Assembly (NCBI GenBank): GCA_036504675.1
Contig: DASXUT010000035.1
Span: 7,277-71,276, forward strand
Reading direction: 5' to 3'
Length of the DNA: 64,000 nucleotides
Origin: Bacillota bacterium
GTDB taxonomy: Bacteria; Bacillota; Sulfobacillia; JAJYWN01; JAJZPE01
How positions within the stretch are numbered: the first letter of the stretch is position 1; every line of letters starts with the position of its first letter. Made by a program: the position numbers and the translations under genes. Of this stretch, positions 1 through 64,000 are shown piece after piece. Under the pieces are notes generated by a model. It was not told the DNA's origin. It worked only from the letters and a program-made list of their open reading frames with translations, and searched no databases.

Positions 1-975
1 GATGATAATGGCTCCCCCGAACAGTTGGGCCGGACCGACGGCCTCTCGAAGGATGAGGTAACCACTCAGCACGCCGATCACCGGAACGAGGTTGAGGTAG
101 AGGGTGGTGGCGGCGACATCAAGCCGGGCGAGAGCCACGTTGTAACACAGGTAAGCCACCGCGCCGCAGAAGATGCCCAGGAAGAGAAGGTGGCCAAAGG
201 TCGGCATGGAGATGGCCCGCCACTCGTGCCTTTCGAAGAAGGCCAGGGGAATGAGGAAGACCGTGCCCCAGAGGTTCTGTTGGGCGGTCAGGAAAAGGCT
301 CGAGTAGGCACCGGAGAAGGCCTTCATCAGGAGCGTGTAGCCGGACCAGGCCAGGACGGCCGCGACCAGGAACAGGTTGCCTCGGAAGTCGGTGGAAGTC
401 AGGTCAATCCGGCCGTTGCTGGTGATCACCAGGTAAGAGCCGATGATGGCCGCCACGACGCCGAGGACCCTCAGGGCCGAGAGCCTCGTCCGGAAGACGA
501 GGACGTCGAGGATGATGGTGACAATGGGAATCAACGCCACGATCAACGACGCGCTCGAAGCGGAGGTCAGCTGGATCCCGGCGTTCTGAAAGTAGAAGTA
601 AATCGTCACGCTCAAGAGTCCGCCCAGGATGATTCGGGGGAGGTCGGCCCGGCGAAGGCGGGACGCCGGCTCCGTCCACCTGGTCATCAGCCAGAGGATG
701 GCCGTAGAGATGGCAAACCTGAGCACCCCGATGGTCGTAGGCGGGACCTCTCTCAGGGCCACCTTGGTGCTCATGTAGGAGAGGCCCCAGAAGGTGACGG
801 CCAAGAGGATGGCCCCGGTGGCCAGCGCGGTGGTGCCCTGGGCGACGGGCTCTTGGGGGGAGGTGGCGTGGGGTCCGGTCGGCCCGGGTCGGAGTCCCGG
901 TGATCCCGGCTTCGGCGGTTGGGGCTTGGGCTCGGCTGTGCCGCGCGCCTCTGCCCACTGCTGGGTTTTGGTCAT
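1..975 (-). CDS. EamA/DMT-family transporter (partial, C-terminus runs off window start)
   Basis: Minus-strand frame is open from the window edge to ATG at 975 with a GGGAG RBS 6 nt upstream. Translation shows 10-TM EamA-like repeats (...FYFQNAGIQLTSASSASLIVALIPIVT..., ...LYLNLVPVIGVLSGYLILREAVG...). The frame is not in the ORF track because it lacks a stop inside the window. The plus-strand 25..903 ORF is its antisense shadow. Confidence 0.6.
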   Translation of the reverse strand, partial: MTKTQQWAEARGTAEPKPQPPKPGSPGLRPGPTGPHATSPQEPVAQGTTALATGAILLAVTFWGLSYMSTKVALREVPPTTIGVLRFAISTAILWLMTRWTEPASRLRRADLPRIILGGLLSVTIYFYFQNAGIQLTSASSASLIVALIPIVTIILDVLVFRTRLSALRVLGVVAAIIGSYLVITSNGRIDLTSTDFRGNLFLVAAVLAWSGYTLLMKAFSGAYSSLFLTAQQNLWGTVFLIPLAFFERHEWRAISMPTFGHLLFLGIFCGAVAYLCYNVALARLDVAATTLYLNLVPVIGVLSGYLILREAVGPAQLFGGAIII

Positions 976-1081
976 GATTCGCTCCCGAGGAGCCGTCGGA
1001 TAGATGCCGCCGTTGGCTCGTGGCCCCGTTTCGCGGGACCGAAAGTAGGTTTGTGGGTCTCTTGATTACGCCGTTTCCCGG

Positions 1082-1531
1082 TCAATCCCTGCCGGTCTGG
1101 AAGCCGCCCTGCTCGTTCAGACACAACAGAGTACCGCGAACCCGAACCCACTGCCCGAGACGCGGCGGCTGACCGTGGCATTCGACCGAGATTCCGGGAT
1201 CGCCGTCCAGGCAAAAGGTCCTCGGCCCGGTGACTTGGACGACCACCCCTTCGGCCGCGGTGCCGGCCCCGCCGGCCTGGCGGAGGGATCTCCGTCCGTC
1301 GGTGCCACGGGCCCAGGGCTCGGCCCGTTGCAGCCAGAGTTCCCGGACCACCGGCTTGCCCACCTGGAAATGGGCCCTGACCTCGTCGTCCCCGGTGACC
1401 AGCGCCGACTCGGGGGGGTTCACCAGAGCAAAGAGCGTCCGGGGCGGGATCTGGTCGGGAAGGATCAACTCGGCCAGGCCTTCGACGATTCCGCGGAGGT
1501 TGATTGCCGTGATGACAGTGGTGTGTCTCAT
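1082..1531 (-). CDS. hypothetical protein
   Basis: Track ORF 1082..1699. The N-terminal 56 aa look poor, so the internal ATG at 1531 (MRHTTVITAINLRGIVEGLAELILPDQ...) with AAGGA upstream is preferred. No recognizable family. The start is uncertain; 1570 and 1699 are alternatives. Confidence 0.35.
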   Translation of the reverse strand: MRHTTVITAINLRGIVEGLAELILPDQIPPRTLFALVNPPESALVTGDDEVRAHFQVGKPVVRELWLQRAEPWARGTDGRRSLRQAGGAGTAAEGVVVQVTGPRTFCLDGDPGISVECHGQPPRLGQWVRVRGTLLCLNEQGGFQTGRD

Positions 1532-1844
1532 TGGTTGGTCCTTTCCATCGATGACCGGGGTTGTGGCCATGTTGGGTGTTCGTCGGCCGGACGAAGAATT
1601 CTTCATCGGCCCCAGACTGTCCTTTCGGAGTAGCGTTCCAAGAGCGCCGGTCATCCGGCCAAAGCGCCTGCAGCCAGCGGTCCGAGGAGGTTCCGACAAA
1701 GCAGCGGGCGACCGAGGCCAAAGCCAATCCTCCCAACTGCCCCATGATTTCGCTGCCCCGGCCGAGTAGGAGAACGCGGCCGAGACTCCGAAATGAACAG
1801 GAGCCAGACTTCTCTTCGATCCTTAATGTGGGGAGGACCAGACA

Positions 1845-2741
1845 TTGCGGAACTTCAGTAAGTGGACGGTAACCATCGTCGCCGTCGTGGCAACGTTGAT
1901 TGTCGCCGGCGTCGGCGGATTTGCCCTGGGCGCCCGTTCAGTCAAACCCGATCTCCAAAGCGTCGCTTCGGTCAACGGGGATTCAATCACGAAGACCCAG
2001 TTGTACAATAAGATGGTGAAGGACTACGGGGCTCAGACCGTCGACGGTCTGATCACCGACTTGTTGCTCGACCAGCAGCTGAAGAAGGCCGGGGCGACGG
2101 TCACCGACGCCGAGATCAGCGCGGAGGTCAAGAAGCTGGAAGATCGCTTTGGCGGCCAGAGTGGGCTGGACCAAGCCCTGCAGTCGAACGGCATGACCCT
2201 GGCCCAACTGAAGGACAACATCCTGTTCCAGCTGAAGGTCCAAAAGATCATCGGTAAGGATGTCCCGACCGACGACGCCGCCCTTCAAAAGTACTTCCAG
2301 GACAATCTGGCCCAGTTCGATAAGCGCGAGCTCCACGCCCGGCACATCCTCGTCGCCACCGAAGCCGAGGCCAAGACGATCAAGGCCCAGTTGGACAAGG
2401 GCGGTGACTTCGCCGCTCTGGCCAAGCAGAAGTCGACCGACGACACCAACAAGAACCAGGGCGGCGACCTGGGCACGTTTGGCCGCAACAAGATGGACCC
2501 CGATTTTGAGAAAGCCGCCTTCGCTCTGAAGGTCAACGAGGTCTCCCAGCCGGTGCAAAGCCAGTACGGTTGGCACATCGTCCAGGTCCTCGAGATCAAG
2601 GGCACAGCCCCGACCTTCGAGGCCAGCAAGAACTATGTCAAGGAGGCCGTCATCGCCCAGGGCGTGAGCGCCCAGTACCAGACCTGGATGGACAGCCTCA
2701 AGGCGACGGCGAAGATCAGCAACAGCCTGGAGAAGAAGTAG
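1845..2741 (+). CDS. prsA: foldase PrsA-like parvulin-type peptidyl-prolyl isomerase (membrane-anchored)
   Basis: TTG start at 1845 with a GGGGAGGA RBS 7 nt upstream. An N-terminal signal/anchor (TVTIVAVVATLIVAGVGG) is followed by a SurA-N-like region and a parvulin PPIase domain (HARHILVATEAEAKTIKAQLDKGGDFAALAKQKSTD...GGDLG...GWHIVQV). Confidence 0.8.
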   Translation: MRNFSKWTVTIVAVVATLIVAGVGGFALGARSVKPDLQSVASVNGDSITKTQLYNKMVKDYGAQTVDGLITDLLLDQQLKKAGATVTDAEISAEVKKLEDRFGGQSGLDQALQSNGMTLAQLKDNILFQLKVQKIIGKDVPTDDAALQKYFQDNLAQFDKRELHARHILVATEAEAKTIKAQLDKGGDFAALAKQKSTDDTNKNQGGDLGTFGRNKMDPDFEKAAFALKVNEVSQPVQSQYGWHIVQVLEIKGTAPTFEASKNYVKEAVIAQGVSAQYQTWMDSLKATAKISNSLEKK

Positions 2742-2760
2742 CTCGATCTGAGGCAAGATT

Positions 2761-2798
2761 GAGGGCCGGGGGCGGGAGCCTCCGGCCCTCTTGGTTCT
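2761..2798 (+). terminator. rho-independent terminator downstream of prsA
   Basis: The stem GAGGGCCGG pairs with CCGGCCCTC around the loop GGGCGGGAGCCT and is followed by TTGGTTCT. Confidence 0.5.
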
Positions 2799-2922
2799 GC
2801 ATCGGCACCGAGTCCTCTTGTGGCCGGGCCGGTCGGCCGGCCCGTGCCGTCGGACAACAAGAGATGGCCGGACGTTGTCCGACCATCTGAAAGGAAAAAG
2901 CTCCCGCTTGGGGCTTGCCTTG

Positions 2923-2994
2923 AGCCGGCGATGGGACTTGAACCCGCAACCTGCTGATTACGATTCAGCTGCTCTACCATTGAGCTACGCCGGC
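2923..2994 (-). tRNA. tRNA-Thr (anticodon CGT)
   Basis: The reverse complement folds as a cloverleaf: acceptor GCCGGCG/CGCCGGC, D-arm GCTC-AATGGTA-GAGC, anticodon stem GCTGA/TCAGC with loop AUCGUAA (anticodon CGU), and T-loop TTCAAGT. There is one C-A mismatch in the T-stem. CCA is not encoded. Confidence 0.8.
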
Positions 2995-3131
2995 ATTGCG
3001 GCTCGTCTGTGAGCCGCGCTGTCGCTGTTTATGATAGCACATTTCGGCCGCTCCGGCAACAGCCTGCAAAACTTAGAGCGGAAAGGCTTTGCGGGCGACT
3101 CTTGCCCGGCGCGGGCCGGGTCTGTTCGTGC

Positions 3132-3641
3132 TCACGGTCGTTGACGCCCCGGGCGTCTCCTCGGGCCAACCTTGGCCGCCGGCTTGGTCGTTCGGGCGGT
3201 TCGGCGAATCTTCTTGCGCTCTCCGGTTCCGCTCGCTTGGACCGTCTCGGCCAACTTGCGCTCACGCCAAGCCATGTGCCGGCGGGCGAGTTCTTCGAGT
3301 TGGGACAGGTAGCGTGGATTCTTGCGCTCGGCACGGAGCTCGGCGATGAATGCCTGGACCTGCATCCAGACGCCGATGTCTTCGCCGACGCTGGCGAAGA
3401 ACAGGTCCTCGTGGAGAGCACCCTGGAGGACGATGGCCGCCGCCATGTCCCAATAGCTGACCACTTGGCGGAAATAGGCGTTGGTGTCGGAACCGGGCGG
3501 GCACTGGGCCTTGAACTCAGCAAGGGTCTTGGCCGAGAATTCGCCCATGAACCACTTGCGGGCCCGGCGCATGACCTCTTCGCGCCTGAGGTCATAGAGC
3601 CTCAAGACCAACTCGGCATCTTGGTAGGTCGGCTTGGGCAA
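3132..3641 (-). CDS. hypothetical protein with basic C-terminal tail
   Basis: TTG start at 3641 with an AGGGGGAA RBS 7 nt upstream. The 169-aa sequence (MPKPTYQDAELVLRLYDLRREEV...) is globular-looking with a Lys/Arg-rich C-terminus. It lies between two tRNA genes. No family recognized. Confidence 0.5.
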   Translation of the reverse strand: MPKPTYQDAELVLRLYDLRREEVMRRARKWFMGEFSAKTLAEFKAQCPPGSDTNAYFRQVVSYWDMAAAIVLQGALHEDLFFASVGEDIGVWMQVQAFIAELRAERKNPRYLSQLEELARRHMAWRERKLAETVQASGTGERKKIRRTARTTKPAAKVGPRRRPGRQRP

Positions 3642-3807
3642 TGGTGATTCCCCCTGTCCGTGTCATTCGCGATCTGACTAAATGTTAGCACAGCTCGTCC
3701 GGGATGGCAAATAAAGGATTCAGAGGACGGCCGAGCTTCGCGTTGGTCTAATGGCCCAGGGGTCTTGAACAAAAACATAGCCGCCCGGTGTTTCACCGGC
3801 CGGCTTG

Positions 3808-3879
3808 AGCGGGAGACGGGATTCGAACCCGCGGCCTTCGGCTTGGGAAGCCAACGTTCTACCACTAAACTACTCCCGC
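3808..3879 (-). tRNA. tRNA-Gly (anticodon CCC)
   Basis: The reverse complement gives acceptor GCGGGAG/CTCCCGC, anticodon stem TTGGC/GCCGA with loop UUCCCAA (anticodon CCC), and T-arm GCGGG-TTCGAAT-CCCGT. CCA is not encoded. Confidence 0.8.
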
Positions 3880-4038
3880 GTTGCAAAGTTCATTATAACC
3901 CAACTCGAAGGCTCATTGCAAGTCAGCGCGGTTCGGCACAAGCGCGGCGCGGACCATGGATCATTGGTCATCGGATCGGCCGGTCTGCCGGGCATGTTGG
4001 CGGCCGAGCGCCGTCGTTGTCGATCCCGATCTTGGTTC

Positions 4039-5184
4039 TCAGTGCGACCTCTCCTTGATCGCCTGGCCGGCCCGGTTCTGGAGGTCGAGTAGGCCGAGGA
4101 GGGGCTGGGCCGGGAACCCGGGGCGGACGGCCGAGAACTGGTAGTTGCGCCGGTCGACGGAGGTCCAACGGTACTTGTAATCTTCGGCTCCGCGGAGGAA
4201 ATCGAAGGCCGGGGAGCCTTCGTCGATGGCCTGCCGGATGGAGTGGGCCAGGACCAGGTTGCCAACCCCGGCCCAGGACCATTTGGGGTCGAAGCCGCCC
4301 GAATAGTAGAACGTGCCGTCGGCAGTACGAAAGCAGTACTGGCTAGCCACGCATCGGTCATCGGCGTAGGCAAGGTAGAGCCGGAGGCGGCCCTCATCCA
4401 GGAAGCGGCGGGCGACGTCGCGGTGGAACCGCCTGACCGAGGGCAGGGCGAAACTCCCCGGCATACCCTTTCCCCACCACCGCTGCTTATGAAGACTGAA
4501 GAAATCGTCCATGGCCTGGTCGACATGGGCACCGGAGTCGACCAGTCTGATTTCGAAGTTGCTCTCGCGCTCGAGGCGCCGCCGGTAATAATCCAGGTGC
4601 TTGCGGGTCTTCTTGCCCAGGTCCTGCTGGAATTCGTCCCAGGTCGACGGGAGTGGCCGATAGGGGCAGACTTCCTGAGGCAGGTAGGCCGACCCCCAGC
4701 CGGCCTCGTCGGCGGCCTGGCGGATGGCGGCAAGGGCCGGTGAGTCGCCGGGACACTCCTCGACGGTCATCAGCTCCCAAGTGGGATGGCTCCCGAGAAA
4801 GGACGTCAAGTCCCGAGCCAAGGCTTCCTCCTCACCTCGGGCGAAGATCAGATCGAGATAGTCACTATTGCCCGCGCCCATCAATCGTAGGCGACGGACC
4901 GGGAGCAGGGGCAGACCGGGCAGCAGCCACTGCCGGAAGAACGGGGCGAGTCCGGCCAACTCCCCACCGGGCCGCCGCAGGGTGATAAGGTACAGGGCCT
5001 TCCCCCGGCGGTGATGGCGCCACCACGTGGCCGCCCATGTCCAGGTTGAGAAGGGGCGATTGGACCGGCTTCCTTCGAGGAGGCTCTCCCATTCGTCACG
5101 GATGGCCGCCAATCCTACCTCTTCGGTCACCGCGCCGATCTCGTATGGCCGGCGTTCAGCGTCAAGCTCACCTGATTGGGTCAC
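4039..5184 (-). CDS. GNAT-family acetyltransferase, CelD/FemAB-like (BioF2-like acetyltransferase domain)
   Basis: In track ORF 4039..5571 the first 128 aa are out-of-frame overlap with dedA, so the real start is taken as GTG at 5184 with a GGAGGAA RBS 9 nt upstream. The C-terminal 380 aa carry CelD-like GNAT motifs (...FDPKWSWAGVGNLVLAHSIRQAIDEG...FDFLRGAEDYKYRW). Confidence 0.55.
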   Translation of the reverse strand: MTQSGELDAERRPYEIGAVTEEVGLAAIRDEWESLLEGSRSNRPFSTWTWAATWWRHHRRGKALYLITLRRPGGELAGLAPFFRQWLLPGLPLLPVRRLRLMGAGNSDYLDLIFARGEEEALARDLTSFLGSHPTWELMTVEECPGDSPALAAIRQAADEAGWGSAYLPQEVCPYRPLPSTWDEFQQDLGKKTRKHLDYYRRRLERESNFEIRLVDSGAHVDQAMDDFFSLHKQRWWGKGMPGSFALPSVRRFHRDVARRFLDEGRLRLYLAYADDRCVASQYCFRTADGTFYYSGGFDPKWSWAGVGNLVLAHSIRQAIDEGSPAFDFLRGAEDYKYRWTSVDRRNYQFSAVRPGFPAQPLLGLLDLQNRAGQAIKERSH

Positions 5185-5794
5185 GTCTACGGTTCCTCCG
5201 CCACAGCCAGTAGCCGAAGCCGGCCACCAGGGCCACTGAGGCCAGCGCGGCCAGGTGCGGCCTGACGAATCTGAGGATGATATGCCAGCGCCCGCCGAAG
5301 GCGTAGAACAGCCAGAGCCAGCCGGCCGTCCAGGAGGCCTCGGCGATGAGCGAGTAGACGACGTAAACATCGAGGCGCATCTTGGCAAGGCCGCTGGCAA
5401 TGATGGTCGGGGTCCGGATGATCCCGAACCAGCGAGCCAGGACGATGGTCCCGCCGCCGTAACGGGCGAACCAGTCGGAGACGCGGGCAAGTTCTTTCTG
5501 GGTGATGCCGAACCTGGCTCCGTAACGTTCGATGAAAGCCTGCCCGCCCCAATAGCCAATCCAGTAGCCACCGAGGTTGCCGATGGTCTCCCCGATGGCC
5601 GCGACGGCCCAGGCCATAGGGAAACTCATCTTCCCTTGAACGATGAGGATCCCGGCCACGGCGAAGGGGATCTCGATTGGCACAGGCAGACCGGTCCCTT
5701 CCAGGCTGGAGGCCACCAAGATCCCCCAGTAACCATAGCGCATGGCCCAGTCGAAGAGCGTCCCGGCCCAGCCACCGAGGATACCTAGCTCCAT
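5168..5794 (-). CDS. DedA-family membrane protein
   Basis: 208 aa with the typical DedA/SNARE-associated core (GILVASSLEGTGLPVPIEIPFAVAGILI...IVLARWFGIIRTPTIIASG). Confidence 0.8.
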   Translation of the reverse strand: MELGILGGWAGTLFDWAMRYGYWGILVASSLEGTGLPVPIEIPFAVAGILIVQGKMSFPMAWAVAAIGETIGNLGGYWIGYWGGQAFIERYGARFGITQKELARVSDWFARYGGGTIVLARWFGIIRTPTIIASGLAKMRLDVYVVYSLIAEASWTAGWLWLFYAFGGRWHIILRFVRPHLAALASVALVAGFGYWLWRRNRRRDPIR

Positions 5795-5839
5795 GGAGGC
5801 CTCCTTCGAGCCGTCCTCGCCCAGAACCTGGCCGGCGGC

Positions 5840-7123
5840 TCAGAAGATGTCGGCCATGGTCAGGGTCTGGGTCCTTTCCCGTCCGATTGAGACCAGGCCG
5901 ACCCGGCACTTCGTCTGCTCCTCGACAAAGGATATGTATTCGGCGGCGGCCCGGGGAAGCTCTGCCGCCGAGGTCGGCCGACCGATATCCGCCGGCCAGC
6001 CGTCGAGCTCTTCATAGACTGGTTGGCATTCGGCCAGGTCGTCCAGGGAGGCCGGGAACTCCTTGACGATCTGGCCTTTGCGCCGGTATGCGGTGCAGAC
6101 TTTGACCCGCTCCGCCCCGCCGAGGGTATCCAGGCGGGTGATGGCCAGACGGTCAAGGCCGCTGACTCTTACGGCGTATCTGACGATAACCAGGTCGAGC
6201 CAGCCGCAACGCCTTGGGCGGCCAGTGGTGGTGCCGTACTCGGAGCCCCGGCAGCGGATCCACTCGCCTCTCTCATCGACCAGTTCGGTCGGGAAGGGCC
6301 CGTCGCCGACGCGAGTCGTGTAGGCCTTCATCACTCCGACGACCCGGTTGATCCGGGTCGGGCCGACCCCCGCTCCAATGCAGGCCCCGCCGGCGATCGG
6401 GTGGGACGACGTGACGTACGGGTAGGTTCCCAGATCGATGTCGAGGAGGGTCCCCTGGGCCCCTTCGAAGAGGACCCGCCGACCGGCGTCGAGGGCCTCG
6501 TTGATGATCAGCGACGTGTCGGTGACGAAGGGCCGGATGCGTTCGTAGACCCGAAGGACCTCCCCGGCCACCTCGTCAACGGTGAACCCGGGCTGGTCAT
6601 GGACCCGCTCGAGCAGCCGATTCTTCTCGTCCAGGACGACCTGGAGGCGGCGGCGAAAGTCGTCCGGTTTGGCCAGATCACAGACCCGGAGGCCGATGCG
6701 CGCCGCCTTGTCCGCATAGGCCGGGCCGATCCCGCGCTTCGTCGTCCCGATCTTGTTCTTCCCGCGCCGCTCTTCGTCGGCGGCATCCAGGCGATGATGG
6801 TAGGGCAAGAGGAGATGAGCCCGGTCGCTGATCCTCAGGTTCGGTCGGGTGACCCCCTGATCCTTGAGGTAATCCAGCTCGCGGTCGAGGAGGCCGAGGT
6901 CGAGGACCACGCCGTTGCCAATGACTGAGAGCTTGTCCGGGTAGAAGATGCCGGAAGGAACCAGGTGAAGCTTGTATTCGTTATTTCCCACGACCACGGT
7001 GTGGCCGGCGTTGCTCCCACCCTGGTACCGCACCACCATGTCGGCCTGCTCGGCCAGGTAGTCGGTGATCTTGCCCTTACCTTCGTCGCCCCACTGGGCG
7101 CCAACGATGATGATCGACGGCAT
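5840..7123 (-). CDS. purA: adenylosuccinate synthetase
   Basis: 427 aa with the P-loop QWGDEGKGK, GSNAGHTV, and KIGTTKRGIGPAY motifs. Full-length PurA. Confidence 0.95.
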   Translation of the reverse strand: MPSIIIVGAQWGDEGKGKITDYLAEQADMVVRYQGGSNAGHTVVVGNNEYKLHLVPSGIFYPDKLSVIGNGVVLDLGLLDRELDYLKDQGVTRPNLRISDRAHLLLPYHHRLDAADEERRGKNKIGTTKRGIGPAYADKAARIGLRVCDLAKPDDFRRRLQVVLDEKNRLLERVHDQPGFTVDEVAGEVLRVYERIRPFVTDTSLIINEALDAGRRVLFEGAQGTLLDIDLGTYPYVTSSHPIAGGACIGAGVGPTRINRVVGVMKAYTTRVGDGPFPTELVDERGEWIRCRGSEYGTTTGRPRRCGWLDLVIVRYAVRVSGLDRLAITRLDTLGGAERVKVCTAYRRKGQIVKEFPASLDDLAECQPVYEELDGWPADIGRPTSAAELPRAAAEYISFVEEQTKCRVGLVSIGRERTQTLTMADIF

Positions 7124-7125
7124 GC

Positions 7126-8535
7126 CTACCCCTCCCCCTCGAACCCTTCGCGCCCGAGGATTTCCTTGGCCACGTGGACCCCGGACGCGGAGGCTTGGAC
7201 CAACCCGCGGGTGACCCCAGCCCCGTCCCCGGCCGCGAAGAGATTCTGGACCTTGGTTTCCAATGATTTTGAGAGCTCCAGACGCTGTGAATAGAACTTG
7301 ACCTCGACACCGTACAGAAGGGTATGGCGCGAGTAAACGCCTGGGGTGATCCGGTCCATCGCCTGCAGCATCTCGAGGATGCTGATCAGATGGCGGTAAG
7401 GTAGAACCAGGCTGAGGTCGCCCGGGGTGGCCTCCTTGAGGGTCGGCTCGACCATCCCGCGCTGAAGGCGTTTCTGGGTCGAGCGGCGGCCGGCCAGCAG
7501 GTCTCCCAGGCGCTGGACCAGGACTCCCCCGCCGATCATATTGGCCAGGCGGGCGATATCCCGACCGTAGGAGAGCGGCTCCTTGAACGGCTCGGTGAAC
7601 GTCTTCGAGACGAGCAGGGCAAAGTTGGTGTTCTCCGTCCTCTGGTCGGAATAGCTGTGGCCGTTGACGGTCAAGAGTCCGCCGGTGTTCTCGATGACCA
7701 CCTCCCCGTATGGGTTGACGCAGAAGGTGCGGACCTGGTCATCGAAGGACTTCGAGTAGTAGATGAGCTTGGCCTCATAAAGCTCCTTGGTAAATGGTTC
7801 GAGGACGACCGCCGGGAGCTCGACCCGGACTCCGATGTCGACGGGGTTGTTGGCCAGCGGCAGGCCGAGCTTCTTGGCCTGTCCGGTGAACCACTCGGCT
7901 CCCTCACGCCCGGGAACGACCACGAGGTAACGGCTCCTGATCACCGTTCCACGGGTCAGGCGGACGCCGGTCACCCGCTCCCCTTCGACCAGGATCTCCT
8001 CGGCCTGCACCCGCGTACGGATGTCGACTCGGTCGGCCAGGTGGTCGCGCATCGCCGAGAGGATGTCGTAGCAGCGATCGGTCCCCAGGTGACGGACCCG
8101 CGTGGGGATCAGGGACAGGTCGGCCGTGGCCGCCTGACGCTGTAAATCCCGAAAGGCGGCGCCGTTGGTCCCGTAGACTTCCTCCGGCGCTCCGAACCTC
8201 AGGTAGACCTGGTCAACGTAGCCGATCAGTTCGTCGAGGCGCTGACGCCCGACGTACTGCTCGAGCCATCCGCCGACGGCATGGGTCAGGGTCAGCTTGC
8301 CGTCGCTGAAGGCCCCGGCTCCGCCCCAGCCGGAGAGGATGAGGCATGGCTCGCAGCGGGTGCAGCCGACGTGCCTGACCTGCATGGGGCAGCGGCGCTG
8401 GTTGATGTCCGGCCCCTTCTCCAGGAGAAGGACCTTAAGCTTCGGCGCCTTCTCGGCGAGTTCCAAGGCGGCGAAGATGCCGGCCGGCCCGGCGCCCACG
8501 ATGGTTACATCATAGCTTTCCACGTTCTCCGGCAT
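7126..8535 (-). CDS. FAD-dependent protein (COG2509-type NAD(FAD)-utilizing dehydrogenase)
   Basis: Begins with the Rossmann motif YDVTIVGAGPAGIFAALELAE. 469 aa with the C-terminal domain typical of uncharacterized FAD-dependent dehydrogenases. Confidence 0.75.
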   Translation of the reverse strand: MPENVESYDVTIVGAGPAGIFAALELAEKAPKLKVLLLEKGPDINQRRCPMQVRHVGCTRCEPCLILSGWGGAGAFSDGKLTLTHAVGGWLEQYVGRQRLDELIGYVDQVYLRFGAPEEVYGTNGAAFRDLQRQAATADLSLIPTRVRHLGTDRCYDILSAMRDHLADRVDIRTRVQAEEILVEGERVTGVRLTRGTVIRSRYLVVVPGREGAEWFTGQAKKLGLPLANNPVDIGVRVELPAVVLEPFTKELYEAKLIYYSKSFDDQVRTFCVNPYGEVVIENTGGLLTVNGHSYSDQRTENTNFALLVSKTFTEPFKEPLSYGRDIARLANMIGGGVLVQRLGDLLAGRRSTQKRLQRGMVEPTLKEATPGDLSLVLPYRHLISILEMLQAMDRITPGVYSRHTLLYGVEVKFYSQRLELSKSLETKVQNLFAAGDGAGVTRGLVQASASGVHVAKEILGREGFEGEG

Positions 8536-8804
8536 GGATGACCAGCGCCTCCTCTGGTCCTAGTATGCGTGGGGGAAAGAAAACAACGGCCGACCACGGA
8601 CATCGGGGCGGCCGAAAGTCTTTCCACAAGTGGCAGAGCCACACTCATGATAGCAGGAGAGGGCCTTTCCGTCAACAGATTGCCGAACATTCCCGGCAAA
8701 AACCCGTTTATCGTTCGTGGCTCGCCCTGGGTCATGTGTCACCGGGATTCTCTCCGCCGTATGATGTGACGTGGCCTCCCGGGCCACGGAGGGGGAATCC
8801 ATGG

Positions 8805-9950
8805 ATGCCGCTCAACAGGGGGGTCATCACGCCGCCGCCCGCGCTGGTGGCGGACCTGCGTAGGGGGGCCCCGGGGCAGATCATCAACTTGCACGGGCTC
8901 GACACCAGCGCTGCCCGCCGCCTGAACCTCGAGGTCATCGAGAGCGGCGGACCCCTGCTCTACTCCAACGATCCGGAGACGTACACCAGCCCCAACCGGG
9001 TCCTAGCCCGGGAACCGGCCTTGCCGGCTGGACCCTCACGGGTGTTCTTCCACCATCAGAACGGGACTGGGCGGGACCAGAAGTTGGCCGTGGTGGTCAG
9101 GGGCGGGCCGGGCGGATCGTGGCTGGCCATCCGCCGGCGCGGGCTGGCCGGTCCATGGTCCGACCCCCTCCCCGCCGGGCGGAGGGCCCTCTACCGCTGG
9201 CTCAGTGACGGGCAAACGTACCCGGCGCAGCGCCTGGCCGAAGGTGAAACGGCTATCCTCGACCCGGCTCTGGCGGCCACAGGAATCGCCCACGGACTCA
9301 CCGTCAGCGGGATCATAGATTTGGACGTCTTTCCCGGCGGTCCTCCGGAAATGGCCGTAGTTGCCTGCGACCCGGAGGTCCTGGTCGAGAAAGCCTATCC
9401 CTCGCTGGCCCCCCACCCGAGGACCGGGCCGCCCTTCACCCGTGGAACCTCGTCGACCTGTGACCGGCAATTGAACACGTCGGCCGGCGGTGAGTTTGAC
9501 CCCTATTACGATACGTCTTGGGGGGTGGCCTTCCTCCGCTGCGGCGACGGCCTGATCGACCCGAACTTGATGGTCTCGGACCACCTGACCCCGGTCGGGG
9601 GGCCTGAGCCGCTGCCCGGAAACTACGGCCTGCTCTACCGGATCCACCTGTGGGTCACCGCCAGCGACCGGCGGGACCTGGCGGTCTTGGTCAACCCCCG
9701 CGGCATGGATTTCGGCGGGGCGATCAAACTCCCGGCCGGGATCGATGCCGGTGGCGAAGTCTACCTGCCCTGGTCCCCCGACTCCCTGGCCGATCCCGGA
9801 CTGGCCGTGATAGCCGGACGCTTTGTCCCGGGGGAAGGCATCGGGCTGTGGATGCAGTTCATGATCCCCGGGGGGGCGAATGCCCCGGTCAATCTGGCCC
9901 TGGTCCCCTATCACGGTGATCCGCCGTCGGGCCGACCCACGGCTCCTTGA
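8805..9950 (+). CDS. hypothetical protein
   Basis: Track ORF 8538..9950. The first 89 aa are His/Arg-rich junk in the divergent promoter region, so the internal ATG at 8805 (GGAGGGGG RBS about 12 nt upstream) is preferred. 381 aa with no recognized family. Confidence 0.4.
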   Translation: MPLNRGVITPPPALVADLRRGAPGQIINLHGLDTSAARRLNLEVIESGGPLLYSNDPETYTSPNRVLAREPALPAGPSRVFFHHQNGTGRDQKLAVVVRGGPGGSWLAIRRRGLAGPWSDPLPAGRRALYRWLSDGQTYPAQRLAEGETAILDPALAATGIAHGLTVSGIIDLDVFPGGPPEMAVVACDPEVLVEKAYPSLAPHPRTGPPFTRGTSSTCDRQLNTSAGGEFDPYYDTSWGVAFLRCGDGLIDPNLMVSDHLTPVGGPEPLPGNYGLLYRIHLWVTASDRRDLAVLVNPRGMDFGGAIKLPAGIDAGGEVYLPWSPDSLADPGLAVIAGRFVPGEGIGLWMQFMIPGGANAPVNLALVPYHGDPPSGRPTAP

Positions 9951-10560
9951 CCAGGGCCTCGGGTCTCGGCCCGCCGTCCGCCAGAAAGCGCCCGAGCTCA
10001 CCAGCGGCTTCAAGGGCGGCCTTGTGCCCGCTAACCTCGCCCCTCTGGTCAATTCCAGGGAAGAATAACCCACCCAGGTAGGTGACGTCATTGGTCCGAA
10101 AGAAGGCCCGGACTTCGGCCCCGAGGCCCCGGAAGATCTCCGGATTCTTCAACCCCGATACGGCGATGATCGCTCCGAGACGTCCCCTCGGCCGCTCCTC
10201 GGGGTTTTTCTTCAGCTTGTACTTACCCACCCAATTCGCCTGGTTGCGGTCGAACATCGCCTTGGTCTGAGAGGTGCTTCCGGCGAAGAAGACAGGCGAG
10301 GCAATGATGATCCGGTCGGCCTCCCTGATCTTCGGGTAGAGCTCCTGCATGTCGTCCTGGACCACGCAGGACCCGGTTTGATCGCAGCCGCCGCACTCGC
10401 GGCAGCCCTCGTACTCGAGGCGGCTGAGGACGACCTTGTCGGTCTCGGCCCCGGCCGCCTGGGCCGCCGAGACGGCCTCGTCGAGGAGGATCTCGGTGTT
10501 CCCGCCGCGGCGCGGGCTGCCGAGGAAGGCCAGGATCTTGAGGGACGGTTGGTCACTCAT
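9889..10560 (-). CDS. NADPH-dependent FMN reductase / flavodoxin-like iron-sulfur flavoprotein
   Basis: KILAFLGSPRRGGNTE flavodoxin-like fold start, CxxC..C cluster (CRECGGCDQTGSC), and ASPVFF motif. Confidence 0.7.
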   Translation of the reverse strand: MSDQPSLKILAFLGSPRRGGNTEILLDEAVSAAQAAGAETDKVVLSRLEYEGCRECGGCDQTGSCVVQDDMQELYPKIREADRIIIASPVFFAGSTSQTKAMFDRNQANWVGKYKLKKNPEERPRGRLGAIIAVSGLKNPEIFRGLGAEVRAFFRTNDVTYLGGLFFPGIDQRGEVSGHKAALEAAGELGRFLADGGPRPEALVKEPWVGPTADHRDRGPGPD

Positions 10561-11333
10561 GCTCCGCCCGCCTTCTCCGCCACGAAGTAGATGCGGGCGG
10601 TCTCGCTGTCCGGCGGGTCGAAGCCGTAGGCACTGTAGGCGGCGAGGATGGAGAACCCGGCCGCCCTGAGAGCCGCCTCAATCTCTTCGACGGTGTAGGC
10701 CCGCTCGCGGTGAACCTCCTTGAACTGGCGGTAGAGGTCGCCGTCGGAGCGCAGGAAGCCGGTCAGCCGGATCTCCCAGATCCGGTTGAGGGCGTGATAG
10801 AGGTTCTCCCAGACCAATGAGAAACCATTGTCCTCGACGAACATGGTCGTGTCGGGGATGTGGGAAAGGCGGTAGGCCGAGTTGACGTCGAAGATGAACA
10901 GCCCCTTGGGGTTAAGGGCAGCGTGGACCCTACGGCAGACTTCCTTGAGTTCGCCAAGCTCCAGGACGTAGTTGATGCTGTCGTAAAGGCAGGTGACCAG
11001 GTCCACCGGTTCTAGGAGGGAGAACTGGCGCATGTCGCCCTCCTCGAAGACGATAGGCAGCCCTTCGCGCTCGGCCTTCTCCCGGGCCTTGGCCAGCATC
11101 TCCGGGGAGCGGTCGAGGCCCATGATTTGGTACCCCCGCCGCGCGAATGGAAGGGTGCTGTTGCCCGTGCCGCAGGCCAGATCCAGGATGGACCCGGGAC
11201 GATGGTCGAAACGCTGGAGAATGGCCTCAATGTAGTCAACCCAGAGGTCATATCCGACGTCCTGCATGACCTGGTCGTAGAGGCGGGCGAAGTGCTTGTA
11301 GGGCTGGGACAGGTCAACCTCCAAGGGGCTCAC
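10557..11333 (-). CDS. class I SAM-dependent methyltransferase
   Basis: Carries motif I LDLACGTGNSTLPFARRGYQIMGLDRS and post-I LVTCLYDSINY. The track start at 11396 overlaps the upstream gene by 83 bp, so GTG at 11333 (20-bp overlap) is preferred. TTG at 11324 is an alternative. Confidence 0.7.
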   Translation of the reverse strand: MSPLEVDLSQPYKHFARLYDQVMQDVGYDLWVDYIEAILQRFDHRPGSILDLACGTGNSTLPFARRGYQIMGLDRSPEMLAKAREKAEREGLPIVFEEGDMRQFSLLEPVDLVTCLYDSINYVLELGELKEVCRRVHAALNPKGLFIFDVNSAYRLSHIPDTTMFVEDNGFSLVWENLYHALNRIWEIRLTGFLRSDGDLYRQFKEVHRERAYTVEEIEAALRAAGFSILAAYSAYGFDPPDSETARIYFVAEKAGGA

Positions 11334-12732
11334 CCCCGGGTCCGGTGGTCGAGGCGAGGCGGTGCTCGTACCGCTCGAGGTGCTGTTCAATCTCAAAGCC
11401 CAGGGCGACGGCCCGGTTGACGGCGTCGTGCCCGGAGTCCCCGATCCAGGCTCTCAGCTCAGGGTGATGGGACCGCTTGGCCGCTTCGTTCAGGAGGACG
11501 CCGAGGACCCCCTCGTAGATGGGTCCGGCCGACTCCTCCGGACAGAGTTCGAGGAGGGCCCGGCCGTCCGGGGAGAAGGCTTGCAGACCGACAGGGGCGT
11601 CTCCCCTGCAGATCAGGCTCAGCGACTGGAAGGCGGCCTGCCACCCTGGGAGACGCTCGTTTCTCAGGACGGCTTCGGCGGAGAAGCTGGGCTCTTTGGC
11701 CCCCCGGCTGAGCTTACGAGCGAGCGAAGCCAAGTCGGCGGCATCGCTGCCGGGGCGGTAGGCCCGCAGGTGATAACCCTGAGGGAGTGGGACGGACGGT
11801 ATCCGCTCCAGGGGATGAACCACTTGCCAGTATGCCCCGGCGAGTGAGAAGCCGTTCTTGGAGATGAAGGGGCCCAGAGTCGTGGACTCCGCCGGGATGG
11901 TCATCTCGGCCACCGCTGCGCCCCGCTCGGAGGCCTTGGACAACAGGGCCTGGAGGAGCTTACTGCCGATGCCCTGCCCGCGGTACCCGGGGCGGACGTA
12001 CGGGCCGGCGATGGTCAAGCGCCCCGGCAGCTGGGGTATCCCGTTGGAGTCGAGCTCGCCATAGCCGAGGACCAGCCCTGACCACTCAGCGATGAGGCCG
12101 TCTTCCAGGTCCTCGGGATGGGTCCACCCGGCGATGAAGGCTGTCAACTGCTCGCGGTCGTCCGCACCGAGCCGTCGGAAGGCGACATCTTCTAGTGACA
12201 GGTAAAGCAGGATAGGCAACTCCTCATCCGAGTCCCGGAGGCGGACCACGAGTTCAATGGATTCAATGTCTTCCTGTCCGGCCCGCCGCCCGCGTCTGAC
12301 GAGTTCCTCGGCCACGAGCCGGCTGATCGGGCGCCAATAGTCTTTTCCGGCCAAAGGCTCAATCTCGTCGCCGCCTTCAAAAGTCATGGCCAAGTCGGCA
12401 TGGACCACTGTCGGCGGGACGCCGCGCTGTCGGGCGACCTCACCCAGACGGCCAAGAAGCCCCTGGATGTCCTTGAGCGTATGCCCGCGCTCCTTGAGGA
12501 GCGAGATGAGAAAGAGGGTCTGGAGGACGTCCTGGGGGTAGAAGCCGCTGCGCCCGCCCGCGGCCAGATTCCGAACCACCGCGTGGGGCAGCAGTCCTTG
12601 CGAGGCATAGAGCCGCAGGGTTCGGTGGTTGATGTCGATCCCCTGCTGTCTGGCGATCTTGATGAAGTCCTCAGTGGGGATCAGGCTCTGGGCCGGGTCG
12701 AAACCACTCACTGGACCAACCTCCTGAACCAT
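11314..12732 (-). CDS. HTH (MerR/excisionase-like) domain fused to GNAT N-acetyltransferase
   Basis: The N-terminus LIPTEDFIKIARQQGIDINHRTLRLYASQGLL is HTH-like. The central GNAT core is GPYVRPGYRGQGIGSKLLQALLSKASERGAAVAEMTI. 472 aa. Confidence 0.65.
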   Translation of the reverse strand: MVQEVGPVSGFDPAQSLIPTEDFIKIARQQGIDINHRTLRLYASQGLLPHAVVRNLAAGGRSGFYPQDVLQTLFLISLLKERGHTLKDIQGLLGRLGEVARQRGVPPTVVHADLAMTFEGGDEIEPLAGKDYWRPISRLVAEELVRRGRRAGQEDIESIELVVRLRDSDEELPILLYLSLEDVAFRRLGADDREQLTAFIAGWTHPEDLEDGLIAEWSGLVLGYGELDSNGIPQLPGRLTIAGPYVRPGYRGQGIGSKLLQALLSKASERGAAVAEMTIPAESTTLGPFISKNGFSLAGAYWQVVHPLERIPSVPLPQGYHLRAYRPGSDAADLASLARKLSRGAKEPSFSAEAVLRNERLPGWQAAFQSLSLICRGDAPVGLQAFSPDGRALLELCPEESAGPIYEGVLGVLLNEAAKRSHHPELRAWIGDSGHDAVNRAVALGFEIEQHLERYEHRLASTTGPGGEPLGG

Positions 12733-12755
12733 GGGACTGTTGGGTAACGGGTAAC

Positions 12756-12785
12756 CTCATGGTACACCCGACAACTGTCATGTGT
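12756..12785 (-). promoter_or_regulatory. candidate sigma-A promoter with imperfect dyad (MerR-type operator?) upstream of the HTH-GNAT gene
   Basis: On the minus strand TTGACA is followed by an 18-nt spacer (CATGACAGTTGTCGGGTG) and then TACCAT. The spacer contains the dyad GACAGTTGTC within an ACAC...GTGT outer repeat. The direct repeat GTTACCC-GTTACCC lies just before the start codon. Confidence 0.3.
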
Positions 12786-12914
12786 CAAATAGGCATGAGC
12801 ATGGATTCGTGGGGCCAGATTGACCCCGGCACGGGGACACCGATACGGCTGGGGCTCAGGCCGTCCCGGCGAACGCCGATCCGTCCGGCGGACGGCATTA
12901 ATAGGCCAGGGGGC

Positions 12915-12949
12915 AACGAAAAACCCACGGCTCGGATTGGCGCCGCGGG
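12915..12949 (-). terminator. rho-independent terminator downstream of dnaB
   Basis: The minus strand reads CCCGCGGC-GCCAATCCGA-GCCGTGGG followed by TTTTTCGTT. The stem is 8 bp with one G-U pair. Confidence 0.45.
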
Positions 12950-12967
12950 CATGGCCGACTGATATCG

Positions 12968-12993
12968 GGCTCCGGAGGGCTCCGGAGGGCTCT
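12968..12993 (+). repeat. short tandem direct repeat (GGCTCCGGAG x2.5)
   Basis: The sequence gggctccggagggctccggagggctc contains the palindromic CTCCGGAG core twice. It is intergenic, 3' of dnaB. Confidence 0.5.
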
Positions 12994-13023
12994 GCTGGAG
13001 AGCCCGAGGCCCTGCGGGGTCCG

Positions 13024-14364
13024 CTAGGCCGGCTTGCGGAAGTGCTCCGGATCGGCAAAGCGGCCGTATTCCTTGAGGAAGACGAGCTCGACCGTGCCGG
13101 TCGGACCGTTCCGCTGTTTGGCGACGATGATCTCGGCGAGGTTCTTCTTCTCGGTATCCGGCTTGTAGTACTCCTCACGGAAGATGAAGGCGACCAGGTC
13201 GGCGTCCTGTTCAATGGCGCCTGACTCACGGAGGTCAGAGAGGAGCGGACGCTTGTCGTCGCGCTGCTCGACAGCCCGGCTAAGCTGCGACCCTATGACC
13301 ACGGGGACTTTTAGCTCACGGGCCAATGCCTTCAGGGAACGGGATATCTCCGATATTTCTTGCTGGCGGTTCTCGACTCGCCCGCGCGTCCGCATGAGCT
13401 GGATGTAGTCAACGACGATCAACCCCAAGTTGTGCTCGGCCTTGATCCGGCGGGACTTGGCCCTTAGTTCCATGATCGAGACCGAGGGGCTGTCATCGAT
13501 GAAGATGGGAGCGTCCGACAGCCGGCCGAGGGCGTGCGAAAGGCGAGGCCAGTCGGCGTCGGTCAGGTGGCCGGTCCTGAGCCGCTGGCCGTCGACGCCG
13601 GCCTCGGAGCACAGAAGCCTCTGAGCCAACTGCTCTTTGGACATCTCGAGGCTGAAGATGGCCACCGGCTGTGTCTTTTGGATGGCCGCATTCCTGGCTA
13701 TGTTCAGAAGGAGGGTGGTCTTGCCCATCGACGGGCGGGCAGCGATGACGATGAGGTCGGATGGTTGGAGGCCGGAGGTTATCGCGTCGATGCCCTTGAA
13801 GCCGGTGGGGACCCCGGTGATCCCTTCCTTGTTGCTGTAGAGGAACTCGATCCGTTCGAAGGCGTCCAACAAGACACTCTTGATTGGCGAGTACCCTTCG
13901 CTGGCTCGTCGCTGGGCGATCTCGAAGATGCGCCGCTCGGAATCGTCGATGAGCTCGGTGACATCCTCGGCCCCCTGGTAGCCTCGACCGACGATGTCCG
14001 TTCCCACCGTTATGAGCTGCCGCAGAAGGGCCTTCTCCTCAACGATTTTGGCATAGTACTCAGCGTTGGCCGCCGTCGGCACGGCGTTGGCCAGAGCGGT
14101 CAGATAGGCTACCCCGCCGACGGCCTCTAGTTGGCTGCGGCGCTTCAGTTCTTCGGTCACGGTGACCAGGTCGACCGCCTCGCCGCGCTCGTGGACGTCG
14201 AGGATGGCCTGAAAGATTTCCTTGTTGGCCTCTCGGTAGAAGTCTTCCCGCTGTAGGACGTCGGAGGCCTTGATGATGGCCTCCCGCTCAATCAGCATCG
14301 AGCCCAGGACGGCCTGCTCGGCCTCGAGGTTCTGCGGCGGGATGCGGTCCAAAGACAGACTCAA
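13024..14364 (-). CDS. dnaB: replicative DNA helicase DnaB (DnaC in Bacillus nomenclature)
   Basis: Has the N-terminal domain (PQNLEAEQAVLGSML), Walker A GKTTLLLNIARNAA, and the RecA-like C-terminus. Track start 14481 adds an R/S/P-rich junk N-terminus overlapping lon by 95 bp. TTG at 14364 (LSLSLDRIPPQN...) with a GGGGGGA RBS 6 nt upstream is preferred. Confidence 0.9.
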   Translation of the reverse strand: MSLSLDRIPPQNLEAEQAVLGSMLIEREAIIKASDVLQREDFYREANKEIFQAILDVHERGEAVDLVTVTEELKRRSQLEAVGGVAYLTALANAVPTAANAEYYAKIVEEKALLRQLITVGTDIVGRGYQGAEDVTELIDDSERRIFEIAQRRASEGYSPIKSVLLDAFERIEFLYSNKEGITGVPTGFKGIDAITSGLQPSDLIVIAARPSMGKTTLLLNIARNAAIQKTQPVAIFSLEMSKEQLAQRLLCSEAGVDGQRLRTGHLTDADWPRLSHALGRLSDAPIFIDDSPSVSIMELRAKSRRIKAEHNLGLIVVDYIQLMRTRGRVENRQQEISEISRSLKALARELKVPVVIGSQLSRAVEQRDDKRPLLSDLRESGAIEQDADLVAFIFREEYYKPDTEKKNLAEIIVAKQRNGPTGTVELVFLKEYGRFADPEHFRKPA

Positions 14365-14386
14365 GACCAATCCCCCCTGGCGGCAC

Positions 14387-16501
14387 TCAATTGGTGGTGG
14401 TGTCGAGTGGGACCGGCGCGGACGCGTAGCTGAGGGCCTCTTCGACCGTGTCGACGGCGACGACCTCGATTCCTCGGACATCGGCCGGGACGTCCTTGAG
14501 GTTCTCCCGCGGGAGGATGATCCGTTTCATGCCCGCTTGCTTGGCCCCGTAGATCTTCTCGAAGATCCCGCCGACCGCGCGGGTGCGTCCCTGGATCGAG
14601 ATCTCGCCGGTGACCGCAACGTCCTGCCGGATCGGGATCCGCTCGAGAGTGCTGTAAATAGCCAGGAAGACGGCCAGCCCGGCCGACGGCCCGTCGATGT
14701 TCCCCCCGCCGATGACGTTGACGTGGAGGTCGTAGGCCGAGATCTCCTTGCCGGTAAGGCGGCGAATGACCGAGGCGGCGTTGAAGACAGAGTCCTTGGC
14801 CATCGAGCCGGCGGTCTCGTTGAACCTGAAGGTGCCCTTGCCGGGCTCGCGGACCGGGAAGGCCAGAGCTTCCACTTCGATCACCGAACCCATGAACCCG
14901 TATACGCCGAGTCCGAAGGTCTTCCCGACCTCCGCCCGGTCGCTGGCCTTCTGGGGGGCGTTGGGAAGCATCCGGCCGACCTGGATGACCTGGAAGATGT
15001 GTTCCCGGGTCAGGCGGAGGCGCGGCTCGGGCTTCCGTCTGCCGGCGGTCGCCTCGGCCGCGGCCGAGGGGCCCGACGGGTGAGGGACCTTGGCCTCGTC
15101 GGCCTGCACCGGGTCGCTGGCCACGCCCCCGGCTGAGACCGGAGCCGTCACGGCCACCTCGTCTTCCCTCTCCTTCTGGGCTCTCTGGTAAAGGGCCAGA
15201 CCGTAGGCGTCGGCCAGGATGCCGATGGCCTTCCGCCCCTCGATGGTGTACTCGCTGATGATCTCCTGGACCTTCTTGTCCACACCAACCCGGAGCTTCC
15301 GCCCGGCGTTGGCGACAATCTGCCGGATCTCCCCCGGCCCGAGCGGGTCGAAGAAGACTTCGGCGCAACGCGAGCGGATGGCCGGGTTGATCTCGGCGGG
15401 CTCCCTGGTGGTCGCCCCGATGAGGACGAAGTCCGCCGGAGCCCCTTCATCGAAGAGCTTCTTGACGTATTTAGGAACGTTCGGGTCATCCGGGTCGTAG
15501 TAGGACGAATCGAACCTGACGCGCTTGTCTTCGAGCACCTTGAGCAGCTTGGCCAGGAACATCGGCTCCAGTTCGCCGATCTCGTCGATGAAGAGGATCC
15601 CACCGTGGGCCTCGGTGACCAGCCCGAGCTTGGGCTCGGGGACGCCGCCGTCGGCCAGGTCGCGCCGGGCCCCCTGATAGATCGGGTCGTGAACGGAGCC
15701 GAGGAGGGGATTGGTGACCTCCCGGGGGTCCCACCGGAGGGTGGTCCCGTCGACCTCGACGAAGGGGGCATCGTTGGCGAAGGGGGAGTGCTTGAGGCGC
15801 TTGACTTCCTCGAGGCATAGGCGGGCGACGGTCGTCTTGCCGACGCCGGGAGGCCCGTAGAGGATGACGTGTTGGGGATAGGGTGAGGAGATCTTGGCCA
15901 GGAGAGCCTTGATCGCCCGCTCCTGACCGACCACCTCGGCCAGCGCGGCCGGTTTAAGGATATCCAGGGCCGACTTGGTCAGCTGCTTGTGTTCGAGCTT
16001 CTCCAAGACGGCGAATTTCTTCAGGGTCTGGGCGTTCTCCGGACCGGTGTCCTCTTTGATGATCTGCAGCTTGATCTCGCGGACGTAGTCTTCATGCCGC
16101 TGCTGCATGCGCTCGGCGATCTTCCGCTCGACTTTGTCCTCGACCGACTTGCGGGCAATGATGTCGGCGATCTCGTTCTCGATGCCATCGATTACCGATG
16201 GAAAGTCGGAGGGGCTCGCGGGCCCCTCGATGGTCGGGTCCTCAAAGACCACCTTCTGAAGGGCGAGGACCTGTTGAGCCAGGTCTTTGGAGCGCATGCC
16301 GTCAAGGGCCTCGAGCTTGCCGGCCCGAAGGATGAGCTTGTCAGACCCGTAGATGTCGGAGAGCAAGTTGAACAAGGCAGCCACCTGCCGCCGAGTCAAT
16401 TCCTCGTCGGTGAGTTTGGCTCTGAGCTCTCCCCGGGGATTGGCCCGGACCAGCCGATCAAGAAACGGTTTCAACCAATAACCTCCCTGGCGCTGTGTCA
16501 A
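14387..16501 (-). CDS. Lon-family ATP-dependent protease lacking the N-terminal LON domain (LonC/LonB-like)
   Basis: AAA+ Walker A GPPGVGKTT and Walker B ILFIDEIGEL, plus the S16 peptidase domain with catalytic GPSAGLA. A roughly 45-aa Ala/Pro-rich low-complexity insertion ([45 protein letters not shown]) sits between the modules. The position between rplI and dnaB is typical of Clostridia. Confidence 0.85.
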   Translation of the reverse strand: MTQRQGGYWLKPFLDRLVRANPRGELRAKLTDEELTRRQVAALFNLLSDIYGSDKLILRAGKLEALDGMRSKDLAQQVLALQKVVFEDPTIEGPASPSDFPSVIDGIENEIADIIARKSVEDKVERKIAERMQQRHEDYVREIKLQIIKEDTGPENAQTLKKFAVLEKLEHKQLTKSALDILKPAALAEVVGQERAIKALLAKISSPYPQHVILYGPPGVGKTTVARLCLEEVKRLKHSPFANDAPFVEVDGTTLRWDPREVTNPLLGSVHDPIYQGARRDLADGGVPEPKLGLVTEAHGGILFIDEIGELEPMFLAKLLKVLEDKRVRFDSSYYDPDDPNVPKYVKKLFDEGAPADFVLIGATTREPAEINPAIRSRCAEVFFDPLGPGEIRQIVANAGRKLRVGVDKKVQEIISEYTIEGRKAIGILADAYGLALYQRAQKEREDEVAVTAPVSAGGVASDPVQADEAKVPHPSGPSAAAEATAGRRKPEPRLRLTREHIFQVIQVGRMLPNAPQKASDRAEVGKTFGLGVYGFMGSVIEVEALAFPVREPGKGTFRFNETAGSMAKDSVFNAASVIRRLTGKEISAYDLHVNVIGGGNIDGPSAGLAVFLAIYSTLERIPIRQDVAVTGEISIQGRTRAVGGIFEKIYGAKQAGMKRIILPRENLKDVPADVRGIEVVAVDTVEEALSYASAPVPLDTTTN

Positions 16502-16521
16502 TGCGGACCGGCCGCGTGGCC

Positions 16522-16980
16522 CTAGACGGCCTTGCCCGCTGCTTCGACGACCAGCTTGATGGTCACCCCGACTTTCGGGTGGAGGCGCAGCTGGACGTCA
16601 TGGGCTCCAAGGGTCTTGATGGCTTCGGCGAGGACCACCCGGCGGCGGTCGATGTTGAGTCGGGTCTCCTTGGCGATCCCGTCGACGATGTCCTGACTCG
16701 TGACGGAACCGAAAAGGCGCCCGCCTTCCCCGGCCTTGGCCTTGAGGACCAAGGTCAACCCCTTGAGCTTGGCCGCCGCTTCCTCGGCCGCCTCCATCTC
16801 GTGCTCGGCCCGGTTCTCGAGCCTCTTCTTCTCGTTTTCGAAGTGGCGGACAGTCCCGCCGGCGGCCTCCGAGGCCAGCCCCCTGGGAAAAAGGTAGTTC
16901 CTGGCGTACCCCTCGGCGACATCGACCGTCTCGCCCTTGTGGCCGAGCGCCTTGATCTCCTTGAGCAGGACGACGATCAT
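16522..16980 (-). CDS. rplI: 50S ribosomal protein L9
   Basis: N-terminal motif VLLKEIKALGHKGETVDVAEGYARNYLFPRGLA. 152 aa. Confidence 0.9.
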   Translation of the reverse strand: MIVVLLKEIKALGHKGETVDVAEGYARNYLFPRGLASEAAGGTVRHFENEKKRLENRAEHEMEAAEEAAAKLKGLTLVLKAKAGEGGRLFGSVTSQDIVDGIAKETRLNIDRRRVVLAEAIKTLGAHDVQLRLHPKVGVTIKLVVEAAGKAV

Positions 16981-17017
16981 TGCTGGTTCACCCCCAACGT
17001 GGCTTATCGACAGCCGG

Positions 17018-17983
17018 CTACCTTTCGGGCCGGAGTCTCAGTCGACGGTAATCAAAGAGGAAATCGAAGATGCCGAACCACATGGCGAGGTTCATGGCCG
17101 CAGGAGCGATGAAGAGAAGGACGATGATCGTCACCCGCAGCCCTTTGGTCACTCCGAGCTTGGTCAGATAGAAGTAGGCGACCGAGAGGCCTTCGATGAC
17201 GAAAATGATCGAGCACAGGTAGAAGAGATTGGTCGCCGCCGAAACGTAGGGCGCCAGGGCGGGGAAACGGCCGGAGGCTCGGCTGACCACCAGGGCCGGC
17301 GCCCAGACCAGCAGAATCGGCAGGAGGGGTAGTTGCCAGCGGGCGAAAGCCGGGAAGGGTTTCACGGACAGGCCGAACCGCGGCAACAGGGATTCGGCCA
17401 GTGCGTACTGCAACAGGGCATAGAAGAAGGCCGACCCCACCAGCAGAGCGGCCGCGTAGCGGGTGATGACCGTCCTGGTCCAGGCGATTTGGTTCTGGAC
17501 CAGGGTCAGTTGGTCCGGCGGCAGGTTGGCCCCGTATGACTTGAGGACTTGGTTGTAAGAGGCCTCCATGACCGACCAGAGGTCGGTGGCCGGATTGCGG
17601 CCGGTGGTCAGGTAGAGCAGGCCGAAGATGAGGAGAAGGCCGGTGGCGAGACCGATCCCTCCCAGAAGGTAGGCGCGCAAAGGCTCCAGGCGTCGTCGGA
17701 AGGCATAGCCGTAGGCCAGGGCGACGAAGCCCATGGCCCCGACGATGGACACGGCCTGCAGGGGGCCGATGATCAGGGTGGTCAGGGCGGCGGTGACAAT
17801 GAGGGCCATGACGGTGACCCTCAATCCGTGCCGCATCTGAAGGATGATCAGCGGAAGGGGCCAAAAGAAGAGGGAGATCGCCCCGACCGCCGGAATAATC
17901 GCTCCGGCTACCCCGATCACCACCGCCACGCCGGCCAGGATGGCGGCCTCAACGAGTGGTTTGGTTTGGCTTGTGGCTGGCAC
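17018..17983 (-). CDS. YybS-like DUF2232-family polytopic membrane protein
   Basis: 321 aa with about 8 TM segments, immediately upstream of rplI as yybS is in Bacillus. The gdpP gene normally found between them is absent. Confidence 0.7.
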   Translation of the reverse strand: MPATSQTKPLVEAAILAGVAVVIGVAGAIIPAVGAISLFFWPLPLIILQMRHGLRVTVMALIVTAALTTLIIGPLQAVSIVGAMGFVALAYGYAFRRRLEPLRAYLLGGIGLATGLLLIFGLLYLTTGRNPATDLWSVMEASYNQVLKSYGANLPPDQLTLVQNQIAWTRTVITRYAAALLVGSAFFYALLQYALAESLLPRFGLSVKPFPAFARWQLPLLPILLVWAPALVVSRASGRFPALAPYVSAATNLFYLCSIIFVIEGLSVAYFYLTKLGVTKGLRVTIIVLLFIAPAAMNLAMWFGIFDFLFDYRRLRLRPER

Positions 17984-18257
17984 CGAGTCCCTAATACCTC
18001 CAGTTGAACCGGTCTAACGACAGGATTACCATTTCTTGCTCTTTAAAGCGGGTCATGGGCCGGCCACAGGGTTAAAAAATGGGCCTCGGTAAGGCCTTTT
18101 TGACCGGGGACCTGCCGCGTCTGAAAAGAATTCGCCGCCGTCATCGGTTCTCCTTTTGGTCATCTGGTGGGCGAGCGGCGCTCTTCGGGTCGAGTCGGCG
18201 GTCGCCTGAGGGGCCGTTCAACTCGGCGAGATGAGGATTGACGGCCCCTGACTGAAG

Positions 18258-18292
18258 GTGAGAAAGAGCGCCCGGTGGGCGCTCTCTTGGTC
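18258..18292 (-). terminator. candidate terminator downstream of motB
   Basis: The minus strand reads AGAGCGCC-CACC-GGGCGCTCT followed by TTCTCACCTT, an 8-bp GC stem. A second, bidirectional hairpin GGCCT-CGGTA-AGGCC with flanking T/A tracts lies at about 18085-18110. Confidence 0.35.
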
Positions 18293-18336
18293 GAAGCATC
18301 GAGGCCAGAAACGGCTTTGGGTCGGGCTTGGGAAGG

Positions 18337-19095
18337 CTACTGCTTCCCCTGACCGAGAAGCTGACCCTGGTCGTTGACGGGAGCGGCCTTCAGGATGACG
18401 ATGTCGACCCGCCGGTTCTTGGCCCGGTTGGCCTCGGTGGAATTGGGGACGACCGGCCGGTACTCGCCATAGCCGACGACGAAGAAGCGCGAGGCCGGAA
18501 AGTTCTTTTGATCTACCAAGTAGTGGACGACGTTGGTCGCCCGGCGGGCCGAGAGCTCCCAGTTCGAGGGGAAGTCGTGGGTGCTGATGGGCAGGTTGTC
18601 GGTGTATCCTTCGACGCTCACGTAGTTCGGGACCTGGGCGACGAAGGGCGCCAACTTGTCGATGATGACTTTGGCTTCACGGATGATCTCGGCGTCTCCG
18701 GGGTTGAAGAGGACGGCCCCGAGGCTGATGGTCAGGCCTCGGTCGCCGTAGTAGATGGAGACCGAGCCCTCGCCGCCTTCGGCTTGGGTCGCCTGGGCCA
18801 TCGCGTTGCCCAGGTCTTCGAGGACATCGCCGGTCTCTCCGACCGGTATGGCCCCCCCGCCCATGCCGAGGCCCGGGCCGGGCGTCCCGGACATCCCGCC
18901 GGAAAAGAACGAGGCCCGCAGGGATCCGGCCAGGGTCTTGAATTTCTGGGCGTCGACCATCGACATGGAGTACATGACGACGAAGAACACCATCAGCAGG
19001 GTGATCAGATCAGAATAGGTCAGGAGCCAGCGCATCCCGCCGGCTCCGTCATGACCGCCGCCCCCATGCCCTTCGCCCTGGCCCTTCCTACTCAC
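18337..19095 (-). CDS. motB: flagellar motor stator protein MotB (OmpA-like C-terminal domain)
   Basis: Has the TM plug region WLLTYSDLITLLMVFF and an OmpA-like C-terminus (VSVEGYTDNLPIST...NWELSARRATNVVHYL...NRRVDIVI). There is an 8-bp overlap with motA. Confidence 0.85.
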   Translation of the reverse strand: MSRKGQGEGHGGGGHDGAGGMRWLLTYSDLITLLMVFFVVMYSMSMVDAQKFKTLAGSLRASFFSGGMSGTPGPGLGMGGGAIPVGETGDVLEDLGNAMAQATQAEGGEGSVSIYYGDRGLTISLGAVLFNPGDAEIIREAKVIIDKLAPFVAQVPNYVSVEGYTDNLPISTHDFPSNWELSARRATNVVHYLVDQKNFPASRFFVVGYGEYRPVVPNSTEANRAKNRRVDIVILKAAPVNDQGQLLGQGKQ

Positions 19096-19888
19096 CCGGA
19101 CCGCCGCCTTTCTCTTTGTCTTGCTCCTTGGCCGCCTGTTGGAGCTTCGGCGGGAGGAAGACCTCGAGCTTCTCGCGGACGATCCGCGGGTTCTCGCCGG
19201 CCTGGATGGAGAGGATGCCTTCGAGGATCATTTCCTTGATGAGCAGTTCGACCTTGCTCTTCAGCTTCAGCTTGTTGCCGAGGGGCAGCCAGAGCAGGTT
19301 GGCCGTGCCGATGCCGTAGAAGGTGGCCAGGAAGGCCACGGCGATACCCTTGGACAGCGCGGCTGAGTCCTCGATGTTGCCGAGGACAGTGATCAGCCCG
19401 ACGACGGTGCCGATGATCCCCATCGTCGGGGCGAAACCGCCGGCCGTCTCGAACATGCTGGCGGCGGTATTGTGGCGCTTTTCGAGGAAGACGATCTCCG
19501 TCTCGAGGATGTTCCGGACGAGCTCAGGGTCGGCCCCGTCGATGACCAGGTTCATCCCCCGGACGAGGAACTTGTCCTGGGTGTCCTTGATGAACTCCTG
19601 AAGGATCAGCAGACCCTCGCGGCGGGCCTTCTCGGCGAACTCGACGAGGAGGTCGATGAACTTCAGGGGGTCGGTGTCCTGTTTCTTGAAGGCCAGGGTC
19701 ATGACCTTCGGCAGGGCGGCCACGTCCTCCATGGAGTAGGAAATGATCGTGGCCCCGAGGGTTCCCCCGATGACCAGGATGAAGGCCGAAGGCGCCAGGA
19801 GCGACCTCAGGTTGGTGCCTTCGATGATCGACGACACCAGCAGGGCGCCCCAGGCTCCCACTAGGCCGATTACGGTGGCAAGGTCCAC
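19088..19888 (-). CDS. motA: flagellar motor stator protein MotA
   Basis: 266 aa with four TM segments and the conserved MotA/TolQ/ExbB core (IIGTVVGLITVLGNIEDS...AFLATFYGIGTANLLWLPLGNKLK). GTG start with a CAGGGGG RBS. Confidence 0.85.
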   Translation of the reverse strand: MDLATVIGLVGAWGALLVSSIIEGTNLRSLLAPSAFILVIGGTLGATIISYSMEDVAALPKVMTLAFKKQDTDPLKFIDLLVEFAEKARREGLLILQEFIKDTQDKFLVRGMNLVIDGADPELVRNILETEIVFLEKRHNTAASMFETAGGFAPTMGIIGTVVGLITVLGNIEDSAALSKGIAVAFLATFYGIGTANLLWLPLGNKLKLKSKVELLIKEMILEGILSIQAGENPRIVREKLEVFLPPKLQQAAKEQDKEKGGGPGE

Positions 19889-19900
19889 GGCTTAACCCCC

Positions 19901-19940
19901 TGAAAAGTAAGAGCCTTCCGCACATATTGTCGGAAGGCTC
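19901..19940 (-). terminator. rho-independent terminator downstream of rpsR
   Basis: Perfect 10-bp stem GAGCCTTCCG/CGGAAGGCTC with a 10-nt loop, followed on the minus strand by TTACTTTTCA. It ends only about 12 bp before the motA start. Confidence 0.5.
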
Positions 19941-19998
19941 GAGACGATACTTTAGCCGTTATGTAACCCTGCCGCCCGGGCGGCTCGCGCCCAGCCCC

Positions 19999-20400
19999 TT
20001 ATTCCTGGGTGAAGGGCAAAAGGGCGATGTTCCTAGCCCGCTTGATCGCCATCGTCAGCTGGCGCTGATGCTTGGCGCAGTTGCCGGAAATCCGGCGGGG
20101 AAGGATCTTGCCCCGCTCCGACAGGTACCGGCGCAGCCTGGGCACATCCTTGTAGTCGATGTCCTTGATCTTGTCCACGCAAAAACTGCAGACGCGGCGC
20201 TTTGGCCGGCGACCCTTCTCTCGGCGAGGCCGGGACTCGCGACGCGGACCACGGTCACCGGGGCCCCCAGGGCCACGGTCGGACGGGCCACGATCGCCGT
20301 ATGGTCCCCTCGGGCCGGCCGGTGCCGGGCCGGTGGGGCCGGGAGCACTCGCCGGAGCGGGAACCGGGCCGGTTGGGACGGCGCCCTCAAGTTTCTCCAT
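19999..20400 (-). CDS. rpsR: 30S ribosomal protein S18 with an about 55-aa Pro/Gly/Arg-rich N-terminal extension
   Basis: The conserved core is [66 protein letters not shown] at 20400 has a strong GAGGTGAG RBS 6 nt upstream inside the ssb 3' end. The extension ([45 protein letters not shown]) is in frame. Confidence 0.85.
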
Positions 20401-20411
20401 GTATGCTCACC

Positions 20412-20822
20412 TCAAAATGGGATGTCATCTTCGGAAACCTTGACCTCATCGCCGATGTCATCGGCGGAGCCGGTTGAAGGTGCGGGGGCGGGCGCGGACT
20501 CTTTCGGACGATCGAGGAAGTGGAAGTTGTCGGCGACGACCTCAGCGGCCCGCCTCTTTTGACCGTCCTGGGTCTGGTAGGAGCGGACTTGGAGGCGCCC
20601 CTCGATGGCCACCAGCCGGCCCTTGGAAAGGTGCTGGGCACAGTTCTCGGCGAGCTTCCTCCAGGTCACGATGTCGATGAAATCGGTCTCTCGCTGGCCG
20701 GATTGGCTGGTAAAGGGCCGGTCGACGGCCAGTGTGAAAGTGGCCACCGGCACCCCGTTCGGCGTGTACCGGAGCTCGGGTTCTTTCACCAAGCGTCCAA
20801 TTAGGACGATCCGGTTCAACAA
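20412..20822 (-). CDS. ssb: single-stranded DNA-binding protein
   Basis: OB-fold N-terminus NRIVLIGRLVKEPELRYTPNGVPVATFTLAV and an acidic C-terminal tip DDIPF. Confidence 0.9.
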   Translation of the reverse strand: MLNRIVLIGRLVKEPELRYTPNGVPVATFTLAVDRPFTSQSGQRETDFIDIVTWRKLAENCAQHLSKGRLVAIEGRLQVRSYQTQDGQKRRAAEVVADNFHFLDRPKESAPAPAPSTGSADDIGDEVKVSEDDIPF

Positions 20823-20842
20823 GGCGTGTCCACCACCTGAGT

Positions 20843-21130
20843 CTAGGTCTCCTGGCGGATGATCAAGTGCCGGATGACTTCGTCGGTGATCTTGAGGACC
20901 CTCTCCAGTTCCGCGGCGGCTTCGGCCTCACCGTCGAACTGCAGGACCACGTAGAACCCCTCGAAGAGACCTTTGACTTCGTATGCCAGGCGCCGCTTTC
21001 CCCACTTCTCGACCTTGGTCACGGTGGCGCCCTGGGCAGTCAACAGGTTCTGGAACTTCTCGATGACCGCGGTGGTCTTCTCTTCATCAAGCTCGGGTCG
21101 GATCACAAACATGACTTCGTATTTCCTCAT
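20843..21130 (-). CDS. rpsF: 30S ribosomal protein S6
   Basis: [18 protein letters not shown]...RLAYEV. 95 aa with a GGGGGAGGAGG RBS. Confidence 0.9.
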
Positions 21131-21235
21131 GGCTCTTCACCTCCTCCCCCTGGACTTAACGGCCCCATACGGTGTGGTATGGAGCGGGGCAGCCATGCGG
21201 GTCTAATTATATCACCGGGCTTCGGCCAAACGCAA
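21131..21235 (-). promoter_or_regulatory. rpsF-ssb-rpsR promoter (TTGCGT-18-TATAAT) plus structured 5' leader (possible S6:S18 autoregulatory element)
   Basis: The minus strand carries -35 TTGCGT (21230-21235), an 18-nt spacer, and -10 TATAAT (21206-21211). The about 70-nt leader contains the hairpin GCCCC..CCATAC-GGTGTG-GTATGG..GGGGC ahead of the S6 RBS. Confidence 0.4.
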
Positions 21236-21315
21236 GAACGACGTGAAGAAGCTGGTTTTTCCGGGCGAGGCCGTCGACCCGCAGCCGCTGACGCGGGCAT
21301 TTCCGCGACGCCGAA

Positions 21316-22413
21316 TCACGAGTTGAACCTGAAGCAAAGGGTGTCGCCGTCCTTCACCTTGTACTCCCGTCCCTCGATCCTCAGGTAGCCGGCGTCGCGA
21401 GCGCCGGCCATGGAACCGGCCTTGGCCAGGTCCGACCAGTTCACCACCTCGGCGCGGATGAAGCCCTTCTCCATGGCCGAATGGACCTTTCCCGCGGCCG
21501 CGGGGGCCGGAGTGCCCTTGGGGACGGTCCAGGCATGCAGTTCGTTGTCGTTGACGGTGAAGAACGTCACCAGGTTCAGAAGATCGAAGCTCTTTTTGAC
21601 CACGGCGGGCAGGGCGGAGCCGGCCCAGCCAAGCTCGTTCAGAAAGACCTGTTGGTCCTCCGGGCCGAGCTCGGCCACTTCTGCCTCCAGTTTGGCCGGC
21701 ACGGCGACGGCCGGGTCGCGACGGCGCCCGGCATGGTCCAGGACGGCCTGGAGCAAGGGGTCCGCGGCAGGGTCATGGGCCTTCTCGGAAACGTTGACGG
21801 CAAAGAGCACGGGCTTGGCGGTGAGCAGGAAGAGCTCGCGGACGAGATCGCGGAGTCCGGGGTCGGCCGCTGCCCCCCGGGCGGAGAGGCCCCGCGCCAA
21901 GGCCTCGCGGATTCTCCGGAGGAGGGCGAGTTCGTCCAGGGGGCGCCGGTCGCCCGTCTTCAGCTTTCGCTCGGTCTTCTCCCGTCGCTTGTCGACGGTG
22001 TCCAGGTCGGCCAGGAGCAGCTCGGCGTCCACCGTCTCGATGTCCCTGACCGGATCGAGCACGGTGTCGACGTGGGGCACTTGGGGATCGTCGAAAGCCC
22101 GGACGACGTGAAGGATGGCGTCCACCTCGCGGATGTGGGCCAGGAACTGGTTCCCCAAGCCTTCTCCGTGGCTGGCCCCCTTGACCAACCCGGCGATGTC
22201 GACGAACTGAATCGCGGCTGGGACGACTTTCTTCGGGCGGGTGGCCCTGACGACGGCGGCGAGCCGTTCATCGGCGATCTCCATGACCCCCGTGTTCGGC
22301 TCGATGGTGCAGAACGGGTAAGGGGCAGTCTGGGCCCCGGCTCTGGTCAGGGCGTTGAAGAGAGTCGATTTGCCCGAGTTCGGCAACCCGACGAGTCCGC
22401 ACTGGAAGGCCAT
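21316..22413 (-). CDS. ychF: redox-regulated ribosome-binding ATPase YchF
   Basis: Obg-family G-domain [18 protein letters not shown] and a TGS C-terminal domain. In track ORF 21316..22653 the first 80 aa are junk, so the internal ATG at 22413 with a GGGAGGTG RBS about 9 nt upstream is preferred. Confidence 0.9.
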
Positions 22414-22558
22414 GGTGATGACCACCTCCCACCCAGAAGTATAGCAGAAAGGCCGCCCGAAACATACTTGCGGGCGGCCTCGGGGGACCGGTGGGGGCCG
22501 TAGGGGCGGCGCCGTCGAGCGGGGGACAGTGGCACGGGGGCAGCGGAGCCAAGTCGGG

Positions 22559-25500
22559 TCATTGCCCGGCCGCCACCGATGGTCTCTTGGCTTGCTTTCC
22601 CTCATACATCCGCTCATCGGCGCGGGCCACCAGTTCGGCCGGCCGGGCTCCATCGTCCGGGAAGATGGCCACGCCGACCGTCACCCCGGGGAGCCTGAAT
22701 TCTCGTTCCTGCAGGCTGATGGAACGGTCGGCGACGGTCGCCGCCAGGCGCTCGGCGGCCTGCCTGGCCTCGTTGGCGCCGGTCCTGGGGAGGATGACGG
22801 CAAACTCGTCCCCTCCATACCTGGCAACGGTGTCGGTCGCGCGAAAGCTCTCATCGAGTGCCCTGGCCAGCGCCACCAGGGCCTTGTCGCCTGCGAGGTG
22901 GCCGTAGACGTCGTTGATCAGCTTGAGGCTGTCGACGTCGATGAGGATTATCGCCAGAGGGGCCATGTCTTTGGCCGATCGTGAGATTTCCTCCTCCAGG
23001 CGTCGGTAGAAGTAGGAGTGGTTGTACGTTCCGGTGAGGCCGTCGTGGATGGCGGCGTGGGCTACCTGTTCGTGGTAGCGGGCCACCTCGATGGCGATGG
23101 AAATCTGCCCGGCCACCGCGCTGACCAGGTAAAGGTCTTCTCGGGAAAAGGCGTTCAGCGGCTCCGATTCAATGTCGAGGACACCGATGGTCCGCCCTTC
23201 GGCGACTAGCGGCACGGCCAGTTCGGAGAGCATCCGGCGGGCCGGGCTCGGGTAATAGCGGGGATCTGAGCGGACGTCGCCGACCACCTGGGGCAGGCCA
23301 TGCTGGGCGACCCATCCGGTGAGCCCCTGCCCCTTGAGGATGTGGGGCCGCTCCGGCCCGGTCGGCAGCCCGACCGAGGCCTTGGCGACCAGGTCTCCGG
23401 TTTCCTCGTCGACCAAGAAGAGGGTATACAGGTTGGGCCCCATCGCGTCGTAGAGGATGCTGAGGATGCGGTGCATCAGATGGGACGGGTTCAGGAGGGA
23501 CCTGGTCTCGAGGGAAATCTGGTAGAGAATCCCCAGTTCCTTCCCGTGGACCGGGAGGATCCGCCCGATGGTCGTCTCGGGCTTGGGTGGGCCAGCCTCC
23601 AGCGGGCCCCTGCCCCCGGGTCGCTCAAGGACGGCATAGGCCGGATCGCGCTCCTCTTGTAGACGTCTCAAGTGGGTCACGAGGTGATCCACTACCGTCG
23701 GGTCGAATTGGGTCCCCCGGCCGGCCTGAAGCCTGGTGATGGCCTCTTCCGGGCGGAGTCCCAGGCGGTACGGCCGGTCAGTGGTCATCGCGTCGAAGGA
23801 GTCGGCGACGGCAAGAATGCGCGAACCAAGCGGGATGGCCTCCCCGGAGATTCCGTCCGGGTACCCCCCACCGGCCCACCATTCATGGTGATGCTTGACC
23901 AGCGGGACGATCTCTCGAAACTGGGCCACTTGCTGCAGGATGTTGGCCCCCTTGACCGGATGTTCCATCACTTGCGCCCGTTCGAGGGGATCCAACGCGC
24001 CCTTCTTCTTGAGGACGGTATCCTCGAGCCCGATCTTCCCGATGTCGTGGAGGACGCCGGCGTATTCGATGGTCGGCAGGGTCTCCGCCGGCAGGTTCAT
24101 CTCCCTGGCGATCATCAGGGCGTAATGGGAGACGCGGGACGAATGGGCTCGGGTGCGGTGGTCCCGGGCGTCGACCGCCTCAGCCAGGGTCTTGATGGCC
24201 GCCATGTAGAGGTCACGTTCGCGCTTGAAGACGGTCGCGTTATGGATGGCAATGGCCAGCTGTCTTGAGAGGGTACCGATGGCGTCGACCTCGTCCTCGA
24301 TGAAGGCCCCCGGGGTCCTGGACTCAAGGTCCAGGACGCCGAGGACGTCGTCGCCGACCTTGAGAGGAAGGCACATGCGGGCCCTGGAGGCCAGGCCGGC
24401 CACCGAGGCTTGGACCGGGTCCTGACCGACATCATTGGCCACCAGGGGCTGTCCATTGCGGGCCACCCACCCGGCCATTCCTACATTGACGCTCTGGGTG
24501 AAGCCGTCCGGGACGTCCTTGGCCATCGTCCCGGCCTGGGCATAGAGTCTGAGTTCCTCACTTTCCCGGTCATGCAGGAAGACGGCGGAATAGTCGTGGC
24601 CCAGGTCCTTGGTGAGGAAGACGACGACCTCATTGAGCAAGGTCGGCAGGTCGAGAATGGCGGTGAGGTGATGGCTGGCGCGGCCGATGGCCGTCAACTC
24701 GCTGACCTTTCGTTCCAGCCGGCGGGTCAGCCGGCTCTCCTGGATGGCCGAGGCCAACTGTCCGGCGAGGCCTTTGACCAGCTGCTCGTGTTTCTCGCTG
24801 AATTCCGCCGGCCCGGAGTAGCCGATCAGCAGGGCGCCCAGCTGGTCTTCCCCGCTGCGCATGAGCCCGACGATGGCGCTTCTGACCCGGAACTGCCCCT
24901 GGAAGCAACGAGACAAGCCGGTAAGCTTGGCGGCGTCCTCGATGAAGACGACTTCGTCGGTCCCCGCCGAGCCGGCCAGGGTGGCGAAGTCTGCCGCGAT
25001 CTCGGAGAGGGGTTCCACCCCGGTCACCTCGACCTCACCGCCGGTGCGGGTGGCCCGCATGATTGTCCTTGGCGTCCGGTGGCCGGGCTCGTGGACACAG
25101 ACGGCCATGCCGTCGTATCCCAAGACCTTGACCATACAGTTGGCGGCGGCTGAGAAGATGGACCGGAGGTCGTCCCGTCTGGCCACCCTCTGGGCGACTT
25201 CAAGAAGGGCCGTCAAGACGTCGGCCTCTTCTCGGAGCTTCGTGTAGAAGCGAACGTTTTCGATCATCCCTGAGACCTGTCCGGCCATTCTTTCGGCGAA
25301 GTCCTGCTCAGCCGGGGTGAAGGGCTGCCTGTGATTCCGCGAAAGGCTGAGTGATCCGAGGAGCCTCCCGCGAAACCCCAGGGGGACGGTGAGGCTGAAG
25401 CAAGCGTCGGCCCCCCAGAGGGCCGCGGCCAATCCCTCATCGGCCGCGGTTTCCGGGGGCGGAACGCTCCGGAGGGTGACGTTCCAGGGCTGGGGCCCGG

Positions 25501-27088
25501 GCCCTTCCGGGCGCGCGCCGGCCAGCTCCAAACCGCCGGTAGCGGTCTCAAGGGCGAGGCACAAGTGATCGAGGGGGACCACCGTACTCAGCTCCGTAGC
25601 CAGCTGGGGTACGAATTCCCCGGGGGTGGTCGAGGTCGCGGCGGCGTGAAGGGTGCGGTTAAGAGCGGCGTTCTGTTCCGCCCGGGCACAGGCTTGTCGG
25701 CGTAGGGTCGCATTGTTGACGGCGACGGCCAGGTGGTCCACGATGGGGGTCAGGAAGCTGATGGTCGTTTCGTCGAAGGCGTTTGGCTTGGCGCTTCCCA
25801 GGTTGAAAGTGCCGAGGCAGGTGTCGCCGAAGATGAGGGGAAGGCAGAGAACGCACCTGAGGTCCGTCTCGAGGAGGGCGCGGTCCCCCACGAACTCATC
25901 GGGATTCGCTTGGAGATCCCGGGAAAGGACCGGGGCCTTGACTTCGACGGCTCGCCCAGTTCTGGTCCCTTCCAGAGAGCCGCCTCCGCGATCGGAGTGG
26001 GCCTGGTCGAGGCGGCCGATGAGGGCCAGCGGCTGGAACGTCTTCCCTTCTTGGTCAACGGTGGCCACGGAAAGCTGGTCGAAAGGGACGTGCTTCCCGA
26101 TGGCCTTTCCCAAGGAACTAAGGACGCTATTGAGGTCGAGGCTGGAACTCAGGGCCAGCGCAGCTTCGCTGGCCGCCCGCAGACGGGCCTGCGCCTCCCG
26201 CTCCCAGGAGATGTCTCGGAGGGCGACCAGCCGGCCGGTGACTTCGCCGGCCCGCGCGTGCAGTGGGGTTGTGAAGACGCTGAGGGTCGCCCCGGCCGGC
26301 CTGACCAGTTCGACCTCTTCCTTCACCGTCCGGCCTGCCTTGGTGTATGCTCCGGTCAGGAGTCTTTCGACTTGGTGCGGATCGGCAGCCCGGCTTCTGA
26401 GAACTTCAAGGATGGGGCCAGGGGCCCTTTGCCCGATCAGTCCCTCGGGGTCGAGCCCGAGGAGGTCGGCGACTCGCTTGTTGGCAATCTGAATGATGTG
26501 CCGGGGGTCGGTCATGATGATTCCGGCATCGGACGATTCCAGAAGGGCTTCCAGCTTCTCGCCCCAGTCCCTGGCGTGGTCGTAGACGGTGACCTGGTCG
26601 ATGACCTGGGCCGCTTCGTCCGCGAAGGCCCTGAGCTCGGGCAGCATTTCCGCGGCAAACGTCCCCGTATGGTCGCTGGCCAGGTCGATGACTCCCAAGA
26701 CGTGGCCGTCCTTGACCAACGGGAGGCAAGCCTGAGACCGCAACCCAGCGGCCACGGATGGGGCTGAGAAGGGGTTCTTGGCGGCGTCATTGGCCATTCG
26801 GAGTCTTCCGTCGGCGACGGCCTGCGCGGCGAGTCGGCTCACCGGGGCCGCCACCCTCCGGACGTGCTTCCGGGCATTGCCGGAAGACCTGCCTGCCGTC
26901 AGGGCCAGGCATTCCTGGCCATGACCGGTAAGGTGGAGGGTCGCCCGCTCGACCGGGAAGGCGGCAAGCATGTCCTCCAGCAGCCGCCCGAGAACTTCGT
27001 CCAGGCCTATTGGGCCGGACCGGCGGCGGGTGGAGGGCTTGGCGCCCGGCTTTTCCGGCCGTGAAAGTCCTGGTTTCGTCCTTGGCAT
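22559..27088 (-). CDS. multidomain c-di-GMP signalling protein: multiple GAF + PAS + HD-GYP phosphodiesterase + GGDEF diguanylate cyclase
   Basis: About 1,509 aa with at least five GAF-like segments and a PAS domain. The HD-GYP domain carries HDIGK...HHEWWAGGGYPDG. The C-terminal GGDEF domain carries GLTGTYNHSYF...RYGGDEFAVILP. Start chosen at ATG 27088 with a GGGAGAAAG RBS; track start 27262 and ATG 27118 are alternatives. Confidence 0.85.
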   Translation of the reverse strand: MPRTKPGLSRPEKPGAKPSTRRRSGPIGLDEVLGRLLEDMLAAFPVERATLHLTGHGQECLALTAGRSSGNARKHVRRVAAPVSRLAAQAVADGRLRMANDAAKNPFSAPSVAAGLRSQACLPLVKDGHVLGVIDLASDHTGTFAAEMLPELRAFADEAAQVIDQVTVYDHARDWGEKLEALLESSDAGIIMTDPRHIIQIANKRVADLLGLDPEGLIGQRAPGPILEVLRSRAADPHQVERLLTGAYTKAGRTVKEEVELVRPAGATLSVFTTPLHARAGEVTGRLVALRDISWEREAQARLRAASEAALALSSSLDLNSVLSSLGKAIGKHVPFDQLSVATVDQEGKTFQPLALIGRLDQAHSDRGGGSLEGTRTGRAVEVKAPVLSRDLQANPDEFVGDRALLETDLRCVLCLPLIFGDTCLGTFNLGSAKPNAFDETTISFLTPIVDHLAVAVNNATLRRQACARAEQNAALNRTLHAAATSTTPGEFVPQLATELSTVVPLDHLCLALETATGGLELAGARPEGPGPQPWNVTLRSVPPPETAADEGLAAALWGADACFSLTVPLGFRGRLLGSLSLSRNHRQPFTPAEQDFAERMAGQVSGMIENVRFYTKLREEADVLTALLEVAQRVARRDDLRSIFSAAANCMVKVLGYDGMAVCVHEPGHRTPRTIMRATRTGGEVEVTGVEPLSEIAADFATLAGSAGTDEVVFIEDAAKLTGLSRCFQGQFRVRSAIVGLMRSGEDQLGALLIGYSGPAEFSEKHEQLVKGLAGQLASAIQESRLTRRLERKVSELTAIGRASHHLTAILDLPTLLNEVVVFLTKDLGHDYSAVFLHDRESEELRLYAQAGTMAKDVPDGFTQSVNVGMAGWVARNGQPLVANDVGQDPVQASVAGLASRARMCLPLKVGDDVLGVLDLESRTPGAFIEDEVDAIGTLSRQLAIAIHNATVFKRERDLYMAAIKTLAEAVDARDHRTRAHSSRVSHYALMIAREMNLPAETLPTIEYAGVLHDIGKIGLEDTVLKKKGALDPLERAQVMEHPVKGANILQQVAQFREIVPLVKHHHEWWAGGGYPDGISGEAIPLGSRILAVADSFDAMTTDRPYRLGLRPEEAITRLQAGRGTQFDPTVVDHLVTHLRRLQEERDPAYAVLERPGGRGPLEAGPPKPETTIGRILPVHGKELGILYQISLETRSLLNPSHLMHRILSILYDAMGPNLYTLFLVDEETGDLVAKASVGLPTGPERPHILKGQGLTGWVAQHGLPQVVGDVRSDPRYYPSPARRMLSELAVPLVAEGRTIGVLDIESEPLNAFSREDLYLVSAVAGQISIAIEVARYHEQVAHAAIHDGLTGTYNHSYFYRRLEEEISRSAKDMAPLAIILIDVDSLKLINDVYGHLAGDKALVALARALDESFRATDTVARYGGDEFAVILPRTGANEARQAAERLAATVADRSISLQEREFRLPGVTVGVAIFPDDGARPAELVARADERMYEGKQAKRPSVAAGQ

Positions 27089-27372
27089 TGCTTTCTCCCT
27101 GCCCGAAAATTGAGTCATCCTTGGCTTAGAGAATATCGGCGTTTCGGCTGTTTCTATTGAGCCGACTGAACGCGGCGCCGGGGTGGGACGGGGCGTCGTG
27201 GTTCGTCGAGCAGCCGTCAACCGCCCTCTGGTTAGCCCGGGTCCAGCGGCCCGCGGTAGCATAAAGCCCCGCCGCGATTGGGCGGGGCCGAGCCATCAAG
27301 AGATTGGAGTCCGCCGCTGGGTCAGCCGGCGGGCTGAAGGTACCGCAAGCCTCCTTCGCCAAAAGGCCGTTC

Positions 27373-27966
27373 TTAGGACTTTGGCCGCCCGCCTTTGGGT
27401 CCGGGTCTCTTTCCACGAGCGCTCCCCGGGCGAGCACTCGGTCGAGGTCCGAAGGGGCCGGAGGGCCTCCCGGGGGGACGGCTGGCGGGTCGGCCGGGCG
27501 AGCGGCCCACGGGTCGACCGGCCGGGCCGCCGGAGGGTTGGCCAGGGGTACGACCGGGTGACCCAGGGGGTCCCGAGGGGCCTGTCCCGGCGGGCCGGCT
27601 GCTCAGCGAGGTGGCCGGGGCCGGGCGTGATCGGGGCACACGAGCCGAGCGGAGCGGGTTGAGCGGAAGCACACCGACGGGAGGGGGCCCGGATGGTCCG
27701 CGGACCGGAGGGACCTTCGTCCGGCGTGGCTTGGTCGGGGGCTTGACCAGGGTCGGCAGTGGGGGGGCGGTCCCAAGCGGGAAGTGGTCCTTGACCCCGT
27801 GCTCGAACTTGGCTCTGGGGATCATCACCCGGCGCCCACAGCCCACGCACTTGAGGCCGAAATCGATCCCCGTCCGGGTGATCTCCCAAAGGTCACTCCC
27901 GCAGGGGTGCTGCTTCTTCATCCGGACGGTATCACCGACCTGGTAGCGAACAAAGGCCTTGTTCAT
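27373..27966 (-). CDS. DUF951-family protein with a long Pro/Gly/Arg-rich disordered C-terminal tail
   Basis: The core MNKAFVRYQVGDTVRMKKQHPCGSDLWEITRTGIDFGLKCVGCGRRVMIPRAKFEHGVKD matches DUF951, normally about 65 aa. ATG at 27966 has an AGAGGGGAAG RBS. About 130 aa of P/G/R/S low-complexity tail follow in the same frame. There is a 4-bp start/stop overlap with the upstream mscS-like gene. Confidence 0.6.
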   Translation of the reverse strand: MNKAFVRYQVGDTVRMKKQHPCGSDLWEITRTGIDFGLKCVGCGRRVMIPRAKFEHGVKDHFPLGTAPPLPTLVKPPTKPRRTKVPPVRGPSGPPPVGVLPLNPLRSARVPRSRPAPATSLSSRPAGTGPSGPPGSPGRTPGQPSGGPAGRPVGRSPGRPASRPPGRPSGPFGPRPSARPGSARGKRPGPKGGRPKS

Positions 27967-28838
27967 TGGCTCTTCCCCTCTTCCGGGCGGCCTTGGCCAC
28001 CCTGACCCGGAGTTCCTGGACTTAGAAGGCCCGGGCTCGCTGGAGCGGTCATATTGATGCCGCGCGTGGCGAAGGTCCGGCGGACCGACAGTCGCAGCTC
28101 GCGCTCCACGCGCCACTGGGCGTTGGCGGATGTAGTGGCTTCGATTGTGTAGATGATGGCGCTCGGGCCGAAGGCCGTCAGTCCGAGCACCCCCGGGCCC
28201 GACTTGATTTCGGGGTTGCCCCCCTTGACCAGATCGACCGCCTCATTCAGGGCGGCCAGGACTCTCTCTGAGTCTTCACCGTAAGGGACAGGGACCTCGA
28301 TAGAGGCCCTCCTCTCTCCCCGGGTGAGATTGGTGACCTTGTCGACCAGTCCGTTTGGAATGGTGTGCACTTGCCCACCGGGGTCGCGCAGTCGTGTGGT
28401 CCTGAGGCCGATCTCTTCGACCGTCCCGGTCAGGCCGGCGGTCCTTATCACCTCACCCACCGCGAACTCGTCCTCGAAAAGGATGAAGAATCCGGCGATG
28501 AAGTCCTTGACGAGGTTCTGGGCTCCGAAGCCGACGGCCAGGCCGATGAAGCCGGATAGGGCCAAGACCGAGGCCACTGGGACGTTGAAGAGACCAAGAA
28601 CGGTCAAGAGGACGACGAAGTCAATGACGTAGCGAGAGACGCTCCTCAGGAGGGAGGCTAGGGTCCGCGCTCTTCTCTCATCGAGGTAGGCGCGACGGCG
28701 GCCCCGGTCGACGAGCAGGCGCCGGACCGAGAGGTTGCCCAGACGGATCAGGAGCCACCCGGCGGCGATGGCGATCACGGCCGCGAGCCCTCGCCGGAGG
28801 ATAAGTGACACTTCGGGGTGTTGGTTGAGGTAAGTCAA
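27963..28838 (-). CDS. mechanosensitive ion channel (MscS-family) protein
   Basis: TM3-like pore helix LSGFIGLAVGFGAQNLVKDFIAGFFILFEDEF followed by the MscS beta-domain. 291 aa. Confidence 0.8.
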   Translation of the reverse strand: MTYLNQHPEVSLILRRGLAAVIAIAAGWLLIRLGNLSVRRLLVDRGRRRAYLDERRARTLASLLRSVSRYVIDFVVLLTVLGLFNVPVASVLALSGFIGLAVGFGAQNLVKDFIAGFFILFEDEFAVGEVIRTAGLTGTVEEIGLRTTRLRDPGGQVHTIPNGLVDKVTNLTRGERRASIEVPVPYGEDSERVLAALNEAVDLVKGGNPEIKSGPGVLGLTAFGPSAIIYTIEATTSANAQWRVERELRLSVRRTFATRGINMTAPASPGLLSPGTPGQGGQGRPEEGKSQ

Positions 28839-28956
28839 TGGCGCTCGGGCCTTTCTCGGTGAAGTCGGGGTCCGCTGAGGCCGTCACGGGGCCCGGCGCA
28901 AGGGCCGGCCCGGGCGTGGTTCGCGAAGGGCCCGGCGGGGCCGCGTCCCCGGGTGG

Positions 28957-29688
28957 TCATGGACGGGCGGACCAGGGACCGATGGTCATGAAGACCTGCA
29001 GGAACCAGCCGGACAGGCGTGAGGTTGTAAGGGCTTCAATCCAAGGCGTGTAGCCCGCCAGTCCAAGGAAGGGGACGGCGAGTCCAAGGATGATGGCCAC
29101 GCCCAGACCGGCTAGACCCAGGCCGATCAATCCTCCGGCCAGGGCACTCAGGCCGTGGCCGGTGACCGCGGTCATGGCCCCGGCCAACAATGGGGTCAAC
29201 AACCGGAAGACGAGGGCGACGATGATCAGGATCAGGAGAAAGGCCAACCCCCGGACAAGCGCCGTGCCCACGGTCAGACTTAGGGCCTGGGCGGCGGTCT
29301 CCGGGCGGGCCGCACTGGCCAACCCAGAACCGGCGGCTACCGTTCCAGCCAAGCGGTCGAGGTACGTGACAAGTGACGTGGAGAATGGCTCGGGCAGTCG
29401 GAGCAGACCGACCAAGCGTTCGACGTGCTCCGGGGCCAGTGACGGCGCCCTTAGCCGGAGGAGTTCCGGGGTCAGAGCGAGCCGCCGGGAAAAGAAGGCG
29501 GCCAGCTTCCCCACGAGGTGAAACTGACCGTCCAGGAGCTGGGCCACCTGGGTGTGGTAGGCCGCGGCCACGGCGATCGAGGCCACAAAGGCCAGGGCCC
29601 CGACGAGCAACCGGGCCAATCCCTTGGCCGCCCCGAGAATGAAGCCGAGCAGCAGCACTATGAGGATGCCCGCGTCAATAGGGTTCAT
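28957..29688 (-). CDS. CvpA-family membrane protein
   Basis: The N-terminus MNPIDAGILIVLLLGFILGAAKGLARLL has the typical CvpA start. 243 aa polytopic membrane protein. Confidence 0.65.
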   Translation of the reverse strand: MNPIDAGILIVLLLGFILGAAKGLARLLVGALAFVASIAVAAAYHTQVAQLLDGQFHLVGKLAAFFSRRLALTPELLRLRAPSLAPEHVERLVGLLRLPEPFSTSLVTYLDRLAGTVAAGSGLASAARPETAAQALSLTVGTALVRGLAFLLILIIVALVFRLLTPLLAGAMTAVTGHGLSALAGGLIGLGLAGLGVAIILGLAVPFLGLAGYTPWIEALTTSRLSGWFLQVFMTIGPWSARP

Positions 29689-30085
29689 TCCGCGTCCCCC
29701 TGCGCTTGGGCGGTATGAAAAGGAACAGGATGTAGACCCCGATGGCGGGGACGGCTGGAGAGACCTCCGTCCCGGTCAGCCGAAGGCCCAGAGCGATGAC
29801 CCCCCAGGCGACCAGACCGAGTCCCAGGTAGGCCATGAGCTCACGAAGGAAATCTTCGTAGAAAACGATTTCCGCAAACCCGCTGAAGATGAGGTCCATC
29901 AAGTCCCCAAGCAGCTTGGCGGTCAAGAAGACGGCCAGGACGCGAAGGATTGAGGGGACTCTGGTCGGGGTGAGCAGGGCTGCCGCCAGCAGGACTCCCG
30001 CGGCGACAACGATGATGGACACTAGGCGGTGATGAGGGCGCACCGTTGGATCGACCTCTTTTCGTCGGGCGAACCGCGCCCACAA
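29675..30085 (-). CDS. small hypothetical membrane protein
   Basis: 136 aa with 3-4 hydrophobic segments. It overlaps the cvpA start by 14 bp. Start uncertain. Confidence 0.35.
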   Translation of the reverse strand: MWARFARRKEVDPTVRPHHRLVSIIVVAAGVLLAAALLTPTRVPSILRVLAVFLTAKLLGDLMDLIFSGFAEIVFYEDFLRELMAYLGLGLVAWGVIALGLRLTGTEVSPAVPAIGVYILFLFIPPKRRGTRNEPY

Positions 30086-30123
30086 TCAGCCGGGCGAGCC
30101 CCGGCGGGTGTCTTCTCGATGGG

Positions 30124-31317
30124 TCAGGGGTAAGGCGACAGGGGGTAAGCCGACACCCGGCCTCCGGCCAGCACCACTAGCTGGCCTTCGTTGGAGAGGA
30201 TGGTGACTTGCCTGGGCCGATCGGGGAAAGCGATGGTTCGTCTGGCCCGCCCGGCGTCATCCAGCCAGTATAGTCGGTCCTCGCCGAGGACGACCAACCC
30301 ACCGTCAGGGAGGACGGCCAGGTCGGTGGCTGGCCCGGCGAGTTGGCGCCTCCAGTTGACCTGGGCCTCCGGGGTAATCGACGTAACCAGTCCGTCCTGA
30401 TTGACGACACCAAGGGCGCCCTTGGCTCCGAAGGCCGCTCCTTGGGGAGCCTGGACGGTCATGACTCGAGTCGTCCCGGCCTTGGGGTCGATCAGCCAGA
30501 CATGACTGTTATCCAGGGCCGCCACGGGGCCATCGCCGCCCACGGCGAGTCGATAGAGGGGCTCCGAGCCGGTCTCGTATCTGCCCTGAACGGTTCCGTC
30601 GGGACTGACGATGGTCACCCACGCGCGGGGCTGGGGACCCGGGGAATAGGCCCCCACAGCGGCGGATCCGCCCGGGCCCTTCGCCATCGAGGTGACAACT
30701 CCTTCTGCCAAGTCCAGCCGCCAGCGGATGAGCCCGGCGGCGGTCACTGACAGGACCTGGCGTGGGGGTTCGCCGGGGTCCCGGGTGGCCGATATGAGCC
30801 CATCCCCGGTCCCTCCGAAAGAGACCTGAATTGCGGTGATCGGTGGGGCGCTGGGATCCCCGAGGGGTTGCCAAATGACGATCGCCCCCCGGATCAGACC
30901 GACGGCCGCCGGGTTGACCTTGACGGCGGTTGATCGCCCTTCGATGGAACCGCCAAAGGCAGCCTCGGGCACGGCCGCCTTTCGGACCTGAGCACCGGAA
31001 GCGTCGTAAGTGGTCAAGGTCGGGATGCCTTCGGGGCCAGGCGCAAAGACCGTGACCGCCTGGCCATCCCCGGTTATCATGGCGGTCGGTTCAACGGTTT
31101 GGGACCAGGTCGGCTCGATGGCCGCCGGTGGTGGAACCAGGCCGCGCCATGAGGGCAGGGCGAGGGGGTGTTGCAAAAGCGCCAGGAACGAGAAGAGAGA
31201 CAGGCAGAATAGGCCCGCCCAGAGCGCGCCCGGCGGCCTTGCGGGTCGTGGGCGGGGTCTGGCGCCGACCGCAGGGGGCACGCTTGTCCCTCCTCGTAAG
31301 ATGTTGTCCTGTATCAT
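30124..31317 (-). CDS. hypothetical secreted/anchored protein (possible beta-propeller repeats)
   Basis: 397 aa with an N-terminal signal-anchor (LWAGLFCLSLFSFLALL). It is Gly/Val/Ala-rich with repeated beta-strand-like periodicity. No specific family recognized. Confidence 0.45.
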   Translation of the reverse strand: MIQDNILRGGTSVPPAVGARPRPRPARPPGALWAGLFCLSLFSFLALLQHPLALPSWRGLVPPPAAIEPTWSQTVEPTAMITGDGQAVTVFAPGPEGIPTLTTYDASGAQVRKAAVPEAAFGGSIEGRSTAVKVNPAAVGLIRGAIVIWQPLGDPSAPPITAIQVSFGGTGDGLISATRDPGEPPRQVLSVTAAGLIRWRLDLAEGVVTSMAKGPGGSAAVGAYSPGPQPRAWVTIVSPDGTVQGRYETGSEPLYRLAVGGDGPVAALDNSHVWLIDPKAGTTRVMTVQAPQGAAFGAKGALGVVNQDGLVTSITPEAQVNWRRQLAGPATDLAVLPDGGLVVLGEDRLYWLDDAGRARRTIAFPDRPRQVTILSNEGQLVVLAGGRVSAYPLSPYP

Positions 31318-31332
31318 GTACTCTCTTGGGCC

Positions 31333-32383
31333 TCATCTTCCTGCTTTTATTCTTCTTATCGTGGTGGCAGCTAGAACCAGAAGGGCACCGGCCCCGGCGA
31401 TGGGGTAGAGAAGACCGATGGCGCCGGAGAAGCCCAGCCGAGTCAGGGGGAAACAGACCAGGACCACCAAGATCGCCACCCGGTTGACTGGCCAGGGGCG
31501 ATTCTTGGCCAACCGGGTACCAAGACCGTAGGCGTTGGCCGTCCCGGACATCACCATGGCCAGCCAGATGCCAATTGAAACGAGGGCCTCTCGGCCCGGC
31601 CACCGTTGGGCGACGGCATAGGCGGTGGGAATCTCCACGCCGGAGATCGCCGGCCAAAGGCTCAGGCTCAAGACGGTCGTGGCCAAGGCACAGGCGCCAA
31701 GGGCGAGACCTCCGACCACCGCGGCCAGGGCGGCTTCCCTTGGACTCTTGGTCCCTCTGGTCGCCGGCGGCAGGATGGAGAGCCCGACGACCAAATTGTA
31801 GCCGGCGTAGAACAACCCCATGAGCCACCACGGCGGGCTTAGTCGGATCGGGGCGGCCAGGAAAGAGGGTCGCCTGCCCGGGGGCCCGGGACGTCACGGT
31901 GGCGACCGCCAGGGCAACCTGACCGAAGAGGAGGCATGGCACAAGAACCCCGTTGAACCGGAGCAGGCCTCGGAGATCGGAAGCGAGGACCAGCACAATG
32001 GCCGCAGCGGTGCAGCCGGCACCGGCAGGATAGGCCCAGTTAAGCTGCTGTTTTGCCAGGGCCCCACCGCCGGCCAGCATGACCACCAGGGCGCTGGCCA
32101 GAGTCAGGGTGATGAGGGCGCTAATGGCTTTTCCTAACCGAGGCCCGCCCAGATGGGCGGCCAATTCGCGGTAGTCGAAAAGGCGCTCACTCGCGGCCAG
32201 GTAGGCGACGAGGCCGCCCAGGCCGGCAAAGACCACGGCGGCCAGGGTGGCGCCGAAGATTCCGCGCCCGCCGTAAACCGCGAAAAACTGGATTACTTCC
32301 CGCCCGGACACGAAACCGGCCCCGATAACGGCGCCCGTGTAGGCCACGGCGACCAGAAAGACTCGTGAGAGCCCACTGAGCAC
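31333..32383 (-). pseudogene. YkvI-family membrane protein gene split by a frameshift (pseudogene or sequencing error)
   Basis: ORF 31091..32383 has a real YkvI-like N-terminus (LVAVAYTGAVIGAGFVSGREVIQFFAVYGG...) for about 165 aa. It then becomes Arg-rich junk. ORF 31333..31821 is in another frame but continues as a plausible membrane protein (PSFLAAPIRLSPPWWLMGLFYAGYNLVVGLSIL...). The frame change maps to the homopolymeric tract gtcccgggcccccgggcagg at about 31872-31890. Confidence 0.5.
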
Positions 32384-32443
32384 GGGTGGTATCCTCTCCG
32401 GGGCGCGGTGGCGAGGCCCCGGTAAGGCTTATGTCGGCTGGAC

Positions 32444-32471
32444 GAATATCTTTCCGGGCCTTCCCATATAC
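32444..32471 (+). promoter_or_regulatory. candidate forespore-type (sigma-F/G-like) promoter upstream of yyaC
   Basis: GAATA is followed by 16 nt and then CATATAC. This resembles the gnATA-17/18-CATAnTA consensus and sits about 35 nt upstream of the yyaC TTG start. Confidence 0.3.
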
Positions 32472-32504
32472 TTCTTACCAGCACTTGAGCTGGGGGGAAG
32501 GCGT

Positions 32505-33146
32505 TTGCTCGACCTTCGATACAGGGATCGTGCCCGACCGGAGCGGACCCAGGAGCACCGGGTCGATTCAACCGATCCGGTGGCCGTCGAGCGAGTGGCC
32601 TTCTTTCTGCGGGGCCTGTTGGCCGAACAGTTCCCTGGGGCCAGAGGATTTGTCGTCTTATGCATTGGAACCGACCGATCGACGGGGGATTGTCTCGGGC
32701 CGCTGATTGGCACGGAGTTGGCCGGGGTCGGGATCCCCGAGGTGACGGTCTGGGGAACCCTGGACCACCCGGTCCATGCCTCGAACCTCAACCAAACCCT
32801 GCGGCAGGTCGACCAGTTCAACGGGGATAGGCCGCTGATCGCCATCGACGCCTGTCTCGGCAGTCTCGACAGCGTCGGGATGATCGCCCTGGGGGTGGGT
32901 CCCCTGCGACCAGGCGCAGGGGTGAACAAGGCTCTTCCCGAGGTTGGAAATCTATACGTCACCGGTGTCGTCAACGTGGGCGGCTTCATGGAGTACTTTG
33001 TGCTCCAGAACACCCGTCTTAACCTGGTCTTCAAGATGGCCAGGGTGATTGCGGCCGGGCTCGCCACCGGCCTGACGGCCGCTATCCCGCTTGCCGCCGC
33101 ACCGGCGGAGAGCTGGGCTGGGGAGAATTCAGCCAGACATCAGTAG
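32505..33146 (+). CDS. yyaC: spore protease YyaC (DUF1256)
   Basis: 213 aa with the motif VVLCIGTDRSTGDCLGPLIGTELAGVGIPEVTVWGTLDHPVHASNL...LIAIDACLG, characteristic of YyaC. The origin-proximal position matches Bacillus. Confidence 0.8.
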   Translation: MLDLRYRDRARPERTQEHRVDSTDPVAVERVAFFLRGLLAEQFPGARGFVVLCIGTDRSTGDCLGPLIGTELAGVGIPEVTVWGTLDHPVHASNLNQTLRQVDQFNGDRPLIAIDACLGSLDSVGMIALGVGPLRPGAGVNKALPEVGNLYVTGVVNVGGFMEYFVLQNTRLNLVFKMARVIAAGLATGLTAAIPLAAAPAESWAGENSARHQ

Positions 33147-33223
33147 AGCCAGGTCCCCGGGGGGCCTGGCTCTTTCGTCGCTTCATGCTGAATCAGGTAA
33201 CGGCCGTCTGGCCGGTTGTGGCC

Positions 33224-33478
33224 CTAGCTCTGGCGACCGATCTTCTCGATGACAGAACGGACGATTTCCTCGGCGGTCCTGCCCTCAGCGTTAATCACGG
33301 GGCCCGGGACGACGATGTCCTGCCGGCCGAGGAAGTTGTCGTCGGTGCCGCTGACGACAACCGCTTGGGCGCGGGTCAGGTCACCCTCGGTGTCGATGAC
33401 CTCATACCCTTGCCTCCTGAGGACCTCGGCGACGGGGGTCAGGGTCCCTTCCACCGCCACCACGCCCTTCATGGGCAC
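33224..33478 (-). CDS. UPF0180 (YkuS-like) small protein
   Basis: The 84-aa sequence EGTLTPVAEVLRRQGYEVIDTEGDLTRAQAVVVSGTDDNFLGRQDIV follows the YkuS pattern (GYEVV...CDCCVVTGQDSN). Confidence 0.65.
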   Translation of the reverse strand: MPMKGVVAVEGTLTPVAEVLRRQGYEVIDTEGDLTRAQAVVVSGTDDNFLGRQDIVVPGPVINAEGRTAEEIVRSVIEKIGRQS

Positions 33479-33488
33479 ACCCCCTAGT

Positions 33489-34172
33489 CTACGTCCTTAA
33501 CTCGGGGTTAGGGTGTCCGGTCACGGGAACGCCTATGCCCGTCTCCAGGAGGTCGATCACCTCGGCGTCAGTCGTCTGGCCGAAGTCCCGGTAGAACTGG
33601 CCGACGGCATAGAAAGGCTCCGGGGTGGAGACGACCACCACCTTGTCGGCCTCTTCACGGAGCTTCAGGAGGACGTCTGGAGAAGCCACCGGCACCGCCA
33701 GGACGAGTCGCCGGGGCCTCTGGCGCCGAAGGTAACGGAGGGCGGCCAGGACGGTATAGCCCGTCGCCACGCCGTCATCGATCAGAATGACCACCCGGTC
33801 GGCTACCTCACGCGGTGGCTTGTTGCCCCGGTATAGCTGCGACCGCCGCTTGATCTCCTCGATCTCCCGGGCGGCCTCCCGCCGCAGGTATTCTTCGGTG
33901 ACTCCGAGATAGGCGACCAACGTGTCATCGATGTAGAGAGTCCCGTCCTCGGCCACGGCTCCGATGGCCAATTCCTCATTGTGCGGCGCGGCTACTTTGC
34001 GGGGGACGACGACGTCCAAGGGCGCGGCCAGACGCCGGGCCACCGGCGCCGCAACGGCTACGCCACCCCGGGGAATGCCCAAGACCAGGGCCTCTTCCCC
34101 GGCAAAACCGAGCAGTCTTTGAGCGAGGCACTCGCCAGCTTCTCGGCGGTCGGCGAAAAGCGTACCGATCAC
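33489..34172 (-). CDS. phosphoribosyltransferase-domain protein (COG1926-type predicted PRTase)
   Basis: The N-terminus FADRREAGECLAQRL and PRPP-binding loop VVILIDDGVATGYTVLAAL are present. GTG at 34172 is preferred over the TTG track start at 34226. Confidence 0.7.
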   Translation of the reverse strand: MIGTLFADRREAGECLAQRLLGFAGEEALVLGIPRGGVAVAAPVARRLAAPLDVVVPRKVAAPHNEELAIGAVAEDGTLYIDDTLVAYLGVTEEYLRREAAREIEEIKRRSQLYRGNKPPREVADRVVILIDDGVATGYTVLAALRYLRRQRPRRLVLAVPVASPDVLLKLREEADKVVVVSTPEPFYAVGQFYRDFGQTTDAEVIDLLETGIGVPVTGHPNPELRT

Positions 34173-34226
34173 CTCTTCCTGCCTGACAATGGGGCAGTGG
34201 CGGCCGCGAGGCGCGGCCGATCTCAA

Positions 34227-35141
34227 TCACGTTTGGGAGCCGGCGACGTACAAGGCTTTGGGGATCAACTCGAAGGTCGCCGGGGTCCGGCCGATGACCT
34301 CTCCGTCGGCCTGAATCCACAAGGGAAGGGCGGATTCGACGTGCACACGTCTGACCCGGTAGGTCTTAACCTTGGGATGCGTTACATGGGTCCCGGAGAA
34401 CACCCGGGGCAAGACGGCGAGGGTCTCGAGACGACCAAAGTCACCCCCCACGACTACGTCGAAGAGGCCGTCGTCGGGGATGGCTTCCGGGCAGATTTTC
34501 AGCCCGCCGCCGTAGTACTTTCCGTTGCCGACCGAGACCAATAAGCAGCGTTGCTCGATGGTTTGTTCGTCTAGGGTGACCTTAATGGGTACGGGAGTGA
34601 ATCTGGGTAAGACTCGGAGAATCCCCAGGAGATAGGCGGCCACCCCGGTTGCGCGTATCCGGGTATTCACCTCGCCGGACACCTCAGCGTCGAACCCGAC
34701 GCCAGCCACGTTTACATAGTAACGATCGTTGACCTTGCCCAGGTCTATGCACCTGACCGGCAGGCGCTCGATGGCCTGCCAGGCATCGATGGGCCGTCTT
34801 GGAAGGTTTATTGACTTGGCGAAGTCGTTTCCCGTGCCAGCCGGGATGACCCCGAGGGTGACCCTCGAACCGGCGAGCCCGTTGACGGTCTCATGGACGG
34901 TGCCGTCGCCTCCGAGGGCGACCACCCGCTCGAAGCCGTCAGTGACGGCCCTCCTGGCGATCTCCGTGGCGTGGCCTGGCCGTTGCGTCACCGTCCAATC
35001 GTATTCGCCGGTATCCCTGGGCAGTACCGTGCGGATTTCCTCCCAGACGCCGGCGGACCGACCGTGGGCGGCCACTAGGTTGACAATCACCAATGTTCTC
35101 AAGGCGCGTCGGTCCTCCCTAGTCTCTTCACGGGTGAACAA
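34227..35141 (-). CDS. diacylglycerol kinase catalytic-domain lipid kinase (YegS/DagK/BmrU family)
   Basis: Carries the motifs LVIVNLVAAHGRS, VALGGDGTVHETVNGL, and GVIPAGTGNDFAKS. Confidence 0.8.
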   Translation of the reverse strand: MFTREETREDRRALRTLVIVNLVAAHGRSAGVWEEIRTVLPRDTGEYDWTVTQRPGHATEIARRAVTDGFERVVALGGDGTVHETVNGLAGSRVTLGVIPAGTGNDFAKSINLPRRPIDAWQAIERLPVRCIDLGKVNDRYYVNVAGVGFDAEVSGEVNTRIRATGVAAYLLGILRVLPRFTPVPIKVTLDEQTIEQRCLLVSVGNGKYYGGGLKICPEAIPDDGLFDVVVGGDFGRLETLAVLPRVFSGTHVTHPKVKTYRVRRVHVESALPLWIQADGEVIGRTPATFELIPKALYVAGSQT

Positions 35142-35186
35142 AAGTAACCCAACCTACCGGTTGGGTCAAGACCACGACCGCCAGCC

Positions 35187-35588
35187 CTAGACCGGTGACG
35201 GCTTGGGCTTGAGCGCCGGTTTCTCCTCGCCCGTCTTCATCTCGCTGGTGCCGCGGAAGATGGCCCCTTCCCCGATGATAAGGCCAGCTACCTTGATGTC
35301 CCCGTAGAGGCGACCGGTGGGAACCAGCTCGAGCTTCCCTTCGGCTTCGACGTTCCCCTTGACTTGGCCGGCAATGCTTATGTGGCGGGCGTGAATGACC
35401 GTCGCGACTACCATGCCGGTCTCTCCGACAATGAGATCGCCCTTGTGGTGGATCTCGCCCTCCACCTTGCCGTCGATCCTGAGCACTCCGCTGGAGTTCA
35501 AAACCCCTTTGAACTCTGTTTCCTTGCCGACGATGGTGTCAATTTTCTCCATGGCAATACCATCCCGCCCATCCTTTTTCCCGAACAT
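35187..35588 (-). CDS. bactofilin (CcmA-like polymer-forming cytoskeletal protein)
   Basis: 133 aa with a beta-helical bactofilin repeat (TEFKGVLNSSGVLRIDGKVEGEIHHKGDLIVGETGMV...GQVKGNVEAEGKLELVPTGRLYGDIKVAGLII) and a Pro/Lys tail. Confidence 0.8.
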   Translation of the reverse strand: MFGKKDGRDGIAMEKIDTIVGKETEFKGVLNSSGVLRIDGKVEGEIHHKGDLIVGETGMVVATVIHARHISIAGQVKGNVEAEGKLELVPTGRLYGDIKVAGLIIGEGAIFRGTSEMKTGEEKPALKPKPSPV

Positions 35589-35654
35589 CTTTGCCTCCCG
35601 TTTTCGTGCCCGTCCGTGGGCCCGGGCGGAGTCAAGGGCGCCCCCCTGGCGTCC

Positions 35655-36647
35655 CTACTGGATATAGGTCCGTGGGTTGACCGGCTTGCCGTTGATCCAC
35701 ACCTCGTAGTGCAGGTGGGGCCCCGTGCTTCGTCCGGAGCTACCGACGTAGGCAATGGTCTGCCCCTTGGTGATTCGATCACCCACGTTCACGACGATTT
35801 TTTGGGTGTGTCCGTACATGGTGCTGAAGCCATAGCCATGGTCGATGACCACGGCTCGCCCGAAGGCCCCCCTCCAACCGGCGAAGACGACCTTTCCATC
35901 GCCCGTGGCGATGATCGGGGTGCCGTAGGCCGCAGCGATGTCCAGCCCCGAGTGGTACTCAGTGCCGAAACCAAGGGGCGAGGAACGAAAACCGAAGCCA
36001 GAGGTAATCGACCCGTTGGTCGGGAATACCGACGGCCTGGCCGCTTGGTACAACTGGTTCTCGGTCAATTGCTTGCGGAGGTCCTCGAAACTCACCTGCC
36101 GGTTGGTCATGTCGGTGCGAACTGTGTCGAGGTCGGTCTGGAGGCCGGCCGCCCGGCTCAATAGGTCTCGACTGACCTGAGCTCCGCGGTCATCGCCGGG
36201 GAGGATGGAGGCAGTGGTGTAATCGGCTCCCCCTTGCCCGCCCCCGACCGTCGGCGTTTCCACTGTGCTTGGCTGGTACGGAGTTGAGAGTTGAACCCGG
36301 CTGAAGTCCCGACTGGTCTTGAGGATCTCGCGGATCTGCCGGTCAAGCTCGGACAGACTCTGCATGTTCGCTTTCAGCTGGTCGGTCTCGGTCATCAGGG
36401 CCTCCAGCTGCTGGCGCTGCTCCCGGTTGACCAGTCGAACCTGTCTCAACTCGGACATGTTGGCCTTCATGTCCTGATAGACGTTGGCGAAGATGAGCAA
36501 CGACAAGCTGAGGACAATGAGAATGAAACTGGCTACCTGGAGGGTGGTCAGGTGGATGCTGAAGCTGTAGACAGACCGCTCTGAATGGGGAACAATCATG
36601 ATGGTAAAAAGTTTCCGGCCGCCTTTTGCGGTCAAGCTTCTCACCAC
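35655..36647 (-). CDS. M23-family metallopeptidase (LytM domain) with N-terminal TM anchor and coiled-coil
   Basis: The C-terminus carries HSGLDIAAAYGTPIIATGDGKVVFAG...GHTQKI...GSSGRSTGPHLHYEV. A membrane anchor and long coiled coil lie upstream. The start is uncertain: GTG at 36647, TTG at 36632 or ATG at 36599. Confidence 0.8.
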   Translation of the reverse strand: MVRSLTAKGGRKLFTIMIVPHSERSVYSFSIHLTTLQVASFILIVLSLSLLIFANVYQDMKANMSELRQVRLVNREQRQQLEALMTETDQLKANMQSLSELDRQIREILKTSRDFSRVQLSTPYQPSTVETPTVGGGQGGADYTTASILPGDDRGAQVSRDLLSRAAGLQTDLDTVRTDMTNRQVSFEDLRKQLTENQLYQAARPSVFPTNGSITSGFGFRSSPLGFGTEYHSGLDIAAAYGTPIIATGDGKVVFAGWRGAFGRAVVIDHGYGFSTMYGHTQKIVVNVGDRITKGQTIAYVGSSGRSTGPHLHYEVWINGKPVNPRTYIQ

Positions 36648-36737
36648 CCCCAGGGTTTAATCGGTCCATCCGGTAAAAAAAGAGTTTCGGCGGCCTACTG
36701 CCAATTCCTGCTTAATATGGGCTGATTTCCGCTCGTC

Positions 36738-37262
36738 TCAGGTGCCTGGCCGTTCCTGGCGTTGCGTCAACGCCTGGCGGACGGCATCCTTCTCCTCGCC
36801 GGTCAGCTGATAGGTTGATTGGCCATCCTTGATCGGCTTGGCGTAGATGCGAGACTCGTCCCGGCCGAACAGGCTTGACAGGACGACTCCGTCCCGATGG
36901 CCGTCAATGAGGGCGAAGGAGAAGCTCAGATCGCTGCCGACGCCCTCGAAGGCGTTGAACCTGACCATACCGATGCCTTGAAAGCAGCGCCCGAGGCTCT
37001 CCAGGATGTCCTGGCGGGAGCGACGGAGGTCGGCCAAGTCCGTCTCGCTGTGGGTGAGCCGTTGGTCGATCGAGGCGAACAGGGCCTGCAGGTCGCGGCC
37101 CTGGGCATCACTGTATAGCCTTCGATACAAGCGGGCGTTCGCGAGCAGCCGACGATAGGCGAGGATGAAGATGGCCAGGGCGGTCAGCGTGACTGCGATG
37201 GCCAGGGCCAGCGCTATGGTCACGGGAACAAGTCGAGCGATGACGGCTTGGGAATCGAGCAT
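36738..37262 (-). CDS. DUF4446-family protein
   Basis: 174 aa with an N-terminal TM helix followed by the DUF4446-like core (LQALFASIDQRLTHSETDLADLRRS...GMVRFNAFEGVGSDLSFSFALIDGHRDGVVLSSLFGRDESRIYAKPI). Confidence 0.6.
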   Translation of the reverse strand: MLDSQAVIARLVPVTIALALAIAVTLTALAIFILAYRRLLANARLYRRLYSDAQGRDLQALFASIDQRLTHSETDLADLRRSRQDILESLGRCFQGIGMVRFNAFEGVGSDLSFSFALIDGHRDGVVLSSLFGRDESRIYAKPIKDGQSTYQLTGEEKDAVRQALTQRQERPGT

Positions 37263-37422
37263 TGACAGGATCCTCCTAGTCTGTTGAGCGAGTGCGCGCC
37301 GGGGACGGACAGGGCATCGCTTCTATTCAACAGGCTGTGGGCTTATCCTGCCGGGCGGACTTAAAGCCGGGCATCTACCTCCTTTATCGGTTGTTCGGGG
37401 GCGTAGGTTTAGCGGGGCTTCG

Positions 37423-37451
37423 TTGACAGGCTGCCCAGGATGTACTACGAT
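37423..37451 (+). promoter_or_regulatory. candidate sigma-A promoter for larBC (TTGACA-17-TACGAT)
   Basis: -35 TTGACA at 37423-37428, a 17-nt spacer, and -10 TACGAT at 37446-37451. A second TTGACAGG lies 25 nt downstream. Confidence 0.4.
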
Positions 37452-37481
37452 TTGCCTAGCGGTTGACAGGTGGTGGCTTAG

Positions 37482-38249
37482 TTGGAGGAGTCCTCCCTTC
37501 GGGAAATCCTCGAGCGTCTGCGGATCGGCTCCATCGGTGTGGATCAGGCGGTTGAGATCCTTCGGACCTTGCCGTACGAGGACCTCGAGTTCGCCAAGGT
37601 CGACCACCATAGACATCTTCGAACGGGATTCCCGGAGGTTGTCTTCTGTCAGGGAAAAACCATCCAGCAGGTTCTGGCCATCCTCGACCGGTTGGCTCGG
37701 GTCAACTCGCGGGTCATGGCCACCAGGGCCGGCCCGGAGCTCTATGAAGCGGCCAGGGCGCTTTGGCCGCATGCCGCTTATCGGGAGGCAGCCCGGGTTA
37801 TCGTCCTGGAGAAACCCGGTGTCAAGACACCGAAGCGGGTAGGGCGCGTCGTGGTGGCTTCGGGGGGCACGGCCGACATCCCGGTGGCCGAAGAGGCTGC
37901 GGTCACGGCTGAAGTCATGGGCGCAGAGGTGGAGCGGGTCTATGACGTCGGAGTAGCCGGTCTGCACCGGCTGCTGGACAAGCGGAAAGTGCTGACTGCT
38001 GGCCGCGTGATAGTCGCCGTCGCCGGGATGGAGGGGGCCCTGGCGAGCGTGGTGGCCGGGTTGGTGGACAAGCCGGTCATCGCCGTCCCCACCAGCGTCG
38101 GGTATGGCGCCAGCTTCGGTGGCTTGGCGGCCCTCCTGGCCATGCTCAACAGCTGCGCCGCCGGGGTCGGCGTGGTCAACATCGACAACGGCTTCGGTGC
38201 AGGCTACCTGGCCGCTCAGATCAACCGCCTGGGAGGAGAGGTCATTTGA
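37482..38249 (+). CDS. larB: nickel-pincer cofactor biosynthesis protein LarB (PurE-like carboxylase/hydrolase)
   Basis: 255 aa with the PurE-like fold motifs VVVASGGTADIPVAEEA...IVAVAGMEGALASVVAGL...VIAVPTSVGYG. Confidence 0.8.
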   Translation: MEESSLREILERLRIGSIGVDQAVEILRTLPYEDLEFAKVDHHRHLRTGFPEVVFCQGKTIQQVLAILDRLARVNSRVMATRAGPELYEAARALWPHAAYREAARVIVLEKPGVKTPKRVGRVVVASGGTADIPVAEEAAVTAEVMGAEVERVYDVGVAGLHRLLDKRKVLTAGRVIVAVAGMEGALASVVAGLVDKPVIAVPTSVGYGASFGGLAALLAMLNSCAAGVGVVNIDNGFGAGYLAAQINRLGGEVI

Positions 38250-39439
38250 GGGCGGCGTACTTCGATTGCTTTCATGGGGCCGCGGGAGACATGCTGGTCG
38301 GGGCCCTCTTGGATGCCGGCCTGTCGCTCTCGGACCTTCGGGATGGTTTGGCGACCCTCAATCTTGGTGGCTACACCATTCAAGCAGAGAAGGTCGATCG
38401 AGGGGGCCTCGTCGGCACGCACTTTCGGGTGGCCGTGGTCGACCCCGACCCGCCCCACCGGCACCTCTCGGACATCCTTGAACTGCTTCATGGGAGCCGC
38501 CTGCCCGCGCGGGTGCGGGCTCAGTCGGAGGGGGTCTTCTCTCGTCTGGCAAAGGCCGAGGCGGCCGTCCACGGCGTCTCGGTTGAAGCCGTCCATTTCC
38601 ATGAGGTCGGGGCGATCGACTCCATCATCGACGTAACCGGCGTGGTCCTCGGTCTTGAGCTCCTCGGGGTCGACCGGGTCTACGCCTCGGTGCTATCCGT
38701 GGGGCGAGGGACCGTGATGACTTCTCACGGGCTCCTGCCCGTTCCCGCCCCGGCCACGGCCAGGCTACTTGAGGGCTTTCCGATTCGCGAGGGACCTGGC
38801 GACGGCGAGCTCCTTACCCCTACCGCGGCGGCCTTGTTGACCCACCTCTCCATAGCCGTCGGGGCCTTGCCTGACCTGAGGGTCGAGGGCGTCGGGTACG
38901 GGGCGGGATCGCGCAACCCGGACACCCCGAACCTGGTTCGCGTAATGGTGGGACAGGTGGGTGAAGAGGGGAAAGACGTGGCAGGGCTGGAGCAGGACCG
39001 GGTGACCGTCCTCGAGGCGAACATCGATGATATGCCGGCCCTGGTGTTCAGCCACGTCTTTGAGCGCCTCTTCGAAGAGGGCGCCCTGGACGTCTACACC
39101 AGTCCCATCGGCATGAAGAAGTCCCGCCCTGGCGTCTTGCTAGGGGCCATTTGCCCCCCCGAGGTGGCCGGTCGGTTATCCCGCCTAATCCTGGTGGAGA
39201 CGACCACCCTCGGCGTGCGGGCCCATGACTGCCGGCGGATGGTCGCACCGCGCAGGATGATCTCAGTCGACACGCCCTACGGTCCGGTGCGGGTGAAGGT
39301 GGGACTTTCCGGGGAGCAACCTCAGGTGTCACCTGAGTATGAAGATTGCCGAGCCCTGGCCAGATTCGCTCGACAACCGTTGAAGACGATCTACGATGAA
39401 GCCCATCGCGCGGCCCTCTCAGTCTTGGGCTTGCGTTGA
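38246..39439 (+). CDS. larC: nickel insertion protein LarC (pyridinium-3,5-bisthiocarboxylate mononucleotide nickel chelatase)
   Basis: The N-terminus AAYFDCFHGAAGDMLVGALLDAGL and the motif HFHEVGAIDSIIDVTG are present. 397 aa. There is a 4-bp ATGA overlap with larB. Confidence 0.8.
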   Translation: MRAAYFDCFHGAAGDMLVGALLDAGLSLSDLRDGLATLNLGGYTIQAEKVDRGGLVGTHFRVAVVDPDPPHRHLSDILELLHGSRLPARVRAQSEGVFSRLAKAEAAVHGVSVEAVHFHEVGAIDSIIDVTGVVLGLELLGVDRVYASVLSVGRGTVMTSHGLLPVPAPATARLLEGFPIREGPGDGELLTPTAAALLTHLSIAVGALPDLRVEGVGYGAGSRNPDTPNLVRVMVGQVGEEGKDVAGLEQDRVTVLEANIDDMPALVFSHVFERLFEEGALDVYTSPIGMKKSRPGVLLGAICPPEVAGRLSRLILVETTTLGVRAHDCRRMVAPRRMISVDTPYGPVRVKVGLSGEQPQVSPEYEDCRALARFARQPLKTIYDEAHRAALSVLGLR

Positions 39440-40057
39440 CGCGACTCGCCCGGTGACGGCTTGGGGCCGGGGTCGAGGGGGGCAACAGCGGTTCGGCCTG
39501 TGGGTTTTCCGCCGGGGATCGCAGGCTGGGAATACTGCGGGCGCTCAGCCTCCAACTTCCCTTTGGCCGTGAAAGAAGAGGTTTCGCAAGTTGTGGCGGC
39601 GGGCAGGGAGCCCGCCGCCTCGCCGCTTCTGTCGCCCGGCGTCGAAATGGGTCTGCAGTCGCCGAGTCTCGTTGGCCAGTGGGCTCTGACTGGTCATCGG
39701 TGCGTGTTGCCTGGGAGTCGAGCCAGCGGGGCAAGGGGCCTGGGGGGACCCGTCGCCTGTCAGACTGGGTCGAACGGGCGAGAAAGGGTGTCTGGGTCGA
39801 GTCTCTTGGCACCCTCCCGGAGTGACTGTCGTGTCTCCTGGCTGCCCCGATACGGCTGGCACTGGCGAGTTTGGGTTCGCGGTCCCGCCAAGCGCCACAA
39901 GGCAGTGGCAGCTAGCGGCCAGGGGCAAGAGTAGCCGCCAGCGCGTACTGGCGGCTACGAGTCTCTGGGGCTTCCATCCGGCACGGGCGATTGGCGAGTG
40001 GCTCTTGCCCTCCCTGGGGCCTGGTCGGCCGCGCTTGGGCCCGCGCTTCTCCTCTCC

Positions 40058-40960
40058 CTACGTGGTAAGCACCCGAGAGCGCACCCCTGGGGTCGTGCCG
40101 GATGTGCCTCGAGTCAGGACCATGTCGAGGATCCTCTCGAGGTCCTCCCGGCTATAGTAGTCGATCTCGATTCTCCCCCGCGCCTTTCCTCTTAACTGCT
40201 TGACCCTAACCTGGGTCCCAAAGGCTCGTTGAAGGTTCTCCTCGACCTCGACCATCATCGGCTCACGATGGCGAGTGCTGGCCTTCGGTTTATTCTCCTT
40301 GTCGGCAGCCAGCTTCTTCGCCAGCTCCTCGGCTTGGCGGACCGATAGCTCCTTGGCCACAATCGCCTTCGCCAGGCGGAGGCGCAGATCATCCAGCTCA
40401 AGTGAGAGGATCGCCCGAGCATGTCCGGCGGAGAGTGTTCCACGTGAAACATCGTCCTTCAACTCCGCCGGAAGGCTCAGAAGCCGCAGTGAGTTGGCCA
40501 CCGCCGGCCGGCTCCGGCCTACCTTGTGGGCCACGTCCTCCTGAGTCAACGAGAACTCATCCATCAGTCGACGAAAAGCCTCCGCTTCTTCGAGCGGATT
40601 CAGGTCCTCGCGCTGCAGGTTCTCGACGAGGGCGATCTCCATGCTTTCCGCCTCGCCGAATTCGCTCACCACAACTGGAATCTCCCGCATCCCGGCCAGT
40701 TGCGCCGCCCGCCAACGCCGCTCCCCCGCCACCAGCTCGTACCCGTCGTTGACGGGCCTAACGAGAATCGGTTGCACGACACCGTGTTCCTTGATGGATT
40801 CCGAGAGCTCACGGAGCTTCTCTTGGTCCATCACCCGCCGCGGTTGGTATCGATTGGGCTTTATCCTGTCAATTTGAAGCCGAGACGCCTCCGAAGGGCC
40901 CTCGTCGCCCCCCGGCAACAGCGCCTCAAGCCCCCTGCCTAGCCCTCGTTGCTTGGGCAT
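40058..40960 (-). CDS. parB: chromosome partitioning protein ParB/Spo0J
   Basis: The ParB box GERRWRAAQLAG and the HTH are present. In track ORF 40058..41041 the first 27 aa are junk overlapping parA, so the start MPKQRGLGRGLEALL at about 40960 is preferred. Confidence 0.85.
   Translation of the reverse strand: MPKQRGLGRGLEALLPGGDEGPSEASRLQIDRIKPNRYQPRRVMDQEKLRELSESIKEHGVVQPILVRPVNDGYELVAGERRWRAAQLAGMREIPVVVSEFGEAESMEIALVENLQREDLNPLEEAEAFRRLMDEFSLTQEDVAHKVGRSRPAVANSLRLLSLPAELKDDVSRGTLSAGHARAILSLELDDLRLRLAKAIVAKELSVRQAEELAKKLAADKENKPKASTRHREPMMVEVEENLQRAFGTQVRVKQLRGKARGRIEIDYYSREDLERILDMVLTRGTSGTTPGVRSRVLTT
40436..40451 (+). other. parS centromere-like site inside the parB/spo0J coding region
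   Basis: Exact 16-bp palindrome TGTTCCACGTGAAACA, matching the Bacillus parS consensus tGTTNCACGTGAAACa. Confidence 0.6.
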
Positions 40961-41714
40961 GCATCGCAACCTCCTTGGCGAGCTCGGTGTAGACCTCTGC
41001 GCCCTTGGATTTGGGGTCGTAGGTGATGATCGGCTTCCCATACCCGGGAGCCTCGCTCAGTCGGATGTTCCGCGGGATGATTGTCTGATAGACTTTCTCC
41101 CGAAAGAATCGCTTGACTTCCTCCGCCACCTGGTTGGAGAGGTTCGTCCGCGCATCGTACATCGTCAGTACCACCCCTTCAAGCTGTAGCCCCGCGTTCA
41201 GCTGATTTTGGATGAGGTGGATCGTGTTCATCAACTGGGTCAGCCCCTCCAGCGCATAGTACTCACACTGGATGGGGACCAGTACCGAGTCAGCTGCGGT
41301 TAGTGCATTAACGGTCAGCAGTCCAAGGGAAGGCGGGCAGTCGATGAGGACGAACTCGTAGTCGTCGCGCACATCGGCCAGCGCCTTCTTCAGCTTGGTC
41401 TCCCGGGACAGGGCCGGCACCAGTTCGACCTCTGCACCCGCCAGGTCAATGGTCGACGGCACCAGGTCCAGCCCGCCCACCACGGTCTTCACGACGACCT
41501 CGCGCATCGGGACATCGTCAATCAGCACCTGGTAGATACATTGGGTAATCTTCTTCTTGTCGACTCCCAGACCGCTCGTGGTATTCCCCTGCGGATCGCT
41601 GTCGATGAGCAGCACCCGGTGACCCAGTGCTCCTAAGGCCGCCCCAAGATTGACCGCGGTCGTGGTCTTCCCCACTCCGCCTTTCTGGTTGGCGATGGCG
41701 ATAACTCTGCTCAT
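40926..41714 (-). CDS. parA: ParA/Soj chromosome partitioning ATPase
   Basis: Deviant Walker A IAIANQKGGVGKTTTAVNLGAAL. In track ORF 40926..42092 the first 126 aa are wrong-frame junk. ATG at 41714 (MSRVIAIANQKGG) has a GGGGTGA RBS. Confidence 0.9.
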   Translation of the reverse strand: MSRVIAIANQKGGVGKTTTAVNLGAALGALGHRVLLIDSDPQGNTTSGLGVDKKKITQCIYQVLIDDVPMREVVVKTVVGGLDLVPSTIDLAGAEVELVPALSRETKLKKALADVRDDYEFVLIDCPPSLGLLTVNALTAADSVLVPIQCEYYALEGLTQLMNTIHLIQNQLNAGLQLEGVVLTMYDARTNLSNQVAEEVKRFFREKVYQTIIPRNIRLSEAPGYGKPIITYDPKSKGAEVYTELAKEVAMHAQATRARQGA

Positions 41715-41937
41715 CCAATCACCCCATCCATTCCTTGAACCCCCGTCGACGACCCCTTGCTGTCTGTCCAGAACTTCGTCACTGAAAAACCCAGTTCCTT
41801 CTCTTCTTACCAGATATGCGCCCAACCGCTTCCCCCGCCCTTGACGCGGCCCGCCCATCCTACGGTCTCCCCCCGGGCCGCCAAAGACCAGCCGGCACTG
41901 GACTCGGTTCCGCCTTCCTCGAACCTGGCACATGCAG

Positions 41938-41969
41938 TCAAACAAAAAAGCGGTGCACGGCGCACCGCT
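41938..41969 (-). terminator. rho-independent terminator downstream of the ParM-like gene
   Basis: The minus strand reads AGCGGTGC-GCCGT-GCACCGCT followed by TTTTTTGTTT. The stem is 8 bp, perfect. Confidence 0.6.
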
Positions 41970-41997
41970 AGTTCGACCTTCGCACGGTAGGCGACCC

Positions 41998-43044
41998 TTA
42001 ATCCAGGAATCCGCCACCGTTCTCGCTCTTGAAGACCCGCCGGGCCAACTTGTGGAATCCTCTAGCGTTGGCCATTTGGGCGTTCTCGACAATCATCGCG
42101 TTGGGAAATTCTGTCATCAGATACTGCCCCAGAGGCTGCCCGCCCCCGCCGGTGATCAGAATCCGGTCGAGATCGCGATAGTCCCACAGGGAATCGACCA
42201 CCGTGATGAGCTTTGCAGCCACCCACTCGAGGGTTTCCTTCTTGAACTCGCTGAGGTCGTAACCCTTTCCGGCAATCCTGATCTCGCCCCGCTCGACGAT
42301 TTCGTCCATCTCCCAGTTCTCTTTGTCAATGGCGAAGATCTCCCGGAGCTTGCCGGCAATGATCCCATAGGCGCTGGCCAGGCCAGTGGTAGTCGACGTG
42401 CTCAGCCGGTCGATGAACTCCATCCCGTCGGCCACGGCGAAATCGGCTGTCTTGAACCCGATGTCGATGATCCCCACCTTGGCCCGGCTGAGGTCCTGGT
42501 CAACAACGCGCCCGGTGTCATCGAGGGTCTGATCGTACAACGTCCCAAACGGCTGCGGAACCACCTTGACCTTGTCCACGTCCAGGACCAGATCGCGATC
42601 GCCATTGCCCTCATGCACCGTCAGCTCGTGCGCCCCCCGCAGGGCCTCCGCCAGCCCGTCCCGGTAACTCGCGTAGTAGTTGGTCGGGAGGCCGGTGACG
42701 ACGTTGAACGATTGCTGCGGTTCCGAGGCGAAGACGCTCAACCCGGCAAGGAGCAACACCTTGACATTCTTGTCCTGAACGCGATTCGGATCCAGGGAGC
42801 GGGCGGCGATCTCACTCTGGCGAACGGCCAGCCTCCCCACGAAGTACCGTCGTCCACCAACGCTGACCATCAGGTTGTCCACCAATCGGCTTCGGTCGGT
42901 GAACTCAGACTGGTACGATAGCGGCTGGCCAAGCCCCACTACGCTTGGGAAGAGGCATTCCTTCTCCCCATCGGTGACCTTGACAAACCCGTACCCGAGG
43001 TCGATCCCGAGACCCTTCTTGCTCAAAGAACGCTCCACCTCCAT
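41998..43044 (-). CDS. ParM/StbA-family actin-like ATPase (stand-alone, chromosomal)
   Basis: Actin-fold motifs GIDLGYGFVKV (phosphate-1), RYFVGRLA, VGIIDIGFKTADFAV (phosphate-2), and ILITGGGG (adenosine) are present. 349 aa from ATG 43044 with a GGAAGGAA RBS. The track start at 43101 lies inside the upstream terminator U-tract and is rejected. Confidence 0.75.
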   Translation of the reverse strand: MEVERSLSKKGLGIDLGYGFVKVTDGEKECLFPSVVGLGQPLSYQSEFTDRSRLVDNLMVSVGGRRYFVGRLAVRQSEIAARSLDPNRVQDKNVKVLLLAGLSVFASEPQQSFNVVTGLPTNYYASYRDGLAEALRGAHELTVHEGNGDRDLVLDVDKVKVVPQPFGTLYDQTLDDTGRVVDQDLSRAKVGIIDIGFKTADFAVADGMEFIDRLSTSTTTGLASAYGIIAGKLREIFAIDKENWEMDEIVERGEIRIAGKGYDLSEFKKETLEWVAAKLITVVDSLWDYRDLDRILITGGGGQPLGQYLMTEFPNAMIVENAQMANARGFHKLARRVFKSENGGGFLD

Positions 43045-43097
43045 GTGGTTTCCATTCCTTCCCGATCCGTGGTCAGGAATCGGAGCCTGCTTCAAAG

Positions 43098-43268
43098 ACA
43101 TAAAAACCCGCCTTTCTGGATGCCGAAAAGGCGGGTCTACCCCAATACCAACCCTCCTTCGGTAGCCCGGCCGTCCTAGCTCTCGCCTTAGACCCGTGGC
43201 TTTGCGTCCCTGCCTTTCGACAGGTTTGCCTTTATCGGGACGGATCTATATCCTTTTGCTGTGCCCTT
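43098..43268 (-). promoter_or_regulatory. class-I c-di-GMP riboswitch (GEMM motif) with terminator/antiterminator expression platform
   Basis: The minus-strand RNA reads GGGCACAG...AGGCAAACCUGUCGAAAGGCAGGGACGCAAAGCCACGGGUCUAAGGC. This matches the Vc2-type consensus GGGCAAACCnnnnGAAAnnnnGGGACGCAAAGCCnCCGGnCUAA, with a compensatory P2 stem (CCUGUC/GGCAGG) around a GAAA tetraloop. Downstream, UAGACCCGCCUUU can pair either with the aptamer segment CGGGUCUA or in the terminator CCCGCCUUU-loop-AAAGGCGGG followed by UUUUUA (43100-43135). Confidence 0.7.
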
Positions 43269-43277
43269 CCTAATTCA

Positions 43278-43306
43278 CCATAATTCGCCAAACTCCTGCT
43301 TGTCAA
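43278..43306 (-). promoter_or_regulatory. sigma-A promoter driving the riboswitch leader (TTGACA-17-TTATGG)
   Basis: On the minus strand TTGACA (43301-43306) is followed by a 17-nt spacer and TTATGG (43278-43283). It sits immediately after the TAA stop of the noc-like gene. Confidence 0.45.
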
Positions 43307-43316
43307 GAAGAATTTT

Positions 43317-44180
43317 TTACTTCCGGAGCTTCCCCGACGCCGACCCGGCCTGCTCCCTCGGGATGCGCACGGTCACCTCGATGAACTCCCCCCGGTCGGC
43401 TTCGCTCATCTGCGCCCTGACCCCCGCATCACGCAGGGTCTTTACCGCCTGGCGGAAGGTGTTCAGGAAAATGCGGACATCCTTGAATACCCTCAGCACC
43501 CTTTGACCCTTCCCTCCCGCGGTCTCTATTTCGCGGGAAATTTGCTCGAGGGTCTCCGCCACCAACTCCTCCGTCCGCCGAACTGAGAGGCCCTCCTGGG
43601 CGATGCGCTGGGCTATCTTCCCGGCCAGTCTGCCATCTTCCAGGCGGAGCAGGGCCCGGGCGTGGGTCTCGCTTAGCCGGCCCCCCCGGACCATCTCCTG
43701 CACGGGCGGGTCGAGCTTCAACAGCCTTAGCTTGTTGGCAATGGCCGGTTGGCTGCGACCAAGCCGTTGGCCCAACTCCTCTTGGGTCAGCCCGTGTTCC
43801 TCGATGAGCCGCTTATACCCGACCGCCTCTTCCAGGCAGTTCAGGTCCTCGCGCTGAAGGTTCTCGACCAGACTCAGGATGGCCTGGTCGATCCCACCCA
43901 TACTACGAACGATGACCGGCACTCGCTCGAGTCCGGCCATCTTAGCTGCCCTAAGGCGCCTTTCCCCGGCGACGAGCTCGTAGCCTCCGTCAGACAACTG
44001 CCTGACCACCAGGGGCTGAAGGACGCCATGCTCTCGCAGGGAGGCCGACAGCTCAGACAGCTTCGCCGGGTCAAACTGCTTCCGCGGTTGGTACGGGTTT
44101 ATCTTGATTCGGTCCAAAGCAACGTCGATTACCACGGTGCCGCCTTCCGGCCTGGCTCTTGCGGCCTCGTCCCCTGGCAT
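43317..44180 (-). CDS. ParB-family protein in the Noc (nucleoid occlusion) position
   Basis: ParB box GERRLRAAKMAG, an HTH, and 287 aa. It sits directly after rsmG as noc does in Bacillus. ATG at 44180 with an AGGGAGGG RBS about 9 nt upstream is preferred over GTG at 44189. Confidence 0.8.
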   Translation of the reverse strand: MPGDEAARARPEGGTVVIDVALDRIKINPYQPRKQFDPAKLSELSASLREHGVLQPLVVRQLSDGGYELVAGERRLRAAKMAGLERVPVIVRSMGGIDQAILSLVENLQREDLNCLEEAVGYKRLIEEHGLTQEELGQRLGRSQPAIANKLRLLKLDPPVQEMVRGGRLSETHARALLRLEDGRLAGKIAQRIAQEGLSVRRTEELVAETLEQISREIETAGGKGQRVLRVFKDVRIFLNTFRQAVKTLRDAGVRAQMSEADRGEFIEVTVRIPREQAGSASGKLRK

Positions 44181-44263
44181 CCGGCCCACCCCTCCCTGGA
44201 GGTTGGCGTGACCCTCGCCGCCCCTCTCTTGTCTAATAAGCCATTTCGCCGCTCTCAGCGGGA

Positions 44264-45031
44264 TTACCTCCCCGCGGTCTCCGACTCTCCCGTCCTTCCG
44301 GGTCCGGGCCTTCCGAGCGGCCGTTTCTGCGGAATCCCCGCCTTCCTGGGGTACTTCTCAGGCGTTCCTGCCTCCTTGGCCACGACCACCAGGGTCCGCG
44401 CCCCTCCGCCCCCTGGCAGAGACACCTTGACGGCTTTGGCCATCCGTCCCCCCACCGCCGTCAAAGCCAACGCGGCCTCGTCGGCCTCGGTCTCCCCCTC
44501 CGGGCCCTTCATTGCGACGAACCATCCGCCCACCCTGACCAAGGGCAGGCAAACCTCGGCCAGGGTGGCTAGGTGCCCGACGGCGCGGGCCACGGCCACA
44601 TCAAAGGCTTCCCGATAGCGGGCCTGGCGGGCCACATCCTCTGCCCTGGCGCCGACGACCTCGACCCCATCCAGGCCGAGCCGGCGGGTCGTCGCCTCGA
44701 GGAAGACGGCTTTCTTCTGACTGGCTTCTATCAGCGTCATCCTCAGGTCGGCACGGCTGATGGTCAGGGGAATCCCGGGAAATCCGCCGCCGCTGCCGAC
44801 GTCAACCACCCGAGCCCCGACCGGGAAGTCCAGGGCCAAAAGACAGGTGAGCGAATCGAGGAAATGTTTCACCAGCACCTCCTGATGCTCGGTGATCCGG
44901 GTCAGGTTGAATTCCTGGTTCGCCCCAAGGAGCAACCGCTCGAACCGCCCGAACTGCCTCTCCTGCTCCGGCGTCAAGGCGATCCCCAGGGCAGAGGCGA
45001 TGGCCGCGAGTTGGTCATCGGTCTGAAGCAT
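44264..45031 (-). CDS. rsmG: 16S rRNA (guanine527-N7)-methyltransferase RsmG (GidB)
   Basis: SAM motif [15 protein letters not shown]. In track ORF 44264..45226 the first 65 aa are junk overlapping mnmG. ATG at 45031 ([16 protein letters not shown]) is preferred. There is a basic Pro/Arg C-terminal tail. Confidence 0.85.
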
Positions 45032-46931
45032 CGGGCGGACCTCCCTTGCGCCGTTCGGCTTCCAAATGGACCAGGAGCAGCGAGACATCGGCCGGTGAGA
45101 CTCCGGAGATCCTCCCCGCCTGACCGACCGACTCCGGCCTGATTTGGCCCAGCTTCTGTCTGGCTTCGTTGGACAACCCATACACCCGCTCATACTCAAG
45201 GTACCGCGGAATGGTCCTGGCCTCAAGGTGCTTCATCCGCTCGACGTGGGCTTGTTGCTTAGCGATGTACCCCGCGTATTTGACCTGTACTTCGACCTCA
45301 TCCCCGACCTCCCCCGGAAGATCCGGTCGGCCTCGATCAATCTCCTTCAAGGCCGGATAGTCCAGTTCGGGGCGGCGCAACAGGTCGGCCAGAGAAGTCG
45401 CCGCCCGAAGCTCGGCGCTCCCGTGCTTCCGAAGGAAGCCTTGGGTGGCCTGGTCGAGACGGACCCGTGTCGCCTCGAGCCGCTCAATCTCCTTCTCCGT
45501 GGCTTCCCTATTGGCCTCAAAGGCCGCGTACTGACGGTCGGAGACCAATCCCACCGCCCGGCCGATGGGGGTCAGACGAAGATCGGCGTTGTCATGGCGG
45601 AGCAGAAGGCGGTGTTCCGACCTGGCTGTGAGCATCCGATATGGCTCATCGGTCCCTTTTGTCACCAGATCGTCGATAAGCACGCCGATGTAGGCCTCAG
45701 ACCGTTCCAGGACCAGCGGCGGCCGGCCCTGTAAGGTCAGGGCGGCGTTGATCCCGGCCATCAGTCCTTGGGCGGCCGCCTCTTCGTACCCCGAGGTACC
45801 ATTGATCTGCCCAGCCGCGAACAGGCCCGGCACCGCCTTGACCTCCAGGCTCTTACGGAGCTGTGTCGGGACGAGATAGTCGTACTCGATGGCGTAGCCA
45901 GGCCGGATCATCTCGGCGTGTTCAAGCCCGCGGACCGTTCGCAGGGCCCGCAGTTGGACGTCTTCGGGAAGCGAGGTTGAGAACCCGAGGACGTACATCT
46001 CCCTCGTGTCCCGGCCCTCCGGTTCGATAAAGATTTGGTGCCGTGTCTTCTCGGCGAAACGGACCACTTTGTCCTCGATGGACGGGCAATAGCGTGGGCC
46101 GACGCCCTTAATCGCGCCGCTGTATAAGGGCGCGCGGTGGAGGTTGGCCCGAATGATGGCGTGGGTCTCCTCGTTGCTGTATGTCAGCCAACAGGGCAGC
46201 TGCGCCCGCTCCTCAGCGAGGCACCCGGTCATGGCGGAGAAACAATACGACCGCGAGGCACCCGGCTGCTCCTGCATGGCCCCGAAATCGATGGAATCGC
46301 GGTCGATTCGCGGCGGGGTACCGGTCTTGAACCGCCCCAGCCTCAGTCCCAGCCCTTCCAGGCTGGCGGTCAGTCCGCGCGACGAGAGCTGCCCGCCAGG
46401 TCCGGACTCATAGGACAGGTCGCCGATGATCACCCGGCTGTTGAGGTAGACCCCGGTCGTCAGGATGCAGGCTCTAGCCCCGTAGACCATGCCCGCGGTG
46501 GTCCTGACCCCGCTCCCCCGCCCGTCCTCGAGCACGACTTCTTCGACCATGGCCTGCTTGATCCGGAGGCCCGGCGTCCGCTCAAGCGTTTGCCGCATCT
46601 CGGCCTGATACGCCCGCTTGTCCGATTGGACCCGAAGGGCTTGCACGGCCGGCCCTTTCCCCGTGTTGAGCAGCCTGACCTGCAGCCTCGTCAGGTCCGC
46701 CGTCCGGCCCATCTCGCCACCGAGGGCATCGATCTCCCTCACGAGGTGCCCCTTGGCCGGCCCCCCGATGGCCGGGTTGCAGGGCATCAAGGCAATGTTC
46801 TCGAGGTTGATGGTCAGGATCAGGGTCTCCTGCCCGAGCCGGGCCGCAGCCAAAGCCGCCTCGCAGCCGGCGTGTCCGGCACCGACGACGATGACGTCAT
46901 AATCGGCGACGCGGTACCCCAAACCGTTCAC
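45015..46931 (-). CDS. mnmG: tRNA uridine-5-carboxymethylaminomethyl synthesis enzyme MnmG (GidA)
   Basis: FAD motif [23 protein letters not shown]. 638 aa, full length. Confidence 0.95.
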
Positions 46932-48406
46932 TTCCCCACGCAGAATTCCGCGAAGAGACGGTCGAGGATGCCTTCATCGACGGTCTCCCCGGTGATCTCG
47001 CCCAAGGCCGACCAGGCCTCGCGAAGGTCGACCACGGCCAGGTCCTCGGCCAGACCACGTGCCAGAGTGGTCACCGCCTCGCCGACCGCCGACCGTGCCC
47101 GGCGAAGGGATTCCTCGTTTCGGACGCTCCCCACCAGGGCCTCCTCTGGCGCCTCGGCCGAACCGGCGTAGACGAACGCGATCAGGGCCTGCTCCAGGCG
47201 ATCCAGCCCGGCGCCGGTGGCGGCCGACACGAGGACCCTCTCCCGCCCAAGAGCCAGGCCTGCGACCTCCCGCTCAAGTTCAGGGGAGAGGCCCCCATCC
47301 ACCGAGAGAAGGTCCGACTTATTCAGGACGACAATCGCCGGGACCGCCCCGAGGCTCTCCAAGAGCCGGCGGTCCTCGTCGCGGAGGGGCTCGCTGACGT
47401 CAACAACGGCCAGGATCACGTCGGCCGCCGTCAGCCACTGTCTTGTCCGCTCGACCCCCAGGCTCTCCACGGGGTCCGTCGTCGCCCGCAGGCCGGCGGT
47501 GTCGACCAGGCGCACCGGCACGCCGCTGAGATCCAGGGGCTCCTCGATGGCGTCCCTGGTCGTCCCGGGCACCGCAGTGACGATCGCCCGGTCCTCCCTG
47601 AGCAACGCGTTGAGTAGCGAAGACTTCCCGACGTTGGGTCGGCCCGCGATGACCACTTTGAGCCCCTGTCTCAAAATCTTCCCCGCGTGGGCCGACCCGA
47701 CCAGCCTGGCCAGGTCTTCGTCGATGGCCTGGCACTCACCGCGGAGTGACCCGTACGGGCTCGCATCGATCTCCTCGTCCGGAAAGTCGACCCCCGCCTC
47801 CACTTGGGCGATGGCTCGAGTCAGGCGCTCCTGCAACCGCCTGACTTGCCCCGACAGCCGACCGCCCAACGCCTCCACGGCCGCCCGGCGGCTGGCCTCC
47901 GTCCTCGAACGGACGAGGGCCATCACCGCCTCGGCCTCGGCCAGATCCAGCCGGCCGTTCAGGAAGGCCCGCTTGGTGAACTCCCCCGGCTCGGCCAAAC
48001 GCGCCCCCGCCCTCAGTACGGCCTGGAGGACCGCCCGGGTGACCACCGGGCCCCCGTGGCACTGGAACTCGATCACGTCTTCCCGGGTGTAGCTGTGCGG
48101 TTGGCCCATCACGGCTAGGAGGACCTCGTCGAGAAGGCGCCCGTCCGGCGTCCAAGCGTGGCCGTACAGAAGCCGGGGAGATCCCTCCCCCGCCGCCGGC
48201 CTAACGCCCTCGGTGGCCGCCCTTCCGCGGGCTGGAGGTTCCCTGCGCGGACCCCGAGTGAACAGCCGCCCGGCGATGGCCCGGGCCTTCGGCCCGCTGA
48301 CTCGAACGATGCCGATCCCGCCCTCCCCCAGAGGAGTCGAGATGGCCGCGATCGTATCACCCTCCGCCGGCTTTTGACTCGGCCCCCCTTCACCCACACC
48401 AGGCAT
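46928..48406 (-). CDS. mnmE: tRNA modification GTPase MnmE (TrmE)
   Basis: The N-terminus [23 protein letters not shown]-domain [14 protein letters not shown]...DTAGLR...NKSD, and C-terminal CVGK are present. An about 35-aa low-complexity insertion lies near the N-terminus. Confidence 0.9.
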
Positions 48407-48527
48407 GACCGGCCTCCCTCCCCTAAGACGCTCGAACCTTTCAGCGCGGGCCCAGCAGAACCGCCGGGCACTTCCCGGCCGGCCGCTTCGATGGCCAGTT
48501 GCCCCGGGTCAGCCCTGGCAGGACCCT

Positions 48528-48570
48528 CCCGAAAAAAGAAAAAGAACCGCCGCTCACTACGAGTCGGCGA
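48528..48570 (-). terminator. candidate terminator downstream of jag
   Basis: The minus strand reads CGCCGACTCGTAGTGAGCGGCG followed by GTTCTTTTTCTTTTTTCGG. The stem is short and the U-tract long. Confidence 0.45.
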
Positions 48571-48581
48571 TTCCGTTTGCC

Positions 48582-49205
48582 CTATTTCTTGACCGAGATG
48601 ACCACGTGCCGCTGCGGATCCTCTCCCTCGCTCTGCGTCCCCACGTAGGAATTGTCCTGCAAAGCCAGGTGGATGACCCTTCGCTCCTGGGCGCTCATGG
48701 GCTCGAGGACGACGCTCTGGCCGCTTGCCCGGACCCGGTCGGCCAAGCGCTCGGCCAATCGCTGCAAGGTCTCCTCCCGGCGCCGGCGGTACCCCTCGAC
48801 GTCAAGGATGATCCGCACCTTCTCCGCGTCTCCCGTCCGGTTGGCCGCCAAGTTGACGAGGTATTGAAAGGCGTCCAGGGTCTGCCCGCGTCGCCCGATG
48901 AGAATCCCCAGGTCGTCACCATGCAGGTCGTACGCCGTAGCCCCTTCCCGCTCCTCGGTCTCGATCCGGACATTGAGGCCCATCCCGGCTACGACCTCTT
49001 CGATGAGATGACGGGCGACCTGGCGCCGGTCCTGGCGCACCCGCACCAGGACCCGGGCCTCCTTCGCTCCGATTAGGCCGAACAGCCCCTTGGTCGGCTC
49101 GTCCAAGACGACCACGTCGACGTCCTCGGGCCGGGCGTTGAGCTCCTTGACGGCTGCCCGAACGGCTTCGTCGACCGTCTTTCCCCGCTTTTCGATTTCG
49201 TTCAC
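48582..49205 (-). CDS. khpB: Jag/KhpB RNA-binding protein (KH + R3H domains)
   Basis: R3H/KH C-terminus (MSAQERRVIHLALQ) and an N-terminal Jag_N (GKTVDEAVRAAVKEL). The track N-terminus, 67 aa in the yidC overlap, is rejected. GTG at 49205 forms a GTGA overlap with the yidC stop. Confidence 0.8.
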   Translation of the reverse strand: MNEIEKRGKTVDEAVRAAVKELNARPEDVDVVVLDEPTKGLFGLIGAKEARVLVRVRQDRRQVARHLIEEVVAGMGLNVRIETEEREGATAYDLHGDDLGILIGRRGQTLDAFQYLVNLAANRTGDAEKVRIILDVEGYRRRREETLQRLAERLADRVRASGQSVVLEPMSAQERRVIHLALQDNSYVGTQSEGEDPQRHVVISVKK

Positions 49206-49894
49206 TTGCTCTTGTCCTCCCCCGTGGCCGGCGCCGGCTTGGGCGTCAGGTACTGCTGCAAGATGGCCAGGAAGTTGGACACCACCCAGTACAACGCGAG
49301 CCCGGCCGCGAACCTCAGGCTCAGAAAGGCAATCAGGACCGGCATCATGAAGAGCATGGTCTTCTGAGTCTGGTCGGTCGCCGGCGTTGAGATCTTCTGT
49401 TGCCACCAGGTGGTGACCCCGGTGAGGATGGGCAGGATGAACAGTGGATCAGGGCGGCCAAGATGATGGATCCACAAGAACCCGGCCGGCCCTAGGTACT
49501 GGAACTTGTCCAGCGCCCGGAAAAGAGCGATGATGATCGGGAATTGCAGGAGCAGCGGCAGGCATCCGCCGAGAGGATTGACCCCAAACTTCTTCCAAAG
49601 GGCCATCGTTTCCTGATTCATCTTCTGCGGGTCGTTCTTGTATTTCTTCTCCAGGGCCTTCCGGTGCGGCTCGAGGGCCATCATCTTCTGGGTCGACCGC
49701 ACTTGGCTATACTGGAAAGGAGCCAACAAGACACGAATGACCGCCGTCACCAGGATGATGGCCAAACCATAGTTCCCCGTCCACCCGTAAAAGGTGTTCA
49801 GCCCTTGCTGAACGATTGATGTCAACCAGGCCAAACCTTGCCCCCCCTTATCTTCCCCAACCGCCGATATTATGTTCTCCTCCGCCCACCTCAT
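49202..49894 (-). CDS. yidC: membrane protein insertase YidC (short Firmicutes/Oxa1 type)
   Basis: 230 aa. The conserved core is PLGGCLPLLLQFPIIIALF...LFILPILTGVTTWWQQK...LYWVVSNFLAILQQY. Confidence 0.85.
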   Translation of the reverse strand: MRWAEENIISAVGEDKGGQGLAWLTSIVQQGLNTFYGWTGNYGLAIILVTAVIRVLLAPFQYSQVRSTQKMMALEPHRKALEKKYKNDPQKMNQETMALWKKFGVNPLGGCLPLLLQFPIIIALFRALDKFQYLGPAGFLWIHHLGRPDPLFILPILTGVTTWWQQKISTPATDQTQKTMLFMMPVLIAFLSLRFAAGLALYWVVSNFLAILQQYLTPKPAPATGEDKSK

Positions 49895-49912
49895 TCCAGG
49901 TCCGCTGACCGG

Positions 49913-50137
49913 TCACGGGACCGGATCGTAGCCTCCTGGATGGAACGGGTGGCAGCGGAGCAGGCGACGCCCGGCCAAGAGGAGCCCCCTGGCCGCACCA
50001 TACTTGGCCACCGCTTGCTCCGCGTAGTCCGAACAGCTCGGGTAAAAGCGGCACGTCGGTGGCTTGAGGGGTGATAGGAAGCGTTGATAAAAGCGGATCG
50101 CCGCAGACACGAACCGGGTCGCCAAGGTCAATGTCAT
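49913..50137 (-). CDS. yidD: membrane protein insertion efficiency factor YidD
   Basis: The 74-aa sequence contains [25 protein letters not shown]. There is a 4-bp overlap with rnpA. Confidence 0.85.
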
Positions 50138-50490
50138 GCCCTCCGCTCATGGACTCGGGCGCGAGATAGCAAGGTCGCCATGGTGTCCAGGACTTCATCC
50201 CACCGCTGAAAGAGGAGCCGCCCTCGGGCCACGAAGACAAGGTCGAAGCCGCCGGCCATCGGCTGCCGGCCGACGACCTGTCTGAAGGCCTCTCGGAGCA
50301 AGCGCTTGGCCCGGTTCCTGGCCACCGCTGGACCCAACCGCTTGCCGGCCACGAACCCGACCCGCGTGATCGCCGTCCCCGACGGCTTGGCGTAGAGCAC
50401 CGCCCCGGGCATGACCCAGGACTTGCCCGCCTCGTAGACGGCGGCGAAATCACCTTCCGAACGAAGCCGCTCGACCTGGTTTGCGCTCAT
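50134..50490 (-). CDS. rnpA: ribonuclease P protein component
   Basis: The 118-aa basic protein ([17 protein letters not shown]...[13 protein letters not shown]) has the RnpA signature. Confidence 0.85.
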
Positions 50491-50584
50491 TTTCTGCCTA
50501 ATCGGGCTGAGGACCCTTTGGCCGCACCAATCCGCCTGGCCCCGGGACGACGACGAAAAGGGGCCACGGGCTAGTCCGCGGCCC

Positions 50585-50719
50585 CTACCCAGCCAACCGC
50601 TTGCGTCCCTTTAGTCTCCTGCTCTTCAAGACCTTCCGGCCACCCAGGCTGGACATCCGCTTGAGGAAGCCATGGACCTTCTTGCGTTTCGCCGCTTTCG
50701 GTTGATAGGTTCTCTTCAA
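50585..50719 (-). CDS. rpmH: 50S ribosomal protein L34
   Basis: The 44-aa minus-strand ORF is below the ORF-track size cutoff. Its translation is (M)[46 protein letters not shown] start with an AAGGGAG RBS 8 nt upstream. Confidence 0.8.
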
Positions 50720-51093
50720 CGACGACACTCCCTTCGGAAAAACAAACCCTTGGCCGGGTGGCTCAGGGACGCAGAATTCCTTTTTAGATTATACCGTGCC
50801 GAAAAAATGCCTGTCAAGGACACGCTCTCGTCAACCCCTTCGGGGATCTGTTTTTCTTGCCCAAAGAGGGAGGAAGACCGCTTCGAACCGGCGAATGCTT
50901 ATCGCCCCAGTTGCTCCGCACGACCCGCGGCATGGGTCGTGGTGGGCTCCTTTGGGGGCGGTCCAAGCTGGGCAAACCATACGGGTCCTTTATTTTCTAG
51001 GCCGACAGGAAAACCCGCCGGGACCGTCTAATCCCTGGCATTAGCTTTTGGCCGGAGTCCCGGCGTGCCCTGCTTCTTCCAGCCGCTGTTGTC

Positions 51094-51323
51094 TTATACA
51101 CAACCTGTGGATATCGTTGTGGATACCTTGTTGATTCCGCCTTCAGCCGCCTCTCCGGGCTGAAGGTTTTTTCCCCACCGCGCTCCGCCCGATCGGTTGG
51201 CTGGTGACGACCAGAAGCCTGCCATGACGTCGCTTGCGTCCGGCGAAGGCTCCCGGCTCGCAGCCCGCTGGCCGAAGACAAGTGCCCGCCACCCTAGCTC
51301 CTGTGGATAATCATGTGGACAAG
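51094..51323 (+). promoter_or_regulatory. oriC DnaA-box cluster upstream of dnaA (incA/B-like)
   Basis: The cluster holds TTATaCACA, TGTGGATAt and TGTGGATAc at 51094-51126. A perfect TGTGGATAA (51302-51310) and TGTGGAcAA (51315-51323) lie just before the dnaA RBS. Confidence 0.6.
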
Positions 51324-51347
51324 TCTCCCTTTGGAGGGCTCCCGGAC

Positions 51348-52709
51348 ATGAAAGATCAACTCATCGAAATCTGGGACAAGGCACTGGCGGCGATGGAGCG
51401 TGACCTCCCGCGAGCCGGCTACGAAACCTGGCTGAAGGGTACTCATCCTCTGGCCCTCCACGACGACACGATGGTCATCGGCGTTCCCAACGATTTTGCC
51501 CGGGAATGGTTGGAGACCAAGTACTCCTCGCTGATCAAGCGCACCCTCAAGGGGATCGTCGGCTACGACATGGCCATTCGCTTCGTCCACGAGTCCGGGC
51601 CGGCCGCCTCCGCCGCGGACGAGGTGGCCTCAACCTGGGCCACCCCTCAGTCGGCCGTGCCGACCATTAACGGCGAATCGATTGGGCAACCGCTCAATCC
51701 CAGGTACACCTTCGACCGTTTCGTCGTCGGCAACTCCAATCGCTTCGCCCACGCCGCCTCACAGGCCGTGGCCGGCGCGCCGGCCCGGGCTTACAACCCG
51801 CTGTTCATCTACGGCGGGGTCGGTCTCGGAAAGACCCACCTGATGCAGGCAGCGGGGCACTACATCCGGACCCAGGGGAACGGGATGCGGGTCGTCTACA
51901 TCTCTTCCGAAACCTTCACCAACGAACTGATCTCGTCCATCCGGGACCGGACCCAACACGAATTCCGGAACCGCTACCGGACAATCGACGTCCTCCTGGT
52001 CGACGACATCCAGTTTCTGGCCGGCAAAGAAGCCACCCAAGAGGAATTCTTCCACACCTTCAACTCGCTCCACGAAGCCAACCGCCAGATCGTCATCTCC
52101 AGCGACCGTCCGCCAAAGGAGATCACCGCCCTCGAAGAGCGGCTACGCTCGCGATTCGAGTGGGGGCTCATCGCTGACATCCAGCCACCAGACCTCGAGA
52201 CCAGGGTGGCCATCCTTCGCAAGAAGGCCGAAATTGAGCGCCTAGAGATTCCCAATGACGTCATGCTCTTCATCGCCTCGAAGATCGATACCAACATCCG
52301 CGAACTCGAGGGGGCCCTGATTCGAATCATCGCCTATGCCTCGTTGATAAGCCATGACGTGACCATCGACGTGGCCGCCGAAGCCCTCAAAGACATCCTC
52401 CCGCAGCGCCGTCCCAAGACCCTCTCGATCGAACTCATCCAGCAACGCGTGGCGGCCTTCTACGGGTTGCGGGTCGACGACCTCAAAGCCCAGCGGCGCA
52501 CTAGGGCCTTGGCTTTTCCCAGGCAGATTGCCATGTACATCTCCCGTGAGCTGACCGACTCTTCGCTTCCAAGGATCGGCGAGGAGTTCGGCGGACGCGA
52601 TCACACCACGGTCATTCATGCCTACGAAAAGGTGGCCGCGGATATGAAGGTCGACGCCTCTTTGCGCTCGGTCGTCCAAGAATTGATGGAGAAGCTCCGC
52701 AACGGTTAG
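51348..52709 (+). CDS. dnaA: chromosomal replication initiator DnaA
   Basis: AAA+ Walker A GGVGLGKTHL, the sensor, and the domain-IV HTH are present. The track start at 51234 adds 38 aa of junk spanning DnaA boxes. ATG at 51348 (MKDQLIEIWDKAL) has a GGAGGG RBS. Confidence 0.95.
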   Translation: MKDQLIEIWDKALAAMERDLPRAGYETWLKGTHPLALHDDTMVIGVPNDFAREWLETKYSSLIKRTLKGIVGYDMAIRFVHESGPAASAADEVASTWATPQSAVPTINGESIGQPLNPRYTFDRFVVGNSNRFAHAASQAVAGAPARAYNPLFIYGGVGLGKTHLMQAAGHYIRTQGNGMRVVYISSETFTNELISSIRDRTQHEFRNRYRTIDVLLVDDIQFLAGKEATQEEFFHTFNSLHEANRQIVISSDRPPKEITALEERLRSRFEWGLIADIQPPDLETRVAILRKKAEIERLEIPNDVMLFIASKIDTNIRELEGALIRIIAYASLISHDVTIDVAAEALKDILPQRRPKTLSIELIQQRVAAFYGLRVDDLKAQRRTRALAFPRQIAMYISRELTDSSLPRIGEEFGGRDHTTVIHAYEKVAADMKVDASLRSVVQELMEKLRNG

Positions 52710-52723
52710 TCCGGCCTGGAGCC

Positions 52724-52960
52724 TGTGGACGACCTCTGGACAACCTGTTGAACGACCTGTGGATAGAATGGGTTGAACCCTAATCTGTGGACAAGACCGT
52801 GGATAGTGGGGACAACCTGCGCAAGATGACCACAGCTTGTCAACAGACCAGCGGCACAAATGGCCTGCGACTCAATGACTTATCCCCATATCCACATCCC
52901 CTGTTACTAAAGCCTCTAGGTTTCTATAAAGATTCGAGGCATAAGAGTTTTACACAAAGG
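52724..52960 (+). promoter_or_regulatory. oriC DnaA-box cluster and AT-rich DNA-unwinding element between dnaA and dnaN (incC-like)
   Basis: Boxes TGTGGACgA, TGTGGATAg, TGTGGAcAA, cGTGGATAg, TTATCCcCA and aTATCCACA lie at 52724-52896. They are followed by a locally AT-rich 60 bp (ctgttactaaagcctctaggtttctataaagattcgaggcataagagttttacac) in a roughly 68% GC genome. Confidence 0.6.
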
Positions 52961-52979
52961 CCAAGAAAGGGGAACGGAC

Positions 52980-54086
52980 ATGAAATTGACTTTCCAACAG
53001 GACCAACTGGCTCCGGTTTTGCAGACCGTACAAAGAGTGGTCTCCCCTCGAACCACCTTGCCGGTCTTGACCGGAGTCCTTCTTTCCGGGCGGGACGGAA
53101 AGATCAAGCTCGTGGCCACCGACCACGAAATCGCCGTTGAGTGCGAAGCTCCGGGCGAGGTCCTCGAGGAAGGTGCTCTGGTCCTGCCGGCCCGCTACTT
53201 CGTGGACATTGTCCGCCGAATCCCGTCCGGTCCGGTTAACTTGGAGACGACCCCTCAGGGCAAGGGTGCCGCCATCCGCTGGGGACGTTCCCAGTACACC
53301 ATCCACGGTTTTGCGGCCGAGGAGTTTCCCACTCTGGCGAGATTCAGCCAGACCAACACCTTGAGCATGAAGCGTAAGGAACTGCGGGAAATCATCGATC
53401 GGACGATCTTTTCGGTCTCCCATGACGAGACCAGACCGATGCTCACCGGCGCCCTCCTGGAGTTCGAGGACGACAAGGTCCGACTGGTGGCCACCGACGG
53501 AGTGCGGATGGCGCTGAAAGAGAAGGTCATTGTCGGGTCCACGAACCAGCAGAAGGCGATCGTCCCCGGGCGGGCCCTGGCCGAACTGGGGCGGATCCTC
53601 GGTGAGATCGACGATGAGGACGTGGCTGTCGGGCTCGAGGGCGGTCAAGTCTTCGTCCAATCGAAGCGAGTGCACTTCCGCTCACGGACCATCGACGGTC
53701 AATTCCCGAACTACCGCCAGGTCATACCCAAGGAGTTCAAGAGCGAGGCCAGTTTAAAGACCTCAGACTACCTGGCGGCCTGCGAACGAAGCTTTATCCT
53801 GGCCCAGGAGGGCGGACACGCGGTCAAGCTCGATTTCAAGCCCGAATCCCTGACCATCACGGCCAACGCCCCCGAGGTCGGGAATGTCGTCGAGGAGATC
53901 CCGGCAGTTTCGACCGGCGAGCCCATCCAGATCGCCTTTAATGTCAAGTACCTCATCGAGAGCCTCCGCAACATCGGCTCCGAGGAGGTCACCTTTCGGA
54001 TGACCGGGCCGATCAGCCCGTGCATCATGAAGCCCAAGGATCGAGATGACCTGATCTACGTCCTCCTGCCGCTTAGAACGGTCTAG
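52980..54086 (+). CDS. dnaN: DNA polymerase III beta sliding clamp
   Basis: 368 aa with three beta-clamp domains. ATG has an AAAGGGGAA RBS. Confidence 0.95.
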   Translation: MKLTFQQDQLAPVLQTVQRVVSPRTTLPVLTGVLLSGRDGKIKLVATDHEIAVECEAPGEVLEEGALVLPARYFVDIVRRIPSGPVNLETTPQGKGAAIRWGRSQYTIHGFAAEEFPTLARFSQTNTLSMKRKELREIIDRTIFSVSHDETRPMLTGALLEFEDDKVRLVATDGVRMALKEKVIVGSTNQQKAIVPGRALAELGRILGEIDDEDVAVGLEGGQVFVQSKRVHFRSRTIDGQFPNYRQVIPKEFKSEASLKTSDYLAACERSFILAQEGGHAVKLDFKPESLTITANAPEVGNVVEEIPAVSTGEPIQIAFNVKYLIESLRNIGSEEVTFRMTGPISPCIMKPKDRDDLIYVLLPLRTV

Positions 54087-54153
54087 AAGACGGCCGGTCT
54101 GACCCGGCCCGGCTCCCAAGCGGTCAAGCGCCGCCTCGACAAGGAGACCTCCT

Positions 54154-55332
54154 GTGCGCCTGGAACACCTGCTATTGCAGGATTTTAGATCGTTTGACAG
54201 ACTGGACCTGACCCTAACCGGCCAGGTCAATGTCTTTGTCGGCAACAATGCCGAGGGGAAGACCAACGCCCTCGAAGCGGTCTATCTTCTGGCCACGGGA
54301 CGCTCCCACCGAGCCGTCCGCGACCGTGATTTGGTCCGCTGGGGGGCGGAGGCCTATCGGGTCAGCGGCCGGTTCACCCGACCGACCGGGGCCCTCCAGG
54401 TGGAAATGGCGTTTTCGACCCGCGGCCAAAAGGTCCTCCGGCTGAACGGCGTGCCCAAGCGGCGGCTAAGCGAAATCATCGGGCAGGCACGGGTGGTCCT
54501 CTTTGCTCCCGAGGACCTTGAGTTGGTCAAGGGATCCCCGGAGATTCGGCGCCGCTATATCGACCTGCAGTTGGCCCAGGTCTCACCGGCCTATTACCAC
54601 CACTTGGCGGCCTACCACCGGGTTCTCCAACAGCGCAACCGGCTCTTGAAGAACGGCGCCCAGGCCGACGAGACGGGCCTCGAAGCCTGGGATGACAAGC
54701 TTGTCGAGCACGGGGCGGAAGTGATCCGTCGCCGCCGGCTGGCCCTGGCCAGGATCTCCCCCTGGGCCCGAGAGGCCCAGCGCCAGGTATCCGGCGGCGA
54801 GGAGGAACTGGCGATAAGTTATCAAAGTTCTCTCTCAGGGGACGCGGGCCAGTCGGGGCGAGACCCGGAGTCCGAGATCGCGGCTGAGGACGAAGTGGGG
54901 GCGGAACCTCTGGAGGAGATCGCCCGGGCCTTTCACCGGCGCCTGGAGAGGCTCCGGGTGGCCGAACAGGAGCGCCAGGTGACTCTGGTCGGACCGCACC
55001 GGGACGACCTCGGCCTCCGGGTCAACGGGCAGGAAGCCCGCCGCTTCGCCTCTCAGGGTCAGCAGCGGACCGTAGCCCTGGCCCTCAAGCTGGCCGAAGT
55101 CGAGCACCTCAAGACCGACGACGGTGACCCGCCCCTCCTTCTCCTCGACGACGTCCTCTCCGAGCTGGACGAGAGAAGGCGCGGCCTCCTCCTGCAGACC
55201 GTCGGCCGGGTTCAGACGATTATCACCGGGACCGATCCGGCCCCCCTTAGCGGCCGGCTGGCCGCCGACGTCGCCTTCTACACCGTCGCCAAGGGGGCCA
55301 TCGTCCCGCACAAGGGCGGTCCTCTGCCGTGA
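54154..55332 (+). CDS. recF: DNA replication/repair protein RecF
   Basis: Walker A GNNAEGKTNALEA, signature SQGQQRTVALALKLAE, and Walker B LLLDDVLSELD are present. GTG start with a GGAGA RBS. Confidence 0.9.
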   Translation: MRLEHLLLQDFRSFDRLDLTLTGQVNVFVGNNAEGKTNALEAVYLLATGRSHRAVRDRDLVRWGAEAYRVSGRFTRPTGALQVEMAFSTRGQKVLRLNGVPKRRLSEIIGQARVVLFAPEDLELVKGSPEIRRRYIDLQLAQVSPAYYHHLAAYHRVLQQRNRLLKNGAQADETGLEAWDDKLVEHGAEVIRRRRLALARISPWAREAQRQVSGGEEELAISYQSSLSGDAGQSGRDPESEIAAEDEVGAEPLEEIARAFHRRLERLRVAEQERQVTLVGPHRDDLGLRVNGQEARRFASQGQQRTVALALKLAEVEHLKTDDGDPPLLLLDDVLSELDERRRGLLLQTVGRVQTIITGTDPAPLSGRLAADVAFYTVAKGAIVPHKGGPLP

Positions 55333-55829
55333 AACCGACTAGAATCGGGGCCATCCTCGAAAAGTCCCTCGAGCGAATGGAGATCCGCGGCGCGGTCCGG
55401 GAGAAGATGGCCCTCTTCGAATGGGAGGCGGCCGTCGGGGCCGAGGTGGCCAGGGCGACCCGCCCGGTCCTCGTCCGGGGCGGGGTATTGACCGTCGAGA
55501 CCGCCAATCCGGCCTGGGCGCAACAGCTCAGCTTGCTAAAGCCGAGGCTGCTCGCGGCAATAAACGCCCGCCTGGGAGAAAGACTAATCAAGGATTTGCG
55601 TTTCCGCAGCGGGCAGGGGTTCGAGGGGCCGCCTCCCGGCTGTAAGGACCTGGGGGTCTCCAATTCGGGCGAGGCCGGCTCGGCCGACCAGCATCGGCCG
55701 GCCGACGCCGACCCCGACCCGCAGACGGTAGCCGAAATCGACCGATGGGTGTCGGCCATCGGCGACGAGCGACTGCGCCAACGCTGGCGACGCCTTCTCC
55801 TCAAGGCGCAGGCCGGTGCGAACCGCTGA
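55329..55829 (+). CDS. DUF721-domain protein (DciA-like)
   Basis: The 166-aa sequence VREKMALFEWEAAVGAEVARATRPVLVRGGVLTVETANPAWAQQLSLLKPRLLAAINARLG matches DUF721. There is a GTGA overlap with the recF stop. It occupies the recF-gyrB slot, as DciA does in Actinobacteria. Confidence 0.65.
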   Translation: MKPTRIGAILEKSLERMEIRGAVREKMALFEWEAAVGAEVARATRPVLVRGGVLTVETANPAWAQQLSLLKPRLLAAINARLGERLIKDLRFRSGQGFEGPPPGCKDLGVSNSGEAGSADQHRPADADPDPQTVAEIDRWVSAIGDERLRQRWRRLLLKAQAGANR

Positions 55830-55877
55830 GGGACGAAGTCAATCCCCGCTGGGCGGGGGTATTGGAGGGAACGGCAG

Positions 55878-56138
55878 ATGCTCGTGCACATCGGCGGTGA
55901 AGTGGTCCTGAGAAGCCGGGAGATCATCGGCGTCTTCGACCTCCAGACAGTCGGCGACGCCCCGATCACCAAGGAGTTTGTCGACCTGGCCCGGACCGAG
56001 GCCACCATCGTCGACCTCAGCGATGGGAACGCCAAGTCCCTGGTACTCACGACCGACAAAGTCTACCTGTCGACCGTGTCAATCACGACCATCCGCAAGC
56101 GGGCGACGGTCAACCCGGGGACGGATGACCACGAGTGA
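55878..56138 (+). CDS. DUF370-domain protein (YaaB/RemB-like)
   Basis: The 86-aa sequence MLVHIGGEVVLRSREIIGVFDLQT...TKEFVDLARTE...KSLVLTTDKVYLSTVSITTIRKR follows the DUF370 pattern. GGAGGG RBS. Confidence 0.65.
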   Translation: MLVHIGGEVVLRSREIIGVFDLQTVGDAPITKEFVDLARTEATIVDLSDGNAKSLVLTTDKVYLSTVSITTIRKRATVNPGTDDHE

Positions 56139-56228
56139 CGGCGAGCGGATGGCCCGGAAGTTGAGGGTCACCGGCCTTTGATGCTATAATTGGCGAGGTA
56201 CAGCCATCCGGTGATTGGAGGGCCTTGA

Positions 56229-58205
<1,977 letters not shown>

Positions 58206-58224
58206 GCCGAGAGGAGTCAGATTG

Positions 58225-60696
58225 ATGGCCGACGAGACCGTGGCCCAGAAGATCGTCCAGACCCGTATCGTCGACGAGATGAAGAAGTCCTACATCGATT
58301 ACGCCATGAGCGTGATCATCGGCCGGGCCCTGCCCGACGTCCGTGACGGCCTCAAGCCCGTCCATCGGCGGATCCTCTACTCCATGTACGACCAGGGGTT
58401 CACGGCCGATAAGCCGTACCGTAAGTCGGCCAAGACCGTCGGCGACGTCATCGGTCGCTTCCACCCCCACGGGGACGCCGCCGTCTATGACACCATCGTC
58501 CGGCTGGCCCAGGTCTTCTCGATGCGGGACCCCCTCATCGACGGCCACGGCAACTTCGGCTCCGTCGACGGCGACCCGCCGGCGGCCATGCGCTACACCG
58601 AGTGCCGCCTATCCCGCCTGGCCGGAGAACTCCTCCGCGACATCGATAAAAAGACGGTCAACTTCTCCCCCAACTTCGACGAGAGCGTCGACGAGCCGGA
58701 CGTCCTCCCCGCCCGCTTCCCCAACCTGCTGGTCAACGGGTCAGAGGGCATCGCCGTAGGGATGGCCACCAACATCCCCCCGCATAACCTGCGGGAAGTG
58801 GTCAATGGCGTGATCATGATGATCGATCAGCCCGACAGCACCACGGCCGACCTGATGACCGTGATCAAGGGGCCCGATTTCCCGACCGGGGCCATGATCA
58901 TGGGCCGCGACGGGATCAAGTCGGCCTACGAGACCGGCCGCGGGTCGGTCAAGATGCGAGCCCGGGCAGTCATCGAAGAGACCCCCGGCGGGCGGTTCCG
59001 GATCGTCGTCAGCGAGATTCCCTACCAGGTCAACAAGGCCCGCCTGATCGAGCAGATCGCCGGCCTGGTCAGGGACGGACGAGTGACCGGCATAAGCGAC
59101 CTCCGCGACGAGTCCGATCGCGACGGCATGCGGATCGTCGTCGAGCTCAAACGAGACGCCAACGCCAATGTGGTGATGAACCAGCTCTTCAAGTACACCC
59201 AGATGGCGGCGACCTTCGGGGTCATCACCCTGGCCCTGGTCGATGGACGGCCGCGGGTCCTCACCCTCCGAGAAGTCATCTATCAATACCTCGAGCACCA
59301 GAAAGAGGTCATCATCCGGAGGACCCGCTTCGACCTCGATAAGGCTGAAGCCAGGGCGCATATCCTAGAAGGACTCCGGATCGCCCTGGACAACATCGAC
59401 CGAGTCGTCGCCCTGATCCGCGCGTCAAAGACGGTCGACATCGCCCGCGAAGGCCTGATGCGGGAGTTCGGGCTCAGCGAGAAGCAGGCCCAGGCCATCC
59501 TGGACATGCGGCTGCAGCGGCTGACCGGCCTCGAACGCAACAAGATCGAAGAGGAATACCAGGCCCTCCTCAAGGACATCGAGTACTACCGGGCCGTCCT
59601 GGCCAGCGAGCGGATGGTCTACCAGATCATCCGGACCGAGTTGACCGAGATCCGGGACAAGTATGGCGATGACCGGCGGACGAAGATCATGGCCGCCGCC
59701 GACGACCTGGAGATCGAGGACCTCATCCCGGTGGAAGACATGGTCATCACCATGACCCACCAGGGTTACATCAAGCGCCTGCCGGCCAGCACCTACCGGA
59801 GCCAGCGGAGGGGCGGGCGGGGGATCACCGGGATGGGGACGAAGGAAGAGGACTTCGTCGAACACATCTTCGTCACCACCACCCATCACTACATCGTCTT
59901 TTTCACCAACAACGGTCGGGCTTATCGCCTGAAGGTCCACGAGATTCCCGAGGCCGGTCGGACGGCCAAGGGGACCAACATCGTCAACCTGATCCAGGTC
60001 ACCCCGGGCGAGAAGGTCACGGCGGTCATCCCCGTCCAGGAGTTCCGGCCTGACCTTTACCTGATGTTCGTGACCAAGAATGGGACGGTCAAGAAGACCG
60101 GTCTGGAGGAATACGAGAACATCCGCAAGGGCGGACTGATCGCCCTGGGCCTCGAGGCCGGGGACGAGTTGATCGGGGTCAGATCGACCTCGGGCAGCGA
60201 GTCGATCATCCTGGTCACCCGGAACGGTCAGTCCATCCAGTTCCCCGAGGAAGAGGTCCGGCCGATGGGCCGCGCCGCCCGGGGCGTCACCGGAATCCAC
60301 CTCCGCTCCGCGGACGAGGTCGTGGCCATGAACATCGTCCGCGAGGGAGCCGACCTGCTGGTCATCACGACCAAGGGCTTCGGCAAGCGGACGCCCCTGA
60401 CCGAATACCGCCATCAGAAACGCGGCGGGATGGGGATCAAGACGCTCAAGATCACCTCGCGCATCGGCCGGGTGGCCGGGGCCCAAATGGTCACGGCCGA
60501 CGACGAGGTCATCCTGGTGACCACCCAGGGGGTCATCATCCGCCTGCAGGTGTCCGGCATCTCCGAGCTGAGCCGGGACACCCAGGGGGTCAAGGTGCAG
60601 CAGCTGGAGGCCCGCGACACCCTGGTGGCGGTGGCCCGGGTTCCGGGCAAAGAAGCTGAGCCGGGTGGCGAAGACGAGGGCCGGCGGGGGGTCTGA
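58225..60696 (+). CDS. gyrA: DNA gyrase subunit A
   Basis: The active-site region AMRYTE with catalytic Tyr and the C-terminal beta-pinwheel repeats are present. ATG at 58225 has a GAGAGGAG RBS. Confidence 0.95.
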
Positions 60697-60699
60697 CCC

Positions 60700-61167
60700 G
60701 TGGGTAGCCATCGGGTCCTTGATCACACCGCCGACGTCGGCCTCGAGATCGCCGGGGCGACTCTTGAAGACCTCTTTGAGGAAGCCGCCATCGGACTTTT
60801 CGCGCTGATCACGGACGGCCCCGTCTCGCCGACTGGCGAGGTCGGGGTCGCTCTTTCCGCCCCCGACCTCGAGAGCCTACTCGTCCGCTGGCTCAACGAA
60901 CTCCTCTTCCTTCAGGCCACCGAGGGGTGGCTGCTCTCGGCCTTTCGGGTCGCCATCGGCCGGGCCGGGGAGGCCGGTCTCAGTCTGGAAGCCCGGGCCG
61001 TCGGCCGGCGGGGCGGTCCCGGCCGGACCGGTCAGCGGCGCGAGGTCAAGGCGGCGACCTATCACGGCTTGAAGGTCGAGCCGGCCGTGCCGGCCGAGCC
61101 TGCCGGGACTCGGGGGGTGCCCGGCGAGGGAGGCCCGTACCGAGCGACGGTGATCTTCGACATCTAA
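60700..61167 (+). CDS. archease (RtcB activator)
   Basis: 155 aa with HTADVGLEI...ATYHGL motifs. GTG start 4 bp after the gyrA stop. Confidence 0.75.
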   Translation: MGSHRVLDHTADVGLEIAGATLEDLFEEAAIGLFALITDGPVSPTGEVGVALSAPDLESLLVRWLNELLFLQATEGWLLSAFRVAIGRAGEAGLSLEARAVGRRGGPGRTGQRREVKAATYHGLKVEPAVPAEPAGTRGVPGEGGPYRATVIFDI

Positions 61168-61171
61168 GGCG

Positions 61172-62638
61172 GTGGGGGCGATGGCGGGGGGTTGGACGGG
61201 GCCGCTCGAACCCAGCGGGCCGGGCCGGTGGCGCATCCCAAGGGCCTACAAGAAAGGGATGCGGACCGACGGCCTCATCTTCGCTGATCAGGCCATGCTC
61301 GCCGACATCCGCGGGGACCAGGCCCCCGAGCAGGTAGCCAACATGGCCACGTTGCCGGGGATCGTCGGGCCGGCGATGGCCATGCCCGACATCCATTGGG
61401 GCTACGGCTTTCCCATCGGTGGGGTGGCGGCCACCGATGCCGCGACCGGGGTCATCTCCCCCGGCGGCGTCGGCTACGACATCAACTGCGGGGTCAGAGT
61501 CGTCCGTACCGACCTCAGCGAAGCCGAGGTCCGTCCGAGGCTCAGCCAGCTGATGCAGCGGTTGTTCGCCGATGTTCCCTCGGGGGTCGGTTCCTCGGGG
61601 AAGCTCTCGGTCGACCCCACGGAGATGGAGGCGGTCCTGGCCGACGGGGCGGCCTGGGCCGTGGGTCGGGGGCTGGGGCGCCCGGAGGACTTGGACCACT
61701 GCGAAGAGCGGGGGGCGATGGCCGTGGCCCGGTCCGGGGCGGTCGGCGCCAGGGCCAAGAAGCGCGGCCGCGACCAGCTCGGAACCCTTGGCTCGGGGAA
61801 CCACTTCCTCGAGGTCCAGGTGGTCGAGGAGGTTTACCACCCGAACGCGGCTGAGGCCTTCGGCCTTCGGCCCGGGCAGGTCGTCGTGGCCATCCACTCC
61901 GGCTCGCGCGGCTTGGGCCATCAGATTTGCACAGACTACCTGGAGGTCATGGCCGGGGCGGTCAAGGAATACGGGATCGACCTGCCGGACCGCCAATTGG
62001 CCTGCGCCCCCCTGAGCTCCCCGGCCGGGCAGGACTACTTGGCGGCGATGGCCGCGGCGGCCAACTACGCCTGGGCCAACCGGCAGTGCCTGACCCACTG
62101 GGTCCGCCAGGCGCTGGCCAAGGTGCTCCAGGTCCCGGAGGAGCGACTCGGGCTGGAGCTGGTCTACGACGTCGCTCACAACATCGCCAAGATCGAGCGG
62201 CACAAGGTCGGTGGGCGCGAGGCGGCCCTCTGCGTTCACCGAAAAGGAGCCACCCGGGCTTTCGGCCCCGGCCATCCCGACCTGCCGGCCGACTACCGCG
62301 GGGTGGGCCAGCCGGTGTTGGTCCCTGGGGACATGGGCCGCAACTCCTACATCCTCGTCGGGACCCCGGCGGCCGAAGCCGAGACCTTCGGGTCAGCCTG
62401 CCACGGGGCCGGCCGAGCCCTCAGCCGAAGCGCCTCGCAGCGCCAGGTCAGGGCCGACGACCTCCAGCGGGACCTGGCCGAGCGGGGGATCATCGCCCTG
62501 GCCGCCAGCCGGGCGACCCTGGCCGAGGAGGCCCCGTCAGCCTACAAGGACGTCAATCAAGTGGTGGCGGCGACGGAGGCGGCCGGCATCGCCAGGCGAG
62601 TGGCCAAGCTGCGTCCCCTCGGGGTGATCAAGGGCTGA
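61172..62638 (+). CDS. rtcB: RNA-splicing ligase RtcB
   Basis: Metal-binding motifs GYDINCGVR and GSGNHF and the catalytic histidine region GAGR are present. 488 aa. The start is GTG at 61172 or ATG at 61181. Confidence 0.9.
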   Translation: MGAMAGGWTGPLEPSGPGRWRIPRAYKKGMRTDGLIFADQAMLADIRGDQAPEQVANMATLPGIVGPAMAMPDIHWGYGFPIGGVAATDAATGVISPGGVGYDINCGVRVVRTDLSEAEVRPRLSQLMQRLFADVPSGVGSSGKLSVDPTEMEAVLADGAAWAVGRGLGRPEDLDHCEERGAMAVARSGAVGARAKKRGRDQLGTLGSGNHFLEVQVVEEVYHPNAAEAFGLRPGQVVVAIHSGSRGLGHQICTDYLEVMAGAVKEYGIDLPDRQLACAPLSSPAGQDYLAAMAAAANYAWANRQCLTHWVRQALAKVLQVPEERLGLELVYDVAHNIAKIERHKVGGREAALCVHRKGATRAFGPGHPDLPADYRGVGQPVLVPGDMGRNSYILVGTPAAEAETFGSACHGAGRALSRSASQRQVRADDLQRDLAERGIIALAASRATLAEEAPSAYKDVNQVVAATEAAGIARRVAKLRPLGVIKG

Positions 62639-62699
62639 GGCGCCGGATTCCCGCCGGCCCACTTTAGCTCGGCGAACCGTCCAGCGCCCGAGTGAGAGC

Positions 62700-62729
62700 T
62701 TGTCTTGACCGAAAAGCATGTAGTACAAT
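62700..62729 (+). promoter_or_regulatory. candidate sigma-A promoter for pdxST (TTGTCT-18-TACAAT)
   Basis: -35 TTGTCT at 62700-62705, an 18-nt spacer, and -10 TACAAT at 62724-62729. Confidence 0.4.
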
Positions 62730-62767
62730 TAGATTGCACTTTCCCAAGGAATCAGGAGGGACCAGTC

Positions 62768-63676
62768 GTGGCCAACAATCAACCTGAAGTCACCGGCACC
62801 CAGGGCACCTGGCGGGTCAAGGTAGGCCTGGCCCAAATGCTCAAGGGCGGCGTGATCATGGACGTCACCACCCCCGAGCAGGCCAAGATTGCCGAAGAAG
62901 CGGGGGCCGTGGCCGTCATGGCCTTGGAACGCGTCCCGGCCGACATCCGGGCGGCCGGTGGCGTGGCCAGGATGGCCGACCCGACGATCATCACCAGGAT
63001 CATGGATTCGGTCACCATCCCGGTGATGGCCAAAGCCCGCATCGGGCACTTCGTCGAAGCCCAGATCCTTGAGGCCCTGGGGGCCGACTACATCGATGAG
63101 AGCGAAGTCCTCACCCCGGCCGACGAGGAACACCATATCAACAAGACCAAATTCAAGGTCCCCTTCGTCTGCGGGGCGCGGAACCTCGGCGAGGCCCTTC
63201 GGCGAATCGGCGAGGGCGCGGCGATGGTCCGCACCAAGGGCGAGCCGGGCACGGGCAACGTCGTCGAGGCGGTTCGCCATCTGCGGACGGTCATGGACGA
63301 GGTCCGCAAGCTGCAGACGATGGACGAGGACGAGCTCGCGGCCGAGGCCAAGAACCTGGGGGCTCCCGTCGAACTGGTCCGGGAGGTCAAGAGACTGGGG
63401 GGCCTGCCGGTGGTCAACTTCTCCGCGGGCGGCATCGCCACTCCGGCCGACGCGGCCCTGATGATGCAGCTCGGGGCGGACGGCATCTTCGTCGGGTCGG
63501 GCATCTTCAAGTCGAAGAACCCGACGGCCCGGGCGCGGGCCATCGTCCTGGCGACCACTCACTACAACGACCCGAAGGTCCTGGCCGAAGTGTCCAAGGG
63601 CCTTGGCGAAGCCATGCCGGGCCTGGAGATCTCCAAGATCGCCGAGGCCGAAAGGATGCAGACCCGCGGCTGGTGA
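62768..63676 (+). CDS. pdxS: pyridoxal 5'-phosphate synthase lyase subunit PdxS
   Basis: The N-terminus [17 protein letters not shown] and the (beta/alpha)8 core are present. The track start at 62705 adds 21 aa. GTG at 62768 with an AGGAGGG RBS 7 nt upstream is preferred. Confidence 0.9.
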
Positions 63677-63712
63677 CGGCCGCCGCTTTGGACCGGGGAG
63701 AGGAGCATCGTT

Positions 63713-64000
63713 TTGAGAGTCGGGGTACTGGACCTACAAGGGGACGTTTCCGAACACGTTGAATCCCTCCGTCGCTGCGGCGCCGACACCGCCCGGATCA
63801 AGCGAATCGAGCAGCTCGATGGCCTGGACGGGTTGATCATCCCCGGCGGCGAAAGCACGGCCATCGGCAAGTTAATGGTCAAATACGGCTTCATGACCGC
63901 CATCCCGGAGCAGGTCCGGCGGGGGATGGGAGTCTATGGGACCTGCGCGGGGTTGATCCTGGAGGCCACTGAGATCGAGGGGTCTGACCAACCCCGCCTG
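63713..64000 (+). CDS. pdxT: pyridoxal 5'-phosphate synthase glutaminase subunit PdxT (partial, 3' end beyond window)
   Basis: LRVGVLDLQGDVSEHVESLRRCGADTARIK...GLIIPGGESTAIGKLM...GTCAGLILEA includes the catalytic Cys of class-I glutamine amidotransferases. TTG start with a GGAGAGGAG RBS. Confidence 0.8.
   Translation, partial: MRVGVLDLQGDVSEHVESLRRCGADTARIKRIEQLDGLDGLIIPGGESTAIGKLMVKYGFMTAIPEQVRRGMGVYGTCAGLILEATEIEGSDQPRL

Follow-up and report, generated by a model that had tools for sequence, protein, structure and literature searches.

Chromosomal ParM homologues have been recognised only in 2024-2025, with cellular roles known for those of cyanobacteria. Movement of DNA by ParM-type filaments depends on an adaptor. 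Among c-di-GMP-I riboswitches, Cd1 of C. difficile (flgB) is an example with a terminator platform. In the survey of genome-encoded ParMs (cParMs) by Ali et al. (J Biol Chem 2025, PMC12270681), the Nt-cParM2 cassette of Natranaerobius thermophilus was listed without ParR; a riboswitch, soj and a link to bactofilins are all unmentioned in that paper, which names a closed beta-barrel as a structural hallmark. In Anabaena, a chromosomal ParMR has been repurposed for cell shape (bioRxiv 10.1101/2025.06.27.661541). The BALP family of cyanobacteria, probably the one represented by the NCBIfam FcmB model, is reported to regulate filament morphology (mSphere 2025, PMC12645912). Bactofilins and M23 peptidases form an established morphogenetic module (PMC10945521).

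The locus analysed here lies in a stretch of 64,000 nucleotides from an uncultured bacterium of a high-GC Bacillota lineage, referred to as a whole as the window. Gene order on the minus strand was mnmE, mnmG, rsmG, noc-like parB, a gene for a ParM/Alp-type actin-like protein (ALP), soj and spo0J, and an earlier note on this DNA had correctly described the flanks as rsmG-noc-soj-spo0J. The dnaA/dnaN/recF genes were found at 51.2-55.3 kb of the window, ~8 kb from the ALP gene in the case of dnaA, and a perfect parS at 40436-40451, 1.5 kb from it. The noc-like ParB scored 302.8 bits against TIGR04285, slightly below the cutoff of 315, and an NBS-like site inside noc had one mismatch and was not significant. 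The features of the locus are listed below in the direction of transcription.

43317..44189, minus strand: noc-like ParB (ParB_N + HTH_ParB), upstream neighbour, outside the cassette
43277..43306, minus strand: promoter-like site TTGACA-18 nt-TATGGT, a consensus match alone (10/12)
43157..43239, minus strand: c-di-GMP-I (GEMM-I clan) aptamer, RF03167, full length, 78.2 bits, E 7.7e-18
43095..43138, minus strand: leader intrinsic terminator (attenuator), hairpin with stem ACCCGCCUUUUC / GAAAGGCGGGU, then the U-tract UUUUUAUGUCU
43045..43083, minus strand: near-invariant non-coding block of about 45 nt, from leader terminator to Shine-Dalgarno, TTCCTGACCACGGA..GGGAAGGA.TG.AAACCACA
43033..43042, minus strand: Shine-Dalgarno GGAGGTGGAG, 6 nt before the TTG start, conserved in 3/3 orthologues
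41998..43026, minus strand: ALP coding sequence, TTG start
41939..41969, minus strand: ALP intrinsic terminator, AGCGGTGCGCCGTGCACCGCT + TTTTTTGTTTG, 29 nt past the stop codon
40926..41714, minus strand: soj, downstream neighbour (context)
40058..40960, minus strand: spo0J, downstream neighbour (context)

The motifs GIDLGYGFVKV, RYFVGRLA, IDIGFKTADFAV and ILITGGGG, cited in the earlier note as ParM-type motifs of an actin-fold protein, were all recovered in the minus-strand reading frame ending at 41998. The note had given the protein 349 aa and the gene the span 43044 to 41998; reading frame and fold were confirmed, and the start is probably another one. In the two orthologues L001 and L002, AGG takes the place of the ATG at 43044, whereas an in-frame TTG at 43026 and its Shine-Dalgarno GGAGGTGGA were kept in all three genomes, and an NCBI-annotated protein with at least 90% identity is likewise 342 aa long. 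TTG 43026 is therefore most likely the true start, giving a protein of 342 aa.

Matches to Pfam ALP_N (E 2.8e-36, 125.4 bits for a cutoff of 26.3) and MreB-like_C (E 8e-13, 49.5 bits for a cutoff of 27.8) far exceeded chance, and the actin fold can thus be regarded as real. The earlier assignment to the ParM/StbA type needs to be narrowed: the ALP_N match and the fold matches to ParMs agree with a ParM/Alp actin, but Pfam StbA (PF06406) gave nothing at E<=0.01 and the NCBIfam ParM equivalog PRK13917 reached 115.6 bits for a cutoff of 417. The NCBIfam PRTRC-D and FcmB models were also far under their cutoffs. Among proteins of solved structure, pCBH ParM was the best match in sequence (1.8e-29); Dh-cParM1 was matched at 2.5e-23 and CorM, more distantly, at 2e-10. 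An AF2 model of the protein (pLDDT 88.6, pTM 0.88) retrieved Dh-cParM1 (8x1i) as Foldseek rank 1 (E 5e-26, TMq 0.85), and the top 26 PDB matches were all ParM, Alp, Ta0583 or CorM, with TMq values of 0.46-0.85 (>=0.59 except one). Nucleotide-binding motifs were sought with the patterns DxGxG (phosphate 1), DxGxxT (phosphate 2) and GGG (adenosine) and were found as GIDLGYG, IDIGFKTAD and ITGGGG, respectively; residues D15, G17, D194, G196, T199, D201, G299-301 and Q164 were invariant or nearly so in 28 homologues. PilM/FtsA, the alternative identity that the earlier note had allowed for, was rejected: neither Pfam nor NCBIfam gave a match to these families at E<=0.01, the top fold matches were all ParMs, and beside the gene lie noc, soj and spo0J, not pilN/pilO. 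Sequence and model together place the protein among the actin-like ATPases of ParM/Alp type. It shares 47% identity with Nt-cParM2 (WP_012448769.1) over 333 ungapped residues and, being chromosomal and homologous to a listed cParM, it falls by this sequence comparison within the genome-encoded ParMs as defined by Ali et al. (2025).

The own promoter and second-messenger riboswitch that the earlier note had proposed for the gene were confirmed, the promoter as a consensus match. The promoter-like site begins 11 nt past the stop codon of the noc-like gene and lies ~35 nt upstream of the aptamer. This call is suggestive only, since one such site was found in 5.3 kb where 0.7 were expected by chance; its -10 region was conserved in L001 and L002, its -35 was not. 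Read-through from noc is also possible because no terminator separates noc from the aptamer. The aptamer itself, read from 43239 to 43157, is well above the gathering threshold of RF03167 (59 bits), a model of the GEMM-I clan (Rfam CL00126). Equivalents of the pocket residues in Vc2 numbering are G20 at 43230, A47 at 43203 and C92 at 43162, the spacing of G20 to A47 is 27 nt as in Vc2, Vc1 and Bc1, and P2 ends in a GAAA tetraloop. Sixteen homologous aptamers that precede ALP genes were aligned: 97% of the cells were paired, and both P2 and P3 showed covariation. G20, A47 and C92 were kept in all but one of these 16, L013, which departs at the C92 junction. The predicted aptamer thus has a canonical c-di-GMP pocket. 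The 'GGC' variant that RF03167 describes, perhaps with another ligand, was considered. In the work of Weinberg et al. 2017, 'GGC' reportedly denotes positions 20/47/92, with G replacing A at the intercalating position 47. The window aptamer has A (GACGCAAAG) at the consensus G (GACGCGAAG) and A (UACCG) at the second variant-specific G (UGCCG), and GCAAAG is present in 16/16 related aptamers. Since the diagnostic positions are canonical, the variant was rejected, RF03167 being merely the best-scoring model.

Downstream of the aptamer, the leader terminator forms a stem of 10-13 bp (10-nt perfect arms, 11-nt loop). Its predicted hairpin energies are -23.0, -20.8 and -22.0 kcal/mol for the window, L001 and L002, respectively, and it is kept despite substitutions among these three close orthologues, which are too similar for independent covariation. 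The block 43045-43083 that follows is identical in the three genomes although their coding sequences differ at a dS of 0.9-1.2. It holds ATCGGGAAGGA, complementary to the 5' flank of P1, and fold prediction found weak hairpins at most within it. At the other end of the gene, the terminator mentioned in the earlier note was retrieved at 41969-41949 as a hairpin of 9 bp, 6 of them GC, followed by TTTTTTGTTTG, and it insulates ALP from soj-spo0J transcription. The absence of partition partners reported in the same note was also borne out: no credible small reading frame for a ParR-like protein was found in the gaps 41715-41997 and 43045-43316, and no parC-like repeat array was present at the locus, where short matches in two to three scattered copies were typical of chance. 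Promoter-like site, aptamer, leader terminator, Shine-Dalgarno, reading frame and terminator make up a self-contained single-gene cassette. Elsewhere the window encodes a PAS-GAF-HD-GYP-GGDEF enzyme and, 5-7 kb downstream of ALP on the same strand, an M23 gene (35655-36647) and a bactofilin gene (35187-35588); at a distance of over 5 kb, these two are transcribed separately from ALP.

Distribution was assessed in GTDB species genomes, on the 80 loci most closely related to this one. The question raised by the earlier note, whether orthologous genomes carry the same insertion, received a divided answer: the noc/ALP/soj order was shared by L001 and L002 (83-87% identity) and by none of the other 78 loci. 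In the sister clade the same module of riboswitch and ALP adjoins HIT/rpsU instead. The same aptamer was located directly upstream of ALP in 16/80 loci belonging to three separate ALP clades, the closest outgroup, L003, scoring 79.6 bits on RF01051, and the layout of aptamer followed by terminator was also seen in L001, L002, L003 and L066. Across clades, the genes repeatedly found beside ALP were those for bactofilin, M23 peptidase and FtsEX: a bactofilin gene was within 2.5 kb in 14/80 loci and an M23 peptidase gene in 13/80, eight of these 13 in an ftsEX-M23-protease cluster, and ftsE/ftsX alone accompanied ALP in three further loci. These counts are raw numbers over 80 loci, phylogeny being considered through a clade view only. 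Both associations are partial, since the riboswitch was undetected in about 64/80 loci and no bactofilin, M23 or ftsE neighbour was seen in about 55/80. No c-di-GMP aptamer was detected upstream of Nt-cParM2 or of the bactofilin- or ftsEX-linked relatives, with the exception of L066, where one riboswitch is followed by abutting genes for M23, bactofilin, ALP and bactofilin.

With some reserve, we lean towards the view that the locus encodes a c-di-GMP-repressed, adaptor-less chromosomal ParM-type filament serving cell shape or division and not ParMRC segregation. Binding of c-di-GMP would lock the aptamer, the leader terminator would then form and transcription would stop, the protein being made when c-di-GMP is low. 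By analogy with Dh-cParM1 and pCBH ParM, we infer that it would polymerise with ATP or GTP into filaments. Such filaments would not push DNA via a ParR/parC complex and may instead serve the cytoskeleton, in morphogenesis of the cell envelope or in division, with the bactofilin/M23-endopeptidase (and FtsEX) machinery, neighbours in several clades, as probable partners. The site beside parABS would be a permissive insertion site without functional coupling, and the location between noc and soj is probably incidental. A wider generalisation is more speculative and we put it forward tentatively: adaptor-less ParM-like actins widespread in Bacillota may form filaments that c-di-GMP switches through their RNA leaders and that remodel shape or division, together with bactofilin/M23 (and FtsEX), as cells pass between motile and sessile life. 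The L066 operon would then be the complete form and the window cassette a split version, and a bacterial cytoskeleton under riboswitch control would be known for the first time.

The genomic position could also be taken at face value. The filament might then help to organise the chromosome or the cell pole from the replication origin, as the earlier note had proposed; it would work there with Noc, Soj and Spo0J, and c-di-GMP would tune origin segregation or nucleoid occlusion. The gene does sit between noc and soj, near parS and dnaA; Ali et al. (PMC12270681) suggest that genome-encoded ParM systems may supplement ParABS; and conservation of the arrangement in three genomes, across an ALP dS of about 0.9 to ~1.2, could reflect function beyond mere inertia. 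However, comparative data gave the proposal no support, as the position is common to only 2/80 of the best related loci and the sister clade carries its module beside HIT/rpsU. The cassette is moreover insulated by terminators on both sides, and the locus has neither centromere repeats nor the ParR-like adaptor that DNA movement requires in established ParMRC systems. We consider a role at the origin unlikely. A still less probable explanation is that of a domesticated or decaying partition gene, stranded in the chromosome after its arrival with a plasmid or SPO1-like phage and having no present role. Its database name ('plasmid segregation protein ParM'), its lack of a partner gene, its match to the PHROG 691 'partition protein' (1.8e-66) and its 31% identity to the SPO1-like phage gp27.9 (2e-41) would all fit. 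Selection and conservation nonetheless largely refute decay, as far as can be judged from sequence comparison: dN/dS was 0.06-0.10 at a dS of 0.9-1.2 among the three orthologues, a sign of strong purifying selection, the nucleotide-binding motifs are all intact, and the gene has a dedicated conserved riboswitch leader. A recent plasmid or phage origin was rejected on similar grounds, the earlier note having already judged the gene unlike a plasmid remnant. The GC content of the gene, about 0.60, is host-like and close to that of soj/spo0J, housekeeping genes flank it on both sides, and no mobile-element relative exceeded 32% identity (best plasmid ParM 30%, 2e-20; best phage protein 32%), whereas chromosomal relatives were 45-87% identical and those at 45-60% are spread over many Bacillota.

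The direction of the switch deserves separate consideration, since both polarities are known among c-di-GMP-I riboswitches (Bc1 and Vc2 being examples). We favour, with reasonable confidence, an OFF switch in which c-di-GMP represses, so that low c-di-GMP allows synthesis of the protein. The leader terminator is clear of the P1 3' strand and coexists in the MFE fold with the two conserved aptamer hairpins, the closing helix being in a shifted register, a layout expected of an OFF switch. In loci of Syntrophomonadaceae relatives, an extended, ligand-stabilised P1 runs straight into a U-run. Energies of -17 to -23 kcal/mol were predicted for an alternative pairing of the terminator 5' arm with segments of the aptamer, but 66, 154 and 38 of 1000 shuffled arms gave equal or better complementarity. 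Because this specific antiterminator is statistically weak, the OFF direction is deduced from the architecture of the leader. The same cassette working as an ON switch would permit read-through at high c-di-GMP, and sessile or biofilm cells would produce the actin-like filament, for instance to alter cell shape or chaining. Besides the undistinctive antiterminator of the OFF model, the MFE folds offer a point in favour of this polarity: the P1 5' strand (UCCCGAUA) forms an alternative helix with UAUUGGGG further downstream, a pairing retained in L001 and L002. However, no upstream segment freed by the ligand pairs well with the terminator 5' arm (3-4 bp GGG/CCC at most), and an ON switch appears improbable, if less so than a role at the origin.

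Aptamer and ParM-type gene are each of a known kind; the link from c-di-GMP to a bacterial actin has apparently not been described, and a full-text search covering few subscription journals found no literature tying a c-di-GMP riboswitch to a ParM or actin-like gene. The locus offers two testable handles on the largest unstudied group in Bacillota. One is a direct regulatory input, the riboswitch, which recurs in three clades and links an actin-like filament to a second messenger of lifestyle; the other is the repeated association of ALP with bactofilin and M23 peptidase genes. If the proposal is confirmed, the cytoskeleton would become a new output class of c-di-GMP riboswitch regulons, and ParM would have been repurposed away from DNA segregation a second, independent time.

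Compared with described systems, the window ALP most resembles Nt-cParM2 in sequence: both belong to the same subfamily, are chromosomal and lack ParR, and both proteins are known from annotation and an AlphaFold check alone. The Nt-cParM2 gene differs in following murJ and in having no detectable c-di-GMP aptamer. Dh-cParM1 of Desulfitobacterium hafniense (PDB 8x1i), also chromosomal, is the best structural match and forms nucleotide-dependent filaments; identity is about 25%, and Dh-cParM1 has a conserved downstream cParR and no reported riboswitch. The ParM of Clostridium botulinum pCBH (PDB 6ixw, 6izr) comes closest in sequence among proteins of solved structure, and it has the actin fold and nucleotide-binding motifs in common with ALP. 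Like R1, pSK41, Alp7A and AlfA it is plasmid-borne and relies on ParR as adaptor and parC as centromere, neither of which is present at the ALP locus. Membership in plasmid ParMRC (type II par) was accordingly rejected, there being no StbA/ParM equivalog match, ParR or parC at this oriC-proximal chromosomal housekeeping site. The gp27.9 protein, encoded by an SPO1-like Bacillus phage, is the closest mobile-element relative and likewise a stand-alone actin-like gene, with a similarity far below that of the chromosomal Bacillota homologues.

CorM of the CorMR system in Anabaena sp. PCC 7120 (PDB 9rmi) is a chromosomal ParM homologue that has moved from DNA segregation to cell shape, and it is structurally similar (Foldseek rank 6). 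It comes from another phylum, is distant in sequence, depends on the ParR homologue CorR with its membrane-binding amphipathic helix and is regulated by MinC, whereas ALP is riboswitch-led; the ALP locus has no adjacent small gene that could stand for CorR, and membership in CorMR was rejected. The match to the NCBIfam FcmB model was weak. On the RNA side, the Bc1 riboswitch of Bacillus thuringiensis (PMC11218506) has the same aptamer class, the G20/A47/C92 pocket, the GAAA tetraloop and a downstream rho-independent terminator, and the effect likely shared with such Bc1-type terminator riboswitches is repression at high c-di-GMP. The gene that follows the riboswitch in the window is none of the flagellar, adhesin or chemotaxis kind and encodes an actin-like cytoskeletal protein.

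The locus is a classical Bacillota origin region plus a single additional gene, the actin-like (ParM/Alp-type) gene ALP. The minus-strand order was jag/yidC, mnmE, mnmG, rsmG, noc-like parB, ALP, soj and spo0J, with dnaA, dnaN and recF (51.2-55.3 kb) on the strand opposite to ALP. The ALP gene is a closed cassette, from its leader through its own terminator; together with neighbouring and other genes of the window its parts are:

43317-44189, minus: noc-like parB (profile matches)
43306-43277, minus: promoter-like site TTGACA-18-TATGGT (consensus match, no statistical weight alone)
43239-43157, minus: c-di-GMP-I-clan aptamer (score 78.2 bits, gathering threshold 59; E 7.7e-18)
43138-43095, minus: leader hairpin plus UUUUUAUGUCU (perfect 10 bp, extendable to ~13 bp, -23 kcal/mol)
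43045-43083, minus: invariant block (~40-45 nt) between leader terminator and SD
to 41998, minus: SD and probable TTG start, then the 342-codon ALP ORF
41969-41949, minus: strong terminator of the ALP gene, then TTTTTTGTTTG
40926-41714, minus: soj (profile matches)
40058-40960, minus: spo0J (profile matches)
36738-37262, minus: DUF4446, downstream of spo0J
35655-36647, minus: M23 peptidase (TM and coiled-coil regions), downstream of spo0J
35187-35588, minus: bactofilin, downstream of spo0J
22559-27262, minus: 1567-aa PAS-GAF-HD-GYP-GAF-GGDEF protein (domain searches)

A perfect parS (TGTTCCACGTGAAACA, 40436-40451, expected by chance 0.02) lay within spo0J, and a Noc-binding-site-like palindrome (ATTTCGCGGGAAAT, 43528-43541, one mismatch, not significant) within the noc-like gene.

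The minus-strand ORF ending at 41998 contained all motifs quoted in the earlier note. The start proposed there, ATG 43044, probably lies six codons too far upstream, because this position is AGG in both orthologous loci (L001 and L002) and the SD GGAGGTGGA with an in-frame TTG at 43026 was kept in all three sequences. A still longer ATG start, at 43101, falls within the terminator U-tract. Translation thus probably begins at TTG 43026, giving 342 codons, and 342 aa is also the NCBI annotation of a protein at least 90% identical to the window ALP.

Pfam searches of this protein returned ALP_N (2.8e-36) and MreB-like_C (8e-13), with no match to StbA, PilM or FtsA; the StbA profile (PF06406) named in the earlier note gave no hit, a PilM/FtsA identity was rejected, and the ParM-type call stands. 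Scores against the NCBIfam ParM, PRTRC-D and FcmB models were far under the cutoffs. Among solved structures the best sequence matches were pCBH ParM (1.8e-29) and Dh-cParM1 (2.5e-23), then pSK41 ParM and CorM. A confident AlphaFold2 model (28 homologues, pLDDT 88.6) was closest in fold to the genome-encoded Desulfitobacterium ParM, Dh-cParM1 (E 5e-26, TMq 0.85), followed by other ParM, Alp and Ta0583 structures, with MreB, MamK and Hsp70 lower. The phosphate-1, phosphate-2 and adenosine motifs were invariant across the aligned family, and pairwise dN/dS among the window, L001 and L002 genes was 0.06-0.10 at dS 0.9-1.2. The gene has the same GC content (~0.60) as soj and spo0J, in agreement with the reported match to the host.

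Chromosomal homologues at 45-87% identity were plentiful in Bacillota MAGs and genomes, and the family comprised 181 representatives (50% clusters, E<=1e-30) among 1.84 billion proteins. The closest plasmid ParM reached 30% identity (2e-20) and the closest phage protein, SPO1-group gp27.9, 31-32% (~1e-41 to 2e-41; PHROG 691 at 1.8e-66). The gp27.9 gene (Bacillus phage SPO1, NC_011421.1, 96316-97314, also in other SPO1-like myophages) is nearer to the chromosomal family than any plasmid ParM, and Bacillus phages supplied 191 of the 197 phage matches.

Neither a credible small ORF nor a repeat array was found in the two intergenic gaps beside ALP, so that ParR and parC are absent at the locus, as had been claimed. 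Between the noc-like gene and the aptamer there was no terminator, and noc transcripts may therefore also enter the riboswitch; the -10 of the promoter-like site was conserved in L001 and L002, the -35 was not. The block at 43045-43083 did not differ between the window, L001 and L002, despite near-saturated synonymous sites of the coding sequence. It was predicted to form weak hairpins at most, and its segment ATCGGGAAGGA (43066-43056) was complementary to the P1 5' flank TCCGTCCCGAT (43244-43234); it may represent a second, translational control layer.

The top-scoring Rfam model for the aptamer was the 'GGC' variant RF03167, yet true membership of this variant was rejected, the window having A at both diagnostic G positions (GACGCGAAG in the model vs GACGCAAAG; UGCCG vs UACCG). 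'GGC' reportedly denotes, after Weinberg and co-workers in 2017, positions 20/47/92. The first of these A positions lay 27 nt past the junction G, the same as the G20-A47 spacing of the Vc2, Vc1 and Bc1 aptamers. By our reading the pocket would be the canonical G20/A47/C92 (43230, 43203 and 43162), and c-di-GMP is the expected ligand. The protein at 22559-27262 carried PAS, five GAF stretches, an HD-GYP-type HD_5 (4e-40) and GGDEF (1.7e-42), from which it follows that the organism uses c-di-GMP, making and degrading it.

Aptamer, leader terminator and ORF are all present and conserved; as to the direction of the switch, sequence and folding models suggest that c-di-GMP probably lowers ALP expression (OFF). 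The leader terminator and the P1 3' strand did not overlap, and in the MFE structure the terminator formed together with the two conserved aptamer hairpins. This suggests that the terminator can coexist with the ligand-bound aptamer, the arrangement of an OFF switch. The terminator 5' arm ACCCGCCUUUUCGG had alternative pairings with three aptamer segments (the AAAGGC region of J1/2, the loop plus 3' strand of P2 CGAAAGGCAGGG, and the 3' strands of P1/P3) at -17 to -23 kcal/mol in each of the three orthologues, and any of these would act as an antiterminator only while the aptamer is unliganded. Their complementarity was not clearly better than that of shuffled arms, which counts against OFF and in favour of an ON switch, raised by c-di-GMP; given the co-folding and the free P1 3' strand, ON appears the less probable direction.

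In further favour of OFF, stand-alone terminators after the aptamer were also found in L066 and L003. Syntrophomonadaceae loci had a 7-bp P1 extension with a U-run directly after and no separate terminator hairpin between aptamer and RBS; the extended P1 may double as terminator stem, which predicts termination when ligand stabilises P1. In L040, L048, L039, L041 and other Syntrophomonadaceae this extension read ATACCTG...CAGGTAT before the T-run (e.g. TGTTTTTTT).

GTDB species genomes yielded 294 ALP relatives, of which the best 80 loci were examined. The order rsmG-noc-ALP-soj-spo0J recurred among these 80 only in L001 and L002 (uncultured 'Bacillota bacterium' MAGs, ALPs 83-87% identical to the window's). 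With a covariance model based on four of the aptamers, a same-strand aptamer immediately upstream of ALP was detected in 16 of the best 80 of 294 loci: L001, L002, L003, twelve of Syntrophomonadaceae type (L013-L048; L029 and L030 have identical leaders) and L066, where it sits 1.4 kb upstream. Their alignment was 97% paired with covariation, and a neighbour-joining tree placed them in three separate ALP clades. Upstream of the remaining ALPs, two Rfam scans covering 28 loci detected no further riboswitch class. In L003, from the sister clade of the window, the module lies beside HIT/rpsU and not between noc and soj; the riboswitch-ALP module, to judge by these loci, is inherited, not its location. 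In L008, a Symbiobacterium thermophilum MAG, three tandem paralogues (100-3570, 38-55% identical to the window ALP) lie upstream of HIT, and L072 has two.

A role in origin or chromosome organisation, proposed in the earlier note, finds no support in these comparative data, the noc-soj site being confined to L001 and L002 among the best 80. Flanking-ORF clustering and HMM searches of the 80 loci pointed elsewhere: a bactofilin gene (Pfam 4.7e-24) lay within 2.5 kb of ALP in 14, directly downstream on the same strand in nine of them, an M23 peptidase in 13, and a divergent ftsE-ftsX-M23-protease cluster adjoined ALP in L050-L060, these associations being spread over several separate clades. After ALP, L050-L060 also had two conserved genes (~6000-7300 per locus, no Pfam match) of ~143 aa (cluster c8) and ~282 aa (cluster c10), candidate partners or adaptors in this ftsEX-linked clade that are absent from the window. 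L066 (1894-5105) comprised a single c-di-GMP aptamer followed by an M23 peptidase gene ending at 2994, a bactofilin gene (2994-3347), ALP (3388-4428) and another bactofilin gene (4431-5105), the genes abutting or overlapping, in what looks like a riboswitch-controlled cytoskeleton/hydrolase operon. Its MAG is labelled 'Mycobacterium leprae', apparently a mislabel or binning error. The window's own bactofilin and M23 genes show the same pairing as beside ALP homologues of other lineages; they were given little weight because they are 5-7 kb from ALP and separately transcribed.

Bactofilin genes adjoin M23 peptidase genes in a broad species range, and both products cooperate in morphogenesis (Pöhl et al. 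2024, PMC10945521). In Anabaena, a chromosomal ParMR has been repurposed as a cell-shape cytoskeleton (Springstein et al., bioRxiv 10.1101/2025.06.27.661541). Polymerisation, partners and cellular role of ALP we infer from homologues and gene neighbourhood, and a role with bactofilin/M23/FtsEX envelope machinery is the better-supported, unproven hypothesis. The ALP link to bactofilin-M23 modules appears undescribed, with no mention of it turned up by term searches in Ali et al. 2025 and Pöhl et al. 2024.

The earlier note's core proposal, a ParM-type orphan with a second-messenger riboswitch and its own terminator, holds (ALP_N, ParM fold, no ParR/parC, c-di-GMP-I-clan aptamer). Both parts are of known kinds; an actin-like cytoskeletal gene under a c-di-GMP riboswitch was not found in the searchable literature, and the combination is present in three clades. 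WP_012448769.1 of Natranaerobius thermophilus, 47% identical to the window ALP without gaps, was named Nt-cParM2 and its cassette singled out as lacking cParR (Ali et al. 2025, PMC12270681). This homology and the other matches place the window ALP in the recently noticed, so far uncharacterised group of adaptor-less genome-encoded ParMs. No riboswitch was found upstream of Nt-cParM2, whereas the window ALP gene carries a c-di-GMP-I-clan aptamer.

Follow-up and report, generated by a model that had tools for sequence, protein, structure and literature searches.

The window, by which we mean the entire 64-kb stretch of DNA that was analysed, contains a locus in which a noc-like gene, a promoter-like site, an RNA leader and a gene coding for a ParM-type actin-like ATPase are all oriented on the minus strand. 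A family scan of the window places ParA/Soj and then ParB/Spo0J 3' of the actin-like gene. The noc-like gene matches TIGR04285 with 302.8 bits, slightly below the cut-off of 315. The principal features are:

43317-43319, minus strand: stop codon (TAA) of the noc-like gene, which lies directly 5' of the leader
43277-43306, minus strand: sigma-A-type promoter-like site (-35 TTGACA at 43306-43301, 18-nt spacer, -10 TATGGT at 43282-43277)
41998-43044, minus strand: chromosomal gene for a ParM-type actin-like ATPase, 348 aa as called (Pfam ALP_N with 125 bits and MreB-like_C with 49.5 bits)
41939-41969, minus strand: terminator of the ParM-like gene, a 9-bp stem followed by TTTTTTGTTTG that starts 29 nt past the stop codon

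The dnaA gene (51234-52706), with dnaN, gyrB, jag and yidC close by, and two clusters of DnaA boxes (51094-51322 and 52766-52888) are found 5-15 kb from the riboswitch-ParM locus, and the ParM-type gene itself, flanked by noc and soj-spo0J, is situated some 8 kb from dnaA/oriC. The gene families, dnaA and the DnaA boxes agree with the original prediction, which had placed the locus among noc and soj-spo0J beside oriC. Elsewhere in the window a minus-strand gene (22562-27262) codes for a protein of 1567 aa that combines PAS, six GAF stretches, HD_5 and GGDEF, indicating that the organism possesses c-di-GMP metabolism and signalling.

A promoter scan recovered TTGACA-18-TATGGT, which has 10 of 12 consensus matches against an expectation of 0.2 sites by chance, and whose -35 hexamer starts 10 nt past the noc stop codon. 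A promoter belonging to the leader itself had been proposed from the sequence as TTGACA just after the noc stop followed by TTATGG at a spacing of 17 nt; the -35 hexamer is present as described, but TATGGT with an 18-nt spacer fits better as the -10 element. Transcription of the leader would then start at around 43270. In the three closest relatives (L001, L002 and L084) the -10 region is kept and the -35 hexamer is not, suggesting that read-through from noc may also feed the leader; no terminator was found between noc and the riboswitch leader. The related cassettes of the Syntrophomonadaceae, which are described further below, have clear TTGACA-17-TG-N-TATATT promoters at the equivalent relative position.

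The predicted c-di-GMP-I aptamer

A search of the 64-kb window with Rfam cmscan returned a single riboswitch match, which covers the full model at 43239-43157 of the minus strand with 78.2 bits (gathering score 59, E=7e-17). Its top model is RF03167 (c-di-GMP-I-GGC) and not RF01051, and a second member of clan CL00126, presumably RF01051, also exceeds its own gathering score and is masked by clan competition. The aptamer can be divided into the following elements:

43157-43239, minus strand: predicted c-di-GMP-I (GEMM-I, type 1) aptamer, delineated by the Rfam match, the homologue alignment, covariation and the RF01051 consensus
43239 and 43237-43236 with 43161-43160 and 43157, minus strand: helix P1
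43224-43209, minus strand: P2 hairpin CCUGUC-GAAA-GGCAGG, with the GAAA tetraloop at 43218-43215
43201-43191 with 43174-43164, minus strand: helix P3
43191-43187 (CUAAG) and 43179-43175 (CUAGG), minus strand: tetraloop-receptor-like segments
43230, 43203 and 43162, minus strand: ligand-contact positions G20, A47 and C92 (Vc2 numbering)

The element thus displays the three-helix junction of P1, P2 and P3, with a GNRA tetraloop on P2 and its receptor in P3. A GEMM-I aptamer had been recognized in the original prediction from its core, AGGCAAACCUGUCGAAAGGCAGGGACGCAAAGCCACGGGUCUAAGGC, which we locate at 43231-43185 of the minus strand, and the clan-level match bears out this assignment. The check proposed at the time, a search with RF01051, succeeds in that the clan match lies well above its gathering score, but the label returned is a different one. 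The covariance-model alignment has no non-canonical pairs, and none of P1, P2 or P3 is broken.

All three ligand-contact bases, G20, A47 and C92, which have been named as likely to be important for the interaction with c-di-GMP (PMC11218506), are canonical in the window aptamer, and five aligned homologous aptamers all read CGCAAAGC with the same contact bases. A covariance model built from five aptamers was used to align 18 matches, representing 17 distinct sequences, among which 90.3% of the cells in paired columns are paired and 9 pairs have changed on both sides. None of 500 column shuffles reached the observed score, and sliding the 3' partners by 1-3 columns reduced pairing to only 24-44%. 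Three of the covarying pairs fall in the P2 stem below the GAAA loop; covariation in this stem had been claimed before, and while it is indeed seen in the aligned homologues it could not have been derived from one sequence. Across four relatives the aptamer is nearly unchanged, in contrast to the leader around it, which diverges.

The ligand class of the aptamer

Given that RF03167 is the top-scoring model, we considered whether the aptamer might respond to a ligand other than c-di-GMP, either as a member of the GGC variant class or as a cGAMP-type GEMM-Ib sensor. To define the variant we set side by side the consensus lines of the two families, which read GGGACGC-G-AAgCc and cU-G-Cc in RF03167 as against GACGC-A-AAgC and cU-g-CC in RF01051. 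The sole well-conserved difference between them is the base after ACGC, i.e., A47 in Vc2 numbering; we take the "GGC" of the RF03167 name to denote positions 20, 47 and 92, from our reading of these consensus lines. The window reads ACGCAAAGCC with an A at 43203, as in the RF01051 consensus ACGCAAAgC, and therefore lacks the G of the GGC variant. It further has A rather than G before C92 (43163), and these two positions are the only conserved RF03167 columns that the window aptamer mismatches. The sensors of c-AMP-GMP (GEMM-Ib), including the pilM riboswitch of Geobacter metallireducens, carry A at position 20, where the window has G (43230). PilM is an actin-fold protein of a subfamily other than ParM, involved in type IV pilus assembly, and heads a pilus operon. 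With respect to Vc2 and RF01051, the window shares the core AAAGGCAAACC...GAAA...GGGACGCAAAGCC...CUAAG...GGCUACCGAAG, the tetraloop-receptor and all three contact bases for the ligand. Its terminator sets the window element apart from Vc2, a riboswitch that acts on translation.

The labels of the aptamers that precede homologous genes show how the RF03167 assignment arises. Thirteen of them are labelled RF01051, with 57-82 bits against a gathering score of 35, and five high-GC aptamers are labelled RF03167, namely those of the window, L001, L002, L066 and L084, all of which have A47. Hence, the RF03167 label appears to track high G+C content and lineage, that is, likeness to a GC-rich seed, rather than the diagnostic base, and RF01051 would be outscored in the window through lineage-specific sequence similarity. 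Apart from this top-model assignment in five aptamers, the evidence speaks against another ligand: the separating column is an A in the window and in every aligned homologue, the base at position 20 differs from that of cGAMP sensors (the change G20A is what gives cGAMP binding; PMC7288161), and homologous aptamers in front of the same gene score 57-82 bits with RF01051. We accordingly regard a ligand other than c-di-GMP as highly improbable. With canonical G20, A47 and C92, the window element can be read as an ordinary c-di-GMP sensor, i.e., a canonical type 1 c-di-GMP-I aptamer that is predicted to bind c-di-GMP, and the class call of the original prediction stands, with the canonical A at the variant-defining base. 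These observations also hold a lesson for annotation, in that Rfam clan competition labels high-GC canonical c-di-GMP-I aptamers as the GGC variant, and this label, taken at face value, could suggest a ligand other than c-di-GMP.

The expression platform and the probable direction of switching

Between the aptamer and the ParM-type gene the leader contains three further features:

43151-43162, minus strand: putative switching strand CCGAAGGAGGGU, which includes the P1 3' strand and has an alternative partner at 43136-43123 (ACCCGCCUUUUCGG)
43100-43136, minus strand: intrinsic terminator with the stem ACCCGCCUUU / AAAGGCGGGU (43136-43127 with 43115-43106), an 11-nt loop and a U run at 43106-43102
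43031-43079, minus strand: conserved 5'-UTR block that separates terminator and start codon, near-invariant in four relatives in which its flanks are variable

The terminator, whose stem is a 10-bp inverted repeat free of mismatches (I14, 100% complementary), has a predicted energy of -20.6 kcal/mol; our simple terminator scan overlooked it solely because its loop is longer than 8 nt. It ends 57 nt before the ATG at 43044, in keeping with the earlier claim of a strong terminator ahead of the ParM-like start, and is kept in L001, L002 and L084, with a G-U change. The strand CCGAAGGAGGGU is almost identical to AAAGGCGGGU, the 3' terminator arm, and together with the 5' arm, ACCCGCCUUUUCGG, it can form an antiterminator; the leader combines a terminator (43136-43102) with an alternative helix that draws on the P1 3' strand, a predicted switching arrangement. 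In folds of the nascent transcript that stop at the terminator loop, a state expected in the course of transcription, the antiterminator is the best structure, with -15.2 kcal/mol in the window, -13.9 in L001 and -15.8 in L002. Both of its strands are conserved in four close relatives, with CCGAAGGAGGGU being invariant there; the antiterminator helix contains a single A-G mismatch as well as a bulge of 2 nt, and its conservation comes without compensatory changes and from four close sequences only. The comparison of the expression platform draws on these four sequences, since a metagenome scan with a single protein added only one locus (L084).

Two other candidate helices were discarded. In the window the P3 5' strand (CGGGUCUA) is complementary over 8 bp to the terminator arm (UAGACCCG), which resembled an antiterminator, but L001 and L002 do not conserve this pairing. 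A helix proposed by RNAalifold from four leaders, which pairs the 5' leader (GGCACAGC) with the linker, consists mostly of G-U pairs in the window and is broken in L001.

The aptamer, which ends at 43157, and the terminator, which starts at 43136, do not overlap and coexist in the minimum-free-energy fold. Both ON and OFF switches are known among c-di-GMP-I riboswitches (PMC11218506), and the work of Landgraf et al. on two GEMM-I elements describes an architecture for each (PMC9262584). In the OFF switch Cd1, which precedes the flgB flagellar operon of Clostridioides difficile, the aptamer can be folded at the same time as a separate terminator downstream, and both are in competition with an antiterminator that recruits the aptamer's 3' strand; in the pilM ON switch of Geobacter metallireducens the aptamer and terminator folds are mutually exclusive (PMC9262584). 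Like the window element, Cd1 stems from a member of the Bacillota and has a GEMM-I aptamer with G20, A47 and C92. It differs in its target, a flagellar operon as opposed to a single ParM-type actin gene, and the OFF direction of the window element is, for its part, deduced from layout. The pilM riboswitch (GEMM-Ib) shares the GEMM-I fold and transcriptional control with the window element, but responds to cGAMP and follows the opposite logic (PMC9262584).

Given that the aptamer and terminator of the window coexist and that the antiterminator recruits the P1 3' strand, as in the layout of Cd1, the riboswitch is most likely an OFF switch. At low c-di-GMP the P1 3' strand and the linker (CCGAAGGAGGGU) would form the antiterminator by pairing with the terminator's 5' arm, RNA polymerase would read through, and the actin-like protein would be produced; at high c-di-GMP the ligand would lock P1 and thereby free the terminator arm to form the 10-bp hairpin with its U run, and transcription would end about 57 nt before the gene. 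The terminator is thermodynamically far stronger than the antiterminator, and the switching would thus have to be kinetic. The OFF direction is supported independently by the Syntrophomonadaceae, where 7 of 11 cassettes have a 6-9 bp outer extension of P1 that is followed directly by 6-8 U in 9 nt, such that P1, once stabilised by the ligand, would double as the terminator stem.

Further downstream, the conserved 5'-UTR block holds GGAGGUGG (43042-35), over which a hairpin can form between CCAC (43048-45) and GUGG (43038-35). The ATG at 43044-43042 is the start called by JGI, but it overlaps GGAGGUGG, and GGAGGUGG could therefore act as a Shine-Dalgarno sequence only if translation started at the TTG at 43026. 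This TTG is conserved, lies at a reasonable distance after GGAGGUGG and fits the N-terminal length of the homologues, while the ATG is replaced by AGG in L001 and L002; thus, TTG 43026 may be the true start of the ParM-type gene. The presence of the block 3' of the terminator hints at an additional layer of control.

This block, with a hairpin over the Shine-Dalgarno sequence 3' of the terminator, is also a point in favor of the opposite polarity, whereby c-di-GMP would promote read-through or translation and the actin-like protein would be made at high c-di-GMP. Precedents for ON switches exist in the class (PMC11218506), and the 5' flank of P1 (43244-43234) is complementary to 43066-43056 (I19), which makes a long-range rearrangement conceivable. 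However, the aptamer and terminator fold together without overlap, the alternative helix shares the P1 3' strand as OFF switches do (PMC9262584), and the U run directly behind P1 in the Syntrophomonadaceae could terminate transcription only when P1 is formed; we therefore consider an ON switch rather unlikely. One may also ask if c-di-GMP has any physiological effect here, with the aptamer being a relic or locked and the hairpin serving as a constitutive terminator or attenuator that, for example, ends noc transcripts. There is a precedent in Bc1, a c-di-GMP-I riboswitch with a strong terminator that is apparently locked OFF in vivo at any c-di-GMP level (PMC11218506), and both the want of a terminator separating noc from the leader and the poor conservation of the -35 box in the relatives would fit such a role. 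Yet a relic would hardly have remained near-invariant in four relatives in the midst of a diverging leader with every ligand-contact base intact; moreover, the pairing of aptamer and gene has been maintained in three clades, with covariation, and under constitutive termination at a strong hairpin the gene would not be expected to remain intact and keep invariant ATPase motifs. We thus find a relic or locked element quite improbable and favor a functional OFF switch.

The ParM-type actin

The structure of the actin-like protein was predicted with AF2 (pLDDT 88, pTM 0.88), and a Foldseek search of the PDB with this model returned Dh-cParM1 (8x1i) as the best fold match, with a TM-score of 0.83 and 25% identity. 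The best matches are all ParMs (TM 0.71-0.83), with pCBH ParM, pSK41 ParM, Ta0583 and Alp7A coming next and MreB and MamK lower. The residues of the actin-fold phosphate and adenosine motifs (D15, D194, G196, T199, D201 and G299-301) are invariant across 24 homologues. The ALP_N and MreB-like_C domains together with the ParM fold uphold the original description of the gene as ParM-like. The NCBIfam ParM equivalog model gives 115.6 bits against a cut-off of 417, a score so far below the cut-off that the gene belongs to the ParM superfamily and not to the equivalog. By sequence, the closest named relative is Nt-cParM2 of Natranaerobius thermophilus (WP_012448769.1; 47% identity, 96% coverage).

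With respect to the components of a ParMRC system, the locus has the ParM-type actin-fold ATPase, without an adjacent ParR or parC. No ParR gene was found beside the ParM-like gene, the 286-nt gap before soj having no credible ORF, and no parC or iteron-like repeat family was found in 41600-43400, where the riboswitch fills the upstream region. The gene instead qualifies as a cParM, being chromosomal and homologous to described members, as judged by its sequence similarity to Nt-cParM2 and its fold match to Dh-cParM1. Chromosome-encoded ParMs have been biochemically characterised only recently, by Ali et al. (2025), who openly state that their cellular role is unknown and who single out Nt-cParM2 as a ParM without ParR (PMC12270681). 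The absence of an adjacent ParR is a further likeness between Nt-cParM2 and the window gene; in contrast, a ParR accompanies Dh-cParM1, the locus of Nt-cParM2 is devoid of a riboswitch, and the window gene sits inside a ParABS/Noc locus, unlike the described cParMs.

The terminator that follows the ParM-like gene insulates the cassette from soj, and control of soj-spo0J by the same riboswitch is accordingly unlikely. Taken together, the promoter, a canonical c-di-GMP-I OFF riboswitch, the ParR-less ParM-type gene and the terminator probably constitute a self-contained cassette that occupies approximately 43306-41940 of the minus strand, the product of which is predicted to be a filament-forming ATPase that would be produced mainly at low c-di-GMP.

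Recurrence of the riboswitch-ParM pairing

A scan for homologues, restricted to one genome per GTDB species, yielded 80 loci with 34-87% identity (the window's own contig is L081). Strong aptamer matches, defined by a covariance-model E<1e-12, are found in 16 of the 80, which together with the window gives 17, and one more is present in the metagenome relative L084. All 17 share the strand of the gene and lie immediately ahead of it or of its operon, and there is none elsewhere in the ~650 kb searched around the 80 homologues. The aptamer immediately precedes the ParM-like gene everywhere except in L066, where it precedes an operon coding for an M23 peptidase, the ParM-like protein and a bactofilin. 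A neighbour-joining tree built from the proteins divides the genes that have an aptamer into three separate groups: one made up of the window, L001, L002 and L003; a clade of 12 from the Syntrophomonadaceae; and L066. The aptamer is absent from 64 of the 80 loci, Nt-cParM2 included, indicating that c-di-GMP control is not intrinsic to the protein family.

The gene order noc-aptamer-gene-soj-spo0J is shared, beyond the window, only by L001 and L002, whose proteins are 83-87% identical. In 13 other genomes the riboswitch-ParM cassette lies in unrelated neighbourhoods, with its own sigma-A promoter, and in the Syntrophomonadaceae the neighbours, read by eye, resemble unrelated metabolic genes. 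Across the 80 loci we found neither a broadly shared neighbour gene nor a conserved small one. Given that the pairing occurs in three clades while the position between noc and soj is found in two relatives only, the pairing is a recurrent unit and its site in the par locus is lineage-specific. On these sequence comparisons, the conserved unit appears to consist of promoter, riboswitch, ParM-like gene and terminator, and its insertion into the partition locus to be peculiar to one small lineage. The emphasis of the original prediction on the partitioning locus was therefore overstated, considering the 13 other genomes, the two relatives that share the site and the insulation of the gene from soj.

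Functional implications

In the searchable literature we found no relevant paper that connects c-di-GMP riboswitches with genes for actin-like, ParM or StbA proteins, and the study of chromosomal ParMs mentions neither a riboswitch nor c-di-GMP (PMC12270681). The suggestion that the target falls outside the usual classes is consistent with this search, and the element represents a known kind of riboswitch with a previously unreported target class, the ParM-type actin.

The position between noc and soj-spo0J is suggestive but lineage-specific, and a link to chromosome segregation is not supported on present evidence. The data speak for control of the actin-like gene and not for a partitioning role of that gene; any role in chromosome biology would be hypothetical. 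One could nevertheless conceive that c-di-GMP, via the OFF riboswitch, determines the abundance of a ParR-less actin-like filament that acts with Noc and ParABS near the origin, although we hold this to be doubtful. If it were true, a second messenger would directly tune chromosome organisation, segregation or the choice of the division site in a lineage of Bacillota, the cParM2-type family would more broadly have a function linked to the state of low c-di-GMP (planktonic or motile), and the operon of L066 would represent a c-di-GMP-controlled module for cytoskeletal and cell-wall remodelling.

A riboswitch provides direct genetic evidence for the signal to which a gene responds. That a canonical c-di-GMP sensor precedes members of this family in three clades would place cParM2-type actins in the c-di-GMP regulon, and offers a first regulatory clue to the purpose of chromosomal ParMs, which are predicted to be made at low c-di-GMP.

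Leader between the terminator and the ParM-like gene

Comparison with relatives points to a further conserved element downstream of the c-di-GMP riboswitch and ahead of the ParM-like gene, the chromosomal actin-like ATPase gene between noc and soj-spo0J:

43031-43079, minus strand: conserved 5'-UTR block of about 50 nt, between the riboswitch terminator and the ParM-like start codon

This block is almost invariant in four relatives, within a leader that is otherwise variable. The motif ACCAC occurs in it twice, and the Shine-Dalgarno sequence GGAGGUGG lies under a CCAC/GUGG hairpin; the block may constitute a second, translational control layer. Furthermore, the flank 5' of P1, a helix of the aptamer (43234-43244, minus strand; UCCGUCCCGAU), is complementary at 10 of 11 positions to AUCGGGAAGGA (43056-43066), which lies about 170 nt downstream. 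An equivalent 9-bp pairing is present in the close relatives L001 and L002. Where translation of the ParM-like gene begins is itself uncertain (43024-43044, minus strand): the JGI-called ATG at 43044 is replaced by AGG in both L001 and L002, and an in-frame TTG at 43026 is conserved and would give the protein the same N-terminal length as its homologues.

Classification of the aptamers and other Rfam matches

In the Rfam clan competition, the aptamers of the window (43157-43239), L001, L002, the metagenome relative L084 and the homologous locus L066 were all labeled RF03167 (c-di-GMP-I-GGC). These aptamers are high in GC and canonical, with A47, the base by which the RF01051 consensus differs from that of RF03167; therefore, automated annotation would wrongly imply a variant ligand. 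Other Rfam matches, in the window and in two further loci, are routine:

Window, 2923-2994 and 3808-3879, minus strand: two tRNAs
L069, 7256-7477: tandem glycine riboswitch
L048, 1505-1638: group II intron domain

Gene neighborhoods and paralogues of the ParM-like gene

At L066 (1887-5105), a c-di-GMP aptamer precedes an apparent operon coding for an M23 peptidase, the ParM-like protein and a bactofilin. This locus comes from a high-GC MAG labeled Mycobacterium leprae, which is probably a binning error. In L069, too, the ParM-like gene is immediately followed by a bactofilin-like gene, and the family is found in 12 loci altogether. Paralogues occur as a tandem of three in a Symbiobacterium thermophilum MAG (L008, 100-3570) and as a pair in L072. 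In one clade that lacks the aptamer (L050, 5013-6317, and relatives), ftsX and an M23 peptidase gene are encoded upstream on the opposite strand, and two conserved ORFs of about 149 and 280 aa, which showed no Pfam match, directly follow the ParM-like gene; these could possibly encode its partner proteins.

Replication origin and c-di-GMP signaling in the window

Several sites linked to partition and replication were recognized:

40436-40451: parS, perfect consensus TGTTCCACGTGAAACA, inside spo0J
43528-43541: Noc-binding-site-like palindrome ATTTCGCGGGAAAT, one mismatch, inside noc
51094-51322 and 52766-52888: two DnaA-box-like clusters (TTATCCACA, at most one mismatch)

The two clusters lie on either side of dnaA (51234-52706) and form a Bacillus-type, bipartite oriC. 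A gene for a signaling protein is located some 16 kb away from the riboswitch:

22562-27262, minus strand: multidomain protein of 1567 aa with PAS, about six GAF stretches, HD_5 (HD-GYP-type) and a C-terminal GGDEF domain

The GGDEF motif is intact in its C-terminal domain, and this protein is a candidate enzyme for both the synthesis and the hydrolysis of c-di-GMP.

What the first reader, a model, noticed from the sequence alone, without database searches (positions are those of the whole stretch)
43098..43200. Mutually exclusive antiterminator/terminator pairing in the riboswitch expression platform
UAGACCCGCCUUU in the expression platform can pair in two ways. It can form the terminator stem CCCGCCUUU-loop-AAAGGCGGG followed by UUUUU. 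Or it can pair with the perfectly complementary 8-mer CGGGUCUA that lies inside the aptamer (the CUAA region of P3). Ligand-stabilised aptamer folding would sequester CGGGUCUA and free the terminator. That predicts a transcriptional OFF switch, so high c-di-GMP would silence the ParM-like gene.
Basis: inference. Interest (0 to 1): 0.6.

Follow-up and report, generated by a model that had tools for sequence, protein, structure and literature searches.

The report
c-di-GMP riboswitch with terminator OFF switch

Summary
The aptamer 8-mer CGGGUCUA is at 43196-43189. Its perfect complement UAGACCCG is at 43139-43132. The terminator runs 43137-43106 and is followed by a U-tract.

The terminator is real and is kept in all five related loci. 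The 8-mer pairing is not supported:
- It is close to chance level (P 0.02-0.09).
- It is perfect only in this window; the relatives keep 4-7 of 8 pairs.
- Its fifth base co-varies with its P3 partner (U-A to C-G), not with the platform.
- Forming it means opening a -16 kcal/mol P3 hairpin. It costs 5-11 kcal/mol in every relative and never appears in predicted folds.

A better antiterminator exists. The P1 3' strand plus an invariant GGAGGG linker (43162-43150) pairs with the terminator's 5' arm (43137-43123). That same strand also pairs with an extended P1 5' strand (43253-43236). Stabilities rise in the order P1 < antiterminator < terminator in all five sequences. This is the design of the characterised Cd1 OFF switch.

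So the OFF logic holds, with a different antiterminator. The ligand-contact bases are the canonical G/A/C, although Rfam's GGC variant model scores best. The regulated gene is a chromosome-encoded ParM with no ParR, transcribed on its own, beside noc-soj-spo0J.

The parts
43277..43306 (-). Promoter-like site TTGACA-18 nt-TATGGT. The implied transcription start is near 43270.
   Evidence: 10 of 12 consensus matches. The -10 region GAATTATGG is conserved in the orthologs; the -35 hexamer is not.
43236..43253 (-). P strand: leader plus P1 5' strand, GGAUAUAGAUCCGUCCCG. It pairs with the A strand to give an extended P1.
   Evidence: MFE of the 155-nt transcript. RNAduplex [PA] is -11.9 kcal/mol here. 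The orthologs use UUUCUU+CCCG, at -7.6 to -9.5 kcal/mol. Coordinates.
43157..43239 (-). c-di-GMP-I aptamer. The ligand-contact equivalents are G43230 (Vc2 G20), A43203 (A47) and C43162 (C92).
   Evidence: RF03167, 78.2 bits against a gathering score of 59, E = 7e-17. A second family of the same clan also passed its threshold. The G-to-A spacing of 27 nt matches Vc2, Vc1 and Bc1 (PMC4744006, PMC11218506).
43204..43229 (-). P2 hairpin with a GAAA tetraloop (43218-43215).
   Evidence: helices 1-2 are 93-100% paired across 5 sequences.
43164..43201 (-). P3 hairpin, including the receptor-like UCUAAG (43192-43187) and CUAGGA (43179-43174).
   Evidence: 100% of cells paired, and 2 pairs changed on both sides.: -15.9 kcal/mol as an isolated hairpin.
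43189..43196 (-).
   Evidence: Alignment column 56 (U43192) co-varies with P3 column 76 (UA in 3, CG in 2).
43150..43162 (-). A strand: P1 3' strand plus linker, CCGAAGGAGGGUU. It is the shared switching partner, pairing with P in the aptamer or with T in the antiterminator.
   Evidence: CCGAAGGAGGG is invariant in 6 of 6 sequences, while the next ~16 nt vary. The A:T helix is 98% paired. [AT] is -12.5 to -15.8 kcal/mol.
43140..43149 (-). Variable linker ending in a conserved GGG(G). It forms the loop of the antiterminator hairpin. It can also pair with UCCCGAUA (43240-43233) or with the first CCC of the T strand.
   Evidence: the 'a:e' structure scores -35.9 kcal/mol.
43132..43139 (-). UAGA is a variable spacer and CCCG is the start of the terminator 5' arm.
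   Evidence: The orthologs carry ACGUCCCG, ACAUCCCG or UGGUCCCG at this position.
43123..43137 (-). T strand: terminator 5' arm, GACCCGCCUUUUCGG.
43106..43119 (-). H strand: terminator 3' arm, CCAGAAAGGCGGGU. The loop CAU lies at 43122-43120.
   Evidence: [TH] is -21.0 kcal/mol.
43094..43106 (-). U-rich tract UUUUUAUGUCUUU after the terminator stem.
   Evidence: U-tracts are conserved in the orthologs.
43034..43079 (-). Nearly invariant 5'-UTR block between the terminator and the start codon (UUCCUGACCACGGA..GGGAAGGA..AAACCACA.GGAGGUGGA). It includes the Shine-Dalgarno sequence GGAGG.
   Evidence: Predicted hairpins UCCU..CC/GG..AGGA and CCAC/GUGG show no covariation because the block hardly varies.
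41998..43044 (-). Regulated gene: an actin-like ParM/StbA-family protein. The start is uncertain: AUG 43044, GUG 43038 or UUG 43026.
   Evidence: ALP_N 2.8e-36 and MreB-like_C 8e-13; pCBH ParM 1.5e-29 and Dh-cParM1 2.6e-23. AUG 43044 reads AGG in four of the five orthologous loci (L001, L002, L083, L084) and is kept in L003.
41944..41968 (-). Intrinsic terminator directly after the ParM-like gene (GCGGUGC-GCCGU-GCACCGC followed by UUUUUU). It makes the riboswitch-plus-gene unit monocistronic.
   Evidence: -12.6 kcal/mol. A hairpin with a T-run sits at the same position in the orthologs.

Best explanation
This is a canonical type-I c-di-GMP-I riboswitch with a GAAA tetraloop. Its ligand-contact bases are G43230, A43203 and C43162. 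It most likely works as a transcriptional OFF switch of the same design as Clostridioides difficile Cd1.

Four strands matter:
- P: leader plus P1 5' strand, 43253-43236.
- A: P1 3' strand plus the invariant GGAGGG linker, 43162-43150.
- T: terminator 5' arm, 43137-43123.
- H: terminator 3' arm, 43119-43106.

The purine-rich A strand can pair with P, which closes the aptamer. It can also pair with the pyrimidine-rich T strand. That gives a local antiterminator hairpin, CCGAA:UUCGG + GG:CC + GGGUU:GACCC, with a 12-nt loop.

Without c-di-GMP, A:T is stronger than P:A and forms as soon as T is made. H then finds no partner and RNA polymerase reads into the ParM-like gene. With c-di-GMP bound, C43162 pairs with the ligand and P1 is locked. 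A is unavailable, T pairs with H, and transcription stops at the U-tract (43106-43094).

Shown here: the aptamer, the terminator, their conservation, the complementarity and the energy ordering. Inferred: ligand binding, the kinetic competition and the OFF outcome.
For: Aptamer:
- Rfam hit of 78.2 bits with the full model matched. The same hit is present in L001, L002 and L003.
- P2 and P3 are 97.8% paired, with two compensatory pairs.
- The contact nucleotides G/A/C sit at Vc2 spacing (PMC4744006; PMC11218506).

Terminator:
- Hairpins of -18 to -20.5 kcal/mol followed by a U-tract in all orthologs, with variable loops.
- Aptamer and terminator coexist in the full-length MFE and in a holo-mimic constrained fold.

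A strand:
- CCGAAGGAGGG is invariant in 6 of 6 sequences, although GGAGGG lies outside the aptamer model and the following ~16 nt vary freely.
- The A:T helix is 98% paired; the single failure is an alignment artefact in L003.
- A C-to-U change in T keeps a G.U pair in both A:T and T:H.

Energetics:
- The explicit A:T + P2 + P3 structure scores -43.4 kcal/mol against -28.9 for P2 + P3 alone, with a barrier of 4.3 kcal/mol.
- RNAduplex energies rise in the same order in all five orthologs: [PA] -7.6 to -11.9, then [AT] -12.5 to -15.8, then [TH] -15.5 to -21.0.

Precedent: Cd1 has the same architecture. Its aptamer and terminator can coexist, and its antiterminator pairs T with the A strand, including the ligand-pairing C87/G86 (PMC9262584).
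Against: - There is no covariation in the A:T helix. All ten pairs are invariant or change on one side only, so conservation could reflect the P:A or T:H constraints alone.
- MFE predictions for pre-terminator transcripts are unstable. They choose the aptamer 5' strand (window, L083), the P2 loop (L001, L003) or A:T (L002) as T's partner. With the leader included, they choose the extreme 5' end.
- An alternative helix, UCCCGAUA:UAUUGGGG (43240-43233 with 43147-43140), competes with P1 and would block A:T topologically.
- Only 5 distinct sequences were available.
- Some predicted c-di-GMP-I riboswitches, such as Bc1, do not respond to ligand in transcription assays (PMC11218506).
Confidence: 0.6

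Rival explanations
1. Antiterminator built from the aptamer's 5' strand. CCGA-U-AAAGGC (43238-43228: P1 5' strand plus the J1/2 bases, including the G20 equivalent) pairs with GCCUUU-UCGG of the T strand. It encloses P2 and P3 in a multiloop. Ligand binding would hold these bases in P1 and the binding pocket and so free T. The outcome is still an OFF switch.
For: - It is the MFE of the pre-terminator transcript in the window and in L083 (-47.6 and -45.5 kcal/mol). It lies within 0.6 kcal/mol of the MFE in L002 and L003.
- Duplex energy is -9.6 to -13.7 kcal/mol in all orthologs.
- The refolding barrier is low, 3.6 kcal/mol.
- The complementarity is conserved. An extra U in L003 turns the bulge into a U.U mismatch.
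Against: - It is a long-range helix closing about 100 nt, so it is kinetically disfavoured against the local A:T hairpin.
- As an explicit structure it is weaker than A:T (-38.1 against -43.4 kcal/mol).
- It gives no role to the invariant GGAGGG linker.
- Its bases are fixed by the aptamer anyway, so their conservation carries no information.
- The characterised Cd1 switch uses the A strand (PMC9262584).
Confidence: 0.12
2. The P3 5' strand plus receptor, CGGGUCUA (43196-43189), pairs with UAGACCCG (43139-43132) as the antiterminator. Ligand-stabilised aptamer folding would sequester the 8-mer.
For: - The complement is a perfect 8-mer, with a duplex energy of -14.3 kcal/mol.
- It occurs in only 2% of randomised spacers.
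- It can stack on the aptamer-5'-strand helix, so the whole of UAGACCCGCCUUUUCGG would be paired.
- L003 keeps 7 of 8 pairs.
Against: - L001 keeps 5 of 8 pairs; L002, L083 and L084 keep 4 of 8.
- Base 5 of the 8-mer co-varies with P3, not with the platform.
- The pairing requires opening P3 (-15.9 kcal/mol). P3 forms without ligand about 50 nt before the platform is transcribed.
- The explicit structure scores -22.2 kcal/mol against -28.9 for doing nothing, with a 16.7 kcal/mol barrier.
- It is the worst of four candidates in all 5 orthologs, by 5-11 kcal/mol.
- Its base-pair probability is about zero.
- It is absent from the MFE at every transcript length.
Confidence: 0.06
3. Antiterminator built from the P2 loop and 3' strand. 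CGAAAGGC-A-GGG (43219-43208) pairs with CCC-GCCUUU-U-CG of the T strand and unfolds P2.
For: - It has the strongest duplex energy with T in every ortholog, -15.0 to -18.5 kcal/mol.
- It is the MFE in L001 and L003. In both, P2 carries a mismatch and the spacer has gained complementarity to GGGAC(G).
Against: - It needs P2 to open. In the window the barrier is 13.8 kcal/mol. The explicit energy of -27.2 is worse than P2 + P3 alone at -28.9.
- It is 4-8 kcal/mol above the MFE in the window, L002 and L083.
- The resemblance largely follows from both the P2 loop region and the H strand containing GAAAGGC.
Confidence: 0.05
4. The element is not a working OFF switch. It could be a constitutive attenuator. 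It could be an ON switch in which the UCCCGAUA:UAUUGGGG helix sequesters the linker in the apo state. Or the aptamer could respond to another ligand.
For: - The full-length MFE contains the terminator even without ligand, at -61.2 kcal/mol against -53 to -56.5 for the antiterminated folds.
- The alternative helix is in the MFE.
- Bc1 shows that a predicted c-di-GMP-I switch can fail to respond (PMC11218506).
- Rfam's best-scoring model is the GGC variant.
Against: - The terminator shares no nucleotides with the aptamer, which argues against ON logic.
- When P1 is locked, only GGGUU:GACCC (3 bp in the orthologs) is left to oppose a 13-bp terminator.
- The energy ladder fits an OFF switch in all orthologs.
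- The contact nucleotides are the canonical G/A/C in all six sequences.
Confidence: 0.12

Closest known systems
Cd1 c-di-GMP-I riboswitch of Clostridioides difficile, a transcriptional OFF switch described with the P/A/T/H strand scheme (PMC9262584)
   Same: - Same aptamer class.
- Aptamer and terminator are separate and can coexist.
- The antiterminator pairs the aptamer-closing 3' strand, including the C that base-pairs with the ligand, with the terminator's 5' arm.
- Control is kinetic, because the terminator is the most stable fold.
   Different: - The expression-platform sequences are unrelated.
- The platform here is much shorter, about 50 nt from the aptamer to the U-tract; in Cd1 antiterminator folding starts about 47 nt after the aptamer is complete.
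- P1 here is extended into the leader.
- The regulated gene is a ParM-like actin rather than a flagellar operon.
- Nothing here has been tested experimentally.
Vc2 and Vc1 (Vibrio cholerae) and Bc1 (Bacillus thuringiensis) c-di-GMP-I aptamers
   Same: - Ligand contacts equivalent to G20, A47 and C92, with the same 27-nt G-to-A spacing (PMC4744006, PMC11218506).
- A GAAA tetraloop with a receptor-like P3 (type I).
   Different: - Different expression platforms.
- Bc1 has a dual terminator and did not respond to c-di-GMP in vitro. This is a caution for any prediction made from sequence alone.
Rfam RF03167, the c-di-GMP-I-GGC variant
   Same: It is the best-scoring covariance model for this aptamer and its orthologs, at 75-79 bits.
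   Different: The model consensus has G at model position 37, the A47 equivalent. All six sequences here have A. By its binding-site bases this RNA is a canonical c-di-GMP-I, not the variant.
Chromosome-encoded ParMs (cParMs: Dh-cParM1, Nt-cParM-2; PMC12270681)
   Same: - The regulated protein matches Dh-cParM1 (E = 2.6e-23).
- It is 47% identical to the ParM/StbA-family protein of Natranaerobius thermophilus (P0094). That is the species in which PMC12270681 describes the ParR-less Nt-cParM-2 cassette. I did not check whether P0094 is that gene.
- It is chromosomal and has no ParR gene beside it.
   Different: - That paper reports no riboswitch and no c-di-GMP link.
- Here the gene sits between a noc-like parB and soj-spo0J, next to mnmE-mnmG-rsmG.
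- Here it has its own promoter, riboswitch and terminator.

Membership tests
c-di-GMP-I riboswitch (GEMM-I, Rfam clan CL00126) | Covariance-model match above the curated gathering score over the full model | tested here: met
   78.2 bits against 59, model positions 1-80 of 80. A second family of the same clan also passed its threshold. Orthologs score 75.2-78.6 bits.
c-di-GMP-I riboswitch (GEMM-I, Rfam clan CL00126) | P2 and P3 helices maintained by compensatory change | tested here: met
   97.8% of cells paired, against 22-43% when the partner columns are slid. P3 is 100% paired, with two pairs changed on both sides (CG/UA and UA/CG). Only 5 sequences were available.
c-di-GMP-I riboswitch (GEMM-I, Rfam clan CL00126) | Ligand-contact nucleotides equivalent to Vc2 G20, A47 and C92 | tested here: met
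   G43230, A43203 and C43162, from the alignment (model positions 10, 37, 75). The 27-nt G-to-A spacing matches Vc2, Vc1 and Bc1 (PMC4744006, PMC11218506). Invariant in all six sequences.
c-di-GMP-I riboswitch (GEMM-I, Rfam clan CL00126) | Type-I tertiary contact: a GNRA tetraloop on P2 and a receptor in P3 | tested here: met
   GAAA lies at 43218-43215. UCUAAG...CUAGGA (43192-43187 and 43179-43174) resembles the CCUAAG...UAUGG receptor. That resemblance is judged by inspection and from my own knowledge. L002 has CCUAAA...GAUGG.
c-di-GMP-I riboswitch (GEMM-I, Rfam clan CL00126) | Binds c-di-GMP | not testable with these tools
   Needs in-line probing, ITC or equilibrium dialysis.
c-di-GMP-I-GGC variant (RF03167) | G in place of A at the A47-equivalent position | tested here: not met
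   The model consensus shows G at position 37. The window and all orthologs have A (GACGCAAAGCC). My reading of the family name as positions 20/47/92 comes from my own knowledge. The defining paper (PMC5358364) is not held.
Rho-independent (intrinsic) terminator | GC-rich hairpin directly followed by a U-tract, conserved in position | tested here: met
   -19.2 kcal/mol, then UUUUUAUGUCUUU. Orthologs give -18.2 to -20.5 kcal/mol with different loops and inner stems. The simple scan missed it because its loop rule allows only 3-8 nt without mismatches.
Rho-independent (intrinsic) terminator | Terminates transcription | not testable with these tools
   Needs a single-round in vitro transcription assay.
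Cd1-type transcriptional OFF switch ([PA][TH] versus P[AT]H) | Aptamer and terminator share no nucleotides and can coexist | tested here: met
   Full-length MFE and holo-mimic constrained fold.
Cd1-type transcriptional OFF switch ([PA][TH] versus P[AT]H) | The aptamer-closing A strand, including the ligand-pairing C, is complementary to the terminator 5' arm | tested here: met
   CCGAAGGAGGGUU pairs with GACCCGCCUUUUCGG over 12 bp. The helix is 98% paired across orthologs. There is no covariation, because the helix hardly varies.
Cd1-type transcriptional OFF switch ([PA][TH] versus P[AT]H) | Stability order P:A < A:T < T:H | tested here: met
   the order holds in all five orthologs.
Cd1-type transcriptional OFF switch ([PA][TH] versus P[AT]H) | c-di-GMP increases termination | not testable with these tools
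   Needs transcription assays with and without ligand.
   8/8, 7/8, 5/8, 4/8 and 4/8 pairs, with none changed on both sides. Alignment column 56 co-varies with P3 instead.
   -22.2 against -28.9 kcal/mol, with a 16.7 kcal/mol barrier; 5-11 kcal/mol above the MFE in all orthologs; never populated.

The most novel reading that the evidence does not exclude
The riboswitch may place a chromosome-encoded, ParR-less ParM filament protein under direct c-di-GMP control. The gene is inserted between the noc-like parB and soj-spo0J in the mnmE-mnmG-rsmG-soj-spo0J cluster. That position would link the motile/sessile second messenger to chromosome or nucleoid handling in an uncultivated Bacillota lineage. 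It would also give the first regulatory clue to what chromosomal ParMs do.

A smaller novel reading also remains open. The variable spacer before the terminator arm may evolve lineage-specific complementarity to different G-rich aptamer segments. It matches the P3 5' strand here and GGGACG of P2 in L001 and L003. That would give an auxiliary, branched antiterminator.
Probability: 0.12. Interest if true: 0.65.

Novelty: new member of a known kind. Interest (0 to 1): 0.28.

Why it matters
As a mechanism this is a textbook terminator/antiterminator riboswitch. The main result is a correction: the eye-catching perfect 8-mer is not the switch, and the conserved P1-3'-strand/GGAGGG segment is. It shows how one perfect complement in a purine-rich aptamer can mislead. 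Here at least six AAGG-type segments can pair with the pyrimidine-rich terminator arm.

The biological context is mildly new. I found no report of a c-di-GMP riboswitch upstream of a ParM/actin-like gene. The function of chromosome-encoded ParMs is an open question (PMC12270681). An OFF switch predicts that this filament protein is made only when c-di-GMP is low, and that prediction can be tested.

Tried and rejected
**Searches for more orthologs**
- The genome scan with the ParM-like protein found 2 loci.
- The metagenome scan with a 20-sequence alignment returned 80 loci.
- A look-up of P0002 gave 2 more loci.
- Only L001, L002, L003, L083 and L084 carry the riboswitch and platform.
- The metagenome loci (L003-L082; ParM homologs of 58% identity and below, apart from L003) were checked with a motif regex; 20 of them were also scanned with Rfam. 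Neither check found the riboswitch or its platform directly upstream of the ParM gene in any locus except L003.
- That left too few sequences for real covariation statistics on the platform.

**L050**
- Its GEMM-I aptamer lies 1.5 kb upstream of a ParM homolog, but it directly precedes a type IV pilin gene.
- It was rejected as evidence for a recurrent riboswitch-ParM link.

**MFE folding as an arbiter between antiterminators**
- The predicted partner of the terminator arm changes with the ortholog and with how much 5' leader is included.
For everything else I used explicit-structure energies.

**ON-switch reading through the UCCCGAUA:UAUUGGGG helix**
- With P1 locked, only 3-5 bp remain to oppose a 13-bp terminator.
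- Rejected as unlikely.

**Rfam label 'GGC variant'**
- Rejected, because the defining position is A in all six sequences.
- The defining paper (Weinberg 2017, PMC5358364) could not be read.

**Other points**
- The ORF start at ATG 43101 listed was rejected. It lies in the terminator's U-tract.
- The 388-aa ParA ORF is an over-extension. The real start is about 41714.
- Two script crashes came from my own indexing errors. They were fixed.
Full report
**1. What is at the coordinates**

The feature is on the minus strand. Rfam finds one riboswitch aptamer at 43239-43157 (RF03167, 78.2 bits against a gathering score of 59, E = 7e-17, full model). A second family of the same clan also passed its threshold.

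Reading the minus strand:
- A sigma-70-like promoter lies at 43306-43277.
- The aptamer follows.
- A 17-nt linker follows the aptamer.
- The terminator hairpin ACCCGCCUUUU-C-GG / CAU / CC-A-GAAAGGCGGGU lies at 43136-43106, followed by UUUUUAUGUCUUU.
- A 46-nt conserved UTR block (43079-43034) follows.
- The gene encodes an actin-like ParM/StbA protein (ALP_N 2.8e-36, MreB-like_C 8e-13; pCBH ParM 1.5e-29 and Dh-cParM1 2.6e-23).

CGGGUCUA is at 43196-43189 and UAGACCCG is at 43139-43132.

**2. The aptamer is a canonical c-di-GMP-I**

The GGC variant model scores best. Its consensus carries G at model position 37, where this RNA and all five relatives carry A. The three ligand contacts known from Vc2 are G20, A47 and C92. 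The G-to-A spacing of 27 nt is also seen in Vc1 and Bc1 (PMC4744006, PMC11218506). Here the contacts correspond to G43230, A43203 and C43162.

P2 carries a GAAA tetraloop. P3 carries a receptor-like UCUAAG...CUAGGA. Across five distinct sequences P2 and P3 are 97.8% paired. P3 is 100% paired, with two pairs changed on both sides. c-di-GMP is therefore the expected ligand. I cannot test binding.

**3. Related sequences**

The ParM-like protein retrieved two Bacillota MAG loci (L001, L002), one metagenome locus (L003) and two NCBI MAG loci (L083, L084). All five have the same aptamer, platform and gene order. In the other metagenome loci (L004-L082), whose ParM homologs are at most 58% identical, neither a motif regex on all of them nor an Rfam scan of 19 of them found the riboswitch or its platform directly upstream of the gene. 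That leaves five distinct sequences. They are enough to test conservation but too few for strong covariation statistics.

**4.

- Chance. A perfect complement of 8 or more bases overlapping the terminator arm arises in 8.8% of dinucleotide shuffles of the aptamer. It arises in 2% of randomised spacers.
- Conservation. The platform octamer is ACGUCCCG in L001, ACAUCCCG in L002, L083 and L084, and UGGUCCCG in L003. These give 5, 4 and 7 of 8 pairs. Only the CGGG:CCCG core is constant.
- Covariation. U43192, the fifth base of the 8-mer, pairs with A in P3. In L002 and L083 both sides have changed to C-G, which preserves P3. The proposed platform partner does not follow: UA in 1 sequence and unpaired in 4.
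- Energetics.
  - P3 alone is worth -13 to -21 kcal/mol. It is complete about 50 nt before the platform is transcribed.
  - The 8-mer helix crosses the lower stem of P3 as well, so the whole hairpin must open.
  - The explicit structure '8-mer + P2' scores -22.2 kcal/mol against -28.9 for P2 + P3 with the platform unpaired, with a 16.7 kcal/mol refolding barrier.
  - Forcing only its CGGG:CCCG core costs 5.3-11.0 kcal/mol relative to the free MFE in all five orthologs. That is the worst of four candidates each time.
  - Its summed pair probability is 0.0-0.7.
  - It never appears in the MFE at any transcript length.
- Logic. P3 does not depend on ligand, so the 8-mer is sequestered in both states.

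**5. What the switch more likely is**

Including the 5' leader changes the picture. P1 is not the 3-bp helix of the Rfam model. It is extended: GGAUAUAGAUCCGUCCCG (43253-43236) pairs with CGAAGGAGGGUUGGUAUU (43161-43144). The orthologs use UUUCUU+CCCG against CG-AA-GGAGGG.

The purine-rich segment CCGAAGGAGGG (43162-43152) is invariant in all six sequences, while the next ~16 nt vary freely. This is notable because GGAGGG lies outside the aptamer model.

The same segment is complementary to the terminator's 5' arm. The pairs are CCGAA:UUCGG, GG:CC and GGGUU:GACCC, 12 bp in a local hairpin with a 12-nt loop. That structure scores -43.4 kcal/mol with a 4.3 kcal/mol barrier. The helix is 98% paired across orthologs.

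RNAduplex energies rise in the same order in all five orthologs:

| Pairing | Energy (kcal/mol) |
|---|---|
| P:A (extended P1) | -7.6 to -11.9 |
| A:T (antiterminator) | -12.5 to -15.8 |
| T:H (terminator) | -15.5 to -21.0 |

This is the architecture worked out experimentally for the Cd1 c-di-GMP-I OFF switch. There the aptamer and terminator coexist. The antiterminator pairs the T strand with the A strand, including the C that base-pairs with the ligand (PMC9262584). Here that C is C43162, the first base of the A:T helix.

A holo-mimic fold (aptamer pairs enforced, remaining aptamer bases forbidden from pairing elsewhere) leaves the terminator intact.

**6. Remaining uncertainty**

The T strand (CCCGCCUUUUCGG) is pyrimidine-rich. 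The transcript contains at least six AAGG-type purine segments that can pair with it: the leader, J1/2, the P2 loop, the P3 loop, the A strand and the H strand.

- The aptamer 5' strand CCGA-U-AAAGGC (43238-43228) is the MFE partner in the window and in L083.
- The P2 loop is the MFE partner in L001 and L003.
- The A strand is the MFE partner in L002.

These rivals also imply OFF logic. I prefer A:T for three reasons: it is local, it explains the invariant linker, and it matches Cd1. The A:T helix shows no covariation, so this preference rests on inference.

A further alternative helix is UCCCGAUA:UAUUGGGG (43240-43233 with 43147-43140). It appears in the full-length MFE and is partly conserved, at 5-6 bp. 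Its role is unexplained.

**7. Context**

The unit is monocistronic. A second intrinsic terminator (41968-41944) follows the stop codon, in the orthologs as well. There is no ParR-like ORF. A conserved non-coding block of about 200 nt precedes soj/parA, whose real start is about 41714.

The neighbourhood is mnmE-mnmG-rsmG, a noc-like parB, the riboswitch-ParM unit, then soj-spo0J. This is the gene order known from Firmicutes around noc-soj-spo0J (my own knowledge), in an uncultivated Bacillota.

Chromosome-encoded ParMs were described recently, including examples without ParR. Their function is unknown and no riboswitch link was reported (PMC12270681). A literature search found no c-di-GMP riboswitch-ParM report.

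**8. Verdict**

- Observation: partly confirmed. The sequences are real and the terminator is robust, but the 8-mer is near chance level and specific to this window.
- Interpretation: partly supported. The OFF logic holds; the proposed antiterminator does not.
- Novelty: a new member of a known kind.
- Interest: low to moderate, and mostly because of the regulated gene.

Noticed in passing
43157-43239 (-); L001 1895-1977; L002 2799-2883; L003 2295-2379: Rfam assigns these aptamers to the c-di-GMP-I-GGC variant model. All of them have A, not G, at the A47-equivalent position (model position 37) and A at position 74. By binding-site bases they are canonical c-di-GMP-I, so the family label is misleading here.
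   Followed up: partly
43034-43079 (-): A nearly invariant 46-nt block lies between the riboswitch terminator and the start codon: UUCCUGACCACGGA..GGGAAGGA..AAACCACA.GGAGGUGGA. It could form the hairpins UCCU..CC/GG..AGGA and CCAC/GUGG, the latter around the Shine-Dalgarno sequence. It is too conserved to show covariation. It may be a protein-binding site or a second, translational control layer.
   Followed up: partly
43024-43044 (-): The start codon of the ParM-like gene is ambiguous. AUG 43044 is present only in the window and L003, and reads AGG in the other orthologs. GUG 43038 and UUG 43026 are conserved in frame. The ATG at 43101 reported by the ORF list lies in the terminator's U-tract and is not credible.
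   Followed up: partly
41944-41968 (-): A second intrinsic terminator (GCGGUGC-GCCGU-GCACCGC followed by UUUUUU, -12.6 kcal/mol) lies about 30 nt after the ParM-like stop codon. Orthologs have a hairpin with a T-run at the same place. The riboswitch therefore controls only this one gene, not soj-spo0J.
   Followed up: partly
41715-41943 (-): About 230 nt of non-coding sequence lie between the ParM terminator and soj/parA. The last ~100 nt are conserved (AGAAGGAAGUGGGUUUCCCGGCGACGAAUU...GGGGUGAU). There is no ParR-like ORF. This stretch could hold the soj promoter/leader or a centromere-like site.
   Followed up: no
40926-42092 (-): The 388-aa ParA ORF is an over-extension. The Walker-type domain starts at residue 129. 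Orthologs are called at 261 aa, and the likely start is ATG 41714 (MSRVIAIANQKGG).
   Followed up: partly
38000-48500 (-): The gene order is mnmE, mnmG, rsmG, a noc-like ParB (43317-44189), the riboswitch-ParM unit, soj/ParA and spo0J/ParB. A ParM gene has been inserted into the mnmE-mnmG-rsmG-soj-spo0J cluster of an uncultivated Bacillota. L083 and L084 show the same gene order.
   Followed up: partly
43140-43147 with 43233-43240 (-): An alternative helix, UCCCGAUA:UAUUGGGG, competes with P1 for the CCCG strand. It appears in the full-length MFE, and 5-6 bp of it are kept in the orthologs through one-sided changes (U.G/U-A, G.U/G-C). Its function is unexplained.
   Followed up: partly
L001 ~1995-2010; L003 ~2395-2410: In L001 and L003, P2 has an internal mismatch (GGCAGG has become GACAGG). 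At the same time the spacer before the terminator arm has gained complementarity to the aptamer's GGGAC(G) (CGUCCC and GUCCC). This could be compensation that favours a P2-based antiterminator in that lineage, or it could be chance.
   Followed up: partly
L050 990-1740: Another c-di-GMP-I-like aptamer (found by regex only) sits directly upstream of a type IV pilin gene (MSRKKEQGFTLIELL...). That gene lies about 700 nt upstream of a distant ParM homolog (33% identity).
   Followed up: partly
2923-2994 and 3808-3879 (-): Two tRNA genes, at 65 and 73 bits. They are not related to the finding.
   Followed up: no
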